Positions 1 through 64,000 of a stretch of DNA of 64,000 nt are shown in pieces; the first letter of the stretch is position 1, and each line of letters opens with the position of its first letter. The notes beneath the pieces are model-generated. The model was not told the DNA's origin and did not search any database. It worked only from the letters and a program-made list of their open reading frames with translations. Source of the DNA: Deltaproteobacteria bacterium. Lineage in GTDB: Bacteria > UBA10199 > JACPAL01. The stretch is from assembly GCA_016180845.1 (NCBI GenBank), contig JACPAK010000001.1, positions 86,836 to 150,835 on the forward strand. The letters run 5' to 3'. The translations under genes were made by a program, and so were the position numbers.

Positions 1-61
1 TCGGTTTTTTCAGGAATCTTTTTCTGACAACCCCCCAAAAGAAAAAGACACAGGAGGAGTG

Positions 62-1408
62 CTAATTTTTGGCCGATCTTAGACATTGTTCGACAACATC
101 CAACCCTTCCTCAAGTTGTTCATCGGTGATCGACAAAGGGGACAGGAAGCGGATCACATTTCCATAAAGTCCAGCGGTGAGTAACAGAACACCTTTCGAC
201 GCGGCCTTCTGGACAATGCTTGCGGCGGTATCCTTGTCCGGTTCACGCGTCGCGCGATCCTTCACAAGTTCCACAGCGATCATCGAACCCAAACCGCGAA
301 CCTCACCGATCAATGGAACCTCCTTCTCCAGCTTCTTCATCCGTTTCCAGATCTTCTCACCAATGATCTTCGATCGCTCACAAAGTCGCTTTTCCTCAAG
401 GATCTGGATCGCAGCCAATGCTGCCACACAACTCACCGGATTTCCGCCAAACGTCCCACCGATCCCGCCGGTCTGTGGCGCATCCATGATCTCAGCGCGT
501 CCCGTCACGGCACCAAGCGGAAGACCGTTTGAGAGCGATTTCGCCATTGTGATCAGATCCGGTTCAATCCCGTATGGTGCCGAGGTGAAGAGTGTCCCTG
601 TTCTCCCAAATCCGGTTTGCACTTCATCCGCAATAAAAACGATCCCCTCTTTTTTACAAAAGGAAACGATCTCCTGAACAAACCGCTTCGGTTGAACAAT
701 AAATCCCCCCTCCCCCTGAACCAATTCAAGGATCACGGCAGCCACCTGATCAGGCGCAACAGTCGCCTTGAAAAAGGTCTGCCACCTCGAGAGAACCTCA
801 TCGATATGTTCCTCCTCGGAAAGTCCGGCAGGTCGTCGATACGGATAAGGTCCTGGAAAAATATAAATCTCCGGCGCAAACGGCCCAAACCCTTTTTTAT
901 ACGGTAGATATTTTGAGGTGAGACTCATTGTCAGAAGGGTTCGCCCATGAAATCCATTTTGGAAGGAGATGACGGCGGGTCGTTTCGTATAACCCCTCGC
1001 AAACTTGATCGCATTCTCGACCGCCTCCGCCCCTGTATTGAAAAGGGCAGTCTTCTTTTCAAATTTCCCAGGTGTGATCTCGGCAAGTTTTTGGGCCAAT
1101 TGGACATACGGCTCATACATCGCGGTCATGAAACAGGTGTGTTGAAGTTTTTCGGCCTGACTCTTAACCACTTCAACCAATTCTGTTGGACTATGACCGA
1201 CATTGAGACTTCCAATCCCTCCGATGAAATCAATGAAGGTATTCCCATCGACATCGGTCAGAAGCGCCCCTGCGCCTCGTTCGACAAAAATCGAGGCGGC
1301 ATGGATCGAGACAGAGGAGGAGACATAGCGACGCCGTTTTTCCAAAAGGGCACGGCTCTTCGGGCCAGGGATTTCGGTTTTGAGATGAATGTGGCCCATC
1401 AATACCAA
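62..1408 (-). CDS. gabT: class-III PLP aminotransferase, 4-aminobutyrate aminotransferase-like
   Basis: 448-aa ORF with GabT-like length and motifs (FQNGFHGRT, ADEVQTGFGRTG, TMAKSL lysine context). Its start overlaps the stop of the upstream ALDH gene by 10 nt, so the three genes look like one operon. Confidence 0.75.
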   Translation of the reverse strand: MVLMGHIHLKTEIPGPKSRALLEKRRRYVSSSVSIHAASIFVERGAGALLTDVDGNTFIDFIGGIGSLNVGHSPTELVEVVKSQAEKLQHTCFMTAMYEPYVQLAQKLAEITPGKFEKKTALFNTGAEAVENAIKFARGYTKRPAVISFQNGFHGRTLLTMSLTSKYLPYKKGFGPFAPEIYIFPGPYPYRRPAGLSEEEHIDEVLSRWQTFFKATVAPDQVAAVILELVQGEGGFIVQPKRFVQEIVSFCKKEGIVFIADEVQTGFGRTGTLFTSAPYGIEPDLITMAKSLSNGLPLGAVTGRAEIMDAPQTGGIGGTFGGNPVSCVAALAAIQILEEKRLCERSKIIGEKIWKRMKKLEKEVPLIGEVRGLGSMIAVELVKDRATREPDKDTAASIVQKAASKGVLLLTAGLYGNVIRFLSPLSITDEQLEEGLDVVEQCLRSAKN

Positions 1409-2868
1409 CCGATCGGATTCTCATTCAAATTCACGTAAACCTGTTTCGACTCCAGAAAATTCTCGACCCCATATTTACCCAACTCCCTGCCAGTCCCGCT
1501 CATCTTGTATCCACCCCATGGCCCCTCGACATAACAAGGCTGCATATGATTGATCCAAACCGTTCCGGCACGAACCTGCTTCACGACACGGAACGCCTTG
1601 AAGATATCCCGCGTCCAAACCGCCGCTGCCAACCCGTAATCACTCTGGTTGGCGATGGCGATCGCCTCCTTTTCATTTTCAAAAGGGATGACCGCTGCCA
1701 CCGGACCGAAGATCTCTTCGCGCGCAATCTTCATGCTGTTTTTCACATCATCGAAGATCGTCGGCTCTATGAAGTAACCTTTCGCGAGCTTCCCATTCGG
1801 TCTCTTCCCACCCATGACCAGCTTCGCCCCTTCCTGAACGCCAGCCTGGATATAAGATTCGACGCGTGCGAGCTGATTCGCGGAAACAAGCGGCCCCATC
1901 TTCGACTGAGGATCCGATCCCGGGCCCAAGACAATCTTTTCTGCCTTCACCTTCATCGCCTCAACAAATTTTTTGTGGATCGAACGCTCAACCAAGATTC
2001 GAGAGCCGGCCGAACAGACCTCGCCTTGATTGATAAAGACACCGAAGAGCGCGCCATCGACCGCCGCCTCAAAATCAGAATCGGCAAAAAAGATATTCGG
2101 CGATTTTCCACCTAATTCGAGGGTGACCTTTTTTAAATTCGTATCGGCGGCAGCCCGCATAATGGAACGTCCCACCTCTGTCGACCCAGTAAAAGCGACC
2201 TTATCGACCGATCGACTCTGGGCCAGACAGGCGCCGGACACCTCTCCAACACCGGTCACAACATTCACAACCCCCTTAGGAAGATCGGTGATGCCGTCCA
2301 GAATTTTGGCGAGTTCCAGAGCCGTCAGGGGTGTGTCCTCCGCCGGCTTCAGAATCATCGTACATCCGGCAGCAAGCGCCGGTGCGAGCTTCCAGGCTGC
2401 CATGAGAAGTGGATAGTTCCAGGGGACAATGAGACCACAGACCCCAACCGGTTCCTTCACCGTAAAAGAAAACGCCTGATCCGGAACCGGGTTCACCTCG
2501 CCATAAATCTTCGTCGCCCAACCGCCAAAATATTCAAAACAGGTCGCGGCATCGGCGAGATCAAATTCGGACTCGACAAGCGGCTTCCCCATATTCAATG
2601 TCTCTAACTCGGCCAACCGTTTTGCCTCTCGTCGAAGCGCCTCGGCAATCTGAAACAAGACGCGCCCCCGTTGCTGGCCGGTTGACTCCTTCCAGGGTCC
2701 CTCATCGAAGGCCCGACGCGCCGACTGGATCGCAACGTCAATATCCTCAGTCCCCGCTTCCGGAACTGTAGCGATCACCTCGCCGGTCGCTGGATTGCGA
2801 ATCTCTCTCCTCTTCCCAGCCCGGGATTTTACGAATTCACCATTGATGTACATTTTATAGTCGTTCAT
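1399..2868 (-). CDS. NAD(P)-dependent aldehyde dehydrogenase (betaine-aldehyde/aminobutyraldehyde/succinate-semialdehyde DH family)
   Basis: 489 aa. ALDH hallmarks are present: Rossmann region GSTEVG, catalytic Glu in ELGGKSP, catalytic Cys in GEVCSAG, and EEIFGPV near the C-terminus. Confidence 0.85.
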   Translation of the reverse strand: MNDYKMYINGEFVKSRAGKRREIRNPATGEVIATVPEAGTEDIDVAIQSARRAFDEGPWKESTGQQRGRVLFQIAEALRREAKRLAELETLNMGKPLVESEFDLADAATCFEYFGGWATKIYGEVNPVPDQAFSFTVKEPVGVCGLIVPWNYPLLMAAWKLAPALAAGCTMILKPAEDTPLTALELAKILDGITDLPKGVVNVVTGVGEVSGACLAQSRSVDKVAFTGSTEVGRSIMRAAADTNLKKVTLELGGKSPNIFFADSDFEAAVDGALFGVFINQGEVCSAGSRILVERSIHKKFVEAMKVKAEKIVLGPGSDPQSKMGPLVSANQLARVESYIQAGVQEGAKLVMGGKRPNGKLAKGYFIEPTIFDDVKNSMKIAREEIFGPVAAVIPFENEKEAIAIANQSDYGLAAAVWTRDIFKAFRVVKQVRAGTVWINHMQPCYVEGPWGGYKMSGTGRELGKYGVENFLESKQVYVNLNENPIGWY

Positions 2869-2879
2869 GAGGCCTCCTC

Positions 2880-4349
2880 TTAAGGAACGGATCTGTTCTT
2901 ATAGGGGAACCAATAACTCTTCCTCTCCATCACATAATCGAGATGCACATGTTTCGTCTCGCGGAAGGCATCGAGCCCTTCGAGACCCAATTCTCGGCCA
3001 AAGCCACTCTGGCGCATCCCGCCGAAGGGCCCGGCATCGTTATCAGAGAGCGGATCATTGATCCAGAAACTCCCCGCCTTGATCTCCTCCATCGCCCTCA
3101 TCGCCGTCTTCAGACTCCCGGTATAAATGCTCGCCCCCAAACCATAGAGGGAGTTGTTCGCCTCTTCGATCGCCTCGTCTTCTGTTTTAAAAGTGGAAAT
3201 CGCAGCGATCGGCCCAAAAACCTCTTCGTTAAAGAGCGGATTATCCCGCTTCACCTTCGTAATCACCGTCGGTAGGTAATACCAACCCTTGAGTCCGGGC
3301 GCCCGCTTCCCACCATAAAGCAATTCCCCTCCCGCTTTCAGCCCCTTCTCCACCTGTTTCTCTACCTTCCTCAGCTGCTCCTCAGAAATCAACGGACCAA
3401 CATCGGTCTCCGGATTCATCGGATCTCCGACGCGAATCGTTTTTGTATGCTCGACAAAACGTCGGACGAATTCCCCTGCGATCGATTCAGCAACATAAAT
3501 ACGTTTCGAGGAGGTGCAGACCTGACCGGCGTTAAGATAACGAGCCCAAGCGGCACCCGGGACCGCTACCTCCAGATCGGCATCTTCAAAAACAATTAAT
3601 GGATCGATACTTCCGAGCTCGAGATTGACCTTCTTCACACGATCCGCCGCAAGCCGCATGATCCCCTTCCCGACCTCGGTCGAACCGGTAAAGGCGATCA
3701 TGTCGACATCCGGATGGCGGACGAGCGGATCGCCCACTTCTTCACCCGTGCCTGTCACCACATTCACAACTCCAACGGGGAGCAGCTCAAAGGCCCGCGC
3801 CATTCTGAGCGTCGAGAGCGGTGTCTGCTCCGCCGGTTTGACGACAACGGTATTCCCTGCCGCGATCGCCGGCGCCACCTTCCAGGACATCAAGAGGAGC
3901 GGGAAATTAAACGGGACGATACAGGCGACCACTCCGTACGGTTCTTTGATCGTAAAATTGACCTGATGCGGAGCGACCGGTGGGAGGGAAAACCCCCTCT
4001 CATGACGACCGATCTCGGCGTAATAATCAAAACAGGCGGCGACCCATTCAACACAATCGAGGCTCTCGATGAGCGGCTTGCCTGATTCGAGGGTCAGGAG
4101 TTTTGCGATTTCTTTGTTGTCGTTTCGAATTTTCTGGGCGATTTCGTGGAGGAGATGCGCCTTCTCGACCCCCGGAATCTTCTTCCACTCTTTTTGTGCC
4201 TGTTTCGCCGCGGTAACGGCACGATCGACATCTTTTGAATCTGATTCGGGGACCTGATCGATTTTCTCAAGGGTAGAAGGATTGATGACAGGATGCGTGC
4301 GCCTCGTGAGACTCTCGCACCATTCGTTCCCGATGAAAAGTTGAGCCAT
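2880..4349 (-). CDS. NAD(P)-dependent aldehyde dehydrogenase, second paralog
   Basis: 489 aa with GSTEVG, catalytic Cys in GQVCTSS and EEVFGPI. The Glu-containing motif is the variant ELGSIDP instead of the usual ELGGKSP. It lies in tandem with the other ALDH and gabT. Confidence 0.8.
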   Translation of the reverse strand: MAQLFIGNEWCESLTRRTHPVINPSTLEKIDQVPESDSKDVDRAVTAAKQAQKEWKKIPGVEKAHLLHEIAQKIRNDNKEIAKLLTLESGKPLIESLDCVEWVAACFDYYAEIGRHERGFSLPPVAPHQVNFTIKEPYGVVACIVPFNFPLLLMSWKVAPAIAAGNTVVVKPAEQTPLSTLRMARAFELLPVGVVNVVTGTGEEVGDPLVRHPDVDMIAFTGSTEVGKGIMRLAADRVKKVNLELGSIDPLIVFEDADLEVAVPGAAWARYLNAGQVCTSSKRIYVAESIAGEFVRRFVEHTKTIRVGDPMNPETDVGPLISEEQLRKVEKQVEKGLKAGGELLYGGKRAPGLKGWYYLPTVITKVKRDNPLFNEEVFGPIAAISTFKTEDEAIEEANNSLYGLGASIYTGSLKTAMRAMEEIKAGSFWINDPLSDNDAGPFGGMRQSGFGRELGLEGLDAFRETKHVHLDYVMERKSYWFPYKNRSVP

Positions 4350-4424
4350 GGAACACCCCCCGGACGCGATATCCCTCGTTCAGGACAGAGGCGTCAAGGG
4401 AGAAAATTCCCACACCGTCTTGTG

Positions 4425-4989
4425 TTAAAACCCGATCCTTCTTCTAGTCGGCACCACTGGTTTCATCAACTGCCGTATTGCATCGAATACAACCTTGAAT
4501 TGGGAATCATATCTCTTCTCCAGATTTTCAAGTTTTCGGGCGAGATCTTTGTGAGTGGTCAGAATCTGGCGAAGGCGACCAAATGTTCTCATGATTTCGA
4601 TATTAACGAGAATTGCCCGCCGGCTTCGAAGCACACTGGATAACATAGCGACCCCAAATTCGGTAAAGACATAAGGAAGATAGCGTCGTCCACCCCACTC
4701 ATTTGAGGTGCCAATTTGGCACCTCAAGATGGCAACCTCTTGATTATGGTTGATCAACTTTTGGTTAGTACATTTTTATTGATAAACCATAAGTATTTCT
4801 AACTTTTAGCGGGCACGTTCGTGCCCACCAAAAGTTGAAATGACGTTCGCGGTTTCTTTTGACAGCACGGTTAAGCACCTTGGCTTCTACCCCATAAAGC
4901 TCCGCAAGGGTCCGATCCAGCATTACCTTCTGTCCTCGGATCAGCAGGATTTTACTCTCAACCCTCTCTGCTGGTAACAGTGTGTTCAT
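4425..4989 (-). pseudogene. ORF6N/KilA-N-like (phage antirepressor-type) gene split into two frames
   Basis: ORF 4765-4989 carries the N-terminal ORF6N signature ([22 protein letters not shown]). ORF 4425-4757 carries the C-terminal part ([44 protein letters not shown]) in a different frame. The break coincides with a palindromic insert. Confidence 0.6.
4751..4842. repeat. imperfect palindromic insert (39-bp hairpin plus flanking inverted copies of caacttttgg) at the ORF6N frame break
   Basis: + strand 4799-4837 reads aacttttagcgggcacgttcgtgcccaccaaaagttg (arms gggcacg/cgtgccc and aactttt/aaaagtt). A further inverted copy, tcaacttttggtt, lies at 4754-4766. Removing about 74 nt between the outer copies restores one reading frame. 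Confidence 0.5.
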
Positions 4990-5133
4990 AATTTCTCCCT
5001 CTTAAGATGGGACATCCCTTGAAGCCTGATAAGCAAATTGGATGCCACGATAGGATCGGATTAAATCAATCGAGAGAGGCTAATCCGTCCGATTTTTGGA
5101 CTCAGTGTCTATTTATCGTACGGTCTTGAGGAC

Positions 5134-6081
5134 TCAGCTCGCACCCAACGAGGTCATGAAGACCCCAATAATGATCATCACGACAAAAACCCACTGAAGT
5201 TTTGTAATCTTCTCTTTCAGGAAAAGTCTCGCGAAACCCAACGTGATCACCGGATAGGCGGCGCTGATCGGTGTCACGATCGAGGTCGGGCCGGTGCGGT
5301 AGGCGATCAAGACGCCGAGATCGCCACTCCCCATCACCGCCATCGGCAATGCGGATCGTTTCCATTCACCGGGGGCCTGCTGCTGCCCCTCCCCTTTTCT
5401 CCACTTCCCCTTGAGTAGCCCATAAAGCCCGAGGGTCAGCATCCCGCCACTGATCCCCAAAAGCGACATGTTCGATTCGCTCGAACCGGTCAGCAGATAG
5501 GCATATTTAACCGTCGTCCCTGCAACACCCCAGAGGAGGAGTGCCGTGATCGCCAACGGAACCCAGCGACCATGCTTGACCCTCTCGGTGATTTGATGTT
5601 CAGAAGGGATCGAAAGACCGATACAACTCACGATGACCATCAGAACCCCCAACATCTGGTAAGAGCTGATCTGTTCATCCAGAAAAAATTTCGCGAAGAT
5701 AATTGTCAGCGCCGGATAGGCTGCAGAGATTGTCCCCACAATCGTGATCGGACCTGAAATAATTGATTCATAGTAGAGGATCCAGGCGATCCCGTCTAAT
5801 GTGTAACTCAAAAGCCCAAAGAGCAGAAAGGATCGCGCCTCCGGTGCCAAGAGAGGGGTGACCTCCCCTTGGGCATACGAGTAGAGGTAGAAACAACCCA
5901 TCACCAATGAACGAGCCAAGATGTAATAGAGACAGAACCGCGCCGGTGAGACATCCTCGATATATTTTTTGACGAGACCTTGACCCAACCCCCAGAAGAT
6001 CATCGCGGCAATGGTCGGGGTCATCCAGACAATCATTGGATTTTCGATCATTCTCCCTTCCCTATACAATGCCCTGCACAT
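5134..6081 (-). CDS. EamA/DMT-superfamily membrane transporter
   Basis: About 10 predicted TM helices in two EamA-like halves. The start may instead be the internal Met (MIENPM...) near 6051. Confidence 0.6.
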   Translation of the reverse strand: MCRALYREGRMIENPMIVWMTPTIAAMIFWGLGQGLVKKYIEDVSPARFCLYYILARSLVMGCFYLYSYAQGEVTPLLAPEARSFLLFGLLSYTLDGIAWILYYESIISGPITIVGTISAAYPALTIIFAKFFLDEQISSYQMLGVLMVIVSCIGLSIPSEHQITERVKHGRWVPLAITALLLWGVAGTTVKYAYLLTGSSESNMSLLGISGGMLTLGLYGLLKGKWRKGEGQQQAPGEWKRSALPMAVMGSGDLGVLIAYRTGPTSIVTPISAAYPVITLGFARLFLKEKITKLQWVFVVMIIIGVFMTSLGAS

Positions 6082-6126
6082 GTCAATCTTCTTGACCTGA
6101 TACTGGGCTCCTTTTAGATCAACTCC

Positions 6127-7311
6127 ATGCGTTACGTTGTCTTAGGCGGTGCCGGTGCGATGGGGCGGATCACGATTCGAGATCTCTTCGAGACCGATCC
6201 CGATGCCGAGATCATCATCGCCGATTTTAATCTGAAAAACGCCGAAACATTGGCGGCTTCGTTTCGCTCGCGACGTGTGAAGGCTGTTTTTGCCGATATC
6301 AAAAACCGGCAGTCGTTAGTGAAGGCGTTCCAAGGATCTTTTGTCGTGATCAACTCCACCCCTTATGTCTTTAACGTCGAGGTGATGAGGGCGGCGTTGA
6401 AGGCAAGGGTTCACTACGTCGATCTCGGCGGGCTTTTTCATGTCACGCGGAAACAACTACAGCTTCACAATCAATTTAAGAAGGCGGGGCTCTTGGCCTT
6501 GCTCGGCATCGGAGCAGCCCCTGGAATCACTAACATCATGGCGGATCACGCTGCCTCTCAACTCGATCGCGTGCAGGAGATTCATATCCGATTGGGGGGC
6601 AAGGATCTGACGCGGTATGATCGTGACGTTCCAATCTCCGTTTCCTATTCCCTCGACACAATCCTCGATGAGTTCTCCATGCCACCCGCTGTTTTTCACA
6701 AAGGGCGATTCGGTTTCGTCGAACCGATGTCAGGTCGCGAGGAGCACCTGTTCCCTTCACCGGTCGGGATTCAAAAACCGATGCACACGATCCACTCGGA
6801 GGTTGCAACACTCCCACTCTCTTATAAAGATAAGGGGGTTAAAGAAGTCAGTTTCAAAATCGCCTTCGATGAGGAGTTTACCGAACGGGTGCGGTTCCTG
6901 AGGGACCTTGGACTCGCCTCACAAAAACCGGTTCAAAATGGCCAGATCAACTTTGTCCCACGAAAAATCCTTTTGAAGTTGATCTCAGAGTTACCAAAGG
7001 GAAAACCGGTCGGTCCGATCCGGCAATACGAGGTGATCCGCTCGATTGTCCTCGGCAAGGAAAAAGGGAAGAAGGTGTGCTGGTTAGTCGACTGTCACAC
7101 AAAGGGGATGCCACAATGGGGGATCGGACTCGATATCGACACCGGTGCCCCTCCATCGATCGCCGCCCAGATGATCGCTCGTGGTGAAATTGATGCCTTT
7201 GGCGCCTTGCCACCGGAAAAAGTGGTCCCCCCTCAACCGTTTTTCAAAGAACTGGCCCGACGGGGAATGACCGTTAAGACAAAAAAAGTCGCCGGCTGGA
7301 GCTTTTTGTAG
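6127..7311 (+). CDS. saccharopine dehydrogenase-family NAD(P)-binding oxidoreductase
   Basis: N-terminal Rossmann VVLGGAGAMGR. Length of 394 aa and overall pattern match the saccharopine dehydrogenase / carboxynorspermidine dehydrogenase-like family. Confidence 0.55.
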   Translation: MRYVVLGGAGAMGRITIRDLFETDPDAEIIIADFNLKNAETLAASFRSRRVKAVFADIKNRQSLVKAFQGSFVVINSTPYVFNVEVMRAALKARVHYVDLGGLFHVTRKQLQLHNQFKKAGLLALLGIGAAPGITNIMADHAASQLDRVQEIHIRLGGKDLTRYDRDVPISVSYSLDTILDEFSMPPAVFHKGRFGFVEPMSGREEHLFPSPVGIQKPMHTIHSEVATLPLSYKDKGVKEVSFKIAFDEEFTERVRFLRDLGLASQKPVQNGQINFVPRKILLKLISELPKGKPVGPIRQYEVIRSIVLGKEKGKKVCWLVDCHTKGMPQWGIGLDIDTGAPPSIAAQMIARGEIDAFGALPPEKVVPPQPFFKELARRGMTVKTKKVAGWSFL

Positions 7312-7364
7312 CAACTTCTCAAAAAAATAATCCGAGTTCCTGAGTAGAAACTGATCGGGGGATC

Positions 7365-8081
7365 ATGTCTAGCAGCTCGCTGATCAAAGCGATCACCGTC
7401 ACCTTCGGCACCAACATGCTGGCCGATCTCGCTTCGGACAGGGTCCTCCATCCAGGCTACAAACTCGATTACGGATTGCTCAATCCACTCCTCGGCCGCG
7501 ATATGTATGAGCCTTTTTGGGGAACACGTCTGCAGCACCTTGTCGGTATCGCAGGATCGTTGACTTTGACCGAACATGTTTCTTCATCTATTTTTAGCTT
7601 TTTCTTGAGAAAGGCAAAAATCCTCAAGGCAACGGAAGATATCTTCAAAATCCATAAAACTCCGCTCTCCTATCTACTCCATAATTTCATCTCAGTTTTT
7701 TTGGGAGTTTTTATCTACTGTTCCCTCGATGCCCTCTTCAATCCCTTGTATAAGAAAGAAGGAGAGCGGATGGAAACATGGGAAAAAACACTCTTGCCGA
7801 CTGTTGCTGGAACCCCGTGGGCCCTTATCGAACCGGTACTCGGCTACGGTCTCAAAAAGGCATTCACCCCATGGGCTTGGCTTATACCTCATGCCAGTTT
7901 GACACTGAGACAAAAAACCAGTCTTTGGGTTTCTGATCTCTTGATCCCCGATATCGCCATCTATGGAACGATCAAGGGGTTTGGATGGCACGAATACGCC
8001 GATTACGGCCTGACCGATAGCGAGTTAAAATTAAACAGGATCTATTTCGAACGGGCGAAGCCAAAAACGATTCTTTACTAA
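7365..8081 (+). CDS. hypothetical protein
   Basis: 238-aa ORF sitting directly upstream of the Ehr-like operon. No recognisable motifs. Confidence 0.4.
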   Translation: MSSSSLIKAITVTFGTNMLADLASDRVLHPGYKLDYGLLNPLLGRDMYEPFWGTRLQHLVGIAGSLTLTEHVSSSIFSFFLRKAKILKATEDIFKIHKTPLSYLLHNFISVFLGVFIYCSLDALFNPLYKKEGERMETWEKTLLPTVAGTPWALIEPVLGYGLKKAFTPWAWLIPHASLTLRQKTSLWVSDLLIPDIAIYGTIKGFGWHEYADYGLTDSELKLNRIYFERAKPKTILY

Positions 8082-8142
8082 CCGCGATATTCCAAAGGCG
8101 AGTGCGGCCCCGGCAATTCCGGCAAAAAAATCCTTCCATTCA

Positions 8143-8171
8143 TTGATAAATCAAATCAAAAGTGCTTAGTA
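8143..8171 (+). promoter_or_regulatory. candidate sigma70-type promoter (TTGATA-N17-TTAGTA) upstream of the Ehr-like operon
   Basis: Hexamers read directly: TTGATA at 8143-8148, a 17-nt spacer, then TTAGTA at 8166-8171, about 25 nt before the first ATG at 8197. Confidence 0.25.
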
Positions 8172-8196
8172 GATTGAATTCATAGGCTTGGACACC

Positions 8197-10176
8197 ATGA
8201 ACTACCTCATTTTTTCTTTGGGAATACTGCTCGTTTCCTTCTGTCTTACCTTTCTGGTCCAGACAGAAAAACAGAAGAGGTTTCTCTCCTGTGGGGGAGT
8301 CATTGCCGGATCCGTTCTCGGGATTATTCCAGCCTTGCAGGTCCTCACGAGTGGTATCCCTTCCAGGGTAACGAGCCTCGCCTCGCCGATCCCGGGGCTT
8401 GAGGTTTCACTCGGACTCGACCCTTTGAGCGCCTTTTTTCTCGTCGGCATTTACGGTCTTTCCGGTCTCGTTGGAATTTACAGCTGGGGTTATCTGAAAG
8501 ATCGACGGAGGCTCCTCCGAACGGCACCCTTCTTCCCGCTTCTCGTTGCCACCATGGCGACAGTCGTCGCCGCTCGCGACGGCTTCTTTTTTCTGATCGC
8601 CTGGGAGGTGATGTCACTCGCCTCCTTTTTTCTGGTCACTGCCGAGCACGAAAATAAAGAGGTCCGTCACGCGGGATGGATTTACCTTGTGGCGACACAC
8701 CTTGCGACTGCCTTTCTGATGGCCTTCTTCACCCTCCTTTATAAGAAGACAGGGACATTCTCTTTCGAGGCCTTTTCCCAGATCGGAGCTGTCTCACCAA
8801 CCCTCGCCAGTCTTCTTTTCGTTTTGGCCCTTGTCGGGTTTGGAACCAAGGCGGGGATTTTCCCCCTCCACGTCTGGCTTCCTTACGCCCATCCGGCAGC
8901 CCCAAGTTATATCTCGGCGCTGATGAGTGGGGTGATGATCAAGACAGGAATTTATGGGATCCTCCGCGCGCTGACCTTTTTGGGAGTGCCACCCCTCTGG
9001 TGGGGCGAACTCCTGGTCGGCCTCGGAATCCTGTCGGCGGTCCTCGGGGTCACCTACGCCCTGATACAACACGACCTGAAACAGCTCCTCGCCTATTCCA
9101 GTGTCGAAAACATCGGGATCATCGTAACGGGAATCGGGTTGGGATTGATCGGACTTTCTCGAAACCAACCAACCCTCACGCTTCTCGGATTCGGCGGATC
9201 CCTTTTTCACGTCTGGAACCATGCTATTTTCAAGGGGCTCCTCTTTCTGGGGGCTGGAAACGTCGTGCGTGTCGTCCACAGCAGGGCGATCGATCAGCTC
9301 GGAGGGCTCTTCAAAAACATGCCGTTCACGGGGGCAACCTTTTTTATCGCCTCGGCAGCGATCTGCGGACTTCCACCTCTGAACGGTTTTATCAGCGAAT
9401 GGTTGATCTACGTCGGTTTCCTGAAGGGTGTCACCTGGAGCTTCGGCCCATCCCTTTTCTTTTCTATTGCGGGAATCATTGGAATCGCCTTTTCCGGAGG
9501 ACTCGCGATCGCCTGCTTCACAAAGGTTGTGGGGGTTGTCTTTTTGGGAGAACCGCGTAGCGAACAGGCGGCAATCCCCTACGAGGTCTCTCGTCTCATT
9601 CTGGCCCCGATGGTGGTACTCGCCTTCCTCTGTCTTGCGTTCGGTCTCTATCCCCAGATCATCTGGTCCGCTGTTTTTTTTACCGTCAAATCCTTGCTGC
9701 CTTATGGGGCGATAGCGGAGCAAAATAGAATCCTCACCTCACTCTCCAGTATAAACGTCATTTTTTGGTTCGGTCTCGTTTTCTTTCTCGCCCTGGGCCT
9801 TTTAACTCAACTTATTGTCGGCAAGAGGCCAATTCGTCGCGCGGTTACCTGGGACTGTGGCTATGCCTCTCCAACACAACGGATGCAATACAGCGCCTCT
9901 TCTTTTGTAGAATCATTGGGGGTTTTTTTCGCCCCTCTCCTCAAACCCCAGACAGATCTCAAGAAACCTGCCGGTCTCTTCCCGCAACCAGGAAGCTTCG
10001 CAGAACAGGCAGAGGATCTCGCCGAACGGCGCCTCTTCAGGCCGCTCTTCAAGAGGACCGATCAATCCTTTTTATTTGTCCGAAAGATGCAGCAAGGGAA
10101 GATCCAGGCTTACCTTGCCCTCATCTTTGTGACCATCCTGGCCCTTCTGTTATGGGAGGTATGGTTTGGAATTTAA
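8197..10176 (+). CDS. NuoL/HyfB/HycC-like antiporter-type membrane subunit (complex I / group-4 hydrogenase family)
   Basis: About 660 aa and polytopic. Carries the conserved segment GFGTKAGIFPLHVWLPYAHPAAPSYISALMSGVMIKTGIYGILR typical of NuoL/M/N and Mrp antiporter subunits. An alternative TTG start lies at 8188. Confidence 0.8.
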   Translation: MNYLIFSLGILLVSFCLTFLVQTEKQKRFLSCGGVIAGSVLGIIPALQVLTSGIPSRVTSLASPIPGLEVSLGLDPLSAFFLVGIYGLSGLVGIYSWGYLKDRRRLLRTAPFFPLLVATMATVVAARDGFFFLIAWEVMSLASFFLVTAEHENKEVRHAGWIYLVATHLATAFLMAFFTLLYKKTGTFSFEAFSQIGAVSPTLASLLFVLALVGFGTKAGIFPLHVWLPYAHPAAPSYISALMSGVMIKTGIYGILRALTFLGVPPLWWGELLVGLGILSAVLGVTYALIQHDLKQLLAYSSVENIGIIVTGIGLGLIGLSRNQPTLTLLGFGGSLFHVWNHAIFKGLLFLGAGNVVRVVHSRAIDQLGGLFKNMPFTGATFFIASAAICGLPPLNGFISEWLIYVGFLKGVTWSFGPSLFFSIAGIIGIAFSGGLAIACFTKVVGVVFLGEPRSEQAAIPYEVSRLILAPMVVLAFLCLAFGLYPQIIWSAVFFTVKSLLPYGAIAEQNRILTSLSSINVIFWFGLVFFLALGLLTQLIVGKRPIRRAVTWDCGYASPTQRMQYSASSFVESLGVFFAPLLKPQTDLKKPAGLFPQPGSFAEQAEDLAERRLFRPLFKRTDQSFLFVRKMQQGKIQAYLALIFVTILALLLWEVWFGI

Positions 10177-11089
10177 CGTCCCATCACTCGTGCTCCATCT
10201 CGTTTTGATCGTCACGACCCCACCGTTTTTCCTCGGGGTAATCGCAAAGACGAAGGCCTTTCTGGCTGGCAGAAAGGGACCTCCCCTGCTCCAGATCTAC
10301 TACGATCTCTTAAGACTCTTTCGAAAAGGGACAGTCTACAGCCGAAGCTCCTCGATACTCCTTCGTCTTGCCCCCGTCATGATCGTCGCATCCATTTTTT
10401 CGAGCAGCCTCCTGGTCCCCTTGCTCAAGACCGCACCGATTCGGTTTGAGGGGGATCTGATCCTCTTCGCTTACCTCCTGGGGCTCGTCCGATTTATGAC
10501 GATCCTCGCCGCCATGGACGTCGGTTCCAGTTTTGAGGGGATGGGGGCCAGCCGCGAGGCGAGTCTGGGGGCCCTCACAGAACTCGCCTTCTTCCTCGGG
10601 CTGGTAGCCCTTTCGGCGATGACCCGCTCGACCTCACTCACTGCGATCTTCGAGTGGGAGGGGGGACATCCTTTTTGGAACCCGGCCCTTCTAATCCTCT
10701 TCGCCACTTTTTCCCTGATCCTCTTGACCGAAAATTCCCGGATGCCGATCGATGATCCGACAACACATCTGGAACTCACGATGATCCATGAGGTGATGAT
10801 CCTCGATTACAGCGGACCGGATCTGGCGCTTATCCTCTACGGAGCCTCCATGAAACTCTTCCTCTTCATGGCGTTTACCTCCTCGCTTCTCTGGCCTCCC
10901 ACGACGGCTAACATCTGGATGGGGGGCGGTTGGTTGATCTTGAAGGTTACAGGGATGTCGATCGCGATCGGTCTGATCGAATCGGCGAATGCCCGCCTGC
11001 GCCTGATCAAGATCCCGCAACTCCTGGTCGCGAACTTTGTCGCCGCAGCGCTCGGTCTCGCGATTATCCTTATCGGAAGGGGGGTATAG
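10166..11089 (+). CDS. NuoH/HycD/HyfC-like membrane subunit
   Basis: 307 aa. The N-terminus (LAGRKGPPLLQIYYDLLRLFRKG) matches HycD/NuoH. TTG start with GGGAGG 6 nt upstream. Overlaps the preceding gene by 11 nt. Confidence 0.75.
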   Translation: MEFNVPSLVLHLVLIVTTPPFFLGVIAKTKAFLAGRKGPPLLQIYYDLLRLFRKGTVYSRSSSILLRLAPVMIVASIFSSSLLVPLLKTAPIRFEGDLILFAYLLGLVRFMTILAAMDVGSSFEGMGASREASLGALTELAFFLGLVALSAMTRSTSLTAIFEWEGGHPFWNPALLILFATFSLILLTENSRMPIDDPTTHLELTMIHEVMILDYSGPDLALILYGASMKLFLFMAFTSSLLWPPTTANIWMGGGWLILKVTGMSIAIGLIESANARLRLIKIPQLLVANFVAAALGLAIILIGRGV

Positions 11090-11092
11090 ATT

Positions 11093-11725
11093 ATGGAATG
11101 GTTCTTGACCGGCATTATCGTGACAACCTTCTTCATCCTGGGGGCGTCACGGCTCGCCCCCTGTATCCGGATCGCAGCGGTCCAAGGGGCGATGCTCTCC
11201 GTCCTGCCGATCCTGGCCCGCGGGTCGGTGACCGATCCGCACAGTTTGGGGATGTTTTTTGGAACCTTTCTCATCAAGGCGATCCTCATTCCGATCCTGC
11301 TTTTTCGCTCCCTGCGACAGTCCAAGATTCGTGAGGAAATGGAACCGACCGTCAGTCGTCACCTGTCGCTCCTGGCAGGCGGTCTCGTGGTGGTTCTCTC
11401 CTTTTCGTGGCAACTCCCTAACCTTCCCGGCTCTCACTCTCCCCTCATCGTCCCGACAGCGCTGGCGATGGTCCTTTTGGGGTTTCTGCTTCTCGTGACG
11501 CGCCGTAAGGCGGTGACACAGGTGATCGGATTTCTGGTCCTCGAAAATGGTGTCTTTCTCTTCGGAATGACACTCGCCACCGAATTCCCGATAACGGTGG
11601 AGATGGGGGTTTTGCTTGATCTCCTTGTCGGCGTGTTCGTCATGGGAATCATGATCAATCATATCAATCGAACCTTTGATCACATCGACACAACATTGCT
11701 CGCTTCACTGAGGGAGACCGAATGA
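11093..11725 (+). CDS. HyfE-like small membrane subunit of group-4 hydrogenase-type complexes
   Basis: 210 aa with about 6 TM helices. Position and size match HyfE (E. coli 216 aa). Confidence 0.55.
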   Translation: MEWFLTGIIVTTFFILGASRLAPCIRIAAVQGAMLSVLPILARGSVTDPHSLGMFFGTFLIKAILIPILLFRSLRQSKIREEMEPTVSRHLSLLAGGLVVVLSFSWQLPNLPGSHSPLIVPTALAMVLLGFLLLVTRRKAVTQVIGFLVLENGVFLFGMTLATEFPITVEMGVLLDLLVGVFVMGIMINHINRTFDHIDTTLLASLRETE

Positions 11726-13164
11726 TACCGATCCTCCTTGTGGCGCTGCCAACCTTTTTGGGAATCGTCACCCTCCTGATTCGAGGGGAAAAAAGACGAA
11801 AGATTCGTCGGCTCTTTCTCATCCTGGGAGCTCTTGCGCATGCGGCAGGAACAGGTTGGCTCCATATCCGGCCGGAGGAAAAATCCCTTATGGGACTCAT
11901 CGAGGTCGATCCCTTGGGGCTCCTCTTCCTGACGATCACAAGCCTCCTTTTCCTTATCTCGTCGATCTATAGTCTCGGTTATTTCCAACATGAACGTACG
12001 AAATATACCGAGGAGGGGGTGAGCCACCTCTATGTCCCTTGCATGCTCTTCTTCCTCGCCTCCATGACACTCACAACCTTCGCTTCCCAATTGGGAATCC
12101 TCTGGATTGCCATCGAGGCCACCACTATCGCCTCGGCCCCCCTCATCTATTACCATCACCATCACCAGGCGCTCGAGGCAGCCTGGAAGTATCTCCTCAT
12201 CTGTTCCGTCGGGATCGCGATCGCCCTCCTCGGAATCTTTTTTGTCGCTGCTTCAGCGAAGGGAAACGTCGCCGATCTCTCACTCTCGACGATGATCGCT
12301 TCAGCAAGATCTCTCGACGCGCGCTGGTTTCGGGCTGGCTTTCTGCTGATCCTTGTCGGGTTTGGAACAAAGATGGGCTTGGCACCGCTGCATAGCTGGC
12401 TCCCGGACGCCCATAGCGAGGCCCCCTCTCCTGTCTCGGCCCTCTTGTCAGGTGCGCTTCTGAACTGCGCCTTCCTGGGGATCCTTCGATTCTATCAAAT
12501 CCTGATTGCGGCGGGACTTGCCGATTTCGCTGGCAGGGCGCTGACACTCCTGGGGCTCTCCTCGCTCTTCATCGCGACCGTCTTCATCACCGGACAACGG
12601 GATTATAAACGGCTGCTCGCCTACTCCAGTGTGGAACACATGGGAATTATGGCATTGGGCCTCGGCTGGGGGGCCAAATTCGGGGTGCTGCTCCATGCGG
12701 TCAATCACTCCCTCACGAAGGGGCTTTTGTTTCTTGTCGCCGGCCAGATCCTGATCGCCTATCGAACAAAAAATTGCTCCGAAGTTCAGGGACTCATCAG
12801 GACAATCCCAGCAACAGGACTTCTCTTTCTTGTTGGAATCTTCGCCATCATCGGTTCCCCCCCCTTCGGTCCCTTCGTCAGCGAATTTTTGATCCTGCGA
12901 GAAGGCCTCGGCAGAGGGCATCCGGTCGGCTCTTTTCTCTACCTCCTCTTCTTAGGCGTCATTTTTATCTCAATGTCACGCATCGTCCTTGGAATGATCC
13001 AAGGGGAAAAACGGGATATCCTGCCGGGAGAAGCCCCTTCGCGACTCATGGTCTTCCCGCCGGTCGTGCTTGCCGTCGCTGTCTTCCTCTTCGGCCTCTA
13101 TATTCCGGAGTCAATGGTTTCCTTCCTCAAAACCGCCTCTCAACTGATTGGAGGGGGTTCATGA
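11722..13164 (+). CDS. NuoM/NuoN/HyfF-like antiporter-type membrane subunit
   Basis: 480 aa. Conserved GFGTKMGLAPLHSWLPDAHSEAPSPVSALLSG segment. The stop overlaps the next gene's start in an ATGA. Confidence 0.8.
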   Translation: MIPILLVALPTFLGIVTLLIRGEKRRKIRRLFLILGALAHAAGTGWLHIRPEEKSLMGLIEVDPLGLLFLTITSLLFLISSIYSLGYFQHERTKYTEEGVSHLYVPCMLFFLASMTLTTFASQLGILWIAIEATTIASAPLIYYHHHHQALEAAWKYLLICSVGIAIALLGIFFVAASAKGNVADLSLSTMIASARSLDARWFRAGFLLILVGFGTKMGLAPLHSWLPDAHSEAPSPVSALLSGALLNCAFLGILRFYQILIAAGLADFAGRALTLLGLSSLFIATVFITGQRDYKRLLAYSSVEHMGIMALGLGWGAKFGVLLHAVNHSLTKGLLFLVAGQILIAYRTKNCSEVQGLIRTIPATGLLFLVGIFAIIGSPPFGPFVSEFLILREGLGRGHPVGSFLYLLFLGVIFISMSRIVLGMIQGEKRDILPGEAPSRLMVFPPVVLAVAVFLFGLYIPESMVSFLKTASQLIGGGS

Positions 13165-14618
13165 CTTTTTCAGCGACCAAGAATGCCTCACCTGTTTTGA
13201 TTTCCGAGATTCCGATTCTCACCCTTGAAGACTGGCGGCTCTGGATCCTGGAGACCTGTCAGAAAAACGGTGGCCGCATCGTTTCGCTTTTGGCCCATCA
13301 GGAAAAAGAAACCGTTCGGATCTATGGAATCCTCGGGATTGATTCCAAAGGAGAATTACAGATTGCCGGTCTCGATCTTCAAAACAAAAAGTATCCCTCT
13401 CTGACACCTGATCTCCCTGAGGCGCATCTGTTTGAGAGAGAGCTTTTTGAACAGAGCGGCATCGTCCCTGAAGGACACCCCTGGCTGAAACCGGTCCGAC
13501 AGCTTGCCAACTATCCCTTTTATCAAATGGCCGGGGAGGAGATTCATGAAGTGGCAGTAGGACCGGTCCATGCCGGGATTATTGAACCGGGACATTTCCG
13601 GTTCCAATGCCATGGTGAGAAGGTCTTTTATCTGGAAATCCAGCTAGGCTATCAACACCGTGGGCTAGAACAACTCATCGTCACGTCAAACCCAAGTCGC
13701 CGTGCGGTCCTCGCCGAATCGATCGCCGGCGATACCGTGATCGGTCATGGACTTGGCTTTTGCCACGCCATCGAAGGACTTTCCCAAGCAGAGGTCCCAC
13801 AAAGAGCGAAGGGACTCCGCGCTATCGCGCTGGAACTTGAAAGACTCGCGAACCATTCGGGAGATCTCGGGGCCTTGGCCGCCGATATCGGTTTTCTGCC
13901 AGCAAGCGCCTGGTTCGGGAGGCTTCGGGGGGAATTTTTAAATCTCTTGATGGAGCTCACAGGAAATCGGTTTGGCCGATCTTTCTTGAGGCCGGGCGGG
14001 GTGCTTTTTGATCTCACAAACGAGATGATCATTGATTTCAAGAAACGGATCCTGCATGCCGCCTCGGAGATGAAGGAGATCTCTGACCTTTTCTTCAACG
14101 CCTCGTCAGTTCTTGCGCGACTGGAACATACAGGAGTCGTCGCAACAGAGACCGCAAGGGGCTTGGGAATGGTGGGGCCTGCGGCACGCGCGAGCAATCT
14201 CGTACGTGACGTGCGCCACGACTATCCCACAGAATTCTACCGCCTTTTCCCCATCCCTCCGATGAGACTGACCACAGGGGACGTCTCTGCTCGTGCACGC
14301 ATCCGATCATTAGAAAGCAAAAGATCCTCTGAATTTATCCTGAAACAGCTCGACACGCTCACGTCGGACAAGATCCTTGGCACCTGCGAAGAACCAAGGG
14401 GCTCATCCCTGGTCGTGAGTCTCGTCGAGGGGTGGAGGGGAGAGATCGCGCATATCGTCCTGACCGATGAGAGGGGAGAGATCATGAGGTACAAGATCGT
14501 CGATCCCTCATTTCATAACTGGATGGCATTGGCCTTGGCGATGCGGGACGGACAGATCTCCGATTTCCCGCTCTGCAATAAGAGTTTTAATTTGTCGTAC
14601 GCTGGACATGATTTGTAG
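13161..14618 (+). CDS. fused NuoC-NuoD / HycE-like 'large subunit' lacking NiFe-binding cysteines (Ehr-type)
   Basis: 485 aa. N-terminal NuoC-like part, then a NuoD/HycE-like part (EPGHFRF, GYQHRGLEQL). Where HycE has RVCGICGFAH this protein has ESIAGDTVIGHG, and where HycE has DPCYSCTDR it has DPSFHNW. RBS GGAGGGGG precedes the ATG. Confidence 0.8.
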   Translation: MTFSATKNASPVLISEIPILTLEDWRLWILETCQKNGGRIVSLLAHQEKETVRIYGILGIDSKGELQIAGLDLQNKKYPSLTPDLPEAHLFERELFEQSGIVPEGHPWLKPVRQLANYPFYQMAGEEIHEVAVGPVHAGIIEPGHFRFQCHGEKVFYLEIQLGYQHRGLEQLIVTSNPSRRAVLAESIAGDTVIGHGLGFCHAIEGLSQAEVPQRAKGLRAIALELERLANHSGDLGALAADIGFLPASAWFGRLRGEFLNLLMELTGNRFGRSFLRPGGVLFDLTNEMIIDFKKRILHAASEMKEISDLFFNASSVLARLEHTGVVATETARGLGMVGPAARASNLVRDVRHDYPTEFYRLFPIPPMRLTTGDVSARARIRSLESKRSSEFILKQLDTLTSDKILGTCEEPRGSSLVVSLVEGWRGEIAHIVLTDERGEIMRYKIVDPSFHNWMALALAMRDGQISDFPLCNKSFNLSYAGHDL

Positions 14619-14629
14619 AGGTAGCATCT

Positions 14630-15325
14630 ATGTGGGAAATTCTTAAAAATCGTTGGCGGCAGGGATACCGAACACTGAAATTTCCGGAAGAAGCGCTTCT
14701 TCCCGAACGTTTTCGGGGAAGGCCAATCCTCACAGATGGGAACCCACTCGATCTCGGGAAATGCCTCTTCTCGCCGGATGATAATGTGGTCTACTCTCGT
14801 GATTACCGGATGGCTGTCCGCAAAAGGGAAGATTTGATTTTGAAGGGAGAGGAAATCAAGTTGGCAACAGCATTGGATAAGAAAATGAGGAAACTCTTTG
14901 GACGATCGCTGAAGCTCCGGGCGGTTTGTGCCGGAAGCTGTAACGGGTGTGATCTCGAGCTTCAGGCATTGAATAACGTCGTCTTCGACCTTTCACGATT
15001 CGGGATACAATTTGTCGCATCGCCCCGTCATGCCGATGGCCTTGTCGTCACAGGACCTGTGACCGAAAATATGAAACTCGCCCTCAAAAAAACCTACGAG
15101 GCAGTTCCCGATCCGAAGATCGTGATTGCGGTAGGCGCCTGCGCTATCAGTGGTGGACCTTTCGAGGGAAGTCCCGAGGTGAATAACGGCGCTGACAAGA
15201 TACTCCCCGTCGATCTCTACATCCCTGGTTGCCCGCCGCATCCACTCACGATTCTTGATGGACTCTTGAGACTTTTGGGGAGGATCGAAGCCAATTCTTC
15301 CAGATTGACCGCTTGCAAGGCCTGA
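14630..15325 (+). CDS. NuoB/HycG-like small subunit with [4Fe-4S] ligands
   Basis: 231 aa. VCAGSCNGCDLEL aligns to HycG VDCGGCNGCEIEI. GACAISGG and PGCPPHP are conserved. About 100-aa N-terminal extension. Confidence 0.8.
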   Translation: MWEILKNRWRQGYRTLKFPEEALLPERFRGRPILTDGNPLDLGKCLFSPDDNVVYSRDYRMAVRKREDLILKGEEIKLATALDKKMRKLFGRSLKLRAVCAGSCNGCDLELQALNNVVFDLSRFGIQFVASPRHADGLVVTGPVTENMKLALKKTYEAVPDPKIVIAVGACAISGGPFEGSPEVNNGADKILPVDLYIPGCPPHPLTILDGLLRLLGRIEANSSRLTACKA

Positions 15326-16323
15326 TTTCTTACCGAACTGGCCTCAGGGAAATAGCGCAAATAACCGGACAGGTGTTTACGCACCTTCCTGAGATCATCG
15401 CCTGCCTCTGCGTAGAGCGAGGCATGTTCCAGCGCCACCATCGCACGTCTTTCATAGGAAATATTGAGTGGGTCAATCCCTTGAAAAAGCCATGGATTGC
15501 CGATGGCGCTCCGTCCGATCAAGACTCCATTGACGCCAGTTTTCTGGATGAGGGAGGTCGCTTGGGTGAGCGATTCGATGTCACCATTTCCTAAAATAAG
15601 GGTGCCGCTTCCGCGAGCCACTGCCACCGCCTCCGCAATCGCCTCCCAATGGGCAAGCCCCCGATACATCTGTTTCAAGGTGCGACCATGTATCGAGATC
15701 ACCGCGGGTGATTGCTGTAGCAGGGTCTCGACCCACCGATCGATAATGATGGCATCATAACCGATCCGTGTCTTGATCGAGTAGGGAATCGGCCGCCTGA
15801 CCACGAGTCTCTCTGCCCCGATTCGAGCCGAGTTCATGCGGCAAACGGTGGCAATGACCCGTTCCGAAAGCTTGAGCTCTTCCAGCGTTTGTCCTCTTGA
15901 CCAATCCTGAATCGCGTGACGGACCGCCTTGATGATCTCGATCGCAAGATCGGGTGCCGTGATCAACTTGGCCCCGCAGTTTTTTTCGACCACTTTTTTT
16001 GAGGGACAGCCCATGTTGATATCGACCCCATCAAAGCCGAGTTCGCAAACAACATGGGTCGCCTTGTAAAAATCATCCGGGTCATGGCCATAGATCTGGG
16101 CGACAACCGGCCTCTCAATCTCGCTGTATCGAAAATCGTTCAGGATCCTTTCGGGGGCGTAAAAGAGTCCCTCGGCAGTCGTGAACTCGGTAAAGAGGAC
16201 ATGGGGCCGCCCATGCCTCGCCATGATCGCACGACAGGCAAAGTCGGTGACCCCATCCATCGGCGCAAGCGCAATGATCGGTTGGCAGAGGTTTTTCCAA
16301 AATCCTAAAAAAGGAGACGTCAT
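15217..16323 (-). CDS. tRNA-dihydrouridine synthase (DusB-like)
   Basis: TIM-barrel Dus motifs (APMDGVTD, GVDINMGCP, IHGRT). The start is placed at the internal ATG at 16323 (MTSPF...). The 3' end overlaps the convergent small-subunit gene. Confidence 0.75.
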   Translation of the reverse strand: MTSPFLGFWKNLCQPIIALAPMDGVTDFACRAIMARHGRPHVLFTEFTTAEGLFYAPERILNDFRYSEIERPVVAQIYGHDPDDFYKATHVVCELGFDGVDINMGCPSKKVVEKNCGAKLITAPDLAIEIIKAVRHAIQDWSRGQTLEELKLSERVIATVCRMNSARIGAERLVVRRPIPYSIKTRIGYDAIIIDRWVETLLQQSPAVISIHGRTLKQMYRGLAHWEAIAEAVAVARGSGTLILGNGDIESLTQATSLIQKTGVNGVLIGRSAIGNPWLFQGIDPLNISYERRAMVALEHASLYAEAGDDLRKVRKHLSGYLRYFPEASSVRNQALQAVNLEELASILPKSLKSPSRIVSGCGGQPGM

Positions 16324-16364
16324 TTTGTGCCTTATATAGTATGGGGTTCCTGAGGACAATGAGA

Positions 16365-16916
16365 ATGAAGCTTTATCTGGCATCAACATCGCCCCGCCGG
16401 AAGAATCTTTTGGCCAGATTGGGGATACCTTTCGAAGTCGTCCCACCCACCTTCCTCGAACATGAGACAACACTCACTCCTTCAGAAGAGACCCTTCTCT
16501 TCGCCGAAGAAAAGGCACGCTCAATCGCTTCCCCCCCTCCGAATGCCCTGATACTTGGTTGTGACACCTTGATCGCGTGCGACGGCCAGAAGCTTGGCAA
16601 ACCCGAAGATGCCGCCGATGCGAAACGGATCTTGAAAATTCTCTCAGGCAAGACACACGAGGTCCATACGGCGTTGTTCCTTTTAGACACTCAAAATGGC
16701 TCTTCTAAAAGGCATCTCGAAACAACGCGAGTGACTTTCCGAAGACTTTCTGATCCAGAGATTGCCACCTATGTCGCGACGGGTGAGCCATTCGGCAAGG
16801 CAGGGGCCTACGCGATTCAGGGAAGAGCGAGGGGTTTTATCACGAAGATCGAGGGGGACGAGGAATCGGTGATTGGGTTGCCGCTGAAAATTCTTAGGGG
16901 ATGGCTCGGTTCTTGA
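16365..16916 (+). CDS. maf: Maf-family nucleoside triphosphate pyrophosphatase
   Basis: MKLYLASTSPRRKNLL N-terminus and Maf signature motifs. Start chosen at the third in-frame Met. Confidence 0.8.
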   Translation: MKLYLASTSPRRKNLLARLGIPFEVVPPTFLEHETTLTPSEETLLFAEEKARSIASPPPNALILGCDTLIACDGQKLGKPEDAADAKRILKILSGKTHEVHTALFLLDTQNGSSKRHLETTRVTFRRLSDPEIATYVATGEPFGKAGAYAIQGRARGFITKIEGDEESVIGLPLKILRGWLGS

Positions 16917-16986
16917 CAGAGACTCACCTAGTGAGCGAGCATTGATCGGATCCTGGTTCTTTGAAAACAAGTTTTTGAGATGTCCC

Positions 16987-17333
16987 GGGGGCGAATTGGA
17001 TTCGACGAGAGTGCTGACGGCACCAGTCGCAGGTCGAGGTCGCTGGACCCTCGTTAAACACTGGCAAAAACCTAAATGACAATAGCGTAAGCTATGCCAT
17101 GGCTGCTTAATTAGCCGCCCGTTCTCAATGTCCGCTCCCACCGGGTGTTGATGGACGCAACATGTGGGATGCTCATCTGACCGGGACGCTGGGTCAGATG
17201 TTAAGACATACAGTGTCTGGTCTTCCGGCCCCGGTCTTGGAGGTCACCGGAAGATGAGAAACAAACCAAGGCTAAGCCTGTAGTGACTTTGCTCGATCAC
17301 CTTCGGACGCGGGTTCGATTCCCGCCGCCTCCA
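16987..17333 (+). ncRNA. ssrA: tmRNA (SsrA)
   Basis: 5' GGGGGCGAAUUGGAUUCGACG (tRNA-like domain) pairs with 3' ...GCGGGUUCGAUUCCCGC CGCCUCC A (T-arm plus acceptor). Internal tag ORF ggc aaa aac cta aat gac aat agc gta agc tat gcc atg gct gct taa at 17063-17110, giving (G)KNLNDNSVSYAMAA. Confidence 0.9.
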
Positions 17334-17398
17334 CAAAAAAATCGGCTCGAACCGTAATGAAGGAATCTTCACCGGTGGATCCGGATGTGGTAGCTTGA

Positions 17399-18553
17399 TC
17401 ATCTCCCTCGATAAAGGGCCGCAACTGGAATGCAGCGAATGTCTTCGATACTGTAATAATCTTCCCCCAAATAGAACAGGTATCCGCTCCTATTCTCTTT
17501 ATCCATACCAACAAACTCCTTGAGGTTGTTAATGTCTTTTCTGGAAGGGCGAAGGGTTGATTTTATTTCCACAGCCTTGAGTTTCTGATTTTCTACAAGA
17601 ATAAGGTCAATTTCAAAACCGGAGTTATTCTTATAAAAAAACAGCTGATCCGTTTTATAAAACCCAAGTTTCCGCCTTTTCTCGATTTCAGAGATAACGA
17701 AATTTTCCACAATCTGTCCCCTGCTACACTGCGTACCCAAAGCGGAGATCATCCCTGTATCACAATAATAGGATTTTGATCCCTTAACGTATCTCTTGGA
17801 AGGACCATGCTGATATCCTGCCAAAGTAAAACCCAAACCGGATTGATAGAGACTCTGTAAATATTTCTTTGCTGTAATGTGGTTTAAATTGGCCTCATGT
17901 CTGAAATTTTCAATCTGTGTAATGTTGCCGATGGAAAGGGCGTAATGATTCAACATGGCCCGCAGGCCCGTAACATCCTGTATATTGGAAAGTAGACTTA
18001 AGTCTCTGGTGAAGTAGGTATTGCGATAATTCTCCAATATTTCTTTTTTCTCTGTTTCATCTTTGGCCGAGACGACTTCTGGAAAACCACCATACTTTAA
18101 AAATGATTCTAATTTCCGCTGTGCTTGAAGGATTTGAGGGAGGGAAGCCTGATCTTCAAAAATGGAATGTGTTGGCTCACCGAATTCTTCCCCCCAACAA
18201 CAAGGGGGTAATTCCAAAATTTGTATGCGCCCCGCCAACGAGTCTGCCGATGCATCCAACAATCCGATTCGACTGGAACCGCTCATCAAAACAGTAGCCA
18301 CCTGTTCGTCGATGGAAAATTTTGCCGCAATCGTTAGCCTCGGAACACGCTGTATCTCATCGAGGATTACCTTGGGGTTACCTTCCAAAAGGGCCTTGGG
18401 GTCTTTCTCAGCCAAGGCGAGTACGTCCAGATCATCCAATGTCAAGTATTTGAAATCAGGGAAGTTTTTCTTTAAATACATGCTCTTTCCTGCCCTTCTA
18501 GGGCCTAAAATTAAAGCGCTTTTAGCAGGTTTTCTAAGCCATCTATCAAACAT
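17399..18553 (-). CDS. AAA-family ATPase (Walker A GPRRAGKS; AAA_14 + DUF4143-type architecture)
   Basis: 384 aa with a P-loop near the N-terminus and a C-terminal region typical of DUF4143 ATPases. Markedly AT-richer than flanking DNA. Lies 66 nt after the tmRNA 3' end. Confidence 0.65.
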   Translation of the reverse strand: MFDRWLRKPAKSALILGPRRAGKSMYLKKNFPDFKYLTLDDLDVLALAEKDPKALLEGNPKVILDEIQRVPRLTIAAKFSIDEQVATVLMSGSSRIGLLDASADSLAGRIQILELPPCCWGEEFGEPTHSIFEDQASLPQILQAQRKLESFLKYGGFPEVVSAKDETEKKEILENYRNTYFTRDLSLLSNIQDVTGLRAMLNHYALSIGNITQIENFRHEANLNHITAKKYLQSLYQSGLGFTLAGYQHGPSKRYVKGSKSYYCDTGMISALGTQCSRGQIVENFVISEIEKRRKLGFYKTDQLFFYKNNSGFEIDLILVENQKLKAVEIKSTLRPSRKDINNLKEFVGMDKENRSGYLFYLGEDYYSIEDIRCIPVAALYRGR

Positions 18554-18624
18554 GATATTAAAATAGTATGGATTTTTATATAGTCAACTATAAAAATTAT
18601 TTGGATCCAGGTCTGATTCGGTTT

Positions 18625-21126
18625 TTAAGGAGCTTTTCCCATCCCAACCGACAGACACGACCCGGTCAGTTCCTCAATGAGATTGATCTTCAGATCATCG
18701 CCGATATTGCGAATCCGGAGTTGAGGGGTCGCATCCGGTTGGACTTCGATCGCCTCAAGTCGAAGTCGGAGCCGCTGACGGTCGAAGCCACAGGCAGCCG
18801 CCTCGCGGGGAAGGAGCGTCGGCTCTGATTCCTCGGCATCGATAAAAATCCTTTCAACAACCACACCACCCGCCTCACTGGGGGCCCTATCTTCAACACT
18901 CTCGACCGTCATCTGAATCGGCATCTTTTTCCGGACCCGGAAAGGAATCTTCACCGGTGGATCCGATAACGAAATCGCCGCCTGACCTGTCAACTCCCCT
19001 GAAAGAGACATGTGGTCAAAGAAGGCCTCCATCAATTCCAGAGAACCATCCTCGGCCGGTTGAATCTTCAGACGATGCCCCATAAAACGGGCATTCGTAA
19101 TATTTAAACGAAGATCGTTCCATCGCACAAAGGCCTGGTGTGTGGAAAAAACAGCCCCACCCGGATGTTCTGCGAGAATTTCAACCTCTCGACGTTGTGG
19201 GACGATCTGAACCGAGCCTTCGACATCCAGATCCGCTTCGGCAACCCTCGTTGAGAAAATTCCCTCACGACTCCTGTTACTGACCCGTAGACCAAGGGTT
19301 GGTAAATCGGCATGCAGCTTGGCATTGCTAATAGAAATACGAGTATGATTCGGATTTTTCTCATCGGAACCTATGGAGAGAGGCGCGATGCCGGCAAGGG
19401 GACGAAATTTAATCTGCCCTAATCCCTGAATAGCGCCATCTGGAAAGTGATACGAGACAACCCCATCCATCTGGCTCGTGATGATCCCCTCGAAGCGGGG
19501 TCTCCCATTCACAACCTGAAAGTGGACATCGGCCAGACCGGCCCCTTCGGGGATTTCATTCAACCACTTATGGTCTCCCTCGAATTGCCGTCGTTTTGCG
19601 ACAGTATGCAATGAAACCCCATGCCCATCATATTTGAGCTCGCCGGTTCGAAGCTGTTCAATCGAGACATCAGGGGTCAGACCATCAAGTCGGACGGTAA
19701 AATTCTTCACCTCACCACCTTGAGGGAGCTCCAGTTTGGAAAGGACCTTTCCGTTCGACCTCGAAATCTCTTCCAATTTTAATCCATCGTTATGATTCCA
19801 GCTAAAAGCAGCGGCAAGTTCCCTCGTATTCCGCGGATTCAGGGAAACCGCCACCTTCAGAGGGGTTGGGGTACGAGCGGTATTGCTGGCCCGAATCAGT
19901 CGCTCCGGATGGACGTATTCAATCGTCTTCAGACCGGCGATCTCGACTGTCGGTGAAAAAAGCCCACCGCGAATCGCAATCCGATGCCCCCCTGGCGGGA
20001 CCTTCCCCGTGAATTCAAGTCGCAACTTTCTCACCTTTTTTGGATCCATCCTTTTTTGAAGATCGGTCTCCAGATCGACCTCGATCGTGCGATTCGAAAA
20101 ATCACCGGTGATCTCGATGGTCGCTTGTTGCCAACGAGGGATTGTTCCCAAAAATTCTGAGTTGAGCTTTTTCTCTGTTTTGGCGGGTACATGAGCTGAA
20201 CTCTGAAATCCCCCCTTGCCCCCCTTTGACAAAGGGGGGTTGGGGGGATTTTCTTTCTCACTCCCCCCCAAAATCATCCCGACAAGCTGATGAAGATGCT
20301 CGGGGACGCGATAAACAGGAAGTCCCCTCTTCTCAAAATCCCTTTTCGTGATCCCACCGGCATCGAAGACCATCTTTCCCCCCTCCACCGTAAGATCAAA
20401 AAAGAGATAGTTCGCCGTGACGAAAACGGCCCTATCTGGCGTCTCCTGTTCCAATTTTTCACGATAGGACTCCACAAGAAGACCGGCCAACGGAAGGGCC
20501 GAAACCACCTGCAACCAGAGCGGGAGGATTTTTTTATCCTCATCAACCATCTCGACCGCTTTCCCACGTACAGAGACCCATGGGCCAACAATCGGAATAC
20601 CTGTAAAAAATTTTAGCCACGGCTTGAGCGGGATCGGACCGACCGGTGGTTTTGAGACAAGGCGAATCTCTCTGATTTCTCCTCCCTCCCCAACCTCAGC
20701 GACAAACTTGAGTTGGAAGGGGGACTGGGGGAGATCGGCCTCCAAGGGAAGTTGGACCTCGGCACGGATCTTCAAGTTCGGAACTGGCGAAGCTTCTCCA
20801 GATGCGGTTTCGAAAAGTCCTCGCACAAGTCGTTCGACAAAGGCGCTTCGCGGTTCCTCAACAACTGCTTTGTCCCGAAATCGCGCAGCGGAAACAGCAA
20901 CCGGGGGTCTTTCGCAATAAGGTTTTGAGGGAGTTGCTTGGCAATAATAATCTCTCTGACCGATCCCAAAGTGTTCCCTCGGAAGGTCCGAGAACCTGTC
21001 TGAGACCCACCTTGAAACCGAACGATTTTCCGCAGGGAAGCCTTGGACCGGAGGAAAATCGTTCGATGGTGCCGGGCGAGTTTCGCAGGACCTGGAGAGA
21101 GGACACGAGGGATCGGTCGGCCTCAT
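18625..21126 (-). CDS. large hypothetical protein (833 aa), beta-rich, no recognised domain
   Basis: Long uninterrupted ORF whose start overlaps the upstream gene's stop in an ATGA. An internal hydrophobic segment ILPLWLQVVSALPLAGLLV is present. Two in-frame palindromic repeat insertions. Confidence 0.5.
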   Translation of the reverse strand: MRPTDPSCPLSRSCETRPAPSNDFPPVQGFPAENRSVSRWVSDRFSDLPREHFGIGQRDYYCQATPSKPYCERPPVAVSAARFRDKAVVEEPRSAFVERLVRGLFETASGEASPVPNLKIRAEVQLPLEADLPQSPFQLKFVAEVGEGGEIREIRLVSKPPVGPIPLKPWLKFFTGIPIVGPWVSVRGKAVEMVDEDKKILPLWLQVVSALPLAGLLVESYREKLEQETPDRAVFVTANYLFFDLTVEGGKMVFDAGGITKRDFEKRGLPVYRVPEHLHQLVGMILGGSEKENPPNPPLSKGGKGGFQSSAHVPAKTEKKLNSEFLGTIPRWQQATIEITGDFSNRTIEVDLETDLQKRMDPKKVRKLRLEFTGKVPPGGHRIAIRGGLFSPTVEIAGLKTIEYVHPERLIRASNTARTPTPLKVAVSLNPRNTRELAAAFSWNHNDGLKLEEISRSNGKVLSKLELPQGGEVKNFTVRLDGLTPDVSIEQLRTGELKYDGHGVSLHTVAKRRQFEGDHKWLNEIPEGAGLADVHFQVVNGRPRFEGIITSQMDGVVSYHFPDGAIQGLGQIKFRPLAGIAPLSIGSDEKNPNHTRISISNAKLHADLPTLGLRVSNRSREGIFSTRVAEADLDVEGSVQIVPQRREVEILAEHPGGAVFSTHQAFVRWNDLRLNITNARFMGHRLKIQPAEDGSLELMEAFFDHMSLSGELTGQAAISLSDPPVKIPFRVRKKMPIQMTVESVEDRAPSEAGGVVVERIFIDAEESEPTLLPREAAACGFDRQRLRLRLEAIEVQPDATPQLRIRNIGDDLKINLIEELTGSCLSVGMGKAP
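20206..20252. repeat. family-1 palindromic repeat (aaatccccccTTGcccccctttgaCaaaggggggTTGgggggatttt), copy 1, intragenic and in frame
   Basis: Read directly. A near-identical copy sits at 63710-63760. Here it encodes ENPPNPPLSKGGKGG within the 833-aa ORF. Confidence 0.7.
21018..21066. repeat. family-2 hairpin repeat (13-14-bp arms ccgaacgattttcc / ggaaaatcgttcg around a 21-nt spacer), copy 1, intragenic and in frame
   Basis: Perfect inverted arms at 21019-21031 and 21053-21065. A second copy at 62277-62325 has the spacer in reverse-complement orientation. Here it encodes NDFPPVQGFPAENRS. Confidence 0.7.
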
Positions 21127-23948
21127 TGTTTATTCTCCAATGGCTTCCTTAACAACGACTCTCGAGTCAGTGGCAGCTTACTTCCACACCTCTTCAGATA
21201 AAACCACTTCCCATCTTTCTGAACCAATTCGACCTTATCTCCCAAAAGTGAAGCGGCCTGAGGATTCACAAAACCGGAGAAACAGAGACCACCGATCGTG
21301 TCTGTTCGTAACTGGCCCCCACGGATCCTTGCCGGCTCATTCAAAAGAACCTCAATGCCTCGAGCAAGAGTAAATTCTCTTCTCTTTTTCCCTATCCAGC
21401 TCCTAAACCCAACCTCCCCATGAACAAAACCGCTTGGATTTTTTTGAGGACGAATGGATCTCCTCTTTAAATCGAAGGGGATAGCGAGACCCCCTTCAAT
21501 CTGAGTCGTCACAACATACTGATCGGGTGATTCTCGATTGTAAATCCACAATTTGAGGGATGATGCCGCCGGTCTTGACAAAAAGCTCACGGCACCATTT
21601 CGGACAGAGAATTGCCCACGGTAATCCAACGCTCCCTGGCCCCAGAAAGGATGCCTCGTTGTTGGTTCAATCCCAAAAAAGGCCCTAAAACCCTCTTCGT
21701 GCCATGGGATCAGCAATTTGCCATGAAAATTGACCTGATCTCCGACAGATCCTTTCGCACAAAAGAGCTCCGCTCTTCTATTGTTCCCCTCCCAAACACA
21801 GTTGAGATCACCCACAACCCTCTCTCCTCCCCTGTAAATGTTAGAGGGGGTACGAACCGTCCGGAAGGATGAGTCTTGCTTCACCCCATTGAGAATCTCC
21901 GTCTTCCCCTCCGGCTTAAATTTCACCTCTCCCTCCGTAAATCCACGAAAGGTCCAGTCAGAAAAAATCTGTTCGAAGGCTGGGACAATTTTTAACCGAA
22001 TGGTTTCAAAATCACTCGAACCAAAGAGGGCCGTCGCCAAACTCACCACGGGCGAAGCGGCTGGCTGATTATTGAGTGACAAATGACCATCCCAGGTCAT
22101 CCGACAGGAGTTTCCTTCAGGCTCGGCCCAAAGCTGCCCACCGGAATCAAAAACCAATTCCTGTTTGAATAACGGGACCGACTCTGCCTGGAGATTAACG
22201 AGGAGGTGAGGCCCATGCCCCGGCTCCGGAGGGACCCCGCTAAGTGACGCCCGAATCCCACGAACTTCATAAGGAGTCCCCCCCTCTGAGGTCACTCTCA
22301 GATTGGCCTCTGCCTCCGCCTTCAACGTGATGAGGTTCAAAGGCGATCGGACCCGCACCACGAGGTCCGAAAAATCAAGATTGTTCTTCGGTCCATGCGA
22401 AAAGGCGAACCCCCGAAGCTCAATCTCCTCGCTCATCGGCCCCTCGACCCGATCAGGGTCGTAGTCAAAAGAGACATAACCGTCTTCCACCAGACCGCCC
22501 GTCATCGTTTCGCCTACCTGAAATTGAATCGGTCCCCCATCTGCCGATCCAATCGCAAGCTCATCGATTTCGAGCCAACTCCTCTGTAAAACAGGTTTGT
22601 CTCCAGACAGGTCCAACTGAACAGAGCTATTCAGGCGACCCGACGAGCGAAGAGATCCCAACTGAGAGGTTGGAATATTTTCCACAACATACTCGAGATT
22701 ATCGAAATAGATTTCGGCAAGATTCGGATGTCGCAGGACAATCTCGATCTCGCCTCGAAGGGCCAACGGTACCGATGTGGGAAGGGTCACATCAATATCC
22801 GACAGGACGATGGAGGTTGTTTTATCCGCTGCATTGTACGACCAATGCAGATCAAGCGTCCCTTCCGCATTTGGAATCAGGAGACTCGCCGGAAGTTTTG
22901 GGAAATTGGCGTAAGAATCCCCCTTGATCCCCTCAAAATCAAACTTGAGGAAACGTCCGGATTTTAAGGTTTCCATCAATCTCTGCCAATCAAGATGAAG
23001 GTAGCTCCTCCCGACAAGCTCATGGTTTGGTGGAGGTCTCGAATCAACCGTAATCTGTAAATCATCGAGGGTCCCGATGGGACCCTGGACCCATTTGGAA
23101 CGCTCGCCAAACCACTCCTCAATGACCTGTCTCAAGCCTGACGAGTCCTGATCGACCCAGCTTCCCATGAGCGCCTTCAAAAATCGGCGACCAAAAGATT
23201 CTTTGTAAACGGCATTTTGCCTCTGTACTGAAAATGGCTGGGGATCGCTCCTCTCTGCTGGATCAGGATAGGCGGTCAAAGCCCTCGTCCTCGGTATCGG
23301 TGTCAAAAGAGATCGCCCGAGACCGAACAAATTCAACCCCTCGGTCACCTTGACTGTCGGGAGTCCCCGATGTGCGAGATGCGGAACAACGAGTCGCGCC
23401 TGATCTGTTTCAGAAAACCTGCTGACAAAGATATCTGAAAATCGTCTCTTCCTCCTCGTCAGCCCCGCCACATCAAAACCGTAAAAAACCTCAAGCCCAT
23501 CGGTCCAAACATCCCCATCGATCTTGAACGTGTCATATCGAGACCGAGCGTTGAAGGCGAGCTCCGCCCCCTCATCCCAAGTCACATCTCCCGTCCAGCT
23601 ATCCCTTTCGACCCTTCCCTCATGAAATCTTGCCCTCACGTAATAATCGTGATTCCCAAAAAAATGATAGGTGATCGGTAAGGATCTCCGAAAGCTCATC
23701 GGCTCTCGGCGGTCGAGAAGTTTCTCCACTATCCCTTGTTTCGTTGGATAGGCAAAACCGGCTTGCTCAGCAGCTACTGCAAAGAGATCAAGCAGACTCC
23801 TGTTCGGTGTCTCAGGAGGAGCTGCGTCAAAGGCAGAACAAAAAAGGTCTTCGAAACGAGAAGGTGCGGGGGAACCATTGACCGTAGCTGTCACACCCAG
23901 ACAATCGGGTGCGATCGGAAGGAGGTTGCTACCGAAACCGAAGCACAA
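21123..23948 (-). CDS. large hypothetical protein (941 aa), no recognised domain (isolated GNHD tetrapeptide only)
   Basis: Long ORF whose start overlaps the 3' end of the MFS gene. ATGA coupling to the 833-aa gene downstream. Confidence 0.5.
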   Translation of the reverse strand: MCFGFGSNLLPIAPDCLGVTATVNGSPAPSRFEDLFCSAFDAAPPETPNRSLLDLFAVAAEQAGFAYPTKQGIVEKLLDRREPMSFRRSLPITYHFFGNHDYYVRARFHEGRVERDSWTGDVTWDEGAELAFNARSRYDTFKIDGDVWTDGLEVFYGFDVAGLTRRKRRFSDIFVSRFSETDQARLVVPHLAHRGLPTVKVTEGLNLFGLGRSLLTPIPRTRALTAYPDPAERSDPQPFSVQRQNAVYKESFGRRFLKALMGSWVDQDSSGLRQVIEEWFGERSKWVQGPIGTLDDLQITVDSRPPPNHELVGRSYLHLDWQRLMETLKSGRFLKFDFEGIKGDSYANFPKLPASLLIPNAEGTLDLHWSYNAADKTTSIVLSDIDVTLPTSVPLALRGEIEIVLRHPNLAEIYFDNLEYVVENIPTSQLGSLRSSGRLNSSVQLDLSGDKPVLQRSWLEIDELAIGSADGGPIQFQVGETMTGGLVEDGYVSFDYDPDRVEGPMSEEIELRGFAFSHGPKNNLDFSDLVVRVRSPLNLITLKAEAEANLRVTSEGGTPYEVRGIRASLSGVPPEPGHGPHLLVNLQAESVPLFKQELVFDSGGQLWAEPEGNSCRMTWDGHLSLNNQPAASPVVSLATALFGSSDFETIRLKIVPAFEQIFSDWTFRGFTEGEVKFKPEGKTEILNGVKQDSSFRTVRTPSNIYRGGERVVGDLNCVWEGNNRRAELFCAKGSVGDQVNFHGKLLIPWHEEGFRAFFGIEPTTRHPFWGQGALDYRGQFSVRNGAVSFLSRPAASSLKLWIYNRESPDQYVVTTQIEGGLAIPFDLKRRSIRPQKNPSGFVHGEVGFRSWIGKKRREFTLARGIEVLLNEPARIRGGQLRTDTIGGLCFSGFVNPQAASLLGDKVELVQKDGKWFYLKRCGSKLPLTRESLLRKPLENKQ

Positions 23949-25125
23949 TCAGGGCACTCAGTGTCGTCAATCCCCCCAAGGCCCAGAGGGTCATCGGAAG
24001 TCCCCAACTATCCGTGATCCATCCCAAGACAGGGGCAATTACGACAAAGAGGAGATGCTGTAAAAAATCCTGGGTCGAAAGGACGGTCGCCCTCCTCTCC
24101 GAAGAGATCAATTGATTGACCGCCTGACTCGTCATTGGGAGAAACAGACCCCAGATAAAGTAGACAAGACTCGCAAGAAGAAAGGAAAAGGGGTGGTGGA
24201 TGAGGGCAAGCGCTGAAAGCGTCAGGGTAAAGAAAAAGGCGAGCAGAAAGAAATTCCCCCTTTTCAGAAAACGGTTTGGAAGATGCCTGGCCAATTGACT
24301 TCCCCCCATGCTGGCCATTTGGAAGAAAAGGAAGACCAAGCCAAAGTAGGCGAGAGGGACCCCCACCTCCTTCAGGTAGGGTTGAATAAGGGTTACAATA
24401 AAAACGAGGATCGTCGTGAAAAGGAGAGAATAGTAACCGACCATGGTTCTCAGATTTTTCGAACCGGATCGTATCTCACGAACACCCATCAGAAACGACT
24501 CGGCCCCCGCTGACGCCGTCTTTCTCGTCTTGGGGGGCTCGTGAAGGGTAATCGCAACAATCGCCGCCACCAGGAAGGCGATTGCCGAAAGGAAAAATGG
24601 GAGCCTCCCCGAAAAAATATAAACAGACCCTCCGATTAACGAGGCAATCCCCATCCCGACGAATTCAAAAAACTTCCCTTGGGCATAATCGACCTGATAC
24701 CGATCGCTGACAGCCCTGTTCTCCAAAAAATTAAAGAGATAGGCCTCCTTGGAGCCGGTATAGAAGGCCTGCCCTATCCCCATGAAAATCTCGCCGACAA
24801 CCGCCATTCCGATATGGAATGGAAAGGCGAGGAAGATGACACCGATCGATTGAAAAAGACCGCAGAACATCATCGCCCATTTATGGCCAAAATGATCCGA
24901 GAAGAGACCACTCGGGATCTCGGCAATTGTCACGGAGAGGAAAAAGATACTGATGAGGATCGTTACCTGAAGTTGTGTAAACCCGTGGGCCTGAAACCAC
25001 AAAACCAAAATCGGGATGAAAAAATAGAGTCGTGACAAAAACGAGTGAAAGACATAGGGTTTGACTGTTGGGGCTTTGGGCATTCGAATGTTTTTTTTCT
25101 TAAAACTATTTTTTGTTGTTGTCAT
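23929..25125 (-). CDS. MFS transporter
   Basis: About 12 TM helices with MFS-like loop motifs. The start may be the internal Met (MPKAPTV...) near 25083. Confidence 0.7.
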   Translation of the reverse strand: MTTTKNSFKKKNIRMPKAPTVKPYVFHSFLSRLYFFIPILVLWFQAHGFTQLQVTILISIFFLSVTIAEIPSGLFSDHFGHKWAMMFCGLFQSIGVIFLAFPFHIGMAVVGEIFMGIGQAFYTGSKEAYLFNFLENRAVSDRYQVDYAQGKFFEFVGMGIASLIGGSVYIFSGRLPFFLSAIAFLVAAIVAITLHEPPKTRKTASAGAESFLMGVREIRSGSKNLRTMVGYYSLLFTTILVFIVTLIQPYLKEVGVPLAYFGLVFLFFQMASMGGSQLARHLPNRFLKRGNFFLLAFFFTLTLSALALIHHPFSFLLASLVYFIWGLFLPMTSQAVNQLISSERRATVLSTQDFLQHLLFVVIAPVLGWITDSWGLPMTLWALGGLTTLSALIVLRFR

Positions 25126-26050
25126 CTCTCTTTCCGCTTCGGTCGCTCACGCTGATCAGAATGTTGGATACGACCGTGGAATAAAGGGAAAGGAACGGAG
25201 CTGGATCCCGGCAGAGGGGTGTACCCTGAAACCCTGTGTCATCACCCAGTGGGGTGCGATCCGACTCCCCAAAGAGTTTGCGAGAACCTATCGTATCGAG
25301 ATGGGGGGACTTCATCGGGGAAATTTCAGATCGATCGCTATTTTTCAGGAAAGTTCCTCTTTTGAACAAAAACTCTCCGAACGGGTTTTCAACCGCCAAC
25401 CGAACCGAAAGATCGTGAATCTGGAGCGTCTGATCGAGACGGGAAAAACCAACACCATTTATATGTACGGTCTCCTCCTGCAGTATGAGTTTGACGAGGG
25501 AGACCTCCTCGGCATTAAATTCACCTCACTCAAAAATCCGAATAACGTTCAGGAATATTTCTTTCGTTATCACCATGACGGAACCAAGTGGGATATCGAC
25601 TTCGCCTTTATCCAGCCGATTAATATCTTTCATCCCAATCCGAATGGAGTCCTGCGCGCCGCCTACTCGACAGGCGCCCTCTCCTTCTCCTTTGCACGGG
25701 CGATGGATCCGGACAAACATTACAGTTTTCTTTCGAAGGCGATGCGGGCAGTCCGTGTGAACCTCTTCACGGGAATTCTGCTCCGACGCGAGGTCGCCCC
25801 ACTCAATGGCGACAATATCGTCGAGGACCGGATCGATGCCTTTGGGGGACTTGGTCTCACCTTCCTCGATTTTATCGCCTTGGGCTATGGTGGGACGATG
25901 GCCAATTCCCCACGCACCACCTTCCCCTTTGTCGGGATCGAGATCCGCCACCTCATGGAATTCCTCCGAACCCTGAAAAAGGACACCCACAGCCGCTGGC
26001 AGCGGTATCTGAAGGAGGAAATGGAAAGGACAAGTTCAGAGAAGTTTTGA
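25088..26050 (+). CDS. secreted hypothetical protein (signal peptide MFFFLKLFFVVVISLSASVAHA)
   Basis: Cleavable-type signal peptide and no recognisable domains. May be a beta-barrel or periplasmic protein. Confidence 0.45.
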   Translation: MFFFLKLFFVVVISLSASVAHADQNVGYDRGIKGKERSWIPAEGCTLKPCVITQWGAIRLPKEFARTYRIEMGGLHRGNFRSIAIFQESSSFEQKLSERVFNRQPNRKIVNLERLIETGKTNTIYMYGLLLQYEFDEGDLLGIKFTSLKNPNNVQEYFFRYHHDGTKWDIDFAFIQPINIFHPNPNGVLRAAYSTGALSFSFARAMDPDKHYSFLSKAMRAVRVNLFTGILLRREVAPLNGDNIVEDRIDAFGGLGLTFLDFIALGYGGTMANSPRTTFPFVGIEIRHLMEFLRTLKKDTHSRWQRYLKEEMERTSSEKF

Positions 26051-27091
26051 AAGGATCTTTCGATTCATCGATGAGGTTGGGAATCGATCGATCTCCTCCG
26101 GATGAATCCATTGAGATTTCATTCGTGGAATTCGGCTCATTTGGCAGAGATAAGGGGTAATGACTAATCTCTTATTCAAAACAGAGTGCCGAATCGATCC
26201 CAAAGCACGAATCGGTCTGAAACCGAAATCCCTGACTAATCTCTCAGCCCCCCCCTCCACCATCGGAAATTCCCACATCTCTTTCAAGATCCCCTTCGCA
26301 GGCCTGCGAACCATGAGGAGAGAATCACCTTTTTGAATCAAGGCTGCCGTCATCGTGATCTTCTGAGCAGGAGCCCTTTTTGCCAATCGTGGATACAGAT
26401 CCTGTCTCCCCTTTTTACGCGCCTCACACTCATCGTAGACAGGGCAGACCAAACAGGCGGGTCGTCTCGGTGTACAAATTGTCGCACCGAGTTCCATGAG
26501 CGCCTGATTAAAATCGCCAACATCCCTATCGGGCAAAATCAGCGCGGCGAGACCCCAAAAGATCTTCTGGCCTGCAGGACTTTTGGGATCACTTCCGATC
26601 AAAAAGAGTCGTGACAGGACCCGAACCACATTCCCATCGACTACCGGGACCCTTTCCCCAAACGCGATCGAGGCAATCGCCCCGGCGGTGTAGCGACCGA
26701 TGCCGGGGAGTTGCTGCCAGTCTATTCGCTCGGACTGGCAAAGCCAGATCCTCGCTTGATTCGAGAGAGATACCGCTCTCCCTCGAGCTCCCATCTGATC
26801 AACGATTATCTTAGCTGCCTTCAATAGATTCCTCGCTCGCGAATAGTACCCGAGCCCCGACCAATACCGTAGCACCTCATCCTCTTCTGCCACTGCAAGT
26901 GATTCGATCGTCGGAAATCGTTTCAAAAATTTCTCATAATACGGAATCACCGTCTCGACCGTCGTCTGCTGGAGCATGATCTCCGAAACCCAGATCCGGT
27001 AAGGGTCTTTCGTCTTACGCCAAGGGAGGTCTCGTCGATGGGTGCGATACCAGTGAAGAAGCTTGTCTCCCCCGCGAAACTTTTTCATCAT
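26036..27091 (-). CDS. mutY: A/G-specific adenine DNA glycosylase MutY
   Basis: HhH-GPD motif LPGIGRYTAGAI, the FeS cluster cysteines CTPRRPACLVCPVYDEC, and a C-terminal NUDIX-like domain. Confidence 0.85.
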   Translation of the reverse strand: MMKKFRGGDKLLHWYRTHRRDLPWRKTKDPYRIWVSEIMLQQTTVETVIPYYEKFLKRFPTIESLAVAEEDEVLRYWSGLGYYSRARNLLKAAKIIVDQMGARGRAVSLSNQARIWLCQSERIDWQQLPGIGRYTAGAIASIAFGERVPVVDGNVVRVLSRLFLIGSDPKSPAGQKIFWGLAALILPDRDVGDFNQALMELGATICTPRRPACLVCPVYDECEARKKGRQDLYPRLAKRAPAQKITMTAALIQKGDSLLMVRRPAKGILKEMWEFPMVEGGAERLVRDFGFRPIRALGSIRHSVLNKRLVITPYLCQMSRIPRMKSQWIHPEEIDRFPTSSMNRKILSKLL

Positions 27092-28491
27092 TGCTGAGGA
27101 TTATTATTGGGAGGTGTTGGGTCAACGACCGTTTGTGAAATCTCTGTCGCGGTGACTGCTGCCCCGGAGACAGGTGTGAAGGAGGTATTAATCTTGAATG
27201 TGGTGTCTCCGTTGATTTCAGCGGGAAGTTGGAAGGCGACATTTTTTGAAATCTCGGCTCCTTTGGCAAGATTTGACATACACTCAATCTTCTGCCCCAG
27301 ATTGTTACACCCTTCAGGAGTCGATTGAATCGTAGAAGAGCCGGTCAATTCGACAATCAATTTTGCCCCTGTCAGATCCCTCTGACTGTTATTGCGAGCG
27401 AGTGCGCGAACAGTCACCGTCTGGCCGAGACCCAAGGATCCTGAGAGAATGGAGTGTTCCACAACCAACTCAGGTTGTTTTTCGACCTTGAAGAGGTGTT
27501 TATGGAGGGTAATGGTTTGATCGTCCGGACAAATCGCTGCCGGAGTAAAGGCAATCTCCCCCGAGGCGCGATCATTTAATTGGAGACAGACCGGATCACA
27601 CTTGATCTCCCCTCCCGGAATTCCTGTCGACCCACCGGTGGAAGAGGGCATGTCTACCGGAATCGTCATCTGCCGTGTCACGACATCAAACTGGAGTCCT
27701 CCTTGAGGGGAACCGCACGGCTCCAACCCTTCGGGAAGGGCAAAAGGTTCCAATTTGCATCGCACGGGGTAACAAACCGAGGCGTTGGTCCGCTCACCCA
27801 CCGTCATTGTCTTGGTCTCAGGGACAGCGATCTTGGCAATGATCTTGTCATATTTCGGAGCAACCGCGACATTGATCTCCACAACACCTATCCCCTCACG
27901 ACAGGCCTCCAAGGCACCCACCTGTTGTTTCACCCCAGAATCTGTTGTCGTCGTTTTGGAATCTGATGTGTCAGCTTTTTCGTCAGTCGTCTTTTTCTGA
28001 TCCTCGTTTCCTGAACCTTGCTGGCTTCCGGAGGTTGTCTCACCGGATGTCGTACCGCCTGATGCTGTTTGACCCGACTGCTGCTGGCTTCCCCCTGCCG
28101 TCCCCTGATTCGTCTCTAACGCCGCGAGTTGAACTTGCTGTGGTCTCGGCAAAATCGCAACTGCCTGAGAGATCAGCGAGGCCTGCTGGATCTTCACACA
28201 ATACTTGGCCTTTCCCGGGGTTTTGGCCTCTGTTGAATTTCCTGAATCTCCAGAAGGTTCGATCTTCGACGGATCAATTTCCAGTTTAAACTTTCCATCC
28301 CGATCGGTCACCACGTCTCCATGGGCCTTTCCTTCGCGATTGACCGAGATGATAACACCAGCCAAGACAGGTTCGGTCTCTTCCTTGTTAAGATTATTGT
28401 TTTCATCGAGATAGATCTGACCGTTTATCACGGTGCCACAACCGGCTGTCAGGAGGATAAAAAGGGAAATTCCAAGAAGTCGCCTATCCAT
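27088..28491 (-). CDS. lipoprotein with carboxypeptidase-regulatory-like domain, S/T/Q-rich linker and DUF11-like C-terminal repeat
   Basis: Lipobox LLTAGC after MDRRLLGISLFI. Start chosen at the internal ATG at 28491. A low-complexity TAGGSQQQSGQTASGG segment is present. Confidence 0.5.
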   Translation of the reverse strand: MDRRLLGISLFILLTAGCGTVINGQIYLDENNNLNKEETEPVLAGVIISVNREGKAHGDVVTDRDGKFKLEIDPSKIEPSGDSGNSTEAKTPGKAKYCVKIQQASLISQAVAILPRPQQVQLAALETNQGTAGGSQQQSGQTASGGTTSGETTSGSQQGSGNEDQKKTTDEKADTSDSKTTTTDSGVKQQVGALEACREGIGVVEINVAVAPKYDKIIAKIAVPETKTMTVGERTNASVCYPVRCKLEPFALPEGLEPCGSPQGGLQFDVVTRQMTIPVDMPSSTGGSTGIPGGEIKCDPVCLQLNDRASGEIAFTPAAICPDDQTITLHKHLFKVEKQPELVVEHSILSGSLGLGQTVTVRALARNNSQRDLTGAKLIVELTGSSTIQSTPEGCNNLGQKIECMSNLAKGAEISKNVAFQLPAEINGDTTFKINTSFTPVSGAAVTATEISQTVVDPTPPNNNPQQ

Positions 28492-28513
28492 CACGGTTTG
28501 AGAGTATACAGAC

Positions 28514-29539
28514 TTATGTCTCCTTCTGCAAGTAAACTGTCCGAACGGGAAACGGGATCGAGATCCCTTCCTTCTGATAACGCTGATGGAGCCTCTTGAT
28601 GAATTCATGTTTGAGCAGGAACTGATCGGTATATTCCCGAGCCCTGAGAGCGACGGAAAAATTAATACTCGAATCCCCAAAGGTATGAAAGCGAACCACC
28701 GGTTCGAATCCCGGAATACCCCCCGTCACCGATTTCATCACGTCTCGCGCAATCTCGACTGTCACTGTCTCCACCTTTTCCAATGAACTGGAATAATCAA
28801 CACCCACGTCAACCGTGAAGGCCATCTCCTTATCGGGGTAATGGTAGTTCGTAATGACACTGCCGGACAATTTAGAGTTCGGAATGACAACGATATTGTT
28901 CGGAAGAAGCCGAATCCGGACCCCCCTCCAGCCGATCGACTCAACGTAACCGCAATCACCTGATTCGAGCTTCACGAAGTCCCCCACTCGAACCGGCTTG
29001 TCGATCAGGATGTAAAATCCTGAGAAAAGGTTAGCGAGCGCATCCTGTAGGGCCAAGGCAATTGCGATACTCCCCACACCCAGTGAAGCGATGATCGGCG
29101 TGATCGAGATCCCCGCCGTATCCAGGAAGATCAGCAGAAAAAGGGCATAGACGCCGATCGTGATAAAAACACGAATCAGGCTGGAATAATTTTTAAAAGA
29201 CTCGTGATTCGAAACATAGCGACGATGGAGCTCGAGAAGGATCTTCTGAATAAAGAGGGCAAACCCGAAGATCGCAAGGAGCCGCGCCAAGAGTCCGATT
29301 GTCCTTTGCCAATTATCAGAAAGGGACAAAAAAGGTGGGAGAAGCCCAACCACTCCAGCCAACAAAAAAAGCGTGACGGGCCGATCCAACGCCTCAACAA
29401 TCAGATCATCCCATTTCCCTTCCGTCCGTTCGGTCCATTTTCTGAGCAAACGAAAGATAAATTTCTTAAGCAGAAAGAGGACAACGGCACCCGCCGGAAT
29501 AATAAGGAGCGAACCCCACTGAGGTAGATCGTGTGACAT
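28514..29539 (-). CDS. mechanosensitive ion channel, MscS family
   Basis: TM3 and beta-domain signature GVGSIAIALALQDALANLFSGFYILIDKPVRVGDFV. Confidence 0.85.
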   Translation of the reverse strand: MSHDLPQWGSLLIIPAGAVVLFLLKKFIFRLLRKWTERTEGKWDDLIVEALDRPVTLFLLAGVVGLLPPFLSLSDNWQRTIGLLARLLAIFGFALFIQKILLELHRRYVSNHESFKNYSSLIRVFITIGVYALFLLIFLDTAGISITPIIASLGVGSIAIALALQDALANLFSGFYILIDKPVRVGDFVKLESGDCGYVESIGWRGVRIRLLPNNIVVIPNSKLSGSVITNYHYPDKEMAFTVDVGVDYSSSLEKVETVTVEIARDVMKSVTGGIPGFEPVVRFHTFGDSSINFSVALRAREYTDQFLLKHEFIKRLHQRYQKEGISIPFPVRTVYLQKET

Positions 29540-29541
29540 CT

Positions 29542-30288
29542 TTACGCCGCTCGCCTCACATTTTCACGAATGAGTGTGGCAAAACCATAAAAAAACTTGT
29601 GGCACAACTTTGCGAGATCCGGGAGATAGCTCGGGATCTCGTCTAAAATCTTTTCCGGATCCATTCCGGAACGATGAAGCCCATCACGCTCCGAAGCGAC
29701 CCATTTTTTGATCATCTCTTCCGTCATTTCCGGATGAAACTGGATCCCCACGGCGTTTCCCTGATAACAAAACATCTGCACCGGATAATGATCATTCCAG
29801 GCGAGACGATACCCCTCGACCGGGAGATCAAAAAGATCTCCATGCCAATGAAAAACAATATGCTGTTTTGAAAGATCGCATTGAAAGGTCAGCGGATTCC
29901 TCTTCGAAAACCAATCATCGAAACGAATCCAATGCCAGCCGATCTCTTTCTTCGGCCCTTTCCTCACCTCAGCCCCGGCGGCATGGGCAAGAAGCTGAGA
30001 ACCCAGACAGATCCCCAAAATTGGCATCTTCAGACGTAATGCCTCACGGAGGAGGAGAAATTCCTTCTCCATCCAGGGATAACGCCCATTCTTCATTTCA
30101 TAAACAGACATTGGTCCACCGAGACTGATGACCGCACTGTACTTCTCTTCCAGTTCCTTTCCTGTCGGAAATTGCGGATTTCGATAGACCTCGAGAATCT
30201 CATATTCCAGATTTTGAAGACGGATCTCCTTCTCAAGATTCCCTAAAGTCTCTGTCTCGGCATGTTGAAAAACGAGAATTTTCTTCAT
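29542..30288 (-). CDS. class-I glutamine amidotransferase-like protein
   Basis: GATase1 triad context: GICLGSQLL (nucleophile Cys) and IQFHPE (His/Glu). Confidence 0.7.
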   Translation of the reverse strand: MKKILVFQHAETETLGNLEKEIRLQNLEYEILEVYRNPQFPTGKELEEKYSAVISLGGPMSVYEMKNGRYPWMEKEFLLLREALRLKMPILGICLGSQLLAHAAGAEVRKGPKKEIGWHWIRFDDWFSKRNPLTFQCDLSKQHIVFHWHGDLFDLPVEGYRLAWNDHYPVQMFCYQGNAVGIQFHPEMTEEMIKKWVASERDGLHRSGMDPEKILDEIPSYLPDLAKLCHKFFYGFATLIRENVRRAA

Positions 30289-30291
30289 GTT

Positions 30292-30696
30292 TCATTCTCC
30301 TCGATAGGAAGCCCAAGCACTCTCGGTCTCCCAGACCTTCACCTCTTCCACAGGTAATTCCTTCTGAACAGCGTAGCGATAAATCTTCCGGGCAATCGCC
30401 TCCGCAGAGGGGTTCGCCTCAAAAACCACGACCGGTTCTCCAAGCTCTCTTAGGGGACCGATCAACGGATCGTCTTTTCGGAGGAGCATTTTGTGATCCA
30501 TCTCCTGATCGATCCAGGTCTTGACCTTAGCGGTGATCTCACCAAAGTCAAAGACGAAATCCCTCTGATCGAGCGTCTCACTCTTCAAGAGAATCTCCAC
30601 CCTCGCATTATGTCCATGCAAGTGGCCACACCCCCCTTCGTGACCCATCAACCGGTGGCCGTAACAAAAGTAAATTGTTTTACAGATTTGAAACAT
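30292..30696 (-). CDS. queD: 6-carboxy-5,6,7,8-tetrahydropterin synthase / 6-pyruvoyl-tetrahydropterin synthase family (QueD-like)
   Basis: 134 aa. Zn/His motif CGHLHGHNARVE and an N-terminal CxxxH context. Fold-size match. Confidence 0.75.
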   Translation of the reverse strand: MFQICKTIYFCYGHRLMGHEGGCGHLHGHNARVEILLKSETLDQRDFVFDFGEITAKVKTWIDQEMDHKMLLRKDDPLIGPLRELGEPVVVFEANPSAEAIARKIYRYAVQKELPVEEVKVWETESAWASYRGE

Positions 30697-31357
30697 TCAA
30701 AAAAACCGCCTTCACAAAATCTTCCACCGTCCCCCACCACTTTTTCGACATTCTTCCCATCACCTTTTTCTGGCGCCCCTTCCCAAGATAGGAGGCTGGC
30801 AGAATCGGACCGGGACAGACGGCAAAAATCTGTATCTTGGGGGGCAGGATCTTGGCAAGCCCTTCGGTAAGGGCGATGAGAGCTGCCTTTGAGATAGAGT
30901 AAGGGAGAAAATTTTTGTCAGGACGACCCCCTCCCCTGTCACCGATATTAATAATCCTCCCCCCTCTTCTCATAAGCGGGGCAATCGACTGGATCAGAAA
31001 AAAAGGGGCCTTCAAATTGATATCCAGAAAGGCATCCCAGTCACCTTCTTTCACACGACCAAAAGGCGCTGGATAAAAAATCGAGGCGTTGTTGATCAGG
31101 ATGTCGATCGAGTAGCCATCGCGCCTTATTTTTCGAACCATTCGAGCGATCGATTTCAGATCGGAAAGCTCCGCCTGATAGGCATCGGATTCCACACTCC
31201 GATTCCGAAGATTAGAAACGAGCGCAAGCGCTTCTCTGCGAGACTTTCCATAATGAATGAGAACGTTCGAGCCTTTAGAGGCGAATCTTTCGGCAAGCGC
31301 CCGCCCCAAACGCCTCGCGGCGCCGGTAATGAGTACTGTTTTTCCTTTAAGATTCAT
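30680..31357 (-). CDS. short-chain dehydrogenase/reductase (pteridine reductase / FolM-like placement)
   Basis: TGAARRLG cofactor motif and YxxxK (YSISK). Overlaps queD and folB ORFs, so the three look like one operon. Confidence 0.7.
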   Translation of the reverse strand: MNLKGKTVLITGAARRLGRALAERFASKGSNVLIHYGKSRREALALVSNLRNRSVESDAYQAELSDLKSIARMVRKIRRDGYSIDILINNASIFYPAPFGRVKEGDWDAFLDINLKAPFFLIQSIAPLMRRGGRIINIGDRGGGRPDKNFLPYSISKAALIALTEGLAKILPPKIQIFAVCPGPILPASYLGKGRQKKVMGRMSKKWWGTVEDFVKAVFLNVSNL

Positions 31358-31697
31358 CAGAGCTGACCTTCACAGAAACCGAATCGGCGAACCGGAGGGC
31401 GAATGGTTTCTCAACCTCGACCGTCGCACGAAGGACCTTCCTGTTTTTCATCACAAGTTTGAGAATTTCACTGGCTAATTTCTCGATCAGGAAATAACGC
31501 GACGATTCGACATGTCGAATAATCGCCTTCGTCATCGGCTTATAATTAACCGTATCTTTCAATCGATCTGTCTTGCATGCCTTTTGGGCATCAATATCCA
31601 TCTCAATATGAACAACAATGTCTTGTTTGACCTTTCTTTCCCAGTCATCGGTCCCAATAATCGTCCTGAGTCTCAGGCTTTTGATTCGGAGGATCAT
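31347..31697 (-). CDS. folB: dihydroneopterin aldolase family (FolB/FolX-like)
   Basis: 116 aa. Tunnel-fold motifs GTDDWER and KPMTKAIIRHVE resemble FolB. Confidence 0.65.
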   Translation of the reverse strand: MILRIKSLRLRTIIGTDDWERKVKQDIVVHIEMDIDAQKACKTDRLKDTVNYKPMTKAIIRHVESSRYFLIEKLASEILKLVMKNRKVLRATVEVEKPFALRFADSVSVKVSSDES

Positions 31698-31915
31698 GGT
31701 CCTGCCTTAGCGTCGATGGATCTGACTCGTCAAGCAGGCATCCCGATCATTTTGAGTTCTGTTCTAGCAGTAACCATCTCATCGATTCAAGCGGCGGCAG
31801 ACAAGGTGGGATTGTCGACTCATTTCAATCGGGTTGTTAGAGAAAAAACTAGCAACTCAAAGGGCTGAATGCCGAAGAGCAGGGTAAGTTTTTCTTGTCT
31901 ATCAAGGAGGTCCTC

Positions 31916-32626
31916 ATGAGATTACGAACTTTACTGGGTATCGCAGCTGGCCTTGGAGGAGGTGCAGCCCTGTTAACTGTAGCATACCAGCGGCGACAGG
32001 CCGCTTCTCGTGAAATTCATAAGATGATGATCAGTCGGGATAGGATCAATTTTTATGTCAGCGATGTCAGCTATGGAAGGCCGTGTGTGAGCTCAGATGG
32101 AGGAGACTCAAACAGGACTTATTACAGCAGGACTTATTACAGTCAGATCGTCGGTAGCGCCCTCGCCCCTCATGAGCCTACCTATATCACTCCTAAAGGT
32201 TCGGAACCTACTTGCGGGTGGACTAATGAAACATATGAAGTGACTGATCCTCATCGACAAATATTCGAAACCGCCCAACGTCATTGGGGTCGCCTACAAA
32301 AGTTTTTTACCTTAACTGAAATCCGCTTGGCCTCATCCTGCCATCCCCTGACCGAGGCCGATTGGAGAGATCAACTTCACTTGAAACCGGAACCGATCGT
32401 TGACTCGGCGGTGATCTGTAAATTGGGCGCGTCACAAGCCCAACCCAATGGCGAGGCAACAGTTGTCGTAGAGTCTTTACACAATGGACGCAGCTTCTCA
32501 ACCCGCGTTTATCTGAATGTCGACGGCGCCCCTCAACCTCCTCTTGTCTGGATGGACGACTCTTGGTCTACCAATGTCAAGAAGGTGAGGGAACTACACG
32601 CCACAGGATCGTCGGGAAACGACTAA
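31916..32626 (+). CDS. hypothetical membrane-anchored or secreted protein
   Basis: RBS AAGGAGG precedes the ATG at 31916. N-terminal hydrophobic segment LLGIAAGLGGGAALL. No known domain. Confidence 0.45.
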   Translation: MRLRTLLGIAAGLGGGAALLTVAYQRRQAASREIHKMMISRDRINFYVSDVSYGRPCVSSDGGDSNRTYYSRTYYSQIVGSALAPHEPTYITPKGSEPTCGWTNETYEVTDPHRQIFETAQRHWGRLQKFFTLTEIRLASSCHPLTEADWRDQLHLKPEPIVDSAVICKLGASQAQPNGEATVVVESLHNGRSFSTRVYLNVDGAPQPPLVWMDDSWSTNVKKVRELHATGSSGND

Positions 32627-34194
32627 AGAAGCCGCTCGTACTGCTCAATCCCATACTTCCAAACCGGCACGCCGCAGTACCGATCCCCCTCGGGACAGTA
32701 CGGTTTGATCCCCGCCCCTTTTCTTAAATAACAAGGGGCAAGGATATGTCGTGCAATCCGCGGATGGATCTCCTGCACCTGTTTCAGTTCATCGATCGTC
32801 GCGAAGAAGATCTCCTCTTGCGCATCGTAACAGGCGCGCGTGCGCCATTTATGATGCAGATTCAAGAGATCCCCCGACTCCTGAAACCGGATCGGAAAGG
32901 CGTTCGGCAAGAGGTAGAGCGCGAATTCAGGAGAGACCCCATCACTCAAGAGATCATTGATCCCTCGGAAAATCTTCCGCATCGCCTCTTCGTAAACTTG
33001 TCGAGGCCCGTCGTTCTCCCGAATCAGCATTGGCGAAATATAATCCGGCTCTCCGGTATAATGAGCGAACAGGATCGGGCGCGAGGCCGGGGTCATCCGG
33101 TGACGTTGATCCTGCGAGTCAGCGGTATGCGAGATCTTTTTCTGAAAGGTGTAGTGAGGATGGGCCATCGTCCGTGTCAGCTTGGAGAGCGTTGTGAGAT
33201 TGAGCGTATCTCCAAAATAGGAATTCTTTGCCGGATTCATAACAAGATCGATCGCCTCATCATCGACAAGTTGCGCTTTGAAAAGGCCCAGCACCTCCCG
33301 CACCGACTGGGCTAGGACCGCCTCGGCGTTTGATTTGTAGTCAACGAGCCTTGAATCATGCCCGTCGAGAGATTGATCAAACTCCCGGATAAATTCCTTA
33401 TTTCTTGCGGGATTAAATCTGCCAAATTTTTCTGAAAAGAACCGGTACTCAGGCGTCTCTTCCAGAGGAATTGGATCTTTGAGCTCCTTTTTAAAATCAG
33501 GATCCGCCTCGCAGACCGCATCAACCATCTTCTGGACCACATAACGCTGCTCAAAAGGGGTATCGAACAATTCTGACAATCGGTAGTAGCGCAAAAGTGT
33601 CAGGGCACTTACCGTATGGTACATGTAAGAATGTGTCGCGACCGGCAGGATATACCGAGCGATTTCATAGGCCCGTTTTTTCAGTTTCGCTTCGTAAATC
33701 TTTTCTGACTTTTCCCGTGCCGGAAAAATTTTAAAGAATCTTCGCCGAATATCCGGAAGAAGAAGCTCAATGAGTCGATTATAGGTCTCCATCTGGAGGT
33801 TGACGACCTCAAGATACCGATCCTTCTGCCGATCCTTGAGTGGAGGGATCGTGAAATGGCCGGGGGCGACCTTCACGTATCTCTGACTCACCTGTTCTGA
33901 ATTGTAAAAAGGATGGCTGTGCAGAAACGACCAGATGAAGTGGCGTGAAATTTTATCGAGCGCAAAGACAAAACTTCCATGCTGCCGGGTTGTCAGATGT
34001 CCCGCCTCGAGGGTTGACTTCGCAATCTTATCCCGAAGCGCAAGGGCCGCTGAATCCTTAACGACATCCGCCGTCGTCAGGATCCCCTTCGAGGAGTAAC
34101 AGGTCCTCGCCGCAGCGATAGAGAGATTGTATGGTTCCCCAATAAACCCAGCTAAGGTAACAACAGGTGGCTCTGAGAGGAAGACTTCTGTCAT
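32623..34194 (-). CDS. thyX: FAD-dependent thymidylate synthase ThyX, long (523-aa) form
   Basis: ThyX signatures AARTCYSS, GH..T..HGSFVF and the RH...S....SQRY motif (ISRHFIWSFLHSHPFYNSEQVSQRYV). Confidence 0.7.
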   Translation of the reverse strand: MTEVFLSEPPVVTLAGFIGEPYNLSIAAARTCYSSKGILTTADVVKDSAALALRDKIAKSTLEAGHLTTRQHGSFVFALDKISRHFIWSFLHSHPFYNSEQVSQRYVKVAPGHFTIPPLKDRQKDRYLEVVNLQMETYNRLIELLLPDIRRRFFKIFPAREKSEKIYEAKLKKRAYEIARYILPVATHSYMYHTVSALTLLRYYRLSELFDTPFEQRYVVQKMVDAVCEADPDFKKELKDPIPLEETPEYRFFSEKFGRFNPARNKEFIREFDQSLDGHDSRLVDYKSNAEAVLAQSVREVLGLFKAQLVDDEAIDLVMNPAKNSYFGDTLNLTTLSKLTRTMAHPHYTFQKKISHTADSQDQRHRMTPASRPILFAHYTGEPDYISPMLIRENDGPRQVYEEAMRKIFRGINDLLSDGVSPEFALYLLPNAFPIRFQESGDLLNLHHKWRTRACYDAQEEIFFATIDELKQVQEIHPRIARHILAPCYLRKGAGIKPYCPEGDRYCGVPVWKYGIEQYERLL

Positions 34195-34905
34195 CTACTT
34201 CTTTACATGAAGCCCGCATTCCTTGGTCTCCGGATTTTCCCACCACCAGCGACCGGCGCGCTCATTCTCTCCAGGTTTCACGGCGCGTGTGCAGGGGGCA
34301 CAACCGATCGAAGGATAACCGGCATCATGGAGTTTGTTGTAGGGGACCCCGTTCTTTTTGATGTAGTCCCAAACCTGATCCTTCGTCCAATCAGCGATCG
34401 GATTCACCTTGATCATCTTGTTATGCGCCTCATCAACTTCAATCTTGGCCACAGCGGTTCGGGTCACGGACTGTTCCCGTCTTAAACCTGTCACCCAGGC
34501 ATCGAGCCCCTTTAACGCACGATTCAGCGGCTCGACCTTGCGAATACCGCAACATTCCTTCCGGTTCTCGATCGAGTCATAGAAAAGATTCATCCCCTTC
34601 TCTCTGACCATCGCCTCGACCGTATCCCACTTCGGGAACATCACCTCGAGCTTGATCCCGTATCGCTCACGAACCCGATCCATGACATCATAGGTCTCGG
34701 GATTCAGACGACCGGTATCGAGGGTAAAAATCCGCGCCTTCGGGTTGATCTTCACCATTATATCGATCAGGACCACATCCTCAGCCCCAAAGCTGGAGGC
34801 GAGCGCGATCCGCGGATGGTAGGTCTGGAGGGCCCATTTTAAGACCTCTTCAGCGCTCTTTTCCTCCATCTCCTGGGCTTTCTCAGCGACAGCAACTCCT
34901 GCCAT
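34195..34905 (-). CDS. cysH: adenylyl-sulfate/phosphoadenylyl-sulfate reductase (CysH, FeS-type with CC...CxxC and ECGLH)
   Basis: PAPS-reductase fold motifs. KECCGIRKVEP, SIGCAPCT and the C-terminal ECGLH are all present. Confidence 0.85.
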   Translation of the reverse strand: MAGVAVAEKAQEMEEKSAEEVLKWALQTYHPRIALASSFGAEDVVLIDIMVKINPKARIFTLDTGRLNPETYDVMDRVRERYGIKLEVMFPKWDTVEAMVREKGMNLFYDSIENRKECCGIRKVEPLNRALKGLDAWVTGLRREQSVTRTAVAKIEVDEAHNKMIKVNPIADWTKDQVWDYIKKNGVPYNKLHDAGYPSIGCAPCTRAVKPGENERAGRWWWENPETKECGLHVKK

Positions 34906-34954
34906 AAAAATCTCCTTCCCTATTGAGTGAGTTTATTAGGTTGGCGGTAACTTT

Positions 34955-36607
34955 TCAAACTACTTCTGTCAACTCTTCCTCTTCAGAATCGCGTCTCCGA
35001 TCTTGGTGGTCTCCCTGTTGTTCTTGACCCTCTGCCGCCTCTTCAGGTTCTGGGACCTCGGGCAGGTCCTCGGAAACTTCTTCGGCATGGATCTCATACT
35101 CCAGCACCTGAGCCACTGCCTCTATTTGGGTGCTGTAATCACTCCCTCGAGGCTTGAGGGCGCTTGTGTCCATTGGGAAACTGACGATGCGAGGCTGCAT
35201 CTGAGGGGTGAAACAAAAGTAGGTAGCCGATGATTCTGGAGCAAGGGGTGAAAATTCCACAGAACCAAAAAGGCCTCTGGATCGCCCTCCCTCAAGTAGC
35301 AATTTCCCTTCCCCTCTCCGCTCCCCTGACAACGAAACTCGTTTTCGTTTCAATAAAGAAGTCCTACCCCTCGGAGCTGGAATGACTGAAGGGCTATCCT
35401 GCCCAGGGAGATCAGATGCCGCCAAGACCAAAGATTGCTGTTGGATCAAGGAAGGGATAAAACCGGCCTCGGGAGGAAGGGCCCCTGAAACCCCATTCCC
35501 CCTTTCCGACAACTCATACGGCATCAGATAGGAATTTCTAGCTTTAGCAAAAAGAGGAGCAAGCCCCTCTCTCGTCCCTGCAGGTGAGGCCTCTCTCTCG
35601 GAATTTTCCAACACAACTCTCGTCTCTGCATCTCCTCCATCCGGAGTCAAAGAATCCTCTCTCATCGGGAGGAGTGGTGGAACCGCTTCCCCTCTCCTCT
35701 CCCTCACAGGAGCAGGCGGTGGAGAACTGTCACCCCTTAAATATCGATTTGTCAAAAGGATCCAGGTCGCTACAGGCCTGTCAGCCTCTAGTATTTGACC
35801 GCTGCGATCACGATATGGGTATTGAAAAGTAAGGGCTCTTGGCTGTTCGATAGCGATCGGACGTCCAATCTTCGCATCCACCATCCTGACGGTATGAAGG
35901 ATATGAATCCCTTTTCCCTGAGGAGCTAATGGGAAGGATCTGCCAAGAGAAGAAGTACTTTTTTGTGGAGATAAAGCCGGTGGACGGGTCGAAGGAGCAA
36001 TCTCTATCGGTTTCTGGAATAAACTCACTCGTCCCTGTTGAGACCATCGGCCACTCACCAAACTAAATTTTTCTAAAGAGGGATCTGAGAAAACGTCAGG
36101 AGACGACACCCTCTGCAATAAATAGGCTACCGCGGCAGTTGCCACTGCAGTGGGAAGCCATCTCACAAGAGGGGTAACGATTCTTTCAAGATGAAGATGG
36201 GTCGCTCCTTTGAAAAGACTCCTCAGACCTGTTACGATAGTCTCTGTATCTACTTTTTTCGAAAGAAAATAGGCACCGGCAATCATCGCCGCCCCAGCAA
36301 CAGCAATTCCTGCTACAGCCATCACTTTTTTAAGATCAAGTTCTTCTTCCTCAACTTGAACGCGAGAAGTCGCTGAGGAGGCAGACTCAGCCGGAACAAA
36401 ACGGTCAATGGGAACTGGTTTTTCAGAAGCGGGAACCCCTGGGACAGGAAGCGAAGCAACAACCGCCTCGATCAAACGAGTCCCGATTGGGGAATAGACC
36501 TCACCCATAAATTCTTTTCCTCTCACATTAAATATCGGGTAACCCTCTGAAATGTTGTTACAAAAACCTGCTTGACAATCATTTTTTCTCACCCTAACCT
36601 TCACCAC
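34955..36607 (-). CDS. Pro/Ser/Glu-rich low-complexity hypothetical protein with one predicted TM helix
   Basis: 550-aa ORF. TM segment [21 protein letters not shown]. Otherwise disordered composition. Start uncertain. Divergent from rpsU. Confidence 0.35.
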
Positions 36608-36663
36608 CTTGGCGTTTTGTTAAGACGTTGTTTTTATTTGAATTTTTCAAAGGAGTGCCACAG

Positions 36664-36864
36664 GTGTCAGGCATTAAGATCCGAGAAGGTGAATCATTCG
36701 AAAGCGCTGTCCGGCGATTCAAACGATCTTGCGAAAAGGCGGGTCTGTTAACCGAACTTCGTAAAAGAGAGCATTATGAAAAACCGTCTGTAAGACGAAA
36801 GAAGAAAAAAATCGCAGCAAGGAAAAGGGCGCTGAAAAAATTCCGTATTAGGGAGCCCTGGTAA
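36664..36864 (+). CDS. rpsU: 30S ribosomal protein S21
   Basis: [38 protein letters not shown] matches S21. GTG start with RBS AAGGAG upstream. Confidence 0.9.
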
Positions 36865-36869
36865 GTTCC

Positions 36870-37313
36870 ATGTCAATCCAAGAAGAACTCAAGAAAGGCG
36901 CTATTGCAGCCGCCAAGTCCAAGGATCAAATCAAGCTAGATACGATCCGGATGGCCTCATCGGCCATCAAATACAAGGAGATTGAAAAGCGAGGAGTCTT
37001 AAACGAAGATGAAATCCAGCGCGTGCTCGCGACTCTCTGCAAACAGAGGCGGGAGTCGATCGAGCAATTTGAAAAAGGGGGAAGAAAGGATCTCGTTGAG
37101 AAGGAAAAACGTGAGCTCGAGATTCTGAAGGCGTTTCTTCCTCCGGAACTTCCTGAAGAAGAAATTCGAAAAAAAGTAAAAGAGATTATTGGATCTATGG
37201 GCGCTACCTCACCGAAGGATATTGGAAAAGTGATGAGGGTTTTGATGAAGGAGTTGGCGGGACAGGCCGACGGATCGGTTGTGGGGAAGATTGTCCAGGA
37301 TCTTCTGAAATAA
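36870..37313 (+). CDS. GatB/YqeY domain protein
   Basis: 147 aa. Conserved position between rpsU and dnaG. YqeY-like sequence. Confidence 0.75.
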   Translation: MSIQEELKKGAIAAAKSKDQIKLDTIRMASSAIKYKEIEKRGVLNEDEIQRVLATLCKQRRESIEQFEKGGRKDLVEKEKRELEILKAFLPPELPEEEIRKKVKEIIGSMGATSPKDIGKVMRVLMKELAGQADGSVVGKIVQDLLK

Positions 37314-37324
37314 GGGGGCTTCCT

Positions 37325-39097
37325 ATTCCATATTTTGATGACGAAGAGATCGACAAGGTCCGTCGTGCGGCCGATATTGTTCAGGTCATAGGTGATTTTT
37401 TGCCCTTAAAAAAGGCGGGACGACACTTCAAAGGTCTCTGCCCTTTTCATCCTGAAAAAACAGCCTCTTTCATGGTGAATCCAGAACGCCAGATCTTCCA
37501 TTGTTTTGGGTGTGGTGAGGGAGGAAATGTTATCGGCTTTCTGATGAAATATGAATCATTGGAGTTCCCGCAAGCCTTGGAAAAACTGGCCCAGCGCTTT
37601 GGGATTACACTCAAAAAAAGCTTTCAGGACAGCCCTGCCCATCAAAAAAAGAAATCGGAAAAAGAGCTCCTTCTGAAAATCAATCGAATCGCTGCCCGTC
37701 ATTTCTTCGACAACCTTCATGAAGGCGAGAAAGGTAAAAAAGGCAGGGGGTATCTGGAGGGACGAAAAATCAATCTCAAGAGCGCCCGAGAGGCACTCCT
37801 GGGTTATGCCGTTCCCTCTGGCCGTGAACTTGTCAATCACCTCAGGGAAAAAGGGATCTCTCTCGAAGCGGCCGAAAAAGTCGGACTTATACGAAAAAGA
37901 GATGACCAGACATTTTATGATTTCTTCCGAGATCGCCTTATTTTTACAATTGTCTCTCCCCAAGGAGAGATTCTTGGTTTTAGTGGGCGTTCTTTGGATT
38001 CAGAAGTCGATCCAAAATATCTCAACTCAGCCGATTCCCCCATTTACAACAAAAGCGAATCACTCCTGGGATTTCATGTTGCTAAACAACCGATCCGAAT
38101 GAAGGACCAGGTCATTCTGGTTGAGGGAAATTTTGATCAACTCCGTCTCTACCAGGAAGGAATCATGAACACCGTCGCGCCCCTAGGCACCGCCTTGACA
38201 GAAAAGCAGGTCACGCTTCTCAAACGTTACACCTCAAATTTTATCCTTATTTTCGACGGCGATGCTGCAGGACAAAAGGCAGCAATGCGGGCGCTCGAGG
38301 TCTGCCTGCCTCTGGGGATTATGCCTCGCGCCGTTACCCTAAATCCCTCAGAAGATCCCGATAGTTTTGTCATGAAGGAAGGGGCAAAACCGATCCTGGA
38401 TCGTATTGAAAGGGCCCCTCTGCTCCTGGATGCCACCCTGGAGAAAATCGTTGAAGAGGGAGGAGATTCCGCCTCTGGAAAGCGAACCGCTGTGGAAAGA
38501 ATCGGTCATTTTCTGACCCTCCTGGCAGGGGATGTAGAGAAAAGTCTCTATATTCAGAAGGTTGCGCATCTTATTGGACTCCCTGAGAAAATTGTTGCCG
38601 AGACCACCTTGAAAAGGTCGAAGAAAGGAAGCAACTTTTTACCTGATTTCCACGAGGATGAACATCGAGTTCCGGTGGTTGAGAAGACGCTTGTTGAAAT
38701 TCTGATCTCGGGACGCGTACCGCCTGCAGATCTCCTTCTGGAAATAAGGGGTTCTGATTTTAGCTTCCTTCTTTTAGGGGAGGCCTGGGAACGGCTCAGG
38801 GTTGATTATGAAGGGAACCGGGCGATTGATGTGGGACGGATTGTCACTCAGGAACTCTCAGAAGGCTTGAGGAAGATATTAACCGAATTGGCCATCGGGG
38901 CCACAGAGTGGGAAGAGAAAGAAGAGGTTTTTGCTCGTGACTGCATTAAAAACTTCCATCTTGGACGGTATCGGGGCCTTTTGAAAGGAATCTCTCGAGA
39001 GATCCGAGAGGCGGAAAGGGCCCATGATCTGGTGAAAGTCAGAGAGCTCTTGAAACAAAAAAATATGCTTTTGAGAGATATCAATACATTACATTAG
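37325..39097 (+). CDS. dnaG: DNA primase DnaG (N-terminus upstream of first canonical start; ATT start proposed)
   Basis: Zn-finger [11 protein letters not shown]...[21 protein letters not shown] and DGDAAGQKA. The in-frame upstream peptide [27 protein letters not shown] aligns to the E. coli DnaG N-terminus, but no ATG/GTG/TTG occurs in frame before 37400. AAGGGGG at 37312-37318 lies 6 nt before ATT at 37325. Confidence 0.8.
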
Positions 39098-39110
39098 GAG
39101 AAAGAAATTA

Positions 39111-40925
39111 ATGAAGGCTGAAGCAACAACCACCAACCCAGAAAAAAAAGAACTCAAAGAAGTCAAGGAACTCATTACCTTAGGCAAGGAAAAAGGGTTC
39201 TTAACTTATGAAGAGGTTAATGAGGCGTTGCCAGATGATGTCGTTTCGGCCGAACAACTCGACGATGTCCTCAACATGTTCGATGAGATGGATATTGAAG
39301 TTGTCGACGGTGAAGATGACGCCAAGGCAATAAAAAACAAGGTCGGGACGCCAGAAGGGTATTCGATCGAGGAGAAACCTGTCCTTCCTGAACCGATTGA
39401 TTCAAAATCTTTTGATACCGATCTTGAAGTCGCCAGCAAATCAACAGACCCGGTCCGTCTCTATCTCCGCAAAATGGGTTCGGTCCCTCTCCTCACAAGA
39501 GAAGGAGAGGTGGAAATCGCCAAGAAGATTGAACAAGGTGAAGACGAAGTCCTTCGTATTCTGATTCAGACACCGATCGGATTGAACGATTTCCTGGAGA
39601 TGGGTGAGAAACTTTCGAAAAGTAAGATCCGCGTTGCGGAGCTGGTCAAGGATTTTGATGATATTGAAGATGGCCAAGGGCTTGATGAATCAGAGTATCG
39701 ACTCAAGGTTCTAAAATTAATGAGCCGGGTTCGTACGGCGGCAGCGCTCTACCGAAAAAAGACGGGGCGCGCAAGCAATGAACGACTTCGGGAAGAGAAT
39801 CGTAAAAAGGCAGAGAATGAAGCTGCGGAGGCCCGGGAGATCATCCTGAACTCCCTCAAAGACATGCGCCTCAACAAAAAGACGATCGACAATCTTATTG
39901 GCAGTCTGATCAGTTTTGAAGAGACGCTCGATGAGCAGGAAAAGATCCAGGCCAACCTTAGGCGTCGTCTGAACACCGATTTGGAAGGGATTAAAGAGCT
40001 GACGGGACGGTATCGTCGGAGTCCCTATCTTCGTCGGAAGGTCGCCGATGAGCTCAAGATGGAACCTGAAGAGCTTGATCCTCTCTTTGAATCTTATCAG
40101 CAGGCCGAAAAGAAAATTCGCGAGGCGTTGAAAAACTTCGGCGATGATGCGAAAACTTTAAGGCAAACCATTAAAGATATCTATAGGGCTCAGGCCTTTG
40201 CGGAAAGGGCGAAGTCAGAACTTGTAGAAGCCAATCTCCGTCTTGTCGTCAGCATTGCGAAGAAATATACAAACAGAGGTCTTCAATTTCTGGATCTGAT
40301 TCAGGAGGGGAATATCGGCCTCATGAAGGCGGTCGATAAATTTGAATATAAGCGGGGGTACAAATTTAGCACCTATGCCACCTGGTGGATTCGCCAGGCA
40401 ATCACGCGAGCGATCGCGGATCAGGCAAGAACGATTCGGATCCCTGTACACATGATCGAAACCATCAATAAGCTCATCCGAACTTCGAGATATCTGGTCC
40501 AGGATCTTGGTCGGGAACCAACCCCGGAAGAGATCGCTGAAAAAATGGAGCTCCCTCTGGAAAAGGTGCGCAAGGTCCTGAGGATTGCCAAAGAACCTAT
40601 TTCTCTGGAAACACCGATTGGCGAAGAAGAAGACAGTCATCTGGGTGATTTCATCGAAGATAAATCGATTCCAACCCCTTCTGATGCCGTCACCGGATTT
40701 AATCTGGCGGAACAAACCCAGCGGGTCCTTGCCACGCTGACACCACGAGAAGAAAAGGTTTTGCGAATGCGGTTTGGTATTGGAGAAAAATCGGATCATA
40801 CTTTAGAAGAGGTGGGGCGCAATTTTTCAGTCACCCGTGAACGGATCCGACAGATCGAGGCAAAGGCGCTGCGCAAGTTGCGCCATCCGAGTCGCGCGAA
40901 GAGGCTTAGAAGTTTTGTTGATTGA
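39111..40925 (+). CDS. rpoD: RNA polymerase sigma-70 factor RpoD
   Basis: Regions 1.1 to 4 are present. [54 protein letters not shown] is diagnostic of group-1 sigma factors. Confidence 0.95.
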
Positions 40926-40927
40926 CC

Positions 40928-41000
40928 GGGCCTGTAGCTCAATTGGCAGAGCCCCCGGCTCATAACCGGGTCGTTGGAGGTTCGATTCCTCCCGGGCCCA
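40928..41000 (+). tRNA. tRNA with anticodon CAU (elongator Met or lysidine-modified Ile2; not initiator)
   Basis: Cloverleaf readable: acceptor GGGCCUG/CGGGCCC, D-arm AGCUCAAUUGGCAGAGC, anticodon stem CCCGG-CUCAUAA-CCGGG, T-arm GGAGGUUCGAUUCCUCC. Begins 2 nt after the rpoD stop. Confidence 0.85.
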
Positions 41001-41009
41001 GAGGATAAA

Positions 41010-41738
41010 ATGAGCGAAGCAAGAATCATTCAAGATCAACTTCAGCAACTCTACGATCTTTCCCAGATTGATCGCGAGATCACGAAGATTCGAAGTAAAA
41101 TCGGTGATGCCCCGAAGCGTCGTGAAGAGCTCACCCACCAGTTAGAAGCTGCTGAAGTTCAAATGACCGAAAAAAAAGCGAGGACCGCGGTGCTTGAAAA
41201 AGAGAAAATCGGCATCGAATCGGAGGTCCAATTCTCCAGAGACCGTTTGATGGCATTCGAATCAAAAGTAAATCAAATCAAGACAAATAAAGAATACCAG
41301 GCAGCCCTCAAAGAAATTGCCGAGACCAAAAATGCCCAAAAACAGATGGAAGATCGAGTTTTGAAGTTAACCGCCGAACTTGAAGAGATTCAGAAGGATT
41401 TGAATGAGAAACAGCAAGCGTATGAATTGGAAAAGCAAAAAGCAGAGGAAGAGTTAAAAAGCCTTGCCGAACAGGAGACTCAAGTTGCCCAAGAGACACA
41501 CGACTTCGAAGAAAAAAGAAAAGGGATGCTGGCGCGGCTCGATGCAGGCTTGAGAGCCAAATATGAAAAAATTCAAACGTCTCGCGGAGCCGCTATTGCC
41601 CTGGTGGTCAATGGAACCTGCCAGCAATGCAATATGAGGATTGCCCCTCAGCTCTTAATTGAGGTTCAACGATTCACCGCAATCCATTCGTGTCCTTCTT
41701 GTTACCGAATTTTGTACACCACAGGAGGTTCGTCATGA
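41010..41738 (+). CDS. coiled-coil zinc-ribbon protein (COG1579-like)
   Basis: Long heptad-rich coiled coil followed by a C-terminal CQQC...CPSC zinc ribbon. RBS GAGGA precedes the ATG at 41010. Confidence 0.6.
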   Translation: MSEARIIQDQLQQLYDLSQIDREITKIRSKIGDAPKRREELTHQLEAAEVQMTEKKARTAVLEKEKIGIESEVQFSRDRLMAFESKVNQIKTNKEYQAALKEIAETKNAQKQMEDRVLKLTAELEEIQKDLNEKQQAYELEKQKAEEELKSLAEQETQVAQETHDFEEKRKGMLARLDAGLRAKYEKIQTSRGAAIALVVNGTCQQCNMRIAPQLLIEVQRFTAIHSCPSCYRILYTTGGSS

Positions 41739-42034
41739 AAATTCAGTCTTTACCCAAAGACCTATTGGCCGAGGTTATTCACTACATCGCCGACTACGAG
41801 TCTCTGGACGGTTTGCGCGAAAACCTGGCAGCCGACTTCACCCAGGAAGATATTCGAGGTGCCCTGCGGGAGGTAGCGGTTCAGCTTCTGAAGGAGATCG
41901 AGGAGGAAAAGGAGTCGGGGAGATCCGAAATCTCCACCCGCCTTCTTTCTCAGGAGTCCAAAGAACTCCTCTCCTCCCTTTCGCCTCTTGAGGGGAAAAA
42001 ACTCCTGAAGGCATTCGGGTTTCTTGACAATTAA
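41736..42034 (+). CDS. small hypothetical protein
   Basis: 99 aa from the ATG at 41736 (RBS GGAGG upstream). No known motifs. Confidence 0.4.
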
Positions 42035-42037
42035 TCC

Positions 42038-42442
42038 ATGAAAGTCGTGAGGCTCTATACCGATGGAGCGGCTCGAGGAAATCCTGGCCCTGCAGGTGCC
42101 GGTGCCTACCTTTGCGATGAAAATGGGGATACCGTCGCTGAGCTTTGCGAATACCTTGGAGAAACAACAAACAATATCGCTGAATACCGAGCCCTCCTGC
42201 TCGGTTTGAAAAAGGCGATTGAATTAGGATTCGATGAGATTGAGGTCTTGGCCGACTCAGAGCTGATGGTACGCCAACTCCTCGGAAGATATCGGGTCAA
42301 GAACGAGGGACTCAAACCTCTTTTTCAAGAAGCGGTCCGCCTCTTGAAACAATTTAAGAAATACTCTATAAAGCATGTGTTCCGGGAAGCGAATCTTGAT
42401 GCGGATCGACTGGCGAATCAGGCGGTTGATGAAAATTATTGA
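42038..42442 (+). CDS. rnhA: ribonuclease HI
   Basis: LYTDGAARGNPGPAGAGA, NNIAEYRALL and the DSELMVRQ catalytic-residue context. Confidence 0.85.
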   Translation: MKVVRLYTDGAARGNPGPAGAGAYLCDENGDTVAELCEYLGETTNNIAEYRALLLGLKKAIELGFDEIEVLADSELMVRQLLGRYRVKNEGLKPLFQEAVRLLKQFKKYSIKHVFREANLDADRLANQAVDENY

Positions 42443-42454
42443 TCTTTGAAAATT

Positions 42455-42807
42455 GAGAGCTGGTCGGGCAACTACGCTTTCAAGCCTTGTTGCAAAAGGT
42501 TTGGAGTGAGGAAAGTCCGGGCTCCACAGGACGCCGCACAGGTTAACGACCTGGCATCGCGAGATGACGGAAAGTGCAACAGAAAGTATGTACGGTCCGC
42601 CGTAGCTTTAGCGAAGGCGGATGCTGTAGTGAAATCCGGTAAACCCTGCGGGGAGCAAGATCAAGTAAACCGTACCCCTAAAACCCATTGGTCCGATGGG
42701 GTTCCTGAAAAGGACGGTACGGAGGGTTGATCGCTAGAGGCGTTTGGTAACAAACGTCCCAGAGGAATGGTTGCCGAAGACAGAACCCGGCTTATAGACC
42801 AGCTCTT
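42455..42807 (+). ncRNA. rnpB: RNase P RNA, bacterial type A
   Basis: P1 pairing GAGAGCUGGUC ... GACCAGCUC. Universally conserved GGAAAGUCCGGGCUCCACAGG (P4 region), AGUGCAACAGAAAGUA, UAAACCCUGCGGGGAGCAAG and the 3' ACAGAACCCGGCUUA. Confidence 0.9.
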
Positions 42808-42833
42808 ATTTTCCTTTCTCTATTTTCTTAAGA

Positions 42834-43262
42834 TTAAGCGAGACCCAGTAAGGTCCGAACGCCTTCTGGAAGTGGTCCTTTTCTTTCGAGTCTTACGTAG
42901 AGATCCGAATCAGCCACTCGGTGGAAAAGGGACGCGCCGAGGGAAAAGGCTTGTTCACCGAACCTCACCACAGTGATCTGATCGACAGTCTCCCCCGAAA
43001 AACGGATACTGCTCACCATCCCCAGACCTGGTTCCGCACAGGCAAGACGAACATCCCGGCTTGTAAATAACAAAAAGCGCCGCCAACCTCCCCCTACCTG
43101 GAACTGGTCTGCCCTGACGGCTGTGGCATTAAAACCTGGGACTGCGGAAAAGGCAGTCTCCGCTTCTATCGCAACAGCCTTTTTTACTGCTACGATGATC
43201 CAATCTGTAGGACTACCTCTTCCTAAAATGGCAACAACACGGGCAAGGGCTTTTTCAATCAT
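42834..43262 (-). CDS. hypothetical protein (142 aa)
   Basis: ORF directly downstream of rnpB on the opposite strand. No motif I can name. Confidence 0.3.
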   Translation of the reverse strand: MIEKALARVVAILGRGSPTDWIIVAVKKAVAIEAETAFSAVPGFNATAVRADQFQVGGGWRRFLLFTSRDVRLACAEPGLGMVSSIRFSGETVDQITVVRFGEQAFSLGASLFHRVADSDLYVRLERKGPLPEGVRTLLGLA

Positions 43263-43391
43263 ATTCTGTCAAGATGGTCGTATAGCAGGAAGAATTGTTG
43301 CTCCATTTTTTTAATGAGCCAATCACCTGACCAGAATCAATTTGACAGTGTGCGTTAGGGGGTGCAGGGAATGTGGGATGGAGGATAAGTT

Positions 43392-44549
43392 ATGAAAGAC
43401 GCCGTTATTGTTTCTGCCGTTCGAAGCCCGATGGGAAGGGCTGGGAAAGGGTCGTATGTCACGATGAGGATCGATGACCTCGGTGCCCTTGTGGTCAAAG
43501 AGGCACTCAAACGTGTCCCTCAGCTTGATTTGAACGAAATCGAAGATGTCCTGATCGGCTGTGCGATGCCGGAGGGGGAACAGGGGATGAATGTCGCCCG
43601 CCAGATTAGCCTCCTCTCCGGAATCCCCTTTTCCGCAGCCGCGACCACCGTGAATCGCTTCTGCGCCTCAGGACTCGAGACAATCAATACCGCCGCCCTC
43701 CGTGTCATGACCGGAAATGGTGAGGTCTTTGTTGCCGGTGGTGTCGAATCAATGACCCATGTCCCGATGGGGGGGTTTAACCCTTCCCTGAATGAAAAAC
43801 TTTTCCAACCGGGGGCCCCACAGGCCTATATCTCAATGGGAATCACCGCCGAAAATGTCGCGGCCAAGTACAAGATCAGCCGTGAAGATCAGGACAAGTT
43901 CTCGCTCGCCTCGCATCAAAAGGCGATCCGGGCCCACAAGGAAGGAAAGTTTAAGGCAGAGATGATCCCGGTAGAGATTAAAACAGCCGATGGGAAGAAG
44001 ATTGTGCTGGAACGTGATGAAAATCCACGCGAGGAGACGACACTTGAAAAACTGGCCCAGCTCAAACCGGCCTTCAAGGAAGGGGGAACCGTCACTGCAG
44101 GAAACTCATCACCACTGACGGATGGTGCTGCCGCGGTCGTGGTCATGTCTGCCGATCGCGCCAAGGCGTTGGGGATCAAACCGCTCGCCAGAATCCGGGC
44201 GATGGCGGTCGCTGGACTCGACCCTGCCTACATGGGAATGGGACCGGTCCCGGCGGTTCAAAAGGTCCTGAAGCGAGCCGGCATGACATTGAAGGATATC
44301 GACATCATCGAGATCAACGAGGCGTTTGCCGCCCAGTCCCTTGCCGTCTTGAGAGAGCTTAACGTCGATATGGAAAAGGTGAATCCTCATGGCGGTGCGA
44401 TTGCCTTGGGACATCCCTTGGGATGCAGTGGTTCACGAATTATGGCGACGCTGATTAATGATCTGACAATTTACAAGAAGTCGATTGGTCTGGAGACGAT
44501 GTGTGTGGGTGGGGGACAAGGGGCAGCGACGATCATTGAGATTTTATGA
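43392..44549 (+). CDS. acetyl-CoA C-acyltransferase (3-ketoacyl-CoA thiolase)
   Basis: Active-site Cys context NRFCASGLE, and C-terminal GHPLGCSGSR plus catalytic His in NEAFAAQ...NPHGGAIALGHP. Confidence 0.9.
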   Translation: MKDAVIVSAVRSPMGRAGKGSYVTMRIDDLGALVVKEALKRVPQLDLNEIEDVLIGCAMPEGEQGMNVARQISLLSGIPFSAAATTVNRFCASGLETINTAALRVMTGNGEVFVAGGVESMTHVPMGGFNPSLNEKLFQPGAPQAYISMGITAENVAAKYKISREDQDKFSLASHQKAIRAHKEGKFKAEMIPVEIKTADGKKIVLERDENPREETTLEKLAQLKPAFKEGGTVTAGNSSPLTDGAAAVVVMSADRAKALGIKPLARIRAMAVAGLDPAYMGMGPVPAVQKVLKRAGMTLKDIDIIEINEAFAAQSLAVLRELNVDMEKVNPHGGAIALGHPLGCSGSRIMATLINDLTIYKKSIGLETMCVGGGQGAATIIEIL

Positions 44550-46906
44550 CGGGTGAGGGCATTAAAAAAGTCGCGGTCTTGGGTTCTGGCATCATGGGGA
44601 GCGGTATCGCGGCCCATCTTGCGAGCGCCGGCATCCCCTCTTACCTCCTCGATATCGTTCCAAAAGATGCCGGAGGTGATCGGAATAAACTGGCAAAGGC
44701 CGGCATTGAAAATATCCTGAAGGCAAAACCGTCGCTGATTTATTCGAAAAAGGATGCCCGCCTGATCACCCCAGGAAATTTTGAAGATGATTGGGGGAAA
44801 CTTGCGGAGTGTGATTGGATTATTGAGGTAGTTGTCGAAAAGCTCGAGATCAAGCGCCAGGTCTTCGAACGGGTTGAAAAGGTCATCCGTCCAGGGACCA
44901 TCGTCACCTCCAATACCTCAGGCCTCTCTCTCACTGCGATGGCGGAAGGGAGGGGGGCGGAATTTCGACGTCACTTCCTGATCACCCATTTTTTCAATCC
45001 GGTCCGGTACATGAAGCTCGTCGAGGTGGTTTCTGCGCCAGAAACAGACCCTAAGACGGTCGCACGGGTCGTTAATCTCCTCGAGGAAAGGCTCGGCAAA
45101 GGGGTCGTCTATGCGAAAAATACCCCCAGTTTTGTCGCGAATCGGATCGGCGTTTATAATTGGGTCTCCACATTACAAACGATCCTTCAAGAGGGGTATC
45201 AGGTGGGTGAGGTCGACAAAATATTGGGGGCTGCCATCGGTCGACCAAAGAGTGGGATGTTCCGGACATCGGATATGGTCGGTTTGGATACGCTCGTCCA
45301 TGTCGCCCAGCATACCTATGAATACTGCTCTCGCGACGAAAAGCGGGAGGCCCATCGAATCCCCGCTCCTGTCGAAAAAATGTTGGAAAAGAAAATGCTG
45401 GGTGAAAAAACTGGCCAGGGATTCTACAAAAAAATCAAAAAAGAAGATGGGGGCAGTGAGATATTCCAGCTCAATCTGAAGACATTAGACTATGAGCCCC
45501 AGCCCAAGTTCCGTTATGAATCACTCTCCGCCACCAAAAATATCGATGACGTTTCGAAAAGGATCCGGTTCCTGGTGGATCAAAAAGATCGGGCCGCCAG
45601 CCTCGCCTGGAAATCGGTTCGGGATATGCTTCTCTACTCTGCCCATCGCATTCCTGAGATCGCTGATGATGTGGTTAATATTGATAACGCAATGAAATGG
45701 GGCTTCAACTGGTCCCTCGGTCCCTTCGAAACATGGGATGCGCTGGGGGTCCAGAAGGTTGTTGAGCGACTGAAGTCGGAAAATCTCCCCACTCCCCCTC
45801 TTGTCCAGAAGGTCCTGACAAAGGGGATCGGATCCTTTTACAAAACAGAGAGCGGGCGTCGTTATTTCTTTGACCTAAAAACAGAGTCATATCTCCCGGT
45901 CCCCGATCGACCGGGAATCCTTATTTTAAAATCGGTCAAGGAACAAACCGAGGTCATTCTGAAGAATGACTCTGCCTCTTTAATCGACGTTGGTGACGGT
46001 GTCGCCTGCCTGGAGTTCCACTCCAAGATGAACGCGATCGATGGCGAGATCATTCATCTCATGAATGACGCGGTCGCAAGGGTTGAAAAGGACTTCTCCG
46101 GGCTCGTCCTCTATAATGAGGGAGAAAATTTTTCTGTCGGTGCGAACCTGATGCTCCTTTTTCTGGCGGCACAATCCGAAGACTGGGGACAGATCGAAGA
46201 GGTCGTGAAGTCCTTCCAGCAGGCCTGCATGAGGCTGCGTTACTCAGCAAAACCGGTCGTCGCGGCTCCTTTTAATTTAGCCCTCGGAGGGGGATGCGAG
46301 GTCTCACTGGGGGCAGATCAGATTGTTGCCCATGGAGAATTGTACATGGGGCTTGTCGAAGTCGGTGTGGGACTGATCCCTGCCGGAGGGGGATGCAAGG
46401 AGATGATCCGTCGATTCGATGAATCGCTCAAAACAGGTCCCTTCGCGAAGGTTCAAAAGGCGTTTGAGACGATTGCCTTCGCCTCCGTCTCGACGTCAGC
46501 CAAGGAGGCACAAGAAATAGGTTATTTGACCAAAAAAGATGTCGTCACCCCCTCTCGAGATCACCTTCTCGGAGAGGCCAAGAAAAAGGTTATCGAAATG
46601 AGTCGTAGTTATCAGAGACCGGAGCCACGGCGTGATATCCTGCTCCCGGGCCGCGGTGGATACTACGCCCTCCTCTCCGCTATTGAGGGTTTTAGGTTGC
46701 AAGGAAAGATTACCGATCATGATCAGGTGATCGGCGAGAAACTGGCCCATATCTTGACTGGTGGCGACATGCCCAACTTGGGATACGTCTCAGAACAGCG
46801 TCTCCTCGATCTCGAACGCGAGGTCTTCCTTTCACTCGTCGGGATGGAAAAGACCCAGGCACGTATTCAAAACATGCTTCTCACAGGAAAACCGCTCCGC
46901 AATTAA
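44546..46906 (+). CDS. bifunctional 3-hydroxyacyl-CoA dehydrogenase / enoyl-CoA hydratase (FadN/FadB-type)
   Basis: N-terminal NAD Rossmann VAVLGSGIMGSGIAAHLA and a C-terminal crotonase-fold region. 4-nt overlap with the thiolase gene. Confidence 0.85.
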   Translation: MTGEGIKKVAVLGSGIMGSGIAAHLASAGIPSYLLDIVPKDAGGDRNKLAKAGIENILKAKPSLIYSKKDARLITPGNFEDDWGKLAECDWIIEVVVEKLEIKRQVFERVEKVIRPGTIVTSNTSGLSLTAMAEGRGAEFRRHFLITHFFNPVRYMKLVEVVSAPETDPKTVARVVNLLEERLGKGVVYAKNTPSFVANRIGVYNWVSTLQTILQEGYQVGEVDKILGAAIGRPKSGMFRTSDMVGLDTLVHVAQHTYEYCSRDEKREAHRIPAPVEKMLEKKMLGEKTGQGFYKKIKKEDGGSEIFQLNLKTLDYEPQPKFRYESLSATKNIDDVSKRIRFLVDQKDRAASLAWKSVRDMLLYSAHRIPEIADDVVNIDNAMKWGFNWSLGPFETWDALGVQKVVERLKSENLPTPPLVQKVLTKGIGSFYKTESGRRYFFDLKTESYLPVPDRPGILILKSVKEQTEVILKNDSASLIDVGDGVACLEFHSKMNAIDGEIIHLMNDAVARVEKDFSGLVLYNEGENFSVGANLMLLFLAAQSEDWGQIEEVVKSFQQACMRLRYSAKPVVAAPFNLALGGGCEVSLGADQIVAHGELYMGLVEVGVGLIPAGGGCKEMIRRFDESLKTGPFAKVQKAFETIAFASVSTSAKEAQEIGYLTKKDVVTPSRDHLLGEAKKKVIEMSRSYQRPEPRRDILLPGRGGYYALLSAIEGFRLQGKITDHDQVIGEKLAHILTGGDMPNLGYVSEQRLLDLEREVFLSLVGMEKTQARIQNMLLTGKPLRN

Positions 46907-46936
46907 AAAACTTTGACTCGCATCGTTTCGAATGTT

Positions 46937-46980
46937 ACTTTTCCTCCCGCGTGAGGAAAACTCATCTTCTTTTTTTATTC
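46937..46980 (+). terminator. candidate hairpin (acttttcctc-ccgcgt-gaggaaaact) plus T-run after fadB-like gene, overlapping the next gene's start
   Basis: A 9/10-bp inverted repeat at 46937-46962 is followed by cttctttttttattcattttt. It overlaps the GTG start at 46951, so it could equally be coding sequence only. Confidence 0.3.
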
Positions 46981-48573
46981 ATTTTTCTGCTGACGGTTTC
47001 TACGCCACTCTTCGCACGCGATCCACAGTTCAACGCCCAAAATTTGAAACCAGCGACCGATGTTGGAAATTATCTCGGTGTCTCCGGAAGCACCCCCATT
47101 GCCCCAAAGCAATTTTGCCTGGGACTCATGATGGATTATGCCCATGCCCCGATCGGTTTTTTTAATGCTGCAGGAGTCAAGGTACAGAATATCATCGAGA
47201 GAGAGATCGACTTTCACCTGTCAGGGACTTACGGGTTCCTGGAGTGGCTGGATGCCGGAATCTTGATTTCTTCCGCCCCCTATCTCGTCTTCCGACCGAC
47301 GGACAATGCAACGACTGCCATTGATGAATCATCAACGACCGATACCCGAATCCGGATGGGAGATATCCTGCTCAATGCCCGTTTTCGACTCTTGGACCAT
47401 CACACGTATCCAGTGGGACTCGCCTTTATTCCATTTGTCACGATTCCTACCGGAAGCGGCGTCAGTTTCGTCGGGAATAATCAATTTACCGGTGGTGGGA
47501 TGATCGTTGTCGAGAGCCCACGGGTGGCGAATCGATTCTCCGTCGCCTTGAATACAGGTTATGAGATTCGTGAGCGCGCTACCCTCTCAACAGGAACAGT
47601 CATTAATGACCTCTTCCTTTATGGTCTCGGTGGAAATCTCTCGGTTCATCAGAAGGTCGATATCATTGCCGAACTGAGGGGCTTTACAATGGTCGGTGAC
47701 TTCTTTGGGGGCCAACGACCGATGGAATGGGAAGGAGGGGTCCGCTTCTACCCGGTGGAAAGATGGGCCGTCACGGTGGGAGGTGGAACAGGTCTCCTCG
47801 AAGGGATTGGAAACCCCACAGTAAGAGTCCTCGCTGGCGTTGCCTATGTGCCTGAACGGAAGCCTCATGAACGTAAGGAAAAAATCAAAAAGGAACCAAA
47901 ACCGGCCGGAGAACCCAAAATCGAGGAACCCAAAAAAGAGAAGAAGAAAAAAGAGAGACTGACCAAGGAGCAAAAAAGAGATGCGGATGGGGATGGGATC
48001 AGAAACGCCGATGACCATTGTCCCACTGAGGTCGGCCCTGCCGACAACGGCGGCTGTCCGGTTCGGCCAATAATCGTCATTAATCCCAAAGAATACCGGA
48101 TTCTGACACGACCGATCCACTTCGATTTTGAGAAGACAGCCCTTCGAAAAGATGCCCTGCCGATCGTTCAGGCAGTCGCTGATGCCCTGAAATCAAAACC
48201 AACGATCCGGCTTCTTTCTGTGGAAGGTCATACCGACGATGTAGGGCGCACAAAATTTAATCAATGGCTCTCCGAGGAACGGGCCAAAACTGTCTTGGGC
48301 TATCTTATTTCGCAAGGGATAGAAAAAGAGCGGCTTACCTCTGTCGGCTATGGTGAGACAAAGCCGGTCGATCCATCCCGTAATCGGGAAGCCTGGAAAA
48401 AGAATCGACGGGTCGAGTTTGTCTTTAAAGAGGTCGACGGCTTGATAGTCCCCGAGGAAACACCATCCTCCACTGAGCCGACCCTTCCCGAATCAGGGCC
48501 TGTGACTGTTCCCCCGGTCGAGCCTCCTGCGCCGGAAGGTACAATCCCGCCAATGCCACCATCCGGCCTCTAA
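46951..48573 (+). CDS. OmpA-family outer-membrane protein with thrombospondin-type-3-like Asp repeat
   Basis: Signal peptide MRKTHLLFLFIFLLTVSTPLFA. C-terminal OmpA domain (EGHTDDVG...NRRVEF). DADGDGIRNADDHCP calcium-binding-type repeat. Confidence 0.8.
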   Translation: MRKTHLLFLFIFLLTVSTPLFARDPQFNAQNLKPATDVGNYLGVSGSTPIAPKQFCLGLMMDYAHAPIGFFNAAGVKVQNIIEREIDFHLSGTYGFLEWLDAGILISSAPYLVFRPTDNATTAIDESSTTDTRIRMGDILLNARFRLLDHHTYPVGLAFIPFVTIPTGSGVSFVGNNQFTGGGMIVVESPRVANRFSVALNTGYEIRERATLSTGTVINDLFLYGLGGNLSVHQKVDIIAELRGFTMVGDFFGGQRPMEWEGGVRFYPVERWAVTVGGGTGLLEGIGNPTVRVLAGVAYVPERKPHERKEKIKKEPKPAGEPKIEEPKKEKKKKERLTKEQKRDADGDGIRNADDHCPTEVGPADNGGCPVRPIIVINPKEYRILTRPIHFDFEKTALRKDALPIVQAVADALKSKPTIRLLSVEGHTDDVGRTKFNQWLSEERAKTVLGYLISQGIEKERLTSVGYGETKPVDPSRNREAWKKNRRVEFVFKEVDGLIVPEETPSSTEPTLPESGPVTVPPVEPPAPEGTIPPMPPSGL

Positions 48574-48672
48574 TCAACAACAACATCTGAAAAAATAGGA
48601 AACTTTTCGGTTAAGTCCCCGATAACTAGATCAGGATGATTGGTCATATATTATATTTATCAGGAGGTTAAT

Positions 48673-49137
48673 ATGTGGGGGCTCATGATCGATACAGCAC
48701 TTTTACTGGCCAGCGCCATCCAAGTGGCAAGGGCAAGTCAGCACCTGTATGTCCCAGCCGGGACAGGAGTTAGAGTTCATGATATTGATGCTCATATGAG
48801 GAAGAGCCTCCGTGTTACGGCAAGGCCTCTTGATCTCATGGCAGCAGGAGACATTCTTCGTCAAAATGGTGTAGCGGGTGGAGTCTTCGATGCCACATTT
48901 CCTAGGGCCCACACATCTCCTCGATTATCCTACGCTGTCGATGTTCATCGAGACTCGCTAACCGTGTGGCGTGGAGGCACAATTCAGGGGAGGAAACAGC
49001 TAGTTATGGCTGATTTGAAGATGCCCGGGAGATGGGGGACAAAACTTGCCTTCTTGGGAGCAGCCCTCGCTGTCACTGACCTCTCAATGAGGGCCTTCTC
49101 TTCTGACCATCGAGGATTGGAACGAATCTTTACTTAA
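48673..49137 (+). CDS. hypothetical secreted protein
   Basis: RBS AGGAGG precedes ATG 48673. N-terminal hydrophobic segment MWGLMIDTALLLASAIQVARA. Confidence 0.4.
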   Translation: MWGLMIDTALLLASAIQVARASQHLYVPAGTGVRVHDIDAHMRKSLRVTARPLDLMAAGDILRQNGVAGGVFDATFPRAHTSPRLSYAVDVHRDSLTVWRGGTIQGRKQLVMADLKMPGRWGTKLAFLGAALAVTDLSMRAFSSDHRGLERIFT

Positions 49138-49198
49138 AACAACCTCCTTTACAACGTATCCTTCATGGGAAGAAACGCTACGAATTCTTGCTTTAACA

Positions 49199-49684
49199 CT
49201 AATCCCGAAAGTTATTAAACTGCAGAGGAATCGGGAAATCGATCGCGCGGATGTTTTGAATCACATTCTGGAGATCATCTCTCTTCTTCCCAGTGACCCG
49301 AAGCTGTTCCCCCTGAATCGATACCTGGACCTTGAGATCCATCTCCTTGATCTTCTTTACGAGCTCCTTCCCCCTCTCCTGATCGATCCCCTTGATCAAC
49401 TTCACGAGGCATTTCGTACGTCCCCCCAGAGCCGATTCGATCTTTCCAACTTCGAGCGACTTGATCGAGATCCCTCGCTTGATCGCCTTCGACTGAAGAA
49501 TGTCGATGAGTGCCTTCATCTTATATTCATCCGAGCTCTCGAGCTGGATCCCCTCCTTGTCGAGACGGAGCGTTGAATTGGTCCCCTTGAAATCAAATCG
49601 GGCAATGACCTCTTTCACCGCCTGATTGACGGCATTGTCGACCTCTTGAAGGTTGATTTCTGAAACGATGTCAAAAGAGGGCAT
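49199..49684 (-). CDS. yajQ: YajQ-family (UPF0234) nucleotide-binding protein
   Basis: 161 aa. MPSFDIVSE...RFDFKG N-terminus is characteristic of YajQ. Confidence 0.8.
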   Translation of the reverse strand: MPSFDIVSEINLQEVDNAVNQAVKEVIARFDFKGTNSTLRLDKEGIQLESSDEYKMKALIDILQSKAIKRGISIKSLEVGKIESALGGRTKCLVKLIKGIDQERGKELVKKIKEMDLKVQVSIQGEQLRVTGKKRDDLQNVIQNIRAIDFPIPLQFNNFRD

Positions 49685-49716
49685 GGGGGTTCACTACAGA
49701 AAATAATAGGGGACTT

Positions 49717-51249
49717 TCAAGAAAATTTTGAGGAAGGAATCAATGACAGTCCGGTCATTTCAGCCGGCTTCGGGATCCCGATGATCTGAAAGATCGTCGG
49801 TGTCACATCGCGGAGCCCACCACTCCGGAGAGTAACCCCCTTCCATTGGTCACCGATCAATAAAAACGGGACCCGATTCGTCGTGTGAGCAGTATGGGGT
49901 CCTCCCCTCCCGTCGACCATCTCTTCACAATTCCCATGATCGGCGGTGATGATGAGGGTCCCTTTTTTTGCCTCCACTTCCTGAGCCAATTGACCGAGGC
50001 AATCATCGATCACCTCCACCGCTCGCATTGTTGCCTTCAAATCCCCGGAATGCCCGACCATATCGGGATTCGCATAGTTCATGATCACAACAGGACAGCC
50101 AGCTCGAATCCTCTTCATCGCCTCATCGGTCACTTGAGCGGCATGCATCTCCGGTTTCTTGTCATAGGTTGGGACATCGCGAGGCGACTGAATCAAAAGC
50201 CGCTCTTCGAGAGGGAATGGTTTCTCAACTCCCCCATTCAAAAAATAGGTCACATGCGCATATTTTTCAGTCTCCGCTGTGTGAAACTGTGGGATCTGAT
50301 GCTCACTCAAGATCTCGGCCAGGATTCTCCTTGGCTTTTCGGGAGAAAAAGCAACTGGGAGCTTAAAGGTCTTGTCGTACTCGGTCATGCAGACAAACAT
50401 CCCTAACTTTGGGAAACGTCTCCTTGGGAATCCGTCAAAATCGGCATCGGTCAAGGCGCGTGTCAATTCACGTGCCCTATCAGCGCGAAAATTGAAAAAG
50501 ATCACGACATCGCCGTCCTGTATCCCATTGTCCTTTCCAAAAAGGACTGGTTGAATGAATTCGTCGGTGACATGCTTCGCATAAACTTGATCGATCGTGC
50601 GAATCGGATCGTCGTGTAATTCCCCTTTTCGTTCGACCATCGCCTCATAGGCCAACTGGACCCTCTCCCATCGTTTGTCGCGATCCATCGCATAGTAACG
50701 ACCGACAAGTGTCGCGATCTCACCGACCTTCGCCTTCCCCATCTCTTCCTGAAGATGAGCCAAGTAACTCTGGCTGCTTTTTGGTGGGGTATCCCGCCCA
50801 TCCAGAAAACAATGAACTGAAAGCTTTTCGACTTTCTGTTCCTTCGCCATCTTGAACAGAGAAAAAAGATGCCTTTCGTGACTATGCACCCCCCCATCGG
50901 AGAGGAGCCCCATGAGGTGGACCCTCTTTTTGGTTTCAACCGCCTTACGAAACGCGGTAAGGAGGGTTGGATTTTTAAAAAACGACCCCTCGTCGATCGC
51001 ATGATTGATTCGGGAGAGATCCTGATAAATGATCCGACCCGCCCCGATGGTGAGGTGCCCAACCTCTGAATTCCCCATCGTGCCAGCCGGTAAACCGACC
51101 GCCTCACCAGAGGCATCAAGAAGTGTATGCGGATAATCTTTTAAAAAGTGATTGAGGTTCGGGGTCTTCGCAAGCCGGATCGCATTTCCTTCACGCGCCG
51201 CCCGCTCACCAAAACCGTCGAGGATGACTAATACAATTAGTTCAGTCAT
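49717..51249 (-). CDS. gpmI: 2,3-bisphosphoglycerate-independent phosphoglycerate mutase
   Basis: 510 aa. The N-terminal motif IDGFGE, the metal-binding phosphatase-domain motifs and ADHGN near the C-terminus are all present. Confidence 0.9.
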   Translation of the reverse strand: MTELIVLVILDGFGERAAREGNAIRLAKTPNLNHFLKDYPHTLLDASGEAVGLPAGTMGNSEVGHLTIGAGRIIYQDLSRINHAIDEGSFFKNPTLLTAFRKAVETKKRVHLMGLLSDGGVHSHERHLFSLFKMAKEQKVEKLSVHCFLDGRDTPPKSSQSYLAHLQEEMGKAKVGEIATLVGRYYAMDRDKRWERVQLAYEAMVERKGELHDDPIRTIDQVYAKHVTDEFIQPVLFGKDNGIQDGDVVIFFNFRADRARELTRALTDADFDGFPRRRFPKLGMFVCMTEYDKTFKLPVAFSPEKPRRILAEILSEHQIPQFHTAETEKYAHVTYFLNGGVEKPFPLEERLLIQSPRDVPTYDKKPEMHAAQVTDEAMKRIRAGCPVVIMNYANPDMVGHSGDLKATMRAVEVIDDCLGQLAQEVEAKKGTLIITADHGNCEEMVDGRGGPHTAHTTNRVPFLLIGDQWKGVTLRSGGLRDVTPTIFQIIGIPKPAEMTGLSLIPSSKFS

Positions 51250-51641
51250 TTAAGCCGAAAGGTAACCCGTGGGGCATCCCCCCAGAGGCGATCGAGGGCG
51301 TAGAAAGAACGAACCTCTTCGTAAAAGATATGAACGACGACATTCACGTAATCCATCAGGATCCACTGCCCCTGGTTATGACCTTCAACACCGATCGGCC
51401 TGATCTTTTTATTCCCGAGGTTTTCTAAGATTCGATCCGAAATCGCACGGACCTGGCGGTCAGAACGCCCTGTGGCAATCACAAAAAAATCGGTGAACGC
51501 CGATGATTTTCTTAAATCAAGCACCTCAATATCAACTGCTTTCACGTCGTCAGCAGCTTGGGCAATGAGCTTTGCTACTGCCCTTGAATTCATCCCATCA
51601 GTACTTTTGGTCCTAGGCCGTTTCGGTGCCGTTTTATTCAC
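51246..51641 (-). CDS. rsfS: ribosomal silencing factor RsfS (Iojap)
   Basis: DFFVIATGRSDRQVRAISDRI, WILMDY and VVVHIF motifs. Confidence 0.85.
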   Translation of the reverse strand: MNKTAPKRPRTKSTDGMNSRAVAKLIAQAADDVKAVDIEVLDLRKSSAFTDFFVIATGRSDRQVRAISDRILENLGNKKIRPIGVEGHNQGQWILMDYVNVVVHIFYEEVRSFYALDRLWGDAPRVTFRLK

Positions 51642-52890
51642 GAATCTGTCCCCTTCCTCTCACAACAAACTTCGTCGTGGTTAGTTCCTCTAAACCCATA
51701 GGCCCAAAGGCATGCAACTTCGTCGTACTAATCCCGATCTCTGCACCCAGACCCAATTGCCCTCCATCGTTGAACCGGGTGGAGGCGTTCCATAAAACAA
51801 CTGACGAATCAAGTCGATTCAAAAACTCCTCGGCATCTGTCGCATCCTCCGTCACGATCGTTTCGGTATGCGAGGAGCCGTATTTTTGAATATGACGGAT
51901 CGCCTCCTCCATCGTCGAAACAACCTTTACTGAGAGGATCAAATCCAGATATTCCGCCGGCCAGTCCTTTTCTGTCGCCCTCTTGATGCCAGAAACGATC
52001 CTTCGGGTTGCGGGGTCTCCCCGGATCTCAACCCCAGCAGTCTGAAAACGGCGGATCATCGATGGCAGAAATTGGCCGGCGATCCCCTCATGAACCACAA
52101 GCGTCTCCATCGCATTACAGACACCCGGTCGCTGGACCTTCGCATTGAAGGCGATCTCCGCGGCCATTTTGAGATCCGCCTTTTCATCGACATAGACATG
52201 ACAGACCCCCTTGTCATGTTTGATCACCGGTATTTTGGAGTGCTCCTCCATCCACTTCATGAGTGACTCCCCACCCCGAGGGATCATGAGATCGACAAAC
52301 CGACTCTGACGGACCAGGATCTCCATCGCCTTCCGATCCGGGGTGTCAACCACCTGGAGGATATTGGGATCAAGACCCGAGTCCTGAATCGCCTGACGAA
52401 AAAGCCTCCCCAGAAAAATATTCGAGTGAATCGCTTCAGACCCACCGCGCAGGACGACCGCGTTCCCTGACTTGAGACAGAGCGTCGCCGCATCGATCGT
52501 GACATTCGGTCTCGACTCATAAATAATCCCAATGACCCCTAACGGGATACGAACCTTCGAAACTTGAAGACCGTTCGGTCGCGTCCAACTCTTCACCACC
52601 TGACCCACCGGATCCGAGAGAGCCTGGACCTCCCGAACCCCACGAGCCATCTCTTCAATCCGTTTATCCGTGAGGGTCAACCGATCGAGCATCGCAGGAC
52701 TTAATTTCCCACGGGCTTTCTTTAAGTCCTTTTCATTTTCCCTTTTGATCTCTTCACGCCGCGAGAGAAGGATCTCGGCAAGCCGACCCAAGACCTGATT
52801 TTTGACCTCTGTCGATAACTTGGCAACTAATGGCGCCGCCTCGTGGGCCCGTTTGCAGATCGTTTCGATATGTTTTTTAAGAGACTTCAT
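51634..52890 (-). CDS. proA: gamma-glutamyl phosphate reductase
   Basis: ALDH-superfamily fold with ProA-specific motifs, and it overlaps proB and rsfS. Confidence 0.9.
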   Translation of the reverse strand: MKSLKKHIETICKRAHEAAPLVAKLSTEVKNQVLGRLAEILLSRREEIKRENEKDLKKARGKLSPAMLDRLTLTDKRIEEMARGVREVQALSDPVGQVVKSWTRPNGLQVSKVRIPLGVIGIIYESRPNVTIDAATLCLKSGNAVVLRGGSEAIHSNIFLGRLFRQAIQDSGLDPNILQVVDTPDRKAMEILVRQSRFVDLMIPRGGESLMKWMEEHSKIPVIKHDKGVCHVYVDEKADLKMAAEIAFNAKVQRPGVCNAMETLVVHEGIAGQFLPSMIRRFQTAGVEIRGDPATRRIVSGIKRATEKDWPAEYLDLILSVKVVSTMEEAIRHIQKYGSSHTETIVTEDATDAEEFLNRLDSSVVLWNASTRFNDGGQLGLGAEIGISTTKLHAFGPMGLEELTTTKFVVRGRGQIRE

Positions 52891-54014
52891 AAAAGCACGA
52901 GGTCATCTCGATGAATGAGTTCATCCGGTCCTTTATACCCCAAAACCTTCTCGAACTCGGATGTTTTTTTCCCCTTAATCTGCGTCACCTCTTCCGAATT
53001 ATAAGAGATGAGCCCACGGGCAATGGTCTTCCCTGATGGATCATTCAGATCCACAGGATCCCCTTGGGAAAACTTTCCTTGAACCTCAAGGACACCCGAG
53101 GCCAAGAGGCTTTTCTTGCCAGTAACCAATGCCTGGACCGCCCCGCCATCGACGACGAGTCTCCCCTGAGGCTTCAAGGTATACGCAATCCAATGCTTTC
53201 GTGCAACGAGCGGATCGACACGCGGGAGGAAGAGAGTTCCCACCGATTCATCCAAAAAAATTTTTTTGAGGGTATTCGCATCCCGACCATTCGCAATGAC
53301 CGTCGGGACCCCAAACTGCCCCGCCTTGTGGGCCGCTTCAAGCTTCGTCTTCATGCCACCGATAGAAATGTTTTTTGCCGTATCGGAGGCATAAGAAAAG
53401 AAATCATCATCAACATTCTCAACAACAGGAATGATTTTCGCTTCAGGATCATGATCTGGATCGGCGGTATAAAAACCGTCCCTGTCTGTCAGCAGCACCA
53501 AGAGATCGGCCTCGATAACATTTGTGACAAGTGCGGCAAGATTATCATTGTCTCCAAAACGAATCTCTTCAGTCACGACGGTGTCGTTCTCATTGATGAT
53601 CGGCATGATCCCCTGATGCAGCAAGGCGGTCAGGGCATGTTTGGCATTCAGAAAACGGGCTCGGTCCTCCAGATCATTCCGGGTCAGTAAAACCTGCGCA
53701 ACATGAAGACGATGTCTCTGGAGGGACTTTTGATAGAGGCCCATCAAAATCGGTTGCCCAATAGCCGCGCAGGCCTGCAGTTCCCCGATCTGATGGGGTC
53801 TCTTCGACAGTCTCAAATGCTGCATGCCAAGGGGGATCGCCCCTGAGGTCACCAGAATGACCCGAATCCCTTTTTTCTGAATAAACGCAATCCCGCTCGC
53901 AATACCACCGAGCGCCTTGGGAGAGAGACGACCTTTATCATCCAAGAGGACACTGGTCCCGATCTTGATCACGACACGTCGAACTTTACGGATGATTTTT
54001 TTTAGTGTGACCAC
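52887..54014 (-). CDS. proB: glutamate 5-kinase with C-terminal PUA domain
   Basis: Amino-acid-kinase N-terminus VIKIGTSVL and a PUA domain at the C-terminus. Confidence 0.9.
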   Translation of the reverse strand: MVTLKKIIRKVRRVVIKIGTSVLLDDKGRLSPKALGGIASGIAFIQKKGIRVILVTSGAIPLGMQHLRLSKRPHQIGELQACAAIGQPILMGLYQKSLQRHRLHVAQVLLTRNDLEDRARFLNAKHALTALLHQGIMPIINENDTVVTEEIRFGDNDNLAALVTNVIEADLLVLLTDRDGFYTADPDHDPEAKIIPVVENVDDDFFSYASDTAKNISIGGMKTKLEAAHKAGQFGVPTVIANGRDANTLKKIFLDESVGTLFLPRVDPLVARKHWIAYTLKPQGRLVVDGGAVQALVTGKKSLLASGVLEVQGKFSQGDPVDLNDPSGKTIARGLISYNSEEVTQIKGKKTSEFEKVLGYKGPDELIHRDDLVLL

Positions 54015-54244
54015 TCTTGAGGTGTATATGTTTTTAGGGAAAAGGCATGGACAGAACCGGAAGCGATCTCCGCATCAAAAAAACCTTTGACCATTCGATG
54101 TTGTTCCAACATCGATTTCCCTTCAAATCGGGATGAAACAACAGTCACCTGCCAGTGGTCCCGGGTTCCCGTCAAATCCCGAATTTCAACCCGTGCACCC
54201 GGCAATCTCTCCTCGATCCTCTTCTTGATCGCAATATCGTCCAT
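54002..54244 (-). CDS. BolA-family protein
   Basis: 80 aa. RDHWQVTVVSSRFEGKSMLEQHRMV is BolA-like. Confidence 0.7.
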   Translation of the reverse strand: MDDIAIKKRIEERLPGARVEIRDLTGTRDHWQVTVVSSRFEGKSMLEQHRMVKGFFDAEIASGSVHAFSLKTYTPQEWSH

Positions 54245-54277
54245 GCCTATTCATTTAAGCTATTCAAATGGGCTTGT

Positions 54278-57200
54278 CTAGTTCCAGCTGCTGCGAGTTT
54301 CGGCAGTCCGGGAGAGTGCAATAGCAACGCCTGGATATTGTCCCATCAGATGTTCCAAGGCATCGGCAGGAAGGCGGAGGACTGTGGCATCAGTTGAAGC
54401 GACCACTGTAGCCGAACGTGGGGCATTATTGACGAGGGCCATCTCACCGAACATTCCACCAGGCCCTTGCCTGTTGATTGAAAAACCTAGGGGGTTGCGA
54501 ACGTCGAACTGGCCTGACTGAACGAGGTAGACATCACAATCCCTTGCCCCACGCCGGATCAATCTTTCCCCTTTTTTGACGGTCTGGATCTCTCCCACTG
54601 AAAAAAGGAGATCCTGGAGAGAGGGGGGAAGACTGGCCAACGATGAGAGACTGATCGCTTGTGGGGCGACACGACGACCATTTCTGACCCGACGCACTTT
54701 TTCCTGAAGAAGTTGACGGGTGTAGGGGGTCAGCCGCGCGGTATCAACCTCGAGAAGAAGTGAGGGGGTCGTTGTCCGAACATCGGCGTTTCTCGGCTCA
54801 TCCACTAACGCCGCCTCTCCAAAAAGACCGTTCGGGCGAAGCGCTATGCTGGATCGGCTCCTGCTCACCTCCACCTCTCCATCGAGAAGGATATAAAATT
54901 GAGATTCCGTACTCCCCTCCCGAATAAACAGCTCTCCAGCATCCATCGCACGAATACGACCTGTACGTAGGAGCTCGTCCTTGAGCGGAGGGTGGAGAGA
55001 ATCAAGAATCGGAAGCTGATCCAATGCCCTGCGGGCAAAATCACTCTGGGAGGACAAGGGGGCGTCGGGGAGATGACCGGAAAGATCGATGAACCCTTCA
55101 TGGCCCGCCTTCCACTTGGGAACCCTCGCCTTCTCAGCAGCCTTGCTATCAATATGATAGACAAAGACGTTCGAGGTATTAGCCCCATCGGCTACCAATC
55201 GATCAAGAAGCGTTCTTGTCGATTCTGGTGGCGTGTGGATCGTGGGGACACCACCTTCGACGAGGATCACGGGTGGAGGAGTCTCTTTCCCATATTTTTT
55301 CAGGACCTCAGCATAACGGATAATATTTTGAGCCCGTTCCCGACTCATGATCGGCGACTTTCCATCCTTCCCTTCCGTATGCTTCCAGATCCCTTCAACA
55401 TCGGCATAGCTATCCCCCGTAAAACAGACAACCGGTTTCCCGTGGACGAGATCAGGTCTCGTGTAGATCTCAAAGCCGATCGTCGGGATCACATGGAACG
55501 AATAATCGGCACGAAAATGAAGCCCGTTGATCTCTGTAAACCTCTGAGGAAGCAGAGGGACGAAATTCCATTGGATCAGTCCCTCACCCCTCCCTCCAAG
55601 GGCCAGTTGATATTGTCTCTGAAGCATCTTGAAAATAGTCGGTGTTGTATGAACCTTGATCTTCGGCAAGGCACGCAAAAGCTCAGGTATCGCCGGTCCA
55701 TAATGATCGGAATGTCCATGCGTCAAGACAACCCCATCAATCGCCTCGAGAGGAAGCCCGTTCTGGGCAAAATATTCGAGGGTATTCGTGGGGGGATCGA
55801 CCAGAACGACCTTCCCACGGTTCCAGATCATGAAGCCGCTTGTATTCTCACCTAAGGCATACCCGTGTCCTGTCCCGAGGGGCCACAGTGCTGGCTTTCC
55901 TTCTTGTAAAACCTCTCTCCTCCTCTTTTGTAACTCCGGATCCTTCCAGGCGGTTTGGGGTTGTGGAACAGGAGGTTTCGGCAGATATTTCCTGAGATCG
56001 AGTCTGCCGATAAATTTCCCTTGATCGGTAATATCATAAGTCAGCGGTGCAATTTTTCTGATAACCACACCATTCTTTCCGAAGACCCCATCTCCATCGA
56101 AACAATCGATCTCCCTTCGAGCCGAAGCAGGTGCGGCACCAAATCCCTCTCGCATTTCTCGAGGAAGGTCGGGGACTCCTGTAGCATCAGGGGGATATTC
56201 ATCCTGGACTTGTTGGCGCAAGGTCGCATCATCGGGTCCATCGTGGGCCAGATTGAGCATTTTCTCCATCTGACCTGCCGTTTTGATGTCTGGCGCAACA
56301 AAATGATACCTCGTCCCCTTGGTGACATAAAAATTGTACTGGGGGAAATCGGCTGCCAGGAGACCGACTGTCTTCGGCACAAAATCGAGGTCAACGACAC
56401 AGGTCAATGGGACCAAATGATGCATCCTGTCTTTCGGTATCTCTGCCCCACCATTTTTTAGATAGAGTTCGAGGACATCTTTGTTGCTCCACATCGGCAG
56501 ACCAAACTGGAAAAGCCCCCCTTCCGTTTTGACCATGATCCCCCCATGCGGGAGTTGAGTGACTTTATCAGAGTCGATTTCTGGAACTGCCCTTTGATGG
56601 AAGGAGGGATCAACCCGGCGCAGAAAGGTACCAACCGGACGACCGAGGATCATCGAGGCGAGCCCTTCCCCCATTTCCATCTTCATCCGTTCTCTCATCG
56701 TCAAGTCGGATCGGGGATCACCATAAGACTCTTCAAGCAAAATTCCGGTCCCAATAGAAAAGGATGCCTGAACCGGTTGCAACAGAAGGTCCTGCAATAA
56801 TCTCTGCCCAAAACCATATTGATGCAGAAGCCCCATCCCCAAAAGGGTCGAAGGACAGGAGTAAATAAATCCGTCAACCCAGGCCCGCCCAAAGGAGGGG
56901 GCGATGCTTTTTTCATCAGATCGAAACTGCTGAACCACCGCCATCGCCATCGAGGAAACGACGGAGAGAAAAATATTGGAAAGGGCAAATGAGGCGGCGC
57001 GATGATTTCCCGGCCCCAATAAACGATTGGCCGCTTTGAGGCAGAGGGGTGTTATTCGATTCGTCAACAAACCAAGACCAGCAATAATGCTGCCGGTCTC
57101 TCCCCACCGTGAGAGGGAAAACAGCTTATCCTCCCACGCCTCATAGGAACTGATATACTGTCGTCCTGTCGCCGATGGATTCGCGGCCAAAAGCCCATGC

Positions 57201-57298
57201 GTGAGACGGTATTCCTCGGTAGCTGGTCGGTAGCGACCAAGGTGATCCTGCGGCAAGATGGGTCGGGCGCCCTCCATGATTGTTAGAAGATCGACCAC
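54278..57298 (-). CDS. multidomain protein: N-terminal unknown region, then MBL-fold metallohydrolase (THGHSDH), then two C-terminal cyclic-nucleotide-binding domains
   Basis: HxHxDH motif VVLTHGHSDHYG. Two cNMP-binding signatures FGEAALVDEPRNADVRT and FGEMALVNNAPRSATVV. 1006 aa in total. Confidence 0.7.
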   Translation of the reverse strand: MVDLLTIMEGARPILPQDHLGRYRPATEEYRLTHGLLAANPSATGRQYISSYEAWEDKLFSLSRWGETGSIIAGLGLLTNRITPLCLKAANRLLGPGNHRAASFALSNIFLSVVSSMAMAVVQQFRSDEKSIAPSFGRAWVDGFIYSCPSTLLGMGLLHQYGFGQRLLQDLLLQPVQASFSIGTGILLEESYGDPRSDLTMRERMKMEMGEGLASMILGRPVGTFLRRVDPSFHQRAVPEIDSDKVTQLPHGGIMVKTEGGLFQFGLPMWSNKDVLELYLKNGGAEIPKDRMHHLVPLTCVVDLDFVPKTVGLLAADFPQYNFYVTKGTRYHFVAPDIKTAGQMEKMLNLAHDGPDDATLRQQVQDEYPPDATGVPDLPREMREGFGAAPASARREIDCFDGDGVFGKNGVVIRKIAPLTYDITDQGKFIGRLDLRKYLPKPPVPQPQTAWKDPELQKRRREVLQEGKPALWPLGTGHGYALGENTSGFMIWNRGKVVLVDPPTNTLEYFAQNGLPLEAIDGVVLTHGHSDHYGPAIPELLRALPKIKVHTTPTIFKMLQRQYQLALGGRGEGLIQWNFVPLLPQRFTEINGLHFRADYSFHVIPTIGFEIYTRPDLVHGKPVVCFTGDSYADVEGIWKHTEGKDGKSPIMSRERAQNIIRYAEVLKKYGKETPPPVILVEGGVPTIHTPPESTRTLLDRLVADGANTSNVFVYHIDSKAAEKARVPKWKAGHEGFIDLSGHLPDAPLSSQSDFARRALDQLPILDSLHPPLKDELLRTGRIRAMDAGELFIREGSTESQFYILLDGEVEVSRSRSSIALRPNGLFGEAALVDEPRNADVRTTTPSLLLEVDTARLTPYTRQLLQEKVRRVRNGRRVAPQAISLSSLASLPPSLQDLLFSVGEIQTVKKGERLIRRGARDCDVYLVQSGQFDVRNPLGFSINRQGPGGMFGEMALVNNAPRSATVVASTDATVLRLPADALEHLMGQYPGVAIALSRTAETRSSWN

Positions 57299-57322
57299 CT
57301 CCCCGAAAAGGTTGTCAGGAAT

Positions 57323-58342
<1,020 letters not shown>

Positions 58343-58436
58343 TTAAGTATTGTTCTCATCGTTCGCTCCGCTGGACCTCGCGGAGTAAATCCGACTCGGT
58401 CCATGCTCGCTCACTATTTATGGGTCTAGAGGGAAT

Positions 58437-58688
58437 TTACTTGGGATAAACACTCACCTGGCGTTTTTCGCCGTGAGGTTCGAATTTGACGATCCCATCG
58501 ATCTTGGAGAAAAGGGTCCAGTCACGACCGACACCGACATTTTTCCCGGGATAGATCTTGGAACCGACCTGACGGACAATAATAGAACCGGCACGGATCA
58601 CCTCACCACCATACACCTTCGTCCCCCGCCGCTGACCGTGGCTATCACGACCGTTGGTAGAGCTGCCACCTGCTTTTTTATGTGCCAT
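58437..58688 (-). CDS. rpmA: 50S ribosomal protein L27
   Basis: [17 protein letters not shown]-terminus. Confidence 0.95.
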
Positions 58689-58699
58689 GAGAAAATTCC

Positions 58700-59011
58700 T
58701 TAGACTTTAATATCGGTGATTTCGACCAAGGTCTCTTCCTGCCGATGCCCCTGCTTCTTGTCGTATCCCTTCCGTCTCTTGTACTTGTAAACGATCACCT
58801 TTTCGCCCCTCTGCTGGGCAATGATCTTCCCAAGGACACGGGCCTTTTCAACCGTTGGGGTCCCGACCGCCCCCTGACCATCCCCTCCAACAAAAAGCAC
58901 CTGGTCAAAGGCGACATCCTTCCCCTCCTCCAATGGGAGCTTCTCTAAGGAGACTTTGTCTCCCTTGGAGACCCGGTACTGCTTGCCGCCTGTTTGGATA
59001 ATTGCATACAT
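58700..59011 (-). CDS. rplU: 50S ribosomal protein L21
   Basis: [19 protein letters not shown]-terminus. Confidence 0.95.
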
Positions 59012-59064
59012 AGTTAAAAAGAATCAGCTTTTAAACATGTGCCGACCCCTCTTGTCAAGGACCG

Positions 59065-60582
59065 TCACGCCTTGTCCGTTACGTCGAATTGCTCTAAATG
59101 AAAGTCTTCCCGGGACTTTACAAGCACCTTTTTGCCGGAACGAGCCTCCCACTCCTCGAGGGAGGGGCGTTCTTCATCCAGCAAAAGCTCGGCAACCGTC
59201 GGGTTGGCATAAACGGTGATTGTCGGGTGATGATAATCCACCAAACCTCGTTTCAATTCCCGAAGGATCTCGTGACAGATCGTCGCCCGACTCTTCAAAT
59301 AACCACGTCCCTCACAATAAAAACAGGGTTCACACAGGAGTCGACTCAGGCTCTCACGAGTCCTCTTTCGGGTCATCTCGACAAGCCCAAGATCGGTGAT
59401 CTTCGTAATCGTCGTCTTGGCCCGATCTGATTTCAGATGCTCCTTCAGTGCTTGATAGACCTTCTCCCGATTCGCATGCCTCTCCATATCAATGAAATCG
59501 ATAATGATAATCCCCCCCATATCCCTGAGCCGGAGCTGATACGCGATCTCCTTGACCGCCTCGAGGTTGGTTTTGAGAATCGTATCTTCAAGATTTCTCT
59601 TCCCCACAAATTTTCCGGTATTCACATCGATCGCCGTCAGCGCTTCGGTCTGATCAAGAATGATATACCCCCCCGACTTCAGCCAAACCTTTTTGCCAAG
59701 GGCACGGGAGATCTCAACCTCAATCCCATAAGCATCGAAAATCGGTTCCGCTCCGTCGTAAAGTTCGACAACATTTTGGGAGGGAGAGGAAAAAGAATGG
59801 ATAAACTCCTCGATCTTTTTCTTCTCGTCTGGGGAATCAATCACAATATGGTCAATATCCGGGGTAAAGAGATCTCGAACAGCCCGGAGCACAACACTGA
59901 GTTCACTATGAACGAGCGACGGGGCCTTTTTCTCTTCGGCAATAAGACGGATCTCATTCCATAATCGAATCAAATACTCCATGTCCTGGCGGAGTTCCTG
60001 TTCGGTTGCCTTTTCACTCAAGGTCCTCGCAATAAAACCCCCTTCATCTCGAGAAACAATTTTATTCAGAATCGCTTTGAGACGAACTCTCTCATCATCG
60101 TCGGGAATACGACGTGATACCCCAACATGATTGACCGTCGGCATATAGACCAAAAAACGCCCCGGGAGACTGACATGTGTTGTGAGTCGGGCACCCTTTG
60201 TCCCGATCGGATCTCTCGCAATCTGAACAAGGATCTCCTGCCCTTCGCGGACAAGATCCTGGATTTGAGGGATATCGCGTGGCTGGTTTCGATCAAACCT
60301 CGGTCGTTCCGGAGGCAGCTCCTCCTCTTCCGCCATCATCTCCTCAGCAGCAAGATCAGGGGCGATATCGGAGACATACAGAAAAGCGGTCCTCTCAAGA
60401 CCGATTTCAGCAAACGCCGCCTGCATCCCGGGGAGGACACGAACAATCTTTCCCTTGTAGATATTGCCGGCGTAACGGACTTCCTGGACCCTCTCGACAA
60501 TCAGCTCGGTAATACTCCCCCCCTCGAGACGGGCAATGCGAGTTTGTGTCGGGGAAACATTAATGATCAGCTCATTTTTCAC
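59065..60582 (-). CDS. rng: ribonuclease E/G family (RNase G-like size)
   Basis: N-terminal S1 domain and the RNase E/G catalytic core. 505 aa. Confidence 0.8.
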   Translation of the reverse strand: MKNELIINVSPTQTRIARLEGGSITELIVERVQEVRYAGNIYKGKIVRVLPGMQAAFAEIGLERTAFLYVSDIAPDLAAEEMMAEEEELPPERPRFDRNQPRDIPQIQDLVREGQEILVQIARDPIGTKGARLTTHVSLPGRFLVYMPTVNHVGVSRRIPDDDERVRLKAILNKIVSRDEGGFIARTLSEKATEQELRQDMEYLIRLWNEIRLIAEEKKAPSLVHSELSVVLRAVRDLFTPDIDHIVIDSPDEKKKIEEFIHSFSSPSQNVVELYDGAEPIFDAYGIEVEISRALGKKVWLKSGGYIILDQTEALTAIDVNTGKFVGKRNLEDTILKTNLEAVKEIAYQLRLRDMGGIIIIDFIDMERHANREKVYQALKEHLKSDRAKTTITKITDLGLVEMTRKRTRESLSRLLCEPCFYCEGRGYLKSRATICHEILRELKRGLVDYHHPTITVYANPTVAELLLDEERPSLEEWEARSGKKVLVKSREDFHLEQFDVTDKA

Positions 60583-60641
60583 GGGGAGAGATTAAGCTTC
60601 CTGGGGTTCTCATTGCAATCGTAAAAAATCCCGCCGGGTTT

Positions 60642-61748
60642 TTAATCCTGCCCTACCGCTTTTCCGGAATTAAAGGTCAGGTCATCGAGGATAAATTCCG
60701 CACTGCCCGATGTCGACTCGCTTTGAGCGGTTATAGCCAGAAAGGCACCTGTTGGCATGTTGGTCAAAGAGGTGTCCGATCCGATCTGAACGAAGGAACC
60801 AGAGGAGAGTTTTCTAAAGCACTGAAATGTCGACCCCGACCGAACGACTCGGATCGAAATATTCGGTGTAAAACTTCCGGAAGCACTGCCTGGCTGATCG
60901 CAAGCGCTATCTGTGCTGAAACCCCCATTGGAAGAGCCCTTATAGCAATCGATCGACGTCAAAGCACACTGAAAGAATTTATCTTTGTTCTCCTCAAGAG
61001 AGGAGACGACGATCAATTTCACCGCGGCATTCATGCTGTCCACAGTCATGGAACTCACTGTAATCTGGGCATCGAAATCCCCCGAAACCTCCTTGGAGGC
61101 AGAAGGGAGGATATTGAAGGCGTCGAATTTGGAATTGTAGGTGGTCATATCAAACTTCAACTGACCCCCCGTGATCGTAACCGCCGCCGCCTCGCTGTTG
61201 GCGACAGTGTCTGTCTGATTCGTGGTATTGTTAAACTTGTAACAACTCGACGTGTCCTTCGAATAATCATCGGAGCTGGTACAGGAGGTCGAAGAGGAGG
61301 CGCCGTCTGTTGTTGTTACCGTCACTGTCGTCTCAGCCACTTCATTGGAACTTTTATCAACAACCCCTGAGACCAAAAAGGTACATGAGGCCCCGGCGGG
61401 CAGGGCCTGACTCGGCAGGAAGCAGCATTCATTGTCGACCACCGCATCGGTATCGACCGAGGTGTTGATCGATCCGGAGGTTGCTGTCCCATCACAGATC
61501 AGGGTAAGGGTTTCGGTGGTACAGGTAGTCAGGTCGACAGATTCTGTAAATTTGACGCAAAAATCGGTAGAGGGGCTCACGGTATCATTCGTCTGGATCG
61601 TATTTCCATCCGAGTCATTTGCCGTCCCTGTCGAAGAGGCGGCTGCATCGTCATCTGCACCGGAATCTGTTTTTTTGGAATTATCGACAAGCTCCGAGGC
61701 ACAGGCAAAAAGGAATAACACCACGAGAATGAGTGATACCTTTGACAC
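60642..61748 (-). CDS. Ser/Thr-rich lipoprotein of unknown function
   Basis: Signal peptide plus lipobox (VLFLFACAS). Strongly S/T/D-rich low-complexity body. Confidence 0.45.
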   Translation of the reverse strand: MSKVSLILVVLFLFACASELVDNSKKTDSGADDDAAASSTGTANDSDGNTIQTNDTVSPSTDFCVKFTESVDLTTCTTETLTLICDGTATSGSINTSVDTDAVVDNECCFLPSQALPAGASCTFLVSGVVDKSSNEVAETTVTVTTTDGASSSTSCTSSDDYSKDTSSCYKFNNTTNQTDTVANSEAAAVTITGGQLKFDMTTYNSKFDAFNILPSASKEVSGDFDAQITVSSMTVDSMNAAVKLIVVSSLEENKDKFFQCALTSIDCYKGSSNGGFSTDSACDQPGSASGSFTPNISIRVVRSGSTFQCFRKLSSGSFVQIGSDTSLTNMPTGAFLAITAQSESTSGSAEFILDDLTFNSGKAVGQD

Positions 61749-61849
61749 TGTTCAAGTCTCCCAGGAGTTACTGATCCACTAGGGAAGCAAATCAGATGCC
61801 ACTTGCCGATTAAAAGTGAATTCTGAGGCGCAAAAAAATATTTTATAAA

Positions 61850-64000
61850 TCATGTGGTTATAAGGCTTGGTGGGACAGTGGGGGGTGTCGGATCCGCATA
61901 AGAAGGTAAATTTGTACCCTTTTCAGTCGGTTTTTTTGACAAATTCACAACTGATTTCAAAAGGATCCCTTCCAGAAATTCCGGGGCAAGACGTCCCCAA
62001 ATCAGAGGCTCTTCCAGGCACTCATTCAACTGAATTATAAATTCGCCGGTGACCTCGACACCAACAGGGGCTGCCGGACCAAAAGAGATCTTCGGATACG
62101 GATGAAACCCCTCTGAGAATTTAACCGGCAAGTTGGCGCGAGAGACCGCTCGACGGATATGATCGACAAATTCGAGGTGACTCAAGAAGGCGGCAGGACC
62201 GGTTTTGGAGTAGGTGCAAGTAAATGACCAGCCTGTGCGAGCCTTGCTCCGGCCTCCTGCGAAAATCGCGGCACCATCCGAACGATTCTCCTCTGGTCCA
62301 AGGCTTCCCGGCGGAGAATCGTTCGGTATTATTGTGGCGACGTCCTCGGAGGCCTTCACAAGATCTCTCACAGACTGGTTTAAACTGTATTCCCGAACCT
62401 CGGTCGTCGTCTTTTTCTTCACCAATTTCTGATTTTCATCATAAACCGGCAGTTCATACGACCGATTCCGGACCGCCTTATAATCACAAACCCCGCAGAT
62501 CGTGCATTTCCCGGTAGAACAATCATCGATGAAGGCCTCGTGAAGCGATGCTTGATACTCATCCCAAAGCCACTCCTTATCCATCTCAACAAAGAGATGA
62601 TCCCAAGGCAAAACCTCTTCTCTCTCTCGTCGCCGTTCGACATAGAACTTGGGATCGATCCCACATTCCTCCCAAGCCTCCTGCCAGAGATGGAATTTCA
62701 ACCCCTCATCCCATTCGTCAAAACGACACCCCTTTTCCCAGGCCCGTACGATGAGGCCTGAAAGCCGGCGATCCCCCCTGGAAAAAACCCCCTCCAGATA
62801 GGTCGTATCGAGTCGATGAGGTTTGAGATGCAACTTTCTCGAACGAATCCGGGACTCGAGAAGATCCAGTTTTCGAACCGATTCTTGCAGAGAACTCTGG
62901 GACTCCCATTGAAAAGGGGTAAACGGTTTCGGGACAAAAGACGAAACACCGAGATTGATCTCGGCAGATCGGTTGCGTTGAAGCCCTTCTCGAAGGGTAC
63001 GATAACCCAGCTCGGCGATCTCGATGACGTCCTCATCGGTCTCTGTCGGAAGTCCAATCATGAAATAAAATTTCATGAGACGCCATCCAGCGGAAAAGAC
63101 CGCCCTGACCGTGTTCATTAAATTTTCTTCGGAATTTCCTTTATTAATCACCCGCCGCATCCGGTCTGTCGCTGCCTCAGGAGCAATCGTGAAACCGGTC
63201 TTACGTACCCGCTTGATCTCCTCGATCAGGGCTGGGGTCAGTTGTTCCACACGTGTCGCCGGTATCGAAATAGCAACCCTCTTCTCTTGAAATTCATCCA
63301 TCAGATCTCTTGCGAGAGGGGTGAGGCAATCATAATCGCCGATCGAGAGAGAGACGAGACTGACCTCCTCCTGACCGGTCGCCGCAATCTGATTCCGAAC
63401 AATCTGCTTCACCGTCTCAGGAGAGCGTTGCCTCTCGGGACGATCGATATAACCGGCCTGGCAGAAACGACACCCACGCACACATCCGCGCTGAACCTCG
63501 ACGCCAACACGGTCATGGATCACCTTCGTATTCGGAAGGATCGGTTTTTTTGGGTAGTAGGCCTTGTCCAGATCTGAGACGACACGCTTTTTGATCCCTT
63601 TGTAATCTTCTAAGAGCGACTTGATCTCACGAATTGTTCCATCATCGTTATAAGTTGGTTCGAAGAATGAGGGGATGTAGACGCCGGGGATTTTGGAGAG
63701 TTGTTTCAAAATCCCCTCCGGCCCCCCTTTGACAAAGGGGGGTGAGGGGGGATTTTTCCAATTCTTCACAATCTCGCAAATCTCCAGGATCGCCTCCTCA
63801 CCGTCTCCAATCAGGATCGCATCGAAGAAATCGGCGACCGGTTCGGGGTTGTATGCCCCAGTTCCGCCTCCAAGGATGAGCGGATAGCTATCGTCCCGAT
63901 CTTTGGAATAGAACGGGATCCCGCCGAGATTGAGGACCGTCAGGATATTCGTGTAAGTCAGTTCAAACGGAATCGTGATCCCGAGGATATCAAGTTCGCG
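61850..64000 (-). CDS. radical SAM protein (B12-binding-like N-terminal domain + radical SAM core + C-terminal extension), 5' end beyond window
   Basis: CxxxCxxC motif GCVRGCRFCQAG. The reading frame stays open upstream of the listed Met through 64000, with a B12-binding-like region (LILGGGTGAYNPEPVADFFDAILIGDGEEAI). It contains both repeat families in frame. Confidence 0.75.
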   Translation of the reverse strand, partial: RELDILGITIPFELTYTNILTVLNLGGIPFYSKDRDDSYPLILGGGTGAYNPEPVADFFDAILIGDGEEAILEICEIVKNWKNPPSPPFVKGGPEGILKQLSKIPGVYIPSFFEPTYNDDGTIREIKSLLEDYKGIKKRVVSDLDKAYYPKKPILPNTKVIHDRVGVEVQRGCVRGCRFCQAGYIDRPERQRSPETVKQIVRNQIAATGQEEVSLVSLSIGDYDCLTPLARDLMDEFQEKRVAISIPATRVEQLTPALIEEIKRVRKTGFTIAPEAATDRMRRVINKGNSEENLMNTVRAVFSAGWRLMKFYFMIGLPTETDEDVIEIAELGYRTLREGLQRNRSAEINLGVSSFVPKPFTPFQWESQSSLQESVRKLDLLESRIRSRKLHLKPHRLDTTYLEGVFSRGDRRLSGLIVRAWEKGCRFDEWDEGLKFHLWQEAWEECGIDPKFYVERRREREEVLPWDHLFVEMDKEWLWDEYQASLHEAFIDDCSTGKCTICGVCDYKAVRNRSYELPVYDENQKLVKKKTTTEVREYSLNQSVRDLVKASEDVATIIPNDSPPGSLGPEENRSDGAAIFAGGRSKARTGWSFTCTYSKTGPAAFLSHLEFVDHIRRAVSRANLPVKFSEGFHPYPKISFGPAAPVGVEVTGEFIIQLNECLEEPLIWGRLAPEFLEGILLKSVVNLSKKPTEKGTNLPSYADPTPPTVPPSLITT
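62277..62325. repeat. family-2 hairpin repeat, copy 2 (arms ccgaacgattctcc / ggagaatcgttcgg, 21-nt spacer inverted relative to copy 1)
   Basis: Read directly. Perfect 14-bp inverted arms. Encodes NDSPPGSLGPEENRS in the radical SAM gene. Confidence 0.7.
63710..63760. repeat. family-1 palindromic repeat, copy 2 (aaaatcccctccggccccccctttgacaaaggggggtgaggggggattttt)
   Basis: Read directly. Encodes KNPPSPPFVKGGPEG in the radical SAM gene, parallel to ENPPNPPLSKGGKGG in the 833-aa gene. Confidence 0.7.

Follow-up and report, generated by a model that had tools for sequence, protein, structure and literature searches.

An Ehr-type operon whose small subunit carries a cluster-less NuoI/HycF remnant

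Analysis of a 64-kb stretch of DNA (the window, taken at its full length) revealed six adjacent genes that very probably constitute an Ehr (Ech/energy-converting hydrogenase-related) operon with a cluster-less NuoI remnant. Ehr is an already known and widespread family; its prototype is Geobacter sulfurreducens GSU0739-45, and further members have been reported in Methylacidiphilum, Desulfotomaculum ruminis, Sulfobacillus, comammox Nitrospira, and Margulisbacteria. Of the NuoI/HycF ferredoxin module, only a scaffold joined to the small subunit EhrS survives, with both of its [4Fe-4S] sites gone. The window organism has lost two of three Fe-S clusters while the rest of the complex is strictly conserved, and the conserved Ehr function therefore apparently proceeds without the usual electron wire. 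The best explanation of the whole, which we hold with slightly better than even confidence, is a functional Ehr complex with a remnant NuoI that would operate by redox-coupled direct docking.

Operon structure and assignment to the Ehr family

The interval 8188-15325 is occupied by six tightly packed, co-directional, and intact ORFs that form one operon (Table 1), with successive overlaps (negative) or gaps of -11, +3, -4, -4, and +11 nt. The ehrA gene starts with TTG and has an alternative ATG at 8197. The fifth gene, ehrL, begins at TTG 12774 in the mechanical ORF list; its true start is the ATG at 13161, a codon that is served by a GGAGGGGG ribosome-binding site and overlaps the stop of the gene before it. 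A preliminary description of this DNA had proposed a six-gene operon here, encoding HyfB/NuoL-, NuoH/HyfC-, HyfE-, and HyfF/NuoN-like proteins together with NuoC-NuoD and NuoB/HycG; the ORF calls bear out the former and the Pfam and NCBIfam matches confirm the latter. In NCBIfam, the six proteins best match the models of hydrogenase-4 subunits B, E-like, and F and of NuoD/NuoB. All six of these matches fall under the curated cut-offs, and the only model whose cut-off is reached is the NuoB subfamily model (small subunit). The public annotation (PGAP) uses the names 'NADH-quinone oxidoreductase subunit C' and 'NuoB'.

Table 1. Features of the Ehr operon (positions counted from the first letter of the window).
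Feature	Coordinates	Strand	Description
operon	8188..15325	+	six genes
ehrA	8188..10176	+	HyfB/NuoL-like antiporter-like subunit, 662 aa
ehrB	10166..11089	+	NuoH/HycD-like subunit linking both arms, 307 aa
ehrC	11093..11725	+	HyfE-like, C-terminal half NuoK-like, 210 aa
ehrD	11722..13164	+	HyfF/NuoN-like antiporter-like subunit, 480 aa
ehrL	13161..14618	+	NuoC-NuoD fused large subunit without Ni-Fe site, 485 aa
Ni-Fe motif L1 remnant (EhrL E186-SIAGDTVIG-H196)	13716..13748	+	C241 -> A189, C244 -> T192
Ni-Fe motif L2 remnant (EhrL N473-KSFNLSYAGHD-L485)	14577..14615	+	C531 -> S479, C534 -> G482
ehrS	14630..15325	+	
ehrS N-domain, aa 1-84	14630..14881	+	cofactor-less NuoI/HycF 2x[4Fe-4S] remnant
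ehrS C-domain	14882..15325	+	NuoB/HycG-like, sole remaining [4Fe-4S] site: C104, C107, C171, C201

The subunit types and their order are those of ehrABCDLS, an exact composition named in three papers (PMC6688271, PMC7894505, PMC3569383), in support of the Ehr-type composition suggested previously. The accompanying statement that the function of Ehr is unknown agrees with the literature (PMC7894505, PMC6349859, PMC10284858, PMC4378227). The identical six-gene order is shared by 64 of the 80 species loci, with representatives in Omnitrophota, Verrucomicrobiota, Planctomycetota, Elusimicrobiota, Nitrospirota, Binatia, and others, and the family extends over many phyla at ~50% identity.

Electron-input genes had been described as missing from the window, and Pfam scans gave the same result, for maturation genes as well: hyp, hycI, Fdh, HycB, and NuoE/F/G were all absent from the 40 other window proteins. 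The CxxCxxCxxxC motif was found in no ORF of at least 40 aa in six frames over the whole 64-kb window, and no NuoI/HycF or hyp gene that might complete an ordinary hydrogenase was detected there. Similarly, no conserved Fdh, NuoEF, HycB, or hyp neighbour was present at the 80 loci and five extra loci. A regulator combining HTH_17 and PTS_EIIA_2 (PtsN-like) domains precedes the operon in 45 of the 80 loci, as well as in L084 and L086, and is absent at the window operon. The PTS-Ntr system is associated with K+/ion homeostasis.

Loss of the Ni-Fe site and conservation of the membrane arm

The large subunit EhrL matched Complex1_30kDa (2e-6) and Complex1_49kDa (1e-34) in Pfam, and its best solved relatives were HycE (7z0s_E, 1.3e-41), followed by MbhL (2.8e-34) and Nqo4 (1.2e-29). 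In the alignment with E. coli HycE (7z0s_E), the Ni-Fe ligands C241, C244, C531, and C534 correspond to A189, T192, S479, and G482 of EhrL. None of the four ligands emerged from this proper alignment, and the cysteine-less large subunit noted earlier is thus upheld. The substituting motifs are themselves conserved: positions E186, G190, D191, and H196 of the first remnant at no less than 97% among 81 Ehr large subunits, and NKSFNLSY.GHDL of the second at least 97% family-wide. At most one of the four Ni-Fe cysteines is left in any of the 81 large subunits. The C-terminus of EhrL aligns to HycE R537, beyond which HycE runs 32 residues further, and this alignment revealed no C-terminal extension or maturation peptide in EhrL.

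With family-conserved residues in place of all four Ni-Fe cysteines and no maturation peptide, the complex is not a hydrogenase. The least credible reading that we considered is accordingly that of an ordinary group-4 [NiFe] enzyme (FHL/Hyf/Ech), or else a variant of complex I, with its missing parts encoded elsewhere, even though the closest solved relative is the FHL subunit HycE and the public annotation names point to complex I. Apart from the ligands and the peptide, this reading is opposed by the absence of hyp and hycI from the 64-kb window, by the lack of NuoA, J, E, F, and G, by the six NCBIfam matches under cut-off, and by the missing quinone-ligating tyrosine. The group-4 hydrogenase identity was rejected on the HycE alignment. 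The quinone-ligating NuoD Tyr (Nqo4 Y87 region, 'EYLGG') aligns to G190 in the invariant AGDT motif of EhrL, and hence a quinone acceptor receives no positive support.

Around the former active site, 128 EhrL positions are near-invariant (at least 97% conservation). The window EhrL keeps 140 of 143 invariant positions, a set drawn up from operons whose NuoI domain is intact (invariance of 96% or more), and eight further cluster-less operons keep 136-142 of the same 143.

Both antiporter-like subunits matched Proton_antipo_M in Pfam (EhrA, 1e-54, together with Proton_antipo_N; EhrD, 6e-52). EhrA scored 610 bits against the NCBIfam model of hydrogenase-4 subunit B (cut-off, 667) and EhrD matched that of subunit F at 2.8e-109, also under the cut-off. 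By alignment, the ion-path residues E140, K221, K252, H341, H345, K349, and E404 of EhrA correspond one-to-one to HyfB and NuoL/M/N, and E132, K217, N248, H325, H329, K333, and E388 of EhrD match HyfF position for position. Both subunits keep the TM5 Glu, TM7 Lys, TM11 His/His/Lys, and TM12 Glu; the TM8 Lys is found in EhrA only, the residue being Asn in EhrD and likewise in HyfF. EhrB (NADHdh, 7e-35) could be aligned to HycD, HyfC, and NuoH, and its TM5-6 loop carries an Ehr-specific motif, EN.R[IM]P[VI]DDP.THLELTMIHEVM.LD, with at least 95% conservation in 68 sequences. EhrC matched the NCBIfam hydrogenase-4 membrane subunit (HyfE, 2.6e-22) and Pfam Oxidored_q2 (8e-6), and its two membrane glutamates (LENG, VEMG) are both shared with HyfE. 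Conserved glutamates are thus kept in EhrB and EhrC, and the membrane arm (EhrB, EhrC, EhrD, and EhrA) keeps the conserved charged residues checked by alignment against complex I and Hyf subunits. With the Lys/Glu/His ion-path residues intact, an antiporter-like mechanism is compatible with Ehr.

The NuoI remnant and cluster loss across the family

Two fusions are described for the Ehr family, one of NuoC with NuoD and one of the NuoI homologue with NuoB (PMC6349859, Suppl. Note 4), so the absence of a separate NuoI gene is ordinary and the loss of clusters is the unusual part. The preliminary claim that the operon has no NuoI/HycF therefore stands for a separate gene in the window but not for the domain, a recognisable remnant of which is retained in ehrS. 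In this N-domain the N-terminal amphipathic helix with its loop (MWEILKNRWRQGYRTLKFPEEALLPERFRGRP) and the post-cluster strand persist, the sequences LDLGKCLF and YSRDYRMAVRKREDL are still present, and the top PDB match is E. coli NuoI, in two collinear pieces. The helix and loop are described as common to every solved structure in the superfamily (PMC9474812). A profile of 103 relic N-domains aligned to HycF/HyfH/NuoI with an hhalign probability of 97.7% (E = 2.3e-12), with 29- and 7-residue deletions across the two Cys motifs. One of the eight NuoI cluster cysteines is left in the window ehrS, and that cysteine is not conserved within the subfamily. The C-domain matched Oxidored_q6 (5e-33) and, in the PDB, MbhJ (1e-38) and HycG (2e-34); its four NuoB-type cysteines occur in every complete EhrS but one, L061, where Ser replaces the fourth. 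The AlphaFold model of EhrS (mean pLDDT 41) was unusable.

The eight-cysteine fused NuoI domain is present in ~55-60 of 78 species loci (about 70-75%). The first-motif cluster cysteines alone are missing from ~11 loci, both NuoI clusters from four, and the NuoI core is deleted in three; L002, L003, and L005 have lost the post-cluster strand as well. The electron wire has thus been shortened in steps. Among the 120 clusters (90% identity) nearest to the window EhrS, 103 are cluster-less, and this form is a stable subfamily. Its relic N-domains have 8 invariant and ~20 near-invariant positions in common and are themselves under constraint across more than 100 clusters. The ancestry of the N-domain in this form is discordant with that of the remainder of the operon.

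These patterns bear on two further readings. The missing clusters might be supplied in trans by a separate NuoI-like ferredoxin seated on the remnant, possibly shared with complex I, in which case the complex would work as an intact Ehr does. What the remnant keeps does correspond exactly to the parts by which NuoI/HycF is anchored to the membrane arm and NuoB, and the search of the source genome covered only the 64-kb window of an 805-kb contig. We consider this arrangement improbable: no such gene lies near any of the seven relic or deleted operons with contig beyond ehrS (the window, L002, L003, L084, L086, L091, and L092) or on the listed P0013 contig, L002, L003, and L005 without the post-cluster strand leave little to bind, and un-fusing a domain only to keep it elsewhere is not parsimonious. 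Even less probable is that the operon is what remains of a hydrogenase, now non-functional and in decay. Such decay would account for the loss of the Ni-Fe site and two Fe-S clusters, and the Ehr of Geobacter KN400 has been called non-functional, with ehr mutations ascribed to relaxed selection (PMC13194489). However, the six ORFs are intact and tightly coupled, EhrL retains 140 of its 143 invariant positions, the ion-path residues that were checked persist, the many phyla at ~50% identity share the 128 near-invariant EhrL positions, and the relic N-domain is constrained.

Possible mechanism and comparison with known systems

Because the NuoB cysteines, 140 of the 143 EhrL positions, and the checked charged residues of the membrane arm are kept, we infer that the complex is functional and couples ion movement. 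The NuoB-type [4Fe-4S] site adjoins a strongly conserved, remodelled EhrL/EhrS/EhrB pocket, and the same pocket is found whether a member of the family has three, two, one, or none of the NuoI-region clusters; wire length therefore seems not to be critical and a fixed input module not to be needed. We tentatively propose a redox-coupled direct-docking mechanism, in which an event at the EhrL/EhrS/EhrB junction would be coupled to H+ or Na+ movement via the two antiporter-like subunits. Most likely, the single cluster would be reduced or oxidised by a diffusible one-electron carrier (ferredoxin-like) that docks directly at the former position of the NuoI core, as the geometry of homologous structures suggests. 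Electrons might then pass to some acceptor other than H+ in the pocket, which would not be a canonical complex I quinone site.

The loss of two clusters with all else conserved fits a function without electron input equally well. The complex could thus be a redox-independent ion transporter, either an Mrp-like cation/proton antiporter or a pH/ion-homeostasis device, with the peripheral arm as a structural or regulatory cap and the [4Fe-4S] cluster as a structural element or a redox/O2 sensor. The dispensable NuoI clusters and Ni-Fe site set beside the invariant membrane-arm residues and EhrB coupling loop, the lack of a conserved electron-input gene near any locus, and the frequent PtsN-like regulator upstream (including L084 and L086) are consistent with such a role, and ehrABCDLS has been named as one possible pH-homeostasis system in a genome paper (PMC6688271). 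We nevertheless regard it as rather unlikely. The eight NuoI cysteines persist in most loci and the NuoB four in all complete sequences but one; unless electrons were transferred in the ancestral state and still are in the majority, such retention is difficult to account for. In addition, the 128 conserved EhrL positions suggest that this region serves chemistry or binding and is no passive cap, Geobacter Ehr subunits are upregulated with formate as electron donor (PMC7894505), and the Mrp-specific MrpB, E, F, and G are absent by Pfam and NCBIfam.

The window operon resembles other Ehr operons in its six subunit types and their order, the large subunit without Ni-Fe cysteines, the NuoC-NuoD fusion, the NuoI-derived sequence at the N-terminus of the small subunit, and the lack of linked maturation or input genes. 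It differs in the loss of both [4Fe-4S] sites from the NuoI part, in having no upstream HTH-EIIA regulator where others carry one, and in lacking the second EhrA-like gene of Geobacter, L084, and L086; its identical composition suggests orthology to GSU0739-45. With complex I (Nuo/Nqo) the complex shares an implied L-shaped superfamily architecture, homologues of NuoB, C, D, and H and of the K-like and L/N-like subunits, and the NuoI amphipathic helix. Unlike complex I, it has no NuoA, J, E, F, or G, no N6a/N6b clusters, Gly in place of the quinone Tyr, and only two antiporter-like subunits. These two and a NuoK-like half likewise fall short of the MrpA-G set of Mrp antiporters.

Group 4 [NiFe] hydrogenases (FHL, Hyf, Ech, and Mbh) possess the RxCGxCxxxH and DPCxxCxx[HR] ligands that EhrL lacks, and a 2x[4Fe-4S] NuoI/HycF subunit where the window has a cluster-less remnant only. 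Pyrococcus MBS/Mbx (PDB 6U8Y), a Ni-Fe-less relative derived from group 4 that reduces sulfane sulfur, provides a precedent for losing Ni-Fe while keeping redox-coupled ion translocation with chemistry near the NuoB-type cluster. In contrast to Ehr, it has 13 subunits, among them a complete Mrp module and a cluster-bearing NuoI-type subunit that is separate; the MBS large subunit lies much farther from EhrL (7e-19, against 1e-41 for HycE), and the comparison gave no evidence for sulfur chemistry in EhrL.

With respect to E. coli Hyf (hydrogenase 4 or FHL-2, HyfABCDEFGHI), EhrA corresponds to HyfB, EhrB to HyfC/HycD, EhrC to HyfE, EhrD to HyfF, EhrL to HyfG/HycE, and EhrS to HyfH plus HyfI, and at each ion-path position the residues agree with HyfB and HyfF. 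Compared with Hyf and FHL-1 (HycBCDEFG plus FdhF, PDB 7Z0S), the window complex is without the Ni-Fe site, the HycI-cleaved C-terminal peptide, the HyfA/HycB ferredoxin, HyfD, and FdhF; its HyfH and HyfI parts are fused in EhrS, the former being cluster-less, and an invariant motif of its own distinguishes the EhrB coupling loop. The complex is thus most like E. coli Hyf minus HyfA and HyfD, with the C/D and I/B pairs fused.

The operon and its large subunit

The six-gene operon proposed in the preliminary description was recovered as overlapping or abutting ORFs with spacings of -11, +3, -4, -4, and +11 nt, and the Pfam and NCBIfam assignments of the encoded proteins bear it out (see the table of features). 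The top NCBIfam models were the hydrogenase-4 subunits B, E-like, and F together with NuoD and NuoB. All six best matches scored below the curated cut-offs, the NuoB subfamily model being the only one passed, and the Ehr proteins are thus relatives of the Hyf/Nuo subunits rather than equivalogs. The start of ehrL was placed at ATG 13161, which is preceded by a GGAGGGGG ribosome-binding site, in preference to TTG 12774 from a mechanical ORF list. The convergent dus gene adjoins the operon on the 3' side; the 3' ends of ehrS and dus overlap by 109 nt, and the C-terminal tails of both products are non-conserved. Scans for promoters and terminators in the sequence before ehrA and after ehrS gave no signal above the shuffled expectation. 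The AT skew of -0.12 to -0.19 over the membrane-subunit genes, compared with ~0 elsewhere, fits T-rich codons for hydrophobic residues.

The nearest solved relative of the NuoC-NuoD fused large subunit, EhrL, was HycE of the E. coli FHL complex (7z0s_E, E = 1.3e-41), followed by MbhL (2.8e-34), Nqo4 (1.2e-29), and MbsL (7e-19). The Ni-Fe ligands C241, C244, C531, and C534 of HycE correspond to A189, T192, S479, and G482 of EhrL, as shown by the alignment to the HycE structure and again by MAFFT alignment together with HycE and HyfG. The large subunit was originally described as cysteine-less, and proper alignment upholds this for the Ni-Fe cysteines, all four of which are replaced. The C-terminus of EhrL aligns to HycE R537, and HycE runs 32 residues further; the C-terminal peptide of HycE is cleaved off by HycI during maturation. 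At most one of the four Ni-Fe cysteines is kept in any of 81 Ehr large subunits, where the Ni-Fe motifs are replaced by the family motifs E[ST].AGDT..GH and NKSFNLSY[CA]GHDL. The alignment and conservation data rule out both an ordinary hydrogenase and complex I, and H+ is excluded as the acceptor of the window's Ehr complex. The quinone-ligating Tyr of NuoD aligns to Gly190 of EhrL, and a complex-I-type quinone site in EhrL is therefore without support.

Three cysteines are Ehr's own. C150 (>=97% conserved) and C472 (>=96% conserved among operons with an intact EhrS) are without counterparts in HycE and NuoD, and a third, in SYCGHDL, occurs in most family members and is Ala in the window clade. 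EhrL has the same sequence as MBI2082032.1, a protein annotated as NuoC in the MAG of an uncultured 'Deltaproteobacteria bacterium'. The PGAP names of EhrL ('NADH-quinone oxidoreductase subunit C') and EhrS (MBI2082033.1, 'NuoB'), like the JGI names of Ehr relatives ('Ni,Fe-hydrogenase III large/small subunit'), are routine misannotation and are misleading.

Features of the window and of related ehr loci (handles beginning with L, each with its own coordinates)
Feature	Location	Strand	Description
ehr operon	8188-15325	+	ehrABCDLS
ehrA product			Pfam Proton_antipo_M (1e-54)
ehrB product			Pfam NADHdh (7e-35)
ehrC product			Pfam Oxidored_q2 (8e-6)
ehrD product			Pfam Proton_antipo_M (6e-52)
ehrL product			Pfam Complex1_30kDa (2e-6) + Complex1_49kDa (1e-34)
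ehrS product			Pfam Oxidored_q6 (5e-33)
Negative AT skew	8001-14000		ehr membrane-subunit genes
EhrB TM5-6 loop motif	10700-10790		Residues ~188-215, NuoH-like subunit
EhrL C150	13608		Ehr-own cysteine
EhrL C472	14574		Ehr-own cysteine
EhrS N-domain	14630-14900		5' third of ehrS
ehrS/dus overlap	15217-15325		Convergent 3' ends
ORF	7365-8081	+	238 aa, no Pfam match
AAA_14/DUF4143 ATPase gene	17399-18553	-	Window
AAA_14/DUF4143 ATPase gene	L086:10690-12003
AAA_14/DUF4143 ATPase gene	L092:2453-3616
ORF	18625-21126	-	833 aa, no Pfam match
ORF	21123-23948	-	941 aa, no Pfam match
ORF	27088-28680	-	530 aa, no Pfam match
ORF	34955-36607	-	550 aa, no Pfam match
Metallo-beta-lactamase-domain protein	54278-57298	-	1006 aa, two C-terminal cyclic-nucleotide-binding domains
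HTH_17 + PTS_EIIA_2 gene	L006:4191-5000
HTH_17 + PTS_EIIA_2 gene	L014:4248-4952
HTH_17 + PTS_EIIA_2 gene	L084:687-1394
HTH_17 + PTS_EIIA_2 gene	L086:786-1493

The stripped ferredoxin domain of EhrS and graded cluster loss

The small subunit EhrS has all of the NuoB/HycG-type cysteines (C104, C107, C171, and C201) and carries 84 additional residues at its N-terminus. Searched alone against the PDB, this N-domain gave E. coli NuoI as the top match (E = 0.06); the match falls into two collinear segments that flank the Fe-S motifs, upstream of the first and downstream of the second. EhrS of most relatives is 250-260 aa long and consists of a complete 2x[4Fe-4S] ferredoxin domain, with the motif C..GC..C...CP followed by CLFC..C...CP, joined to the NuoB domain; such intact proteins have precomputed Pfam Fer4 matches (e.g., P0149, from the related locus L001). 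A fusion of a NuoI homologue to NuoB has been described for Ehr (PMC6349859, Suppl. Note 4). Since most relatives have the NuoI domain fused into the small subunit, the lack of a separate nuoI/hycF gene is normal for Ehr. In the window EhrS, a deletion has removed the first Fe-S motif, CLFSPDDNVVY stands in place of the second, and one of the eight cluster cysteines is left, which is not conserved in close relatives. The initial claim that the operon is devoid of NuoI/HycF thus holds for a separate gene, which is absent from the window, but not for the domain itself, which is fused to the small subunit with its clusters stripped.

A profile of 103 cluster-less N-domains matched the HycF/HyfH/NuoI profile with a probability of 97.7% (E = 2.3e-12) over HycF residues 1-109, with 29- and 7-residue deletions across the two cysteine motifs. 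The N-domain keeps the amphipathic helix and long loop at its very N-terminus (MW.ILKNR.KQGYRT..FP..PERFRGRP), as well as LDLGKCLF and YS.DYRMAV.KREDL. The helix and loop are found at the membrane surface in all solved members of the superfamily (PMC9474812). An AlphaFold2 model of the window EhrS, built on a 76-sequence alignment, was unusable (mean pLDDT 41, pTM 0.32). We found no earlier report of a cluster-less NuoI variant of Ehr in the accessible literature, in which the original Ehr studies (Coppi 2005; Marreiros et al. 2013) are not included.

Motif classes of EhrS were read from MAFFT alignment columns for the 78 species loci that have ehrS. Every complete EhrS but one (L061, with Ser at the fourth position) has the four NuoB cysteines. 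All eight NuoI-type cysteines are kept in about 55-60 of the 78 loci; about 11 lack the first three motif-1 cysteines alone, sometimes together with the last motif-2 cysteine; four lack both NuoI clusters (the window, L007, L084, and L086); and three have the whole ferredoxin core deleted (L002, L003, and L005; EhrS of 181-196 aa). The cluster missing in the first-motif-loss class is the N6a-like one, farther from N2, as judged from the standard 2x[4Fe-4S] ferredoxin fold and from T. thermophilus Nqo9. Among the nearest 120 EhrS clusters at 90% identity (63-88% identity), 103 are cluster-less and 14 intact. Eight positions are invariant and ~20 are conserved at >=90% in the 76-sequence alignment of cluster-less N-domains, and the remnant is thus under constraint as a structural element rather than being one-off decay.

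EhrL has 128 positions that are >=97% conserved in 81 sequences of only ~50% identity, and these cluster at four places: the beta1-beta2 loop VGP.HAG.IEPGHFRFQC, QHRG.E, the two former Ni-Fe motifs, and DPSFHNWM...ISDFP. The window retains 140 of the 143 EhrL positions that are >=96% invariant in 55 intact-NuoI operons, and eight other cluster-less operons retain 136-142. Ion-path residues match one-to-one between EhrA and HyfB (EhrA E140, K221, K252, H341, H345, K349, and E404) and between EhrD and HyfF (EhrD E132, K217, N248, H325, H329, K333, and E388), and EhrC keeps both NuoK/HyfE glutamates. The TM5-6 loop of EhrB carries the Ehr-specific motif EN.R[IM]P[VI]DDP.THLELTMIHEVM.LD, with two histidines (>=95% conserved in 68 sequences), where HycD and NuoH have the coupling loop PFD.AEAEQEL..E...EYSG. 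Based on the EhrL conservation, the alignment data, the ion-path residues, and the EhrC and EhrB motifs, the pseudogene and decay readings were rejected, and the window's Ehr complex is still under full selection.

Flanking genes and the mosaic ancestry of ehrS

Pfam scans of 40 further window proteins identified an aminotransferase, aldehyde dehydrogenases, EamA, saccharopine dehydrogenase, Dus, Maf, DnaG, RpoD, a thiolase/FadB-like protein, ProA/ProB, Obg, and RNase E/G, among others, and detected no hyp, hycI, Fdh, HycB, or NuoE/F/G. The motif CxxCxxCxxxC is absent from every ORF of >=40 aa in all frames of the 64-kb window. The scans agree with the earlier statement that the window encodes no electron-input module (HycB, Fdh), and the NuoI/HycF or maturation genes that would mean an ordinary hydrogenase were likewise not found in the 64 kb. 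When the flanks of 80 loci were clustered all against all, no Fdh, NuoEF, HycB, hyp, or ferredoxin gene proved to be conserved, and five further contigs with a cluster-less (relic-type) EhrS likewise showed no conserved input or maturation partner gene.

The sole conserved flank gene encodes a PtsN-like regulator with HTH_17 and PTS_EIIA_2 domains and immediately precedes ehrA in 45 of the 80 loci; it is also present in the nearest relic-type relatives, and the window clade is without it. The protein is likely a dedicated regulator tying Ehr to PTS-Ntr signalling. The 238-aa ORF that precedes the window's ehrA is not conserved beside ehr elsewhere and is not part of the system. An AAA_14/DUF4143 ATPase gene lies ~2 kb or less from ehr in the window, L086, and L092; its presence near cluster-less-type loci may be a coincidence or reflect a mobile or defence-type neighbour. 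At L092 (JACQMB010000072.1, 1-15946), the ehr operon is embedded in a complex I operon, on the opposite strand and with nuoG and nuoH on either side; the nuoH-nuoJ interval holds the AAA_14/DUF4143 gene and no nuoI, and NuoG is the only ORF with CxxCxxCxxxC in this 16-kb locus.

The window EhrA, B, C, D, and L are 63-71% identical to their counterparts in L001, which has an intact EhrS, and 42-55% identical to those in L084 and L086, whereas EhrS shows the reverse pattern (84.5-85.9% to L084/L086 and 68% to L001). Sliding-window comparison located the similarity switch at the ehrL/ehrS junction, and the excess similarity to L084/L086 is concentrated in the EhrS N-domain, with amino-acid identity of 82-86% versus 63% to L001 and third-codon-position identity of 57-58% versus 41%; the NuoB domain is saturated in all comparisons. 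The five other window genes are closest to L001 and to the relic-type locus L090, which is the closest in EhrL (74.6%) and yet only 73% identical in the N-domain, and the ranking of relic-type operons by EhrL differs from that by N-domain. A co-assembly chimera was ruled out as the source of this discordance, since the single-run assemblies SRR12113431 and SRR12113424, both of groundwater origin, reproduce the junction at 100% identity. The simplest reading of these sequence comparisons is that an old recombination moved a cluster-less N-domain module between Ehr operons.

Possible mechanism and relation to known Ehr complexes

The ancestral and majority Ehr would possess a three-cluster wire leading from the cytoplasmic surface to the conserved non-Ni-Fe pocket at the EhrL/EhrS/EhrB junction. 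No fixed input module is encoded in cis, so a diffusible carrier would be the likeliest donor. For Ech, PMC3578206, citing Forzi 2005, gives the NuoI homologue as the site of ferredoxin. The wire can lose its outer clusters until only the NuoB cluster is left, with the pocket and the ion path unaltered, and the carrier would dock at whichever cluster is outermost, which in the window's complex would be the NuoB-type cluster itself. Turnover at the junction would drive, or be driven by, H+/Na+ movement through EhrB-C-D-A. The MBS work (6U8Y) reportedly provides a precedent for chemistry at a NuoB-type cluster. The main rival is an ion transporter that is redox-independent or only redox-gated; this agrees with the dispensable clusters and with the PtsN-like regulator but leaves unexplained why most members retain all twelve cysteines.

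Conservation of the active-site pocket, the NuoB-type cluster site, and the proton-path residues does not differ between the four states of the natural series: the three-cluster wire, loss of the first-motif cluster, loss of both, and deletion of the ferredoxin core. Ehr function tolerates removal of the NuoI clusters, which leaves two hypotheses: either a carrier docks directly on the NuoB-type cluster, or electron input does not drive the function. We regard it as possible, though rather doubtful, that the cluster-less operons are a widespread and evolutionarily stable branch of the complex I superfamily that works with one Fe-S cluster and no catalytic metal and has a pocket and ion path as conserved as in three-cluster relatives, a branch in which Ehr function proceeds without long-range electron transfer and the N-domain apparently moves between operons by recombination. 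If true, Ehr would be an ion machine that works independently of redox or is only gated by it, or else an enzyme with the NuoB-type cluster as both its docking and its catalytic site. The stripped NuoI variant and its graded relatives are a useful constraint on Ehr function; the series offers a comparative handle on it and suggests concrete constructs for biochemistry and cryo-EM.

Relatives of EhrL comprise at least 8000 sequences (all E <= 1e-10), encoded on at least 583 stretches in a one-genome-per-species collection. Among the 80 best of these loci, 64 have the same six-gene order and the other 16 are mostly interrupted by contig ends; the phyla include Omnitrophota, Verrucomicrobiota, Planctomycetota, Elusimicrobiota, Nitrospirota, Binatia, and Acidobacteriota. 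Published examples are the Geobacter cluster GSU0739-45 with NuoL-like EhrA, HyfE-like EhrC, EhrL, and EhrS (PMC7894505), the Methylacidiphilum operon named 'ehrABCDLS' (PMC6688271), the six-gene locus of D. ruminis (PMC3569383), six syntenic genes in Sulfobacillus (PMC4378227), and Ehr of comammox Nitrospira, placed near group 4f (PMC10284858); all five papers give the function as unknown. The gene order, large-subunit motifs, and composition are as in this literature, confirming the Ehr-type composition first suggested, and the window operon belongs to the known Ehr family and is no new system. Ehr complexes span many phyla, with members in Geobacter, Nitrospira, methanotrophic Verrucomicrobia, Omnitrophota, and Planctomycetota, and feature in discussions as links from membrane hydrogenases to complex I.

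Follow-up and report, generated by a model that had tools for sequence, protein, structure and literature searches.

The six-gene operon

Six genes, all on the + strand, were identified by Pfam and NCBIfam in the order HyfB-HyfC-HyfE-HyfF-large subunit-small subunit within the window, which is the whole 64-kb stretch of DNA that was analysed. This is the Hyf-type gene order with a HyfE homologue that an earlier note on the same DNA had described. The first gene (8188 to 10176) encodes a 662-amino-acid-residue HyfB/EhrA-like membrane subunit of the antiporter type (Pfam Proton_antipo_M, 1e-54), which scored 610 bits against the NCBIfam hydrogenase 4 subunit B model, below the cut-off of 667. 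Its residues E140, K221, K252 and E404 correspond to E142, K221, K252 and E407 of E. coli HyfB. The second gene (10166 to 11089) encodes a HyfC/HycD/NuoH-like membrane subunit of 307 residues (Pfam NADHdh, 7e-35), whose family-invariant charged residues correspond to NuoH E157, D213, E220, R291, R46 and D63. A HyfE-like membrane subunit of 210 residues follows (11093 to 11725; NCBIfam hydrogenase 4 membrane subunit (HyfE), 2.6e-22), and its C-terminal half also matches Pfam Oxidored_q2. The fourth gene (11722 to 13164) encodes a HyfF-like antiporter-type membrane subunit of 480 residues (NCBIfam hydrogenase 4 subunit F, 2.8e-109), in which E132, K217, N248 and E388 show the pattern of E. coli HyfF.

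The large subunit (13161 to 14618) is a NuoC::NuoD-like fusion of 485 residues of the EhrL/HyqG type, without [NiFe] ligands. Its ATG overlaps the stop codon of the upstream gene (ATGA) and is preceded by GGAGG. The last gene (14630 to 15325) encodes a small subunit of 231 residues, in which a HycF/NuoI-type relic is joined to a NuoB/HycG-like domain (Pfam Oxidored_q6, 5e-33).

Neither NuoEFG, NuoA, NuoJ nor a separate NuoI is encoded in the six-gene operon, and HyfD and HyfJ are absent from it. No separate HycF/HyfH relay subunit, HycB/HyfA or FdhF was found in the operon or its flanks, and no hycI or hyp maturation genes within the 64-kb window. No redox partner gene is conserved beside the operon across relatives, and none was detected within the window.

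Replacement of the [NiFe] ligands in the large subunit

Pfam assigned to the large subunit a NuoC-like N-terminal domain (PF00329) and a NuoD/large-subunit domain (PF00346). HycE was the best match in a phmmer search of the PDB (1e-41), ahead of MbhL (3e-34) and Nqo4 (1e-29). The AF2 model (pLDDT 87.9, pTM 0.90) also had HycE (7z0s_E) as its best Foldseek fold match, with a TM of 0.90. Scores against the NuoD equivalogs were 174 bits for NF004739 (cut-off 360) and 131 bits for TIGR01962 (cut-off 459). These results agree with the view in the earlier note that the protein is not NuoD-like enough for a standard complex I subunit.

All four [NiFe]-ligating cysteines are replaced, as that note had also claimed. 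HMMER and a MAFFT alignment with 120 homologs both placed A189, T192, S479 and G482 at the positions of HycE C241, C244, C531 and C534. Among the homologs these positions are occupied by Ala (117/120), Thr or Ser (119/120), Ser (119/120) and Gly (119/120). The counterpart of the L1 motif RxCGxCxxxH is ESIAGDTVIGH (13716 to 13748, + strand), in which G190-D191 is invariant, and HycE RVCGICGFAH aligned with SIAGDTVIGH in both methods, where the first reading had put it. The C-terminal assignment had to be corrected. DPSFHNW (14502-14522), taken at first as the counterpart of DPCYSCTDR, aligns with HycE AATYANW and Nqo4 APSFVNL and represents a motif of the fold in general. HycE SLDPCYSCTDR is instead matched by the last 11 residues, SFNLSYAGHDL-stop (14583-14618). 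They lie in the C-terminal signature ISDFPLCNKSFNLSYAGHDL-stop (14556 to 14618, + strand), which stands in the place of the L2 motif DPCxxCxxR and has N477 at the position of HycE D529. The large subunit ends at the position of R537 of mature HycE, without a C-terminal maturation extension. One conserved cysteine, C472 (PLCNKSF), is located 7 residues upstream of the C531 position.

The earlier note had allowed that the cysteines were misaligned and in fact present; this was looked for, and neither HMMER nor MAFFT showed a cysteine at any of the four positions. It is next to impossible that the result is an alignment artefact in a standard [NiFe] large subunit or NuoD, given the two alignments, the NuoD equivalog scores far below cut-off and an operon without NuoEFG, NuoA, NuoJ or a separate NuoI. 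The one support for an artefact was that the first C-terminal alignment was indeed wrong. The aligned sequences support the conclusion that the large subunit would be unable to bind a canonical [NiFe] centre.

The small subunit and its lost relay domain

The small subunit keeps the ligands of the proximal (N2-position) [4Fe-4S] cluster, in line with the earlier note. C104 and C107 lie in CNGC (14939 to 14950), C171 in GACAISGG (15134 to 15157) and C201 in PGCPPH (15224 to 15241), all on the + strand. They align with HycG/HyfI (CNGC/CNAC) and are conserved in 73 relatives at 100% for the first three and 99% for the fourth. C100 of CAGSCNGC is not a ligand, because this position is Ser in 86% of relatives.

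Most relatives have a HycF/NuoI-type 2x[4Fe-4S] domain fused to the small subunit. Intact homologous relay domains match MbhN (6.7e-15) and HycF (2e-12) and belong to the MbhN/HycF/NuoI family. Alignment with the 73 relatives and HycF/HyfH showed that only a relic of this domain is left here (14630 to 14854, + strand). The N-terminal helix and loop (MWEILKNRW...FRGRP) and the C-terminal strand (YSRDYRMAVRKREDLI) are retained, the first cysteine motif is deleted and the second is reduced to C45, by in-frame deletions. The family has three iron-sulfur clusters, and the earlier note had missed this deletion of two of them, the relay [4Fe-4S] clusters, which normally feed the retained cluster. An assembly error was rejected as the cause, since two independent assemblies gave identical DNA and close relatives share the architecture. 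For the small subunit, AF2 gave a model of low quality (pLDDT 46), which was left out of the interpretation.

All eight relay cysteines are present in 58 of 75 species-representative loci, and at least 17 of the 75 lack one or more; 105 of the 120 closest small subunits have 0-3 cysteines. Judged from these comparisons, several branches have lost or eroded the relay independently of one another, and the relay-less states of this lineage and of Hyq appear to have separate origins. Two apparent exceptions among the relatives were explained. The truncated small subunit of 169 residues in L086 reflects the start codon chosen by the gene caller, as the DNA equals that of L085 over the aligned region. 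In L083 the apparently missing small subunit is displaced by an insertion of ~1.8 kb, which carries three opposite-strand genes, and resumes at 4775.

A remodelled pocket

Pocket residues were mapped by alignment to the canopy and proton-path residues that the FHL structure paper (PMC9474812) identifies. The proton-delivery network around the old NiFe pocket is retained (E142, N231, H232, R343, E385 and R426), the HycE proton path E193, S283, H284, R395, E437 and R478 being conserved here. New invariant polar residues are D191, N477 and, at the C-terminus, H483/D484. The pocket is remodelled and not decayed, because the replacement motifs are near-invariant and the proton-path residues are retained. 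Of the earlier statement that the pocket is empty or different, 'different' fits these data better than 'empty'.

Other cysteines were considered as possible rebuilders of a metal site. C33 belongs to the NuoC-like domain, Hyq has Ala in place of C150, and C200 is not fully conserved; among C33, C150, C200 and C472, only C472 is common to Hyq.

The β1-β2 loop VGPVHAGIIEPGHFRF (13557 to 13604, + strand) is invariant in the 120 homologs and near-identical in Rhizobium HyqG, and had low pLDDT in the monomer model. It carries the hydrogenase-type Glu (E142, equivalent to HycE E193). In Nqo4 the quinone head-group is bound by Tyr87 and by His38 on this loop (PMC9474812, and established knowledge). 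Both complex-I ligands are absent here, with G190 at the position of Tyr87 and I141/E142 at that of the His.

Comparison with known complexes

Ehr complexes have a group-4-related large subunit from which the NiFe cysteines are missing, and a NuoB-like small subunit with NuoL-like, NuoH-like and HyfE-like membrane subunits, as here; Geobacter EhrL was compared by description. In most of the Ehr-type relatives found in this analysis, however, the small subunit is fused to an intact 2x[4Fe-4S] domain, whereas only the cluster-free relic is present in this operon.

Hyq is the name of the version in alphaproteobacterial diazotrophs. The structural genes of hyqRBCEFGI, from Azorhizobium caulinodans and other alphaproteobacterial diazotrophs, follow the same order B-C-E-F-G-I. 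As here, HyqG is a NuoC::D fusion without CxxC motifs and HyqI has the N2-type cluster only. Alignment with the HyqG-type protein of R. johnstonii 3841 showed that the β1-β2 loop (HAGIIEPGHFRF) and the C-terminal DFPLCNKSFNxSYxGHDL are common to both large subunits. Differences were also found. A rough NJ tree placed Hyq outside the Ehr clade, two further conserved cysteines of HyqG (Cys-258 and Cys-497, A. caulinodans numbering) are missing here, and the Rhizobium pRL11 hyq-type locus has a different, short helix-turn-helix regulator gene upstream.

The E. coli Hyf/Hyc complexes (FHL, PDB 7Z0S), whose HycE is the closest match in sequence and fold, share the NuoC-like fusion, the Hyf gene order, the HyfE subunit and the CxxC-type proximal-cluster motif. 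In contrast, the present complex lacks the NiFe ligands, the canopy Asp D529 (Asn here) and the maturation extension; HyfA/HycB, HyfD, HyfJ and FdhF are missing, and HyfH/HycF survives as the cluster-free relic fused to the small subunit. The Q-module of complex I (NuoB/NuoCD/NuoH; Nqo4/6/8) resembles it in fold, in the N2-position cluster, in the NuoH-like coupling residues, in the equivalent of Nqo4 D139 (D242 here) and in a large subunit without NiFe. It differs in Tyr87 (G190 here), in the His of the β1-β2 loop (Glu here), in a tandem CC instead of CxxC, and in its NADH module, NuoA and NuoJ, which have no counterparts here. In the sulfane reductase MBS (Mbx) of Pyrococcus, another group-4 relative, the NiFe chemistry was lost and the pocket beside the proximal cluster takes a different substrate; its MbsL retains two of the four NiFe-ligand cysteines. 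MbsL is a much weaker match to the large subunit (6u8y_L, 71 bits) than HycE (146 bits), and MBS, unlike the complex described here, retains an intact relay, MbsN, and has a 13-subunit membrane arm of the Mrp type.

Family membership, spread and selection

The gene is almost certainly that for the large subunit in a complex of the Ehr/Hyq type, a six-subunit relative of 'core complex I'. Members of this family of membrane complexes are descendants of H2-producing enzymes in which the nickel-iron site was lost. The large subunit has no CxxC NiFe motifs, the NuoB/HycG-like small subunit has four ligand cysteines, and the gene order B-C-E-F-G-I and the Hyq signature are both present. That order, and the signature GD(S/T) + DFPLCNKSF.xSY.G.DL-stop, also occur in Hyq of Rhizobium johnstonii pRL11 and in an Ehr-type locus of Variovorax, to which the large subunit is 35% and 45% identical, respectively. 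Of the marks of a group-4 [NiFe] hydrogenase (Hyf/Hyc), the L1 and L2 cysteines, a separate relay and input module, and the C-terminal extension and hyp genes were not found in the 64-kb window. For NuoD/Nqo4, the Tyr87/His38 pair, equivalog scores above the cut-offs and a nuoA-N operon with NuoEFG are lacking, and for NuoB the tandem Cys-Cys for N2 (SCC) is CNGC here.

The name 'Ech-hydrogenase-related' was reportedly introduced by Coppi in Geobacter sulfurreducens for GSU0739-0745 (EhrA, EhrC, EhrL, EhrS and others), with EhrL as GSU0744, and Marreiros et al. are said to have used 'energy-converting hydrogenase-related' in 2013. To our knowledge, no biochemical function has been demonstrated for any Ehr or Hyq complex. 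Ehr large subunits have been described as lacking the NiFe ligands, with function reported as unknown (PMC6349859, PMC10284858, PMC10432482). The Geobacter Ehr cluster encodes NuoL-like, HyfE-like, large and small subunits, and its proteins were detected and regulated (PMC7894505). Both CxxC motifs are missing from every HyqG protein, and HyqI has the four cysteines of an N2-type cluster; R. leguminosarum bv. viciae is among the hyq carriers (PMC3357923). Loss of both CxxC motifs with the N2-type cluster kept was already described in papers of 2009-2013 and is not new. The earlier note had missed this published Ehr/Hyq identity, where the same inference already stands in the literature.

In a collection with one genome per species, at least 583 confirmed genome stretches encode a relative. 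They span more than 10 phyla, including nitrifiers, Planctomycetota and Verrucomicrobiota; Nitrospirota, Elusimicrobiota and deltaproteobacterial lineages are among the taxa, a spread common to Ehr and relatives. The six-gene order is retained in ~80 loci from more than 10 phyla, and the sole recurrent neighbour is an HTH_17 + PTS-EIIA regulator (42/80 loci). Against a 74%-identical relative, also relay-less, dN/dS was 0.06-0.13 for all six genes, indicating strong purifying selection, and no frameshifts or stops were found in them.

Possible functions

The best overall explanation, to which we give a probability of about 60%, is an Ehr/Hyq-type complex whose remodelled pocket takes part in proton-coupled chemistry coupled to ion movement. 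The chemistry would take place beside the retained [4Fe-4S] cluster, and the charge change at the pocket would be coupled to ion movement through HyfC, HyfE, HyfF and HyfB, as in FHL, MBH and complex I. The charged transfer residues kept by the NuoH-like and both antiporter-like subunits argue for such coupling. Candidate substrates would be a membrane quinone or a small soluble molecule, and we hypothesize that a quinone site could lie in the large-subunit pocket. As the relay domain lacks both clusters, electrons cannot arrive via the usual chain in this lineage; direct transfer between the single cluster and either a docking carrier or the pocket substrate would have to take its place.

That the site is itself a redox site linked to ion translocation is a tentative proposal, which we put at somewhat under even odds. 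Without NiFe and relay clusters, it is not obvious what second partner would exchange electrons with the single buried cluster. The absence of the complex-I quinone ligands also counts against it, together with the report that some Ehr-bearing organisms have no quinone biosynthesis (PMC6349859). Furthermore, electron input may be dispensable, because the relay was lost repeatedly under continued purifying selection.

The last point bears on an unlikely rival, in which secondary cation/proton transport of the Mrp kind would proceed independently of redox chemistry. The peripheral arm would then be only a cap with a structural or regulatory role, and the cluster a structural element or redox sensor. 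This rival would account for six genes held under low dN/dS after the NiFe ligands, the quinone ligands and both relay clusters had gone, for relay erosion in several branches, for the intact antiporter residues, for the regulator as sole recurrent neighbour and for a conserved redox partner gene not being found nearby. However, a proton path that leads to the pocket and new polar residues that are invariant would hardly be expected of a mere cap, conservation of the four cluster ligands reaches 99-100%, and most members of the wider family (58/75) keep all eight relay cysteines. The Mrp antiporters known to us need no NuoB/D/H-like module.

Within the reading of a remodelled, proton-coupled pocket, E142, D191, T192, N477, S479 and H483/D484, with C472 nearby, might hold a non-thiolate metal centre or a bound substrate for proton-coupled redox catalysis, fed only by the N2-type cluster and the membrane pool. 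We regard this as improbable; if true, the relay-deleted lineages under selection would mean that the catalytic core can do without an electron chain in the cytoplasm. An example of such pocket chemistry would be the cysteine-free 'endo-hydrogenase' reaction that has been claimed for Hyq.

As a rival in its own right, that claim, made for Azorhizobium Hyq, holds that H2:quinone oxidoreduction takes place at a non-canonical large-subunit site via the N2-type cluster alone. The six-subunit architecture and large-subunit signature are those of Hyq, the protein still has the proton path and the hydrogenase-type Glu (E142), and hyq deletion mutants had H2-evolution and H2-uptake phenotypes (PMC2650096, PMC3357923). 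The support for Hyq is genetic and physiological only, though, and its authors rate a NiFe site 'uncertain, if not unlikely' (PMC3357923). Later authors judged Ehr complexes unlikely to act as hydrogenases (PMC10284858). The missing hyp genes in the window also speak against a cysteine-free hydrogenase, which is highly improbable for this operon. We know of no hydrogenase chemistry without Cys-ligated Ni/Fe, Fe-guanylylpyridinol or an H-cluster.

A decaying, non-functional hydrogenase remnant, which the lost catalytic ligands and in-frame small-subunit deletions might suggest, can be dismissed almost entirely in view of the purifying selection on all six genes, their intact reading frames, the replacement motifs invariant across phyla, the identical gene sequence in independent assemblies and the detected and regulated Geobacter Ehr proteins (PMC7894505).

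Significance

In evolutionary schemes, Ehr/Hyq complexes sit between group-4 hydrogenases and complex I. The chemistry of their pocket bears on how complex-I-type machines couple chemistry to ion pumping, and on whether the disputed Hyq 'hydrogenase' activity is real. The locus adds little to the known loss of cysteine ligands. As a natural 'minimal' version that has a single cluster and lacks the relay, it limits the possible mechanisms and may be a useful target for structural and biochemical work.

Operon and membrane subunits

Six closely packed genes on the + strand make up the operon, and the fifth of them encodes the large subunit. It is preceded by genes for HyfB-like (8188-10176), HyfC/NuoH-like (10166-11089), HyfE-like (11093-11725) and HyfF-like (11722-13164) subunits; the large-subunit gene itself (13161-14618, 485 codons) is followed by one for a NuoB/HycG-like small subunit (14630-15325, 231 aa). 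The large-subunit ATG shares bases with the stop codon of the gene before it (ATGA) and is preceded by GGAGG. Its product is a fusion of a NuoC-like domain and a NuoD/hydrogenase-large-subunit domain (Pfam PF00329 and PF00346), as in E. coli HycE. The small-subunit gene (+) and a convergent dihydrouridine synthase gene (−) share about 109 nt at their 3′ ends (15217-15325); this overlap is also called in L087, an independent assembly.

In alignments, the membrane subunits retain the charged transfer residues. E140, K221, K252 and E404 are present in the HyfB-like subunit and E132, K217, N248 and E388 in the HyfF-like subunit, the same pattern as in E. coli HyfB and HyfF. Equivalents of E157, D213, E220, R291 and other residues of NuoH are present in the NuoH-like subunit and are 99-100% conserved across the family.

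Ligand positions of the NiFe site

The best PDB-wide phmmer match of the large subunit was HycE (7z0s_E, 1.3e-41), followed by MbhL (2.8e-34) and Nqo4 (1.2e-29). Alignments were made with HMMER and with MAFFT, the latter including 120 database homologs, HycE and HyfG. Both pair SIAGDTVIGH with HycE RVCGICGFAH (C241→A189, C244→T192), the correspondence proposed in the earlier note. That note had also paired DPCYSCTDR with DPSFHNW, which was a misplacement: DPSFHNW (14502-14522) aligns with AATYANW of HycE and APSFVNL of Nqo4, and the counterpart of SLDPCYSCTDR is the C-terminal SFNLSYAGHDL-stop (C531→S479, C534→G482). The conclusion that the cysteines are lost survives the correction, because none of the four ligand positions is occupied by Cys (0/4 by HMMER and MAFFT). 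The residues at these positions in the homologs are Ala (117/120), Thr or Ser (119/120), Ser (119/120) and Gly (119/120); the four substitutions are fixed in the family. The protein has no maturation extension, since it ends exactly at the end of mature HycE (R537).

The small subunit was claimed to keep its proximal-cluster ligands, and it does: CNGC (C104, C107), GACAISGG (C171) and PGCPP (C201) align with HycG/HyfI and are 99-100% conserved in 73 relatives. The substance of the earlier observation, loss of the NiFe ligands beside a retained cluster site, thus holds with one motif relocated. The large subunit has two further family-conserved cysteines, neither at a canonical ligand position. 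C150 (FQCHGE; 13608-13610) is invariant in Ehr-type relatives and is Ala in Rhizobium Hyq, and C472 (PLCNKSF; 14574-14576) is conserved also in Hyq, where it is A. caulinodans Cys-491.

Relation to Ehr and Hyq

The operon belongs to the Ehr/Hyq family, and the Cys loss is a fixed trait of this large family. The Ehr cluster of Geobacter sulfurreducens (GSU0739-45) encodes NuoL-like, HyfE-like, large (EhrL) and small (EhrS) subunits and is expressed, with the highest abundance on formate (PMC7894505). The gene order of Azorhizobium hyqRBCEFGI is that of the window operon. HyqG was described as a NuoC::D fusion, both CxxC motifs were found missing from all HyqG proteins, a NiFe site was called 'uncertain, if not unlikely', HyqI was noted to keep four Cys for an N2-type cluster, and the complex was equated with the six-subunit core of complex I (Sprecher et al. 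2012, PMC3357923). A Cys-free pocket beside a retained cluster is therefore not new. The suggestion of a different site next to that cluster was a reasonable reading, but observation and inference together are a rediscovery, because the Ehr/Hyq papers already state both.

Comparison loci were a Hyq-type operon on plasmid pRL11 of Rhizobium johnstonii 3841 and an Ehr-type operon on a Variovorax plasmid. Identity of the large subunit is 45% to Variovorax, 35% to Rhizobium, 28% to HycE and 19% to NuoCD. The window, Rhizobium and Variovorax proteins share a GD(S/T) motif and the C-terminus DFPLCNKSF(N/D)xSYxG(H/N)DL-stop; the β1-β2 loop reads HAGIIEPGHFRF in R. johnstonii and HASVIEPGHFRF in Variovorax. 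On the Variovorax plasmid a second Hyf-like cluster (hyfB, nuoH-like, hyfE-like, hyfF; L092 13643-17470) lies 3.4 kb downstream of the Ehr-type operon.

Structure and pocket

An AlphaFold2 model of the large subunit, built on a 53-sequence alignment, was confident (pLDDT 87.9, pTM 0.90); only the β1-β2 loop and the five C-terminal residues were modelled with low confidence. The comparison with HycE that the earlier note had proposed gave a HycE-like fold: the top Foldseek hit in the PDB was HycE of E. coli FHL (TM 0.90, rmsd 3.2 Å, E 3e-29), with NuoCD, the fused subunit of E. coli complex I, ranked below it, and the ligand Cys are absent in the alignment.

The pocket was read through alignment, using the residues that the cryo-EM study of FHL points out (PMC9474812). 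In HycE, E193 on the β1-β2 loop exchanges protons with Cys531 (PMC9474812); its counterpart E142 is retained in 120/120 homologs. Other residues of the canopy and proton path are retained at 99-100% (S283→N231, H284→H232, R395→R343, E437→E385, R478→R426). The canopy Asp D529, called strictly conserved throughout the superfamily (PMC9474812), is Asn in the window (N477) and in 118/120, the L1 Arg is Ser (S187), and an invariant Asp, D191, lies between the two former L1 Cys positions. Complex-I quinone ligands were not found by alignment: the position of Nqo4 Tyr87 is G190, and the loop has Glu, not His. The pocket has thus been remodelled under constraint; it is not a NiFe site, does not match the quinone site of complex I and has not decayed into an empty cavity.

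Loss of the relay domain from the small subunit

In most relatives the small subunit has 250-260 aa, and its first ~120 residues form an intact two-[4Fe-4S] domain (Cx3Cx2Cx3CP ... CxxCxxCxxxCP). The best PDB match of this domain is MbhN (6.7e-15), followed by HycF (2e-12), MbsN and Nqo9; by these matches the small subunit of most relatives is a HycF/NuoI-type relay subunit fused to a NuoB-like subunit. Only a relic of the domain is left in the window, at 14630-14854 (+; residues 1-75), as seen by comparison with two related loci, L085 (9494-10270) and L003. What remains of the domain is its helix and loop at the N-terminus (MWEILKNRW...FRGRP) and its C-terminal strand (YSRDYRMAVRKREDLI). In-frame deletions have taken out the first Cys motif entirely and the second for the most part, leaving one Cys, C45.

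The deletion is real and not an artefact, because assemblies from two independent read sets contain the same gene sequence, relatives with 74-78% large-subunit identity have the same shortened architecture, and 105/120 of the closest small-subunit homologs have 0-3 Cys in the relay domain, some being full-length yet Cys-free. Among 75 species-representative loci, 58 have at least eight relay Cys, and one or more are missing in at least 17. Several lineages have independently lost part or all of the set. A rough neighbour-joining tree, which carries no support values, places the window with L084 (one Cys) inside a clade whose next members, L003 and L085, are intact. L004 and L005, from which the whole relay core is gone, branch separately, suggesting two or more independent losses within the window's clade alone. 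The relay domain is likewise missing from the small subunits of Hyq (177 aa in Rhizobium).

Between the window and L084, both relay-less, dN/dS is 0.06-0.13 in all six genes and ~0.14 for the relic; dS is near saturation in this comparison, and pN is far below pS. Despite the relay loss the complex thus stays functional, with a single cluster bereft of partners on both sides.

Distribution and neighbouring genes

An identical large-subunit protein is present in NCBI, labelled as a 'Deltaproteobacteria bacterium' MAG. A search of a one-genome-per-species collection gave at least 583 confirmed genome stretches, of which 80 loci (48-70% identity) were kept. These come from deltaproteobacterial MAGs, Omnitrophota, Planctomycetota, Verrucomicrobiota, Elusimicrobiota, Nitrospirota, Acidobacteriota, Binatia, Zixibacteria, Methylococcaceae and others. 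The six-gene order is preserved in essentially every locus of sufficient length. Some loci (L024, L027, L030, L031, L056, L058, L073) have a second HyfB-like gene in tandem, which recalls the EhrA-1 naming in Geobacter. In L083, the closest relative on record (78% identity), a ~1.8-kb insertion (3077-4589) separates the large- and small-subunit genes, and the latter resumes at 4775; the inserted genes all run on the opposite strand and comprise a Gp49/HTH_37 toxin-antitoxin-like pair and one unknown gene (260 aa).

No recurrent electron-input gene (FdhF, HycB/HyfA, NuoEFG, ferredoxin) was found in the flanks of the related loci, and no hyp, fdh or ferredoxin gene in the 64-kb window. The only recurrent neighbour is a ~236-aa HTH_17 + PTS-EIIA-2 protein, encoded immediately upstream on the same strand in 42/80 loci (for example L085 2370-3053 and L048 4227-4937), which may be a phosphorelay-controlled regulator of the operon. 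It is absent from the window, where an unrelated 238-aa ORF (7365-8081) has no Pfam match and lacks homologs in all fetched loci. Elsewhere the window is ordinary chromosome (aldehyde dehydrogenases, aminotransferase, Dus, Maf, DnaG, RpoD, β-oxidation genes, RNase E/G and similar), with two adjacent overlapping ORFs of 833 and 941 aa without Pfam match at 18625-21126 and 21123-23948 (−).

Possible mechanism

The HycE-like fold, the intact cluster at the N2 position, the intact proton path into a polar pocket, the intact transfer residues and the strong purifying selection form the base for a proposed mechanism. Proton-coupled chemistry would persist beside the cluster in the remodelled pocket, and the resulting charge change would be coupled to ion movement through the membrane arm; the same core coupling mechanism has been proposed for FHL, MBH and complex I (PMC9474812). 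Since the relay is gone, any electron delivery to the cluster would have to be direct, with a docking carrier or the pocket substrate as donor. A membrane quinone has been suggested as the substrate of Hyq and Ehr; however, the complex-I quinone ligands are missing from the large subunit, and quinone biosynthesis is reported absent from some Ehr-bearing bacteria (PMC6349859).

The main rival is a redox-independent transporter with a structural or regulatory role for the cluster. It agrees well with the recurrent loss of the relay and the absence of partner genes, but poorly with the near-total conservation of both the cluster ligands and the proton path, and we regard it as unlikely. A Hyq-style cysteine-free hydrogenase, in line with the H2:quinone oxidoreductase proposed for Hyq from mutant phenotypes (PMC3357923; PMC2650096), is more improbable still. 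Pseudogenisation is ruled out by the dN/dS values of all six genes, and misalignment as the source of the Cys loss by the corrected HMMER and MAFFT alignments.

The relay-less small subunit is a modest addition to what is known of Ehr/Hyq, and it narrows the possible mechanisms for the family.

What the first reader, a model, noticed from the sequence alone, without database searches (positions are those of the whole stretch)
20206..20252. Family-1 ~47-bp G/C-tract palindromic element inserted in frame in two unrelated genes (copies at 20206-20252 and 63710-63760)
The sequence aaatccccccTTGcccccctttgaCaaaggggggTTGgggggatttt forms a long hairpin, with 10-bp outer and inner stems separated by symmetric TTG bulges. 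It occurs inside the 833-aa hypothetical gene. A near-identical copy, aaaatcccctccggccccccctttgacaaaggggggtgaggggggattttt, occurs inside the radical SAM gene. Both are read in frame and encode the parallel peptides ENPPNPPLSKGGKGG and KNPPSPPFVKGGPEG. In the radical SAM protein the insert sits between the B12-like domain and the radical SAM core. Homologues would be expected to lack it there. This is the behaviour of a mobile or selfish palindromic element that tolerates coding context, like the Rickettsia palindromic elements, and I do not recognise this one as named.
Basis: seen in the sequence. Interest (0 to 1): 0.72.

Follow-up and report, generated by a model that had tools for sequence, protein, structure and literature searches.

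The report
Gene-invading palindromic repeat, many phyla
A 46-base DNA hairpin made of C- and G-runs sits in frame inside two unrelated genes here, and the same element occurs in bacteria of several phyla and their phages, often inside essential genes, so it looks like a very small selfish DNA element that proteins can tolerate.

Summary
Two copies of a double-stem palindrome, AAAT-C6-n-C6TTTGACAAAG6-n-G6-ATTT, lie at 20206-20251 and 63709-63755. Both are read through by minus-strand genes.

In the TIGR03960 radical SAM protein the element encodes a low-confidence coil between two helices, and most orthologues lack it. The one homologue of the hypothetical protein also lacks it.

The 21-nt core is not confined to this genome. 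Hits came from Nitrospirota, Nitrospinota, Methylomirabilota, Thermodesulfobacteriota, Beta- and Gammaproteobacteria and others, including five cultured isolates. Eighteen viral contigs also carry it.

All ten spanning ORFs that I tested elsewhere are genuine genes carrying the element inside or between their domains. One Nitrospirae cobalamin operon holds nine copies in 8 kb.

Four reading frames are used. C6 and G6 give Pro-Pro and Gly-Gly in any frame, and only one frame in six has a stop.

The ends are sharp (ATTT). I found no target duplication and no linked transposase.

Best reading: a non-autonomous, RPE-like mobile palindrome that tolerates coding context. It is unnamed in the literature I could search. 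How it moves is unresolved.

The parts
20206..20252 (.). Family-1 palindrome, copy 1: AAAT-C6-TTG-C6-TTTGACAAA-G6-TT-G6-ATTT(T). Both stems are perfect. It is read on the minus strand as NPPNPPLSKGGKGG.
   Evidence: -21.3 kcal/mol, z = -6.1. It is identical over 48 nt to a copy at an unrelated locus in the related MAG CAYWRF01 (L045).
63709..63755 (.). Family-1 palindrome, copy 2: AAAT-CCCCTCC-GG-C6-TTTGACAAA-G6-TGA-G6-ATTT. The outer arm is partly decayed. It is read on the minus strand as NPPSPPFVKGGPEG.
   Evidence: -19.4 kcal/mol, z = -4.0.
18625..21126 (-). Host gene 1: a conserved hypothetical protein. The ORF is 833 aa; NCBI annotates 733 aa starting at 20826. Copy 1 lies in a poorly conserved stretch about 290 residues into the ORF.
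   Evidence: (no Pfam match). The single homologue P0122 (64% by BLASTP, 66% in alignment A2) has unrelated sequence and no palindrome at that point.
61850..64000 (-). Host gene 2: TIGR03960 B12-binding radical SAM protein (815 aa; its 5' end runs past the window). Copy 2 encodes residues about 182-195, a coil between helices 167-181 and 193-200.
   Evidence: In the AlphaFold model the mean pLDDT is 61 for residues 181-190, against 86-97 in the flanking blocks.
21017..21067 (.). Family-2 palindrome, copy A (CCGAACGATTTTCC...GGAAAATCGTTCG). It belongs to a different repeat family found in the same two genes. Here it lies upstream of the annotated start of host gene 1.
   Evidence: (I6).
62277..62327 (.). 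Family-2 palindrome, copy B, in the opposite orientation to copy A. It is read in frame in the disordered linker of the radical SAM protein, ahead of the DUF2344 domain.
   Evidence: (I5). The segment at residues 630-686 has pLDDT below 50.

Best explanation
The two sequences are copies of a very small (modal 46 nt), non-coding, hairpin-forming repeat. It spreads or has spread as DNA within and between genomes, and it can stay inside protein-coding genes.

Anatomy: an outer stem (AAATC6 / G6ATTT) and an inner stem (C6TTT / AAAG6) are joined by a short, variable, asymmetric bulge and closed by a variable 3-nt loop.

It survives in genes for three reasons. C-runs and G-runs translate as Pro-Pro and Gly-Gly in every frame. 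Only one of the six frames contains a stop. Copies that persist lie in surface loops or inter-domain linkers, where a Pro/Gly-rich peptide of about 14 residues is harmless.

Shown here: multicopy status, cross-phylum spread, presence or absence among orthologues, in-frame residence in genuine genes, sharp ends, and maintained palindromy.

Inferred: that it is moved in trans by an enzyme encoded elsewhere. My working guess, at roughly 0.3, is a hairpin-recognising single-strand DNA transposase of the HUH/Y1 type, or something that behaves like one. The reasons are that the ends carry a fixed tetranucleotide, no target duplication is visible, and singlet and inverted-doublet forms exist as with REP and REPIN. 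For the commonest form, the core plus one tetranucleotide is 42 nt, which is 14 codons.
For: Multicopy and beyond chance:
By my own arithmetic, about 1 hit would be expected by chance in 596 Gb.
- Arms outside the search pattern are conserved. The outer run is G6 in 116 of 170 arms and the tail is ATTT in 148 of 170. Base composition returns to background at the fifth base beyond the G-run.

Cross-phylum:
- Record titles name Nitrospirota, Nitrospinota, Methylomirabilota, Thermodesulfobacteriota, Beta- and Gammaproteobacteria, Binatia and Ignavibacteria. Cultured isolates include Geomonas, Geomesophilobacter, Hydrosulfovibrio, Chitinibacter and Thiocystis.
- The loci range from 36 to 69% GC.

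Presence or absence among orthologues:
- Radical SAM.
- The hypothetical protein.
- Sideroxydans LeuRS compared with an 87%-identical orthologue.

In frame in real genes:
- 10 of 10 ORFs tested: LeuRS twice, ValRS, MetRS, GlnA, a PLP enzyme, a tRNA methyltransferase and cobalamin enzymes.
- Nine elements in six cob/cbi genes within 8 kb.
- Phage portal genes.
- Four frames are used in roughly similar numbers.
- The insert is a low-confidence coil in the model.

Hairpin is maintained:
- Most sites have a perfect 9-10-bp inner stem.
- About ten variant arms carry fully compensated changes.

Recent spread:
- An identical 48-nt copy sits at an unrelated locus of a related MAG.
Against: - No transposase or other recurrent neighbour gene appeared in 138 loci.
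- The one RAYT seen nearby is flanked by its own GTAG repeats, not by this element.
- No target-site duplication was found.
- I found no pair of near-identical genomes with a filled and an empty site, so no recent jump is demonstrated. At every empty site the surrounding linker also differs.
- There are only two copies in this 64-kb window.
- Conserved blocks separated by variable spacers (39 different spacers) would also fit selection for a host function.
- Recurrence at the same column in radical SAM orthologues and in Mu-like portal proteins of only 27-37% identity fits an old insertion kept uniform as well as it fits repeated insertion.
Confidence: 0.68

Rival explanations
1. The element is an old resident, not a current jumper. 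It entered permissive linkers long ago and is now kept uniform and palindromic by gene conversion among copies, or by hairpin-templated repair. Precise hairpin-mediated deletions would explain the orthologues that lack it. On this view the element is still a repeat family, but the repeated hits at one site reflect shared ancestry.
For: - Family members occupy the same alignment column in radical SAM orthologues of 48-83% identity and in five Mu-like portal proteins of 27-37% identity.
- The right-hand junction is shared between the window and its closest relative L146, while the inner stems differ by three compensated pairs.
- No transposase and no target duplication were found.
Against: - Most intermediate radical SAM orthologues lack the element, which would require many independent precise losses.
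- An identical 48-nt copy lies at an unrelated locus in a related MAG.
- Near-identical copies occur in different phyla inside vertically inherited genes, so DNA transfer of the element itself is needed in any case.
Confidence: 0.15
2. It is a host-useful structured signal whose sequence is held by selection, and the coding copies are by-products. Candidate roles are a two-way intrinsic terminator, an RNA-stabilising hairpin, or a binding site for a nucleoid or other protein.
For: - The design is an A-tract, a G+C hairpin and a T-tract.
- Copy 1 scores as terminator-like on the plus strand.
- Conserved blocks are separated by variable spacers.
- About 40% of copies are not spanned by a long ORF.
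Against: - Inside genes, the sense strand of neither window copy scores as a terminator, and a terminator inside LeuRS, GlnA or a cob operon would be harmful.
- No Rfam family matches.
- A host signal would not be expected to be nearly identical across phyla yet absent from most orthologous sites.
Confidence: 0.1
3. It is protein sequence under selection: a PPxPP(L/F)xKGGxGG hinge that is useful to the proteins carrying it.
For: The peptide sits in linkers or loops and recurs in the same linker of several orthologues.
Against: - Four different frames and strands are used, giving PPLT, PPFD, PPLS and PPFV, and the two window copies use different frames.
- DNA palindromy is conserved where the flanking protein is only about 30% identical.
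- Many copies are not in long ORFs.
Confidence: 0.03
4. It is an assembly or sequencing artefact of G/C homopolymer hairpins.
For: Most hits come from metagenome-assembled genomes, and homopolymer runs are error-prone.
Against: - It is present in cultured isolates, including a complete chromosome (Chitinibacter S2-10, L073).
- It appears in assemblies from many studies and platforms.
- The reading frame is preserved across it in conserved genes.
Confidence: 0.01

Closest known systems
Rickettsia palindromic elements (RPE)
   Same: Both are multicopy palindromic repeats with no coding capacity of their own. Both are found inserted in frame in many unrelated genes, essential ones included, where they add a peptide at positions compatible with the fold. 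A 2024 review of MITEs treats RPEs as the extreme case of this behaviour (PMC10969869).
   Different: RPEs are about 100-150 bp, are confined to Rickettsia, and each family encodes one conserved peptide. This element is 46 nt and built of homopolymer runs. It is read in four frames and is nearly identical across several phyla and in phages. Sequence similarity to RPE consensus sequences was not tested, because no RPE library was available.
REP / REPIN repeats mobilised by RAYT (Y1 HUH) transposases
   Same: Both are short G+C-rich hairpins with a fixed tetranucleotide at the end. Both occur as singlets, as inverted doublets and in mosaic arrays, and neither shows a target duplication.
   Different: The tag here is AAAT/ATTT, not GTAG or CGTC (PMC3733652). 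About half of the copies appear to be intragenic, whereas REPs are defined as extragenic (PMC12306157). REP families are usually specific to a lineage. The one RAYT found near a copy has its own GTAG repeats.
Bacterial MITEs (Correia/NEMIS, ERIC, Chunjie, QMITE, Nezha)
   Same: Both are non-autonomous, have terminal inverted repeats, are multicopy, and are sometimes fused in frame to host ORFs (PMC10969869).
   Different: This element is much smaller than typical MITEs. No target duplication and no parent insertion sequence with matching ends were found.
Small dispersed repeats of heterocystous cyanobacteria (Elhai et al. 2008; cited in PMC4390886)
   Same: From my own memory of that paper, and unverified because it could not be opened: they are very small (about 21-27 nt) mobile hairpin repeats that nest into one another and can lie within genes. 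The composite and nested forms seen here resemble that.
   Different: The sequence and the hosts are different. Those repeats are described as restricted to one cyanobacterial group.
PARCEL palindromic amphipathic repeat coding elements (PMC2996958, seen)
   Same: Both are palindromic DNA that codes in either orientation and is distributed horizontally among distant microbes. This is taken from the title and the start of the abstract only.
   Different: PARCELs are longer tandem intragenic repeats that encode amphipathic modules of surface proteins. They are not 46-nt dispersed hairpins.

Membership tests
Rickettsia palindromic elements | Multicopy palindromic repeat inserted in frame in unrelated ORFs at structurally tolerant positions | tested here: met
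Rickettsia palindromic elements | Length of about 100-150 bp, Rickettsia hosts, and one conserved peptide per family | tested here: not met
   The element is 46 nt. Its hosts span several phyla. Four reading frames are used.
Rickettsia palindromic elements | Sequence similarity to RPE family consensus sequences | not tested
   No RPE sequence library was available. Rfam gave no match.
REP / REPIN (RAYT-associated) | Short imperfect palindrome occurring as singlets and inverted doublets in many copies | tested here: met
   Copy number in the source genome itself is unknown; there are 2 copies in 64 kb.
REP / REPIN (RAYT-associated) | Conserved GTAG or CGTC tetranucleotide tag at the end | tested here: not met
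   The ends are AAAT/ATTT, with A 95%, T 95%, T 95% and T 85%.
REP / REPIN (RAYT-associated) | Extragenic location | tested here: not met
   59% of copies are spanned by a stop-free stretch of at least 600 nt, against 85% of random positions. All 10 ORFs tested are real genes.
REP / REPIN (RAYT-associated) | A cognate RAYT gene flanked by the repeats | tested here: inconclusive
   One RAYT was found by motif search in 138 loci (L073; NF047646). It is flanked by GTAGGGTCGGC... repeats, not by this element. Whole genomes could not be searched.
MITE | Terminal inverted repeats and no coding capacity | tested here: met
MITE | Target-site duplication flanking the element | tested here: not met
   Among 34 full copies, direct repeats of 1-5 nt at the ends occur no more often than chance.
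MITE | A parent insertion sequence with the same ends | tested here: inconclusive
   No recurrent transposase was seen. Half-sites 80-2800 nt apart enclose unrelated DNA. Only 8-kb samples of each genome were available.
Integron attC site | R''/R' core sites RYYYAAC ... GTTRRRY | tested here: not met
   These sites are absent from the sequence. No Rfam match reached the gathering threshold.
Intrinsic terminator | G+C hairpin followed by a T-run on the transcribed strand | tested here: inconclusive
   Copy 1 matches only on the strand antisense to its gene, and copy 2 does not match.

The most novel reading that the evidence does not exclude
This would be a so-far unnamed superfamily of about 46-nt palindromes that has crossed phylum boundaries, with Mu-like phages among its carriers. 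Its homopolymer design makes it neutral in almost any reading frame. That would let it colonise loops of essential enzymes and phage portal proteins on a scale so far described only for RPEs within one genus. It would be mobilised by an enzyme class not yet linked to it.
Probability: 0.35. Interest if true: 0.82.

Novelty: new variant of a known kind. Interest (0 to 1): 0.7.

Why it matters
If this holds, the Rickettsia palindromic elements are not a one-genus curiosity. A much smaller element does the same thing in free-living bacteria of several phyla and in their phages.

- It would be a widespread source of loop and linker insertions in conserved proteins.
- It would cause confusing 'PPxKGG' hypothetical peptides and length variation in annotation.
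- The four homopolymer runs placed inside genes are a possible source of frameshift-prone tracts.
- It provides a clean sequence handle for finding the enzyme that moves hairpin DNA between such distant hosts.

Tried and rejected
- **Rfam.** Neither the gathering thresholds on the whole window nor a permissive E-value search on the element gave a believable family. The best hit was 21.9 bits against a 53-bit cut-off.
- **BLAST of the 48-mer against the plasmid and phage collections.** No match, but the low-complexity filter probably masks the query, so this says little.
- **Guilt by association.** I ran an all-against-all BLASTP of 5,394 ORFs from 138 loci. No transposase-like family recurs. 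The largest cluster, found in 18 loci, was not identified.
- **RAYT hypothesis.** A motif search found one RAYT (L073). It is flanked by its own GTAG repeats.
- **Parent insertion sequence.** Separated half-sites enclose unrelated short DNA, not a transposase.
- **Target duplication.** None was found.
- **Exact empty site.** Three filled-versus-empty comparisons were made. In each, the linker itself has diverged, so the junctions cannot be read to the base.
- **Core-length test for frame selection.** The 38-nt class makes up 13 of 18 gene-like copies and 5 of 11 non-gene-like copies. This is suggestive but not significant.
- **A possible third window copy at 45780-45831.** It scores E = 0.35 and lies inside a FadB-like gene. 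I treat it as chance.
- **HIP1 (GCGATCGC) enrichment.** Five sites against 1.6 expected, which is not convincing.
- **Family-2 pattern in JGI metagenomes.** The exact form gave 0 hits. A loose form gave 2 unrelated palindromes.
- **Two contig look-ups** failed because the ORF starts I chose are not the annotated ones.
- **Literature.** Searches for the core sequence, the four peptides, RPE-like elements and small dispersed repeats found no description of this element. The Geobacter metallireducens genome paper mentions multicopy sequences within and between genes that are shared with many genomes, but I could not match its sequences to this element.
Full report
**1. Is it there?**

Yes. Copy 1 is AAAT-CCCCCC-TTG-CCCCCC-TTTGACAAA-GGGGGG-TT-GGGGGG-ATTT at 20206-20251. 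Copy 2 is AAAT-CCCCTCC-GG-CCCCCC-TTTGACAAA-GGGGGG-TGA-GGGGGG-ATTT at 63709-63755.

The 21-nt core is exact in both. No shuffle of the window reached the four matches the scan reported, which counts each copy on both strands (mean 0.03 in 100 shuffles). The repeat finder pairs the two at 85% identity over 47 nt and reports both as near-perfect inverted repeats. As single strands they fold into one long hairpin, at -21.3 and -19.4 kcal/mol with z-scores of -6.1 and -4.0.

A profile built from 33 full copies found elsewhere detects only these two in the window. It also gives a weak site at 45780-45831 (E = 0.35), which I regard as chance.

**2. Coding context in the window**

Copy 1 lies in the minus-strand ORF 18625-21126. 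NCBI annotates it as a 733-aa hypothetical protein, and it has no Pfam match. Copy 2 lies in the TIGR03960 B12-binding radical SAM gene, which runs off the window; the full protein is 815 aa. Both copies are read through, as NPPNPPLSKGGKGG and NPPSPPFVKGGPEG. They use different frames of the core.

In an alignment of 28 radical SAM orthologues, the element falls in a variable stretch after GDGEEAILEICExVKxWK. Many orthologues have nothing there. Two empty sites read GTGAAAAAATGGAAATCGGATAAAAATAATTTATTAAAG and AAAAAATATAAAAATAAAAATGATTTGTTG.

An AlphaFold model (mean pLDDT 81.6) places residues 182-192 as a coil between two helices. The 181-190 block has a mean pLDDT of 61, against 86-97 on either side.

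The only homologue of the hypothetical protein has unrelated sequence at that point, in a poorly conserved segment. Its identity is 64% by BLASTP and 66% in the alignment.

**3. The same linker in other genomes**

Three more distant radical SAM orthologues carry a palindrome of the same family at the same place.
- L140 (48% identity) has AAAAAATCCCCCCAACCCCCCTTTACTAAAGGGGGGAAAGAGGAGATTTTA.
- L141 (66% identity) has AAATCCCCCTGTTTCCCCCTTTGAAAAAGGGGGACGGAAGGGGGATTTA.
- The closest relative, L146 (83% identity, from the same MAG as the homologue of host gene 1), has CCCCCTCTTAATGTAAGAGGGGGTCGGGGGGA. Its inner stem differs from the window's by three changes, each compensated on the other arm.

A further relative, L147 (CAYWRF01), instead has a GTAG-tagged REP-like palindrome read in frame at that spot.

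So the linker is a place where palindromic repeats accumulate. What is conserved there is DNA symmetry, not protein sequence.

**4. Outside the window**

By my own arithmetic, about one chance hit would be expected in 596 Gb.

The records are labelled as follows:
- Nitrospirota, as many independent MAGs.
- Nitrospinota.
- Methylomirabilota.
- Thermodesulfobacteriota: Geobacter, Geomonas, Desulfuromonadales, Syntrophobacterales, Desulfobaccales.
- Betaproteobacteria: Sideroxydans, Gallionellaceae, Sulfuricella, Thiobacillus, Nitrotoga, Chitinibacter.
- Gammaproteobacteria: Methylobacter, Competibacteraceae, Thiocystis.
- Binatia, Ignavibacteria and a few others.

Five records are cultured isolates from two phyla. 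The loci range from 36 to 69% GC. Eighteen viral contigs also hold the core.

Parts that were not in the search pattern are conserved:
- Beyond the inner hairpin there is a variable spacer of 1-6 nt, in 39 different forms.
- Then comes a G-run, G6 in 116 of 170 arms.
- Then comes ATTT, in 148 of 170 arms.
- Base composition returns to background exactly at the fifth base after the G-run, so the element has sharp ends.

A copy identical to window copy 1 over 48 nt lies at an unrelated locus of CAYWRF01, a relative of the source organism.

The profile finds 262 sites in the loci. The loop sequence varies (TTTGACAAA, TTTTCTAAA, TTTGCCAAA, TTTGAAAAA and others), so the window's form is one branch of a larger family.

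**5. Living inside genes is the rule, not an accident of this window**

Of 149 exact-core copies, 59% are spanned by a stop-free stretch of at least 600 nt, against 85% of random positions in the same loci.

I tested ten spanning ORFs against Pfam. All are genuine genes with the element inside or between their domains:
- two LeuRS
- ValRS, with two tandem copies
- MetRS
- glutamine synthetase
- a PLP-dependent enzyme
- a tRNA U5-methyltransferase
- a precorrin methylase fusion
- CobQ and CbiA

An 8-kb cobalamin operon of a Nitrospirae MAG holds nine family members inside six genes.

The Sideroxydans LeuRS is 83% identical to that of S. lithotrophicus, which lacks the insert. Against an 87%-identical orthologue, QIPPNPPLTKGGERVIY stands where NVADK does.

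Seven of the eight viral ORFs tested are portal proteins. Five Mu-like portals that share only 27-37% identity carry the element at the same alignment column.

Four frames are used in roughly equal numbers: PPLTKGG, PPFDKGG, PPLSKGG and PPFVKGG. A fifth, PLCQRG, is rare, and the sixth has a TGA stop.

**6. Anatomy and what it suggests**

The modal full element has a 38-nt core from the first C to the last G, with bulges of 3 and 2 nt, plus AAAT and ATTT, giving 46 nt.

I found no direct repeats flanking 34 full copies. Most inner stems are perfect over 9-10 bp. About ten variant arms with an internal C-to-T change have the matching G-to-A on the other arm.

Besides full elements there are singlets, consisting of the inner hairpin plus one outer arm. 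There are also composite forms. In these, the outer arms and two inner hairpins enclose 80-125 nt of unrelated DNA, or a tandem array as in Thiocystis. These arrangements recall REP singlets, REPIN doublets and mosaic arrays.

A fixed end tetranucleotide, a hairpin and no duplication are what hairpin-recognising single-strand (HUH/Y1) transposition leaves behind. For the modal form, the core plus one tetranucleotide is 42 nt, or 14 codons, and copy 1 adds exactly 14 residues. This is inference only. The gene-like copies lean towards the 38-nt class (13 of 18 against 5 of 11), but not significantly.

**7. The search for a mobiliser failed**

No protein family recurs next to the element. The single RAYT found, 850 nt from a copy in Chitinibacter, is bracketed by its own GTAG repeats. 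I could not search whole genomes.

As for a host function, copy 1 looks terminator-like only on the strand antisense to its gene, and copy 2 does not at all. No Rfam family fits.

**8. Comparison with what is known**

In behaviour this is closest to the Rickettsia palindromic elements. A 2024 review still presents those as the outstanding case of in-frame MITE insertion and speculates that similar processes may exist elsewhere (PMC10969869). In anatomy it is closest to REP/REPIN, but it fails the defining tag and the extragenic location.

Full-text searches for the core sequence, the peptides and related phrases found no description. The library lacks most subscription journals, so an earlier description cannot be excluded.

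**9. Limits**

- Most hits are MAGs, so individual taxon labels may be wrong. The isolates and the flanking housekeeping genes make the breadth across at least Pseudomonadota and Thermodesulfobacteriota secure.
- No recent transposition event, no exact junction and no enzyme has been shown.
- I cannot separate repeated insertion at hot spots from an old insertion followed by homogenisation.

Noticed in passing
window 21017-21067 and 62277-62327: A second, unrelated palindrome family (CCGAACGATTYTCC ... GGARAATCGTTCGG, about 51 nt) lies in the same two genes, with the two copies in opposite orientations. One is read in frame in the disordered linker (pLDDT below 50) of the radical SAM protein. 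The other lies just upstream of the conserved part of the hypothetical protein. The exact pattern is absent from JGI metagenomes, so this family seems restricted to one lineage.
   Followed up: partly
window 17360-17383 and 18942-18965: An exact 24-nt direct repeat (AAGGAATCTTCACCGGTGGATCCG) with sharp edges brackets an AAA_14/DUF4143 ATPase gene. It begins 24 nt after the tmRNA gene (16987-17336), and the second repeat lies inside the 3' part of the 833-aa ORF. It looks like the scar of an integrated cassette next to ssrA.
   Followed up: partly
L147 (CAYWRF010000052.1), radical SAM linker: A GTAG-tagged REP-like palindrome (TGTAGGGGCGCGGTTCACGCACCCCTGGGGCGGGTAGACCCCGCCTCTAC) is read in frame as CRGAVHAPLGRVDPAST at the very site that holds the G/C-tract element in the window.
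   Followed up: partly
P0123-P0242 (LeuRS of Gallionellaceae and relatives): The lengths of these orthologues range from 857 to 983 aa. A few loops carry many different repeat-like peptides, for example LPHPNPLPGGEGTNGA, TLSPSPSPASGRGEQNL and IPDEVGTSLPSPSG. This suggests that several other palindromic repeat families also insert in frame.
   Followed up: partly
L122, L127, L132, L133, L136/L138 (IMG/VR contigs): Five Mu-like portal proteins (phrog_113) share only 27-37% identity, yet they carry the element at the same alignment column about 95-105 residues from the C-terminus. Two other portal families (L128, L137) also carry it. It is unclear why portal genes are favoured.
   Followed up: partly
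L076 6221-6605 (Thiocystis violacea DSM 208): The outer arms enclose a tandem array of three to four units, each made of an inner hairpin plus about 90 nt. In L079, L073 and L012, two inner hairpins with outer arms flank 80-125 nt of unrelated DNA.
   Followed up: partly
L011 1-8000 (Nitrospirae MAG JACQZF010000032.1): Nine members of the family lie inside six cobalamin-biosynthesis genes in 8 kb. The CbiA-domain match is stretched by about 78 residues.
   Followed up: partly
L073 2120-2648 (Chitinibacter sp. S2-10): A REP-associated tyrosine transposase gene is flanked by inverted GTAGGGTCGGCTTCAGCCGAC repeats, a textbook RAYT-REP unit. It lies 850 nt from a composite copy of the G/C-tract element but is unrelated to it.
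   Followed up: yes
L079 and L111: Contigs binned as Candidatus Nitrotoga and as Nitrosovibrio, from the same study, share identical sequence around the element. One of the two bins is probably wrong, or the region was transferred.
   Followed up: no
window 42456-42810 and 40928-41000: RNase P RNA (class A) and a tRNA gene. These are ordinary housekeeping RNAs, noted only for orientation.
   Followed up: no
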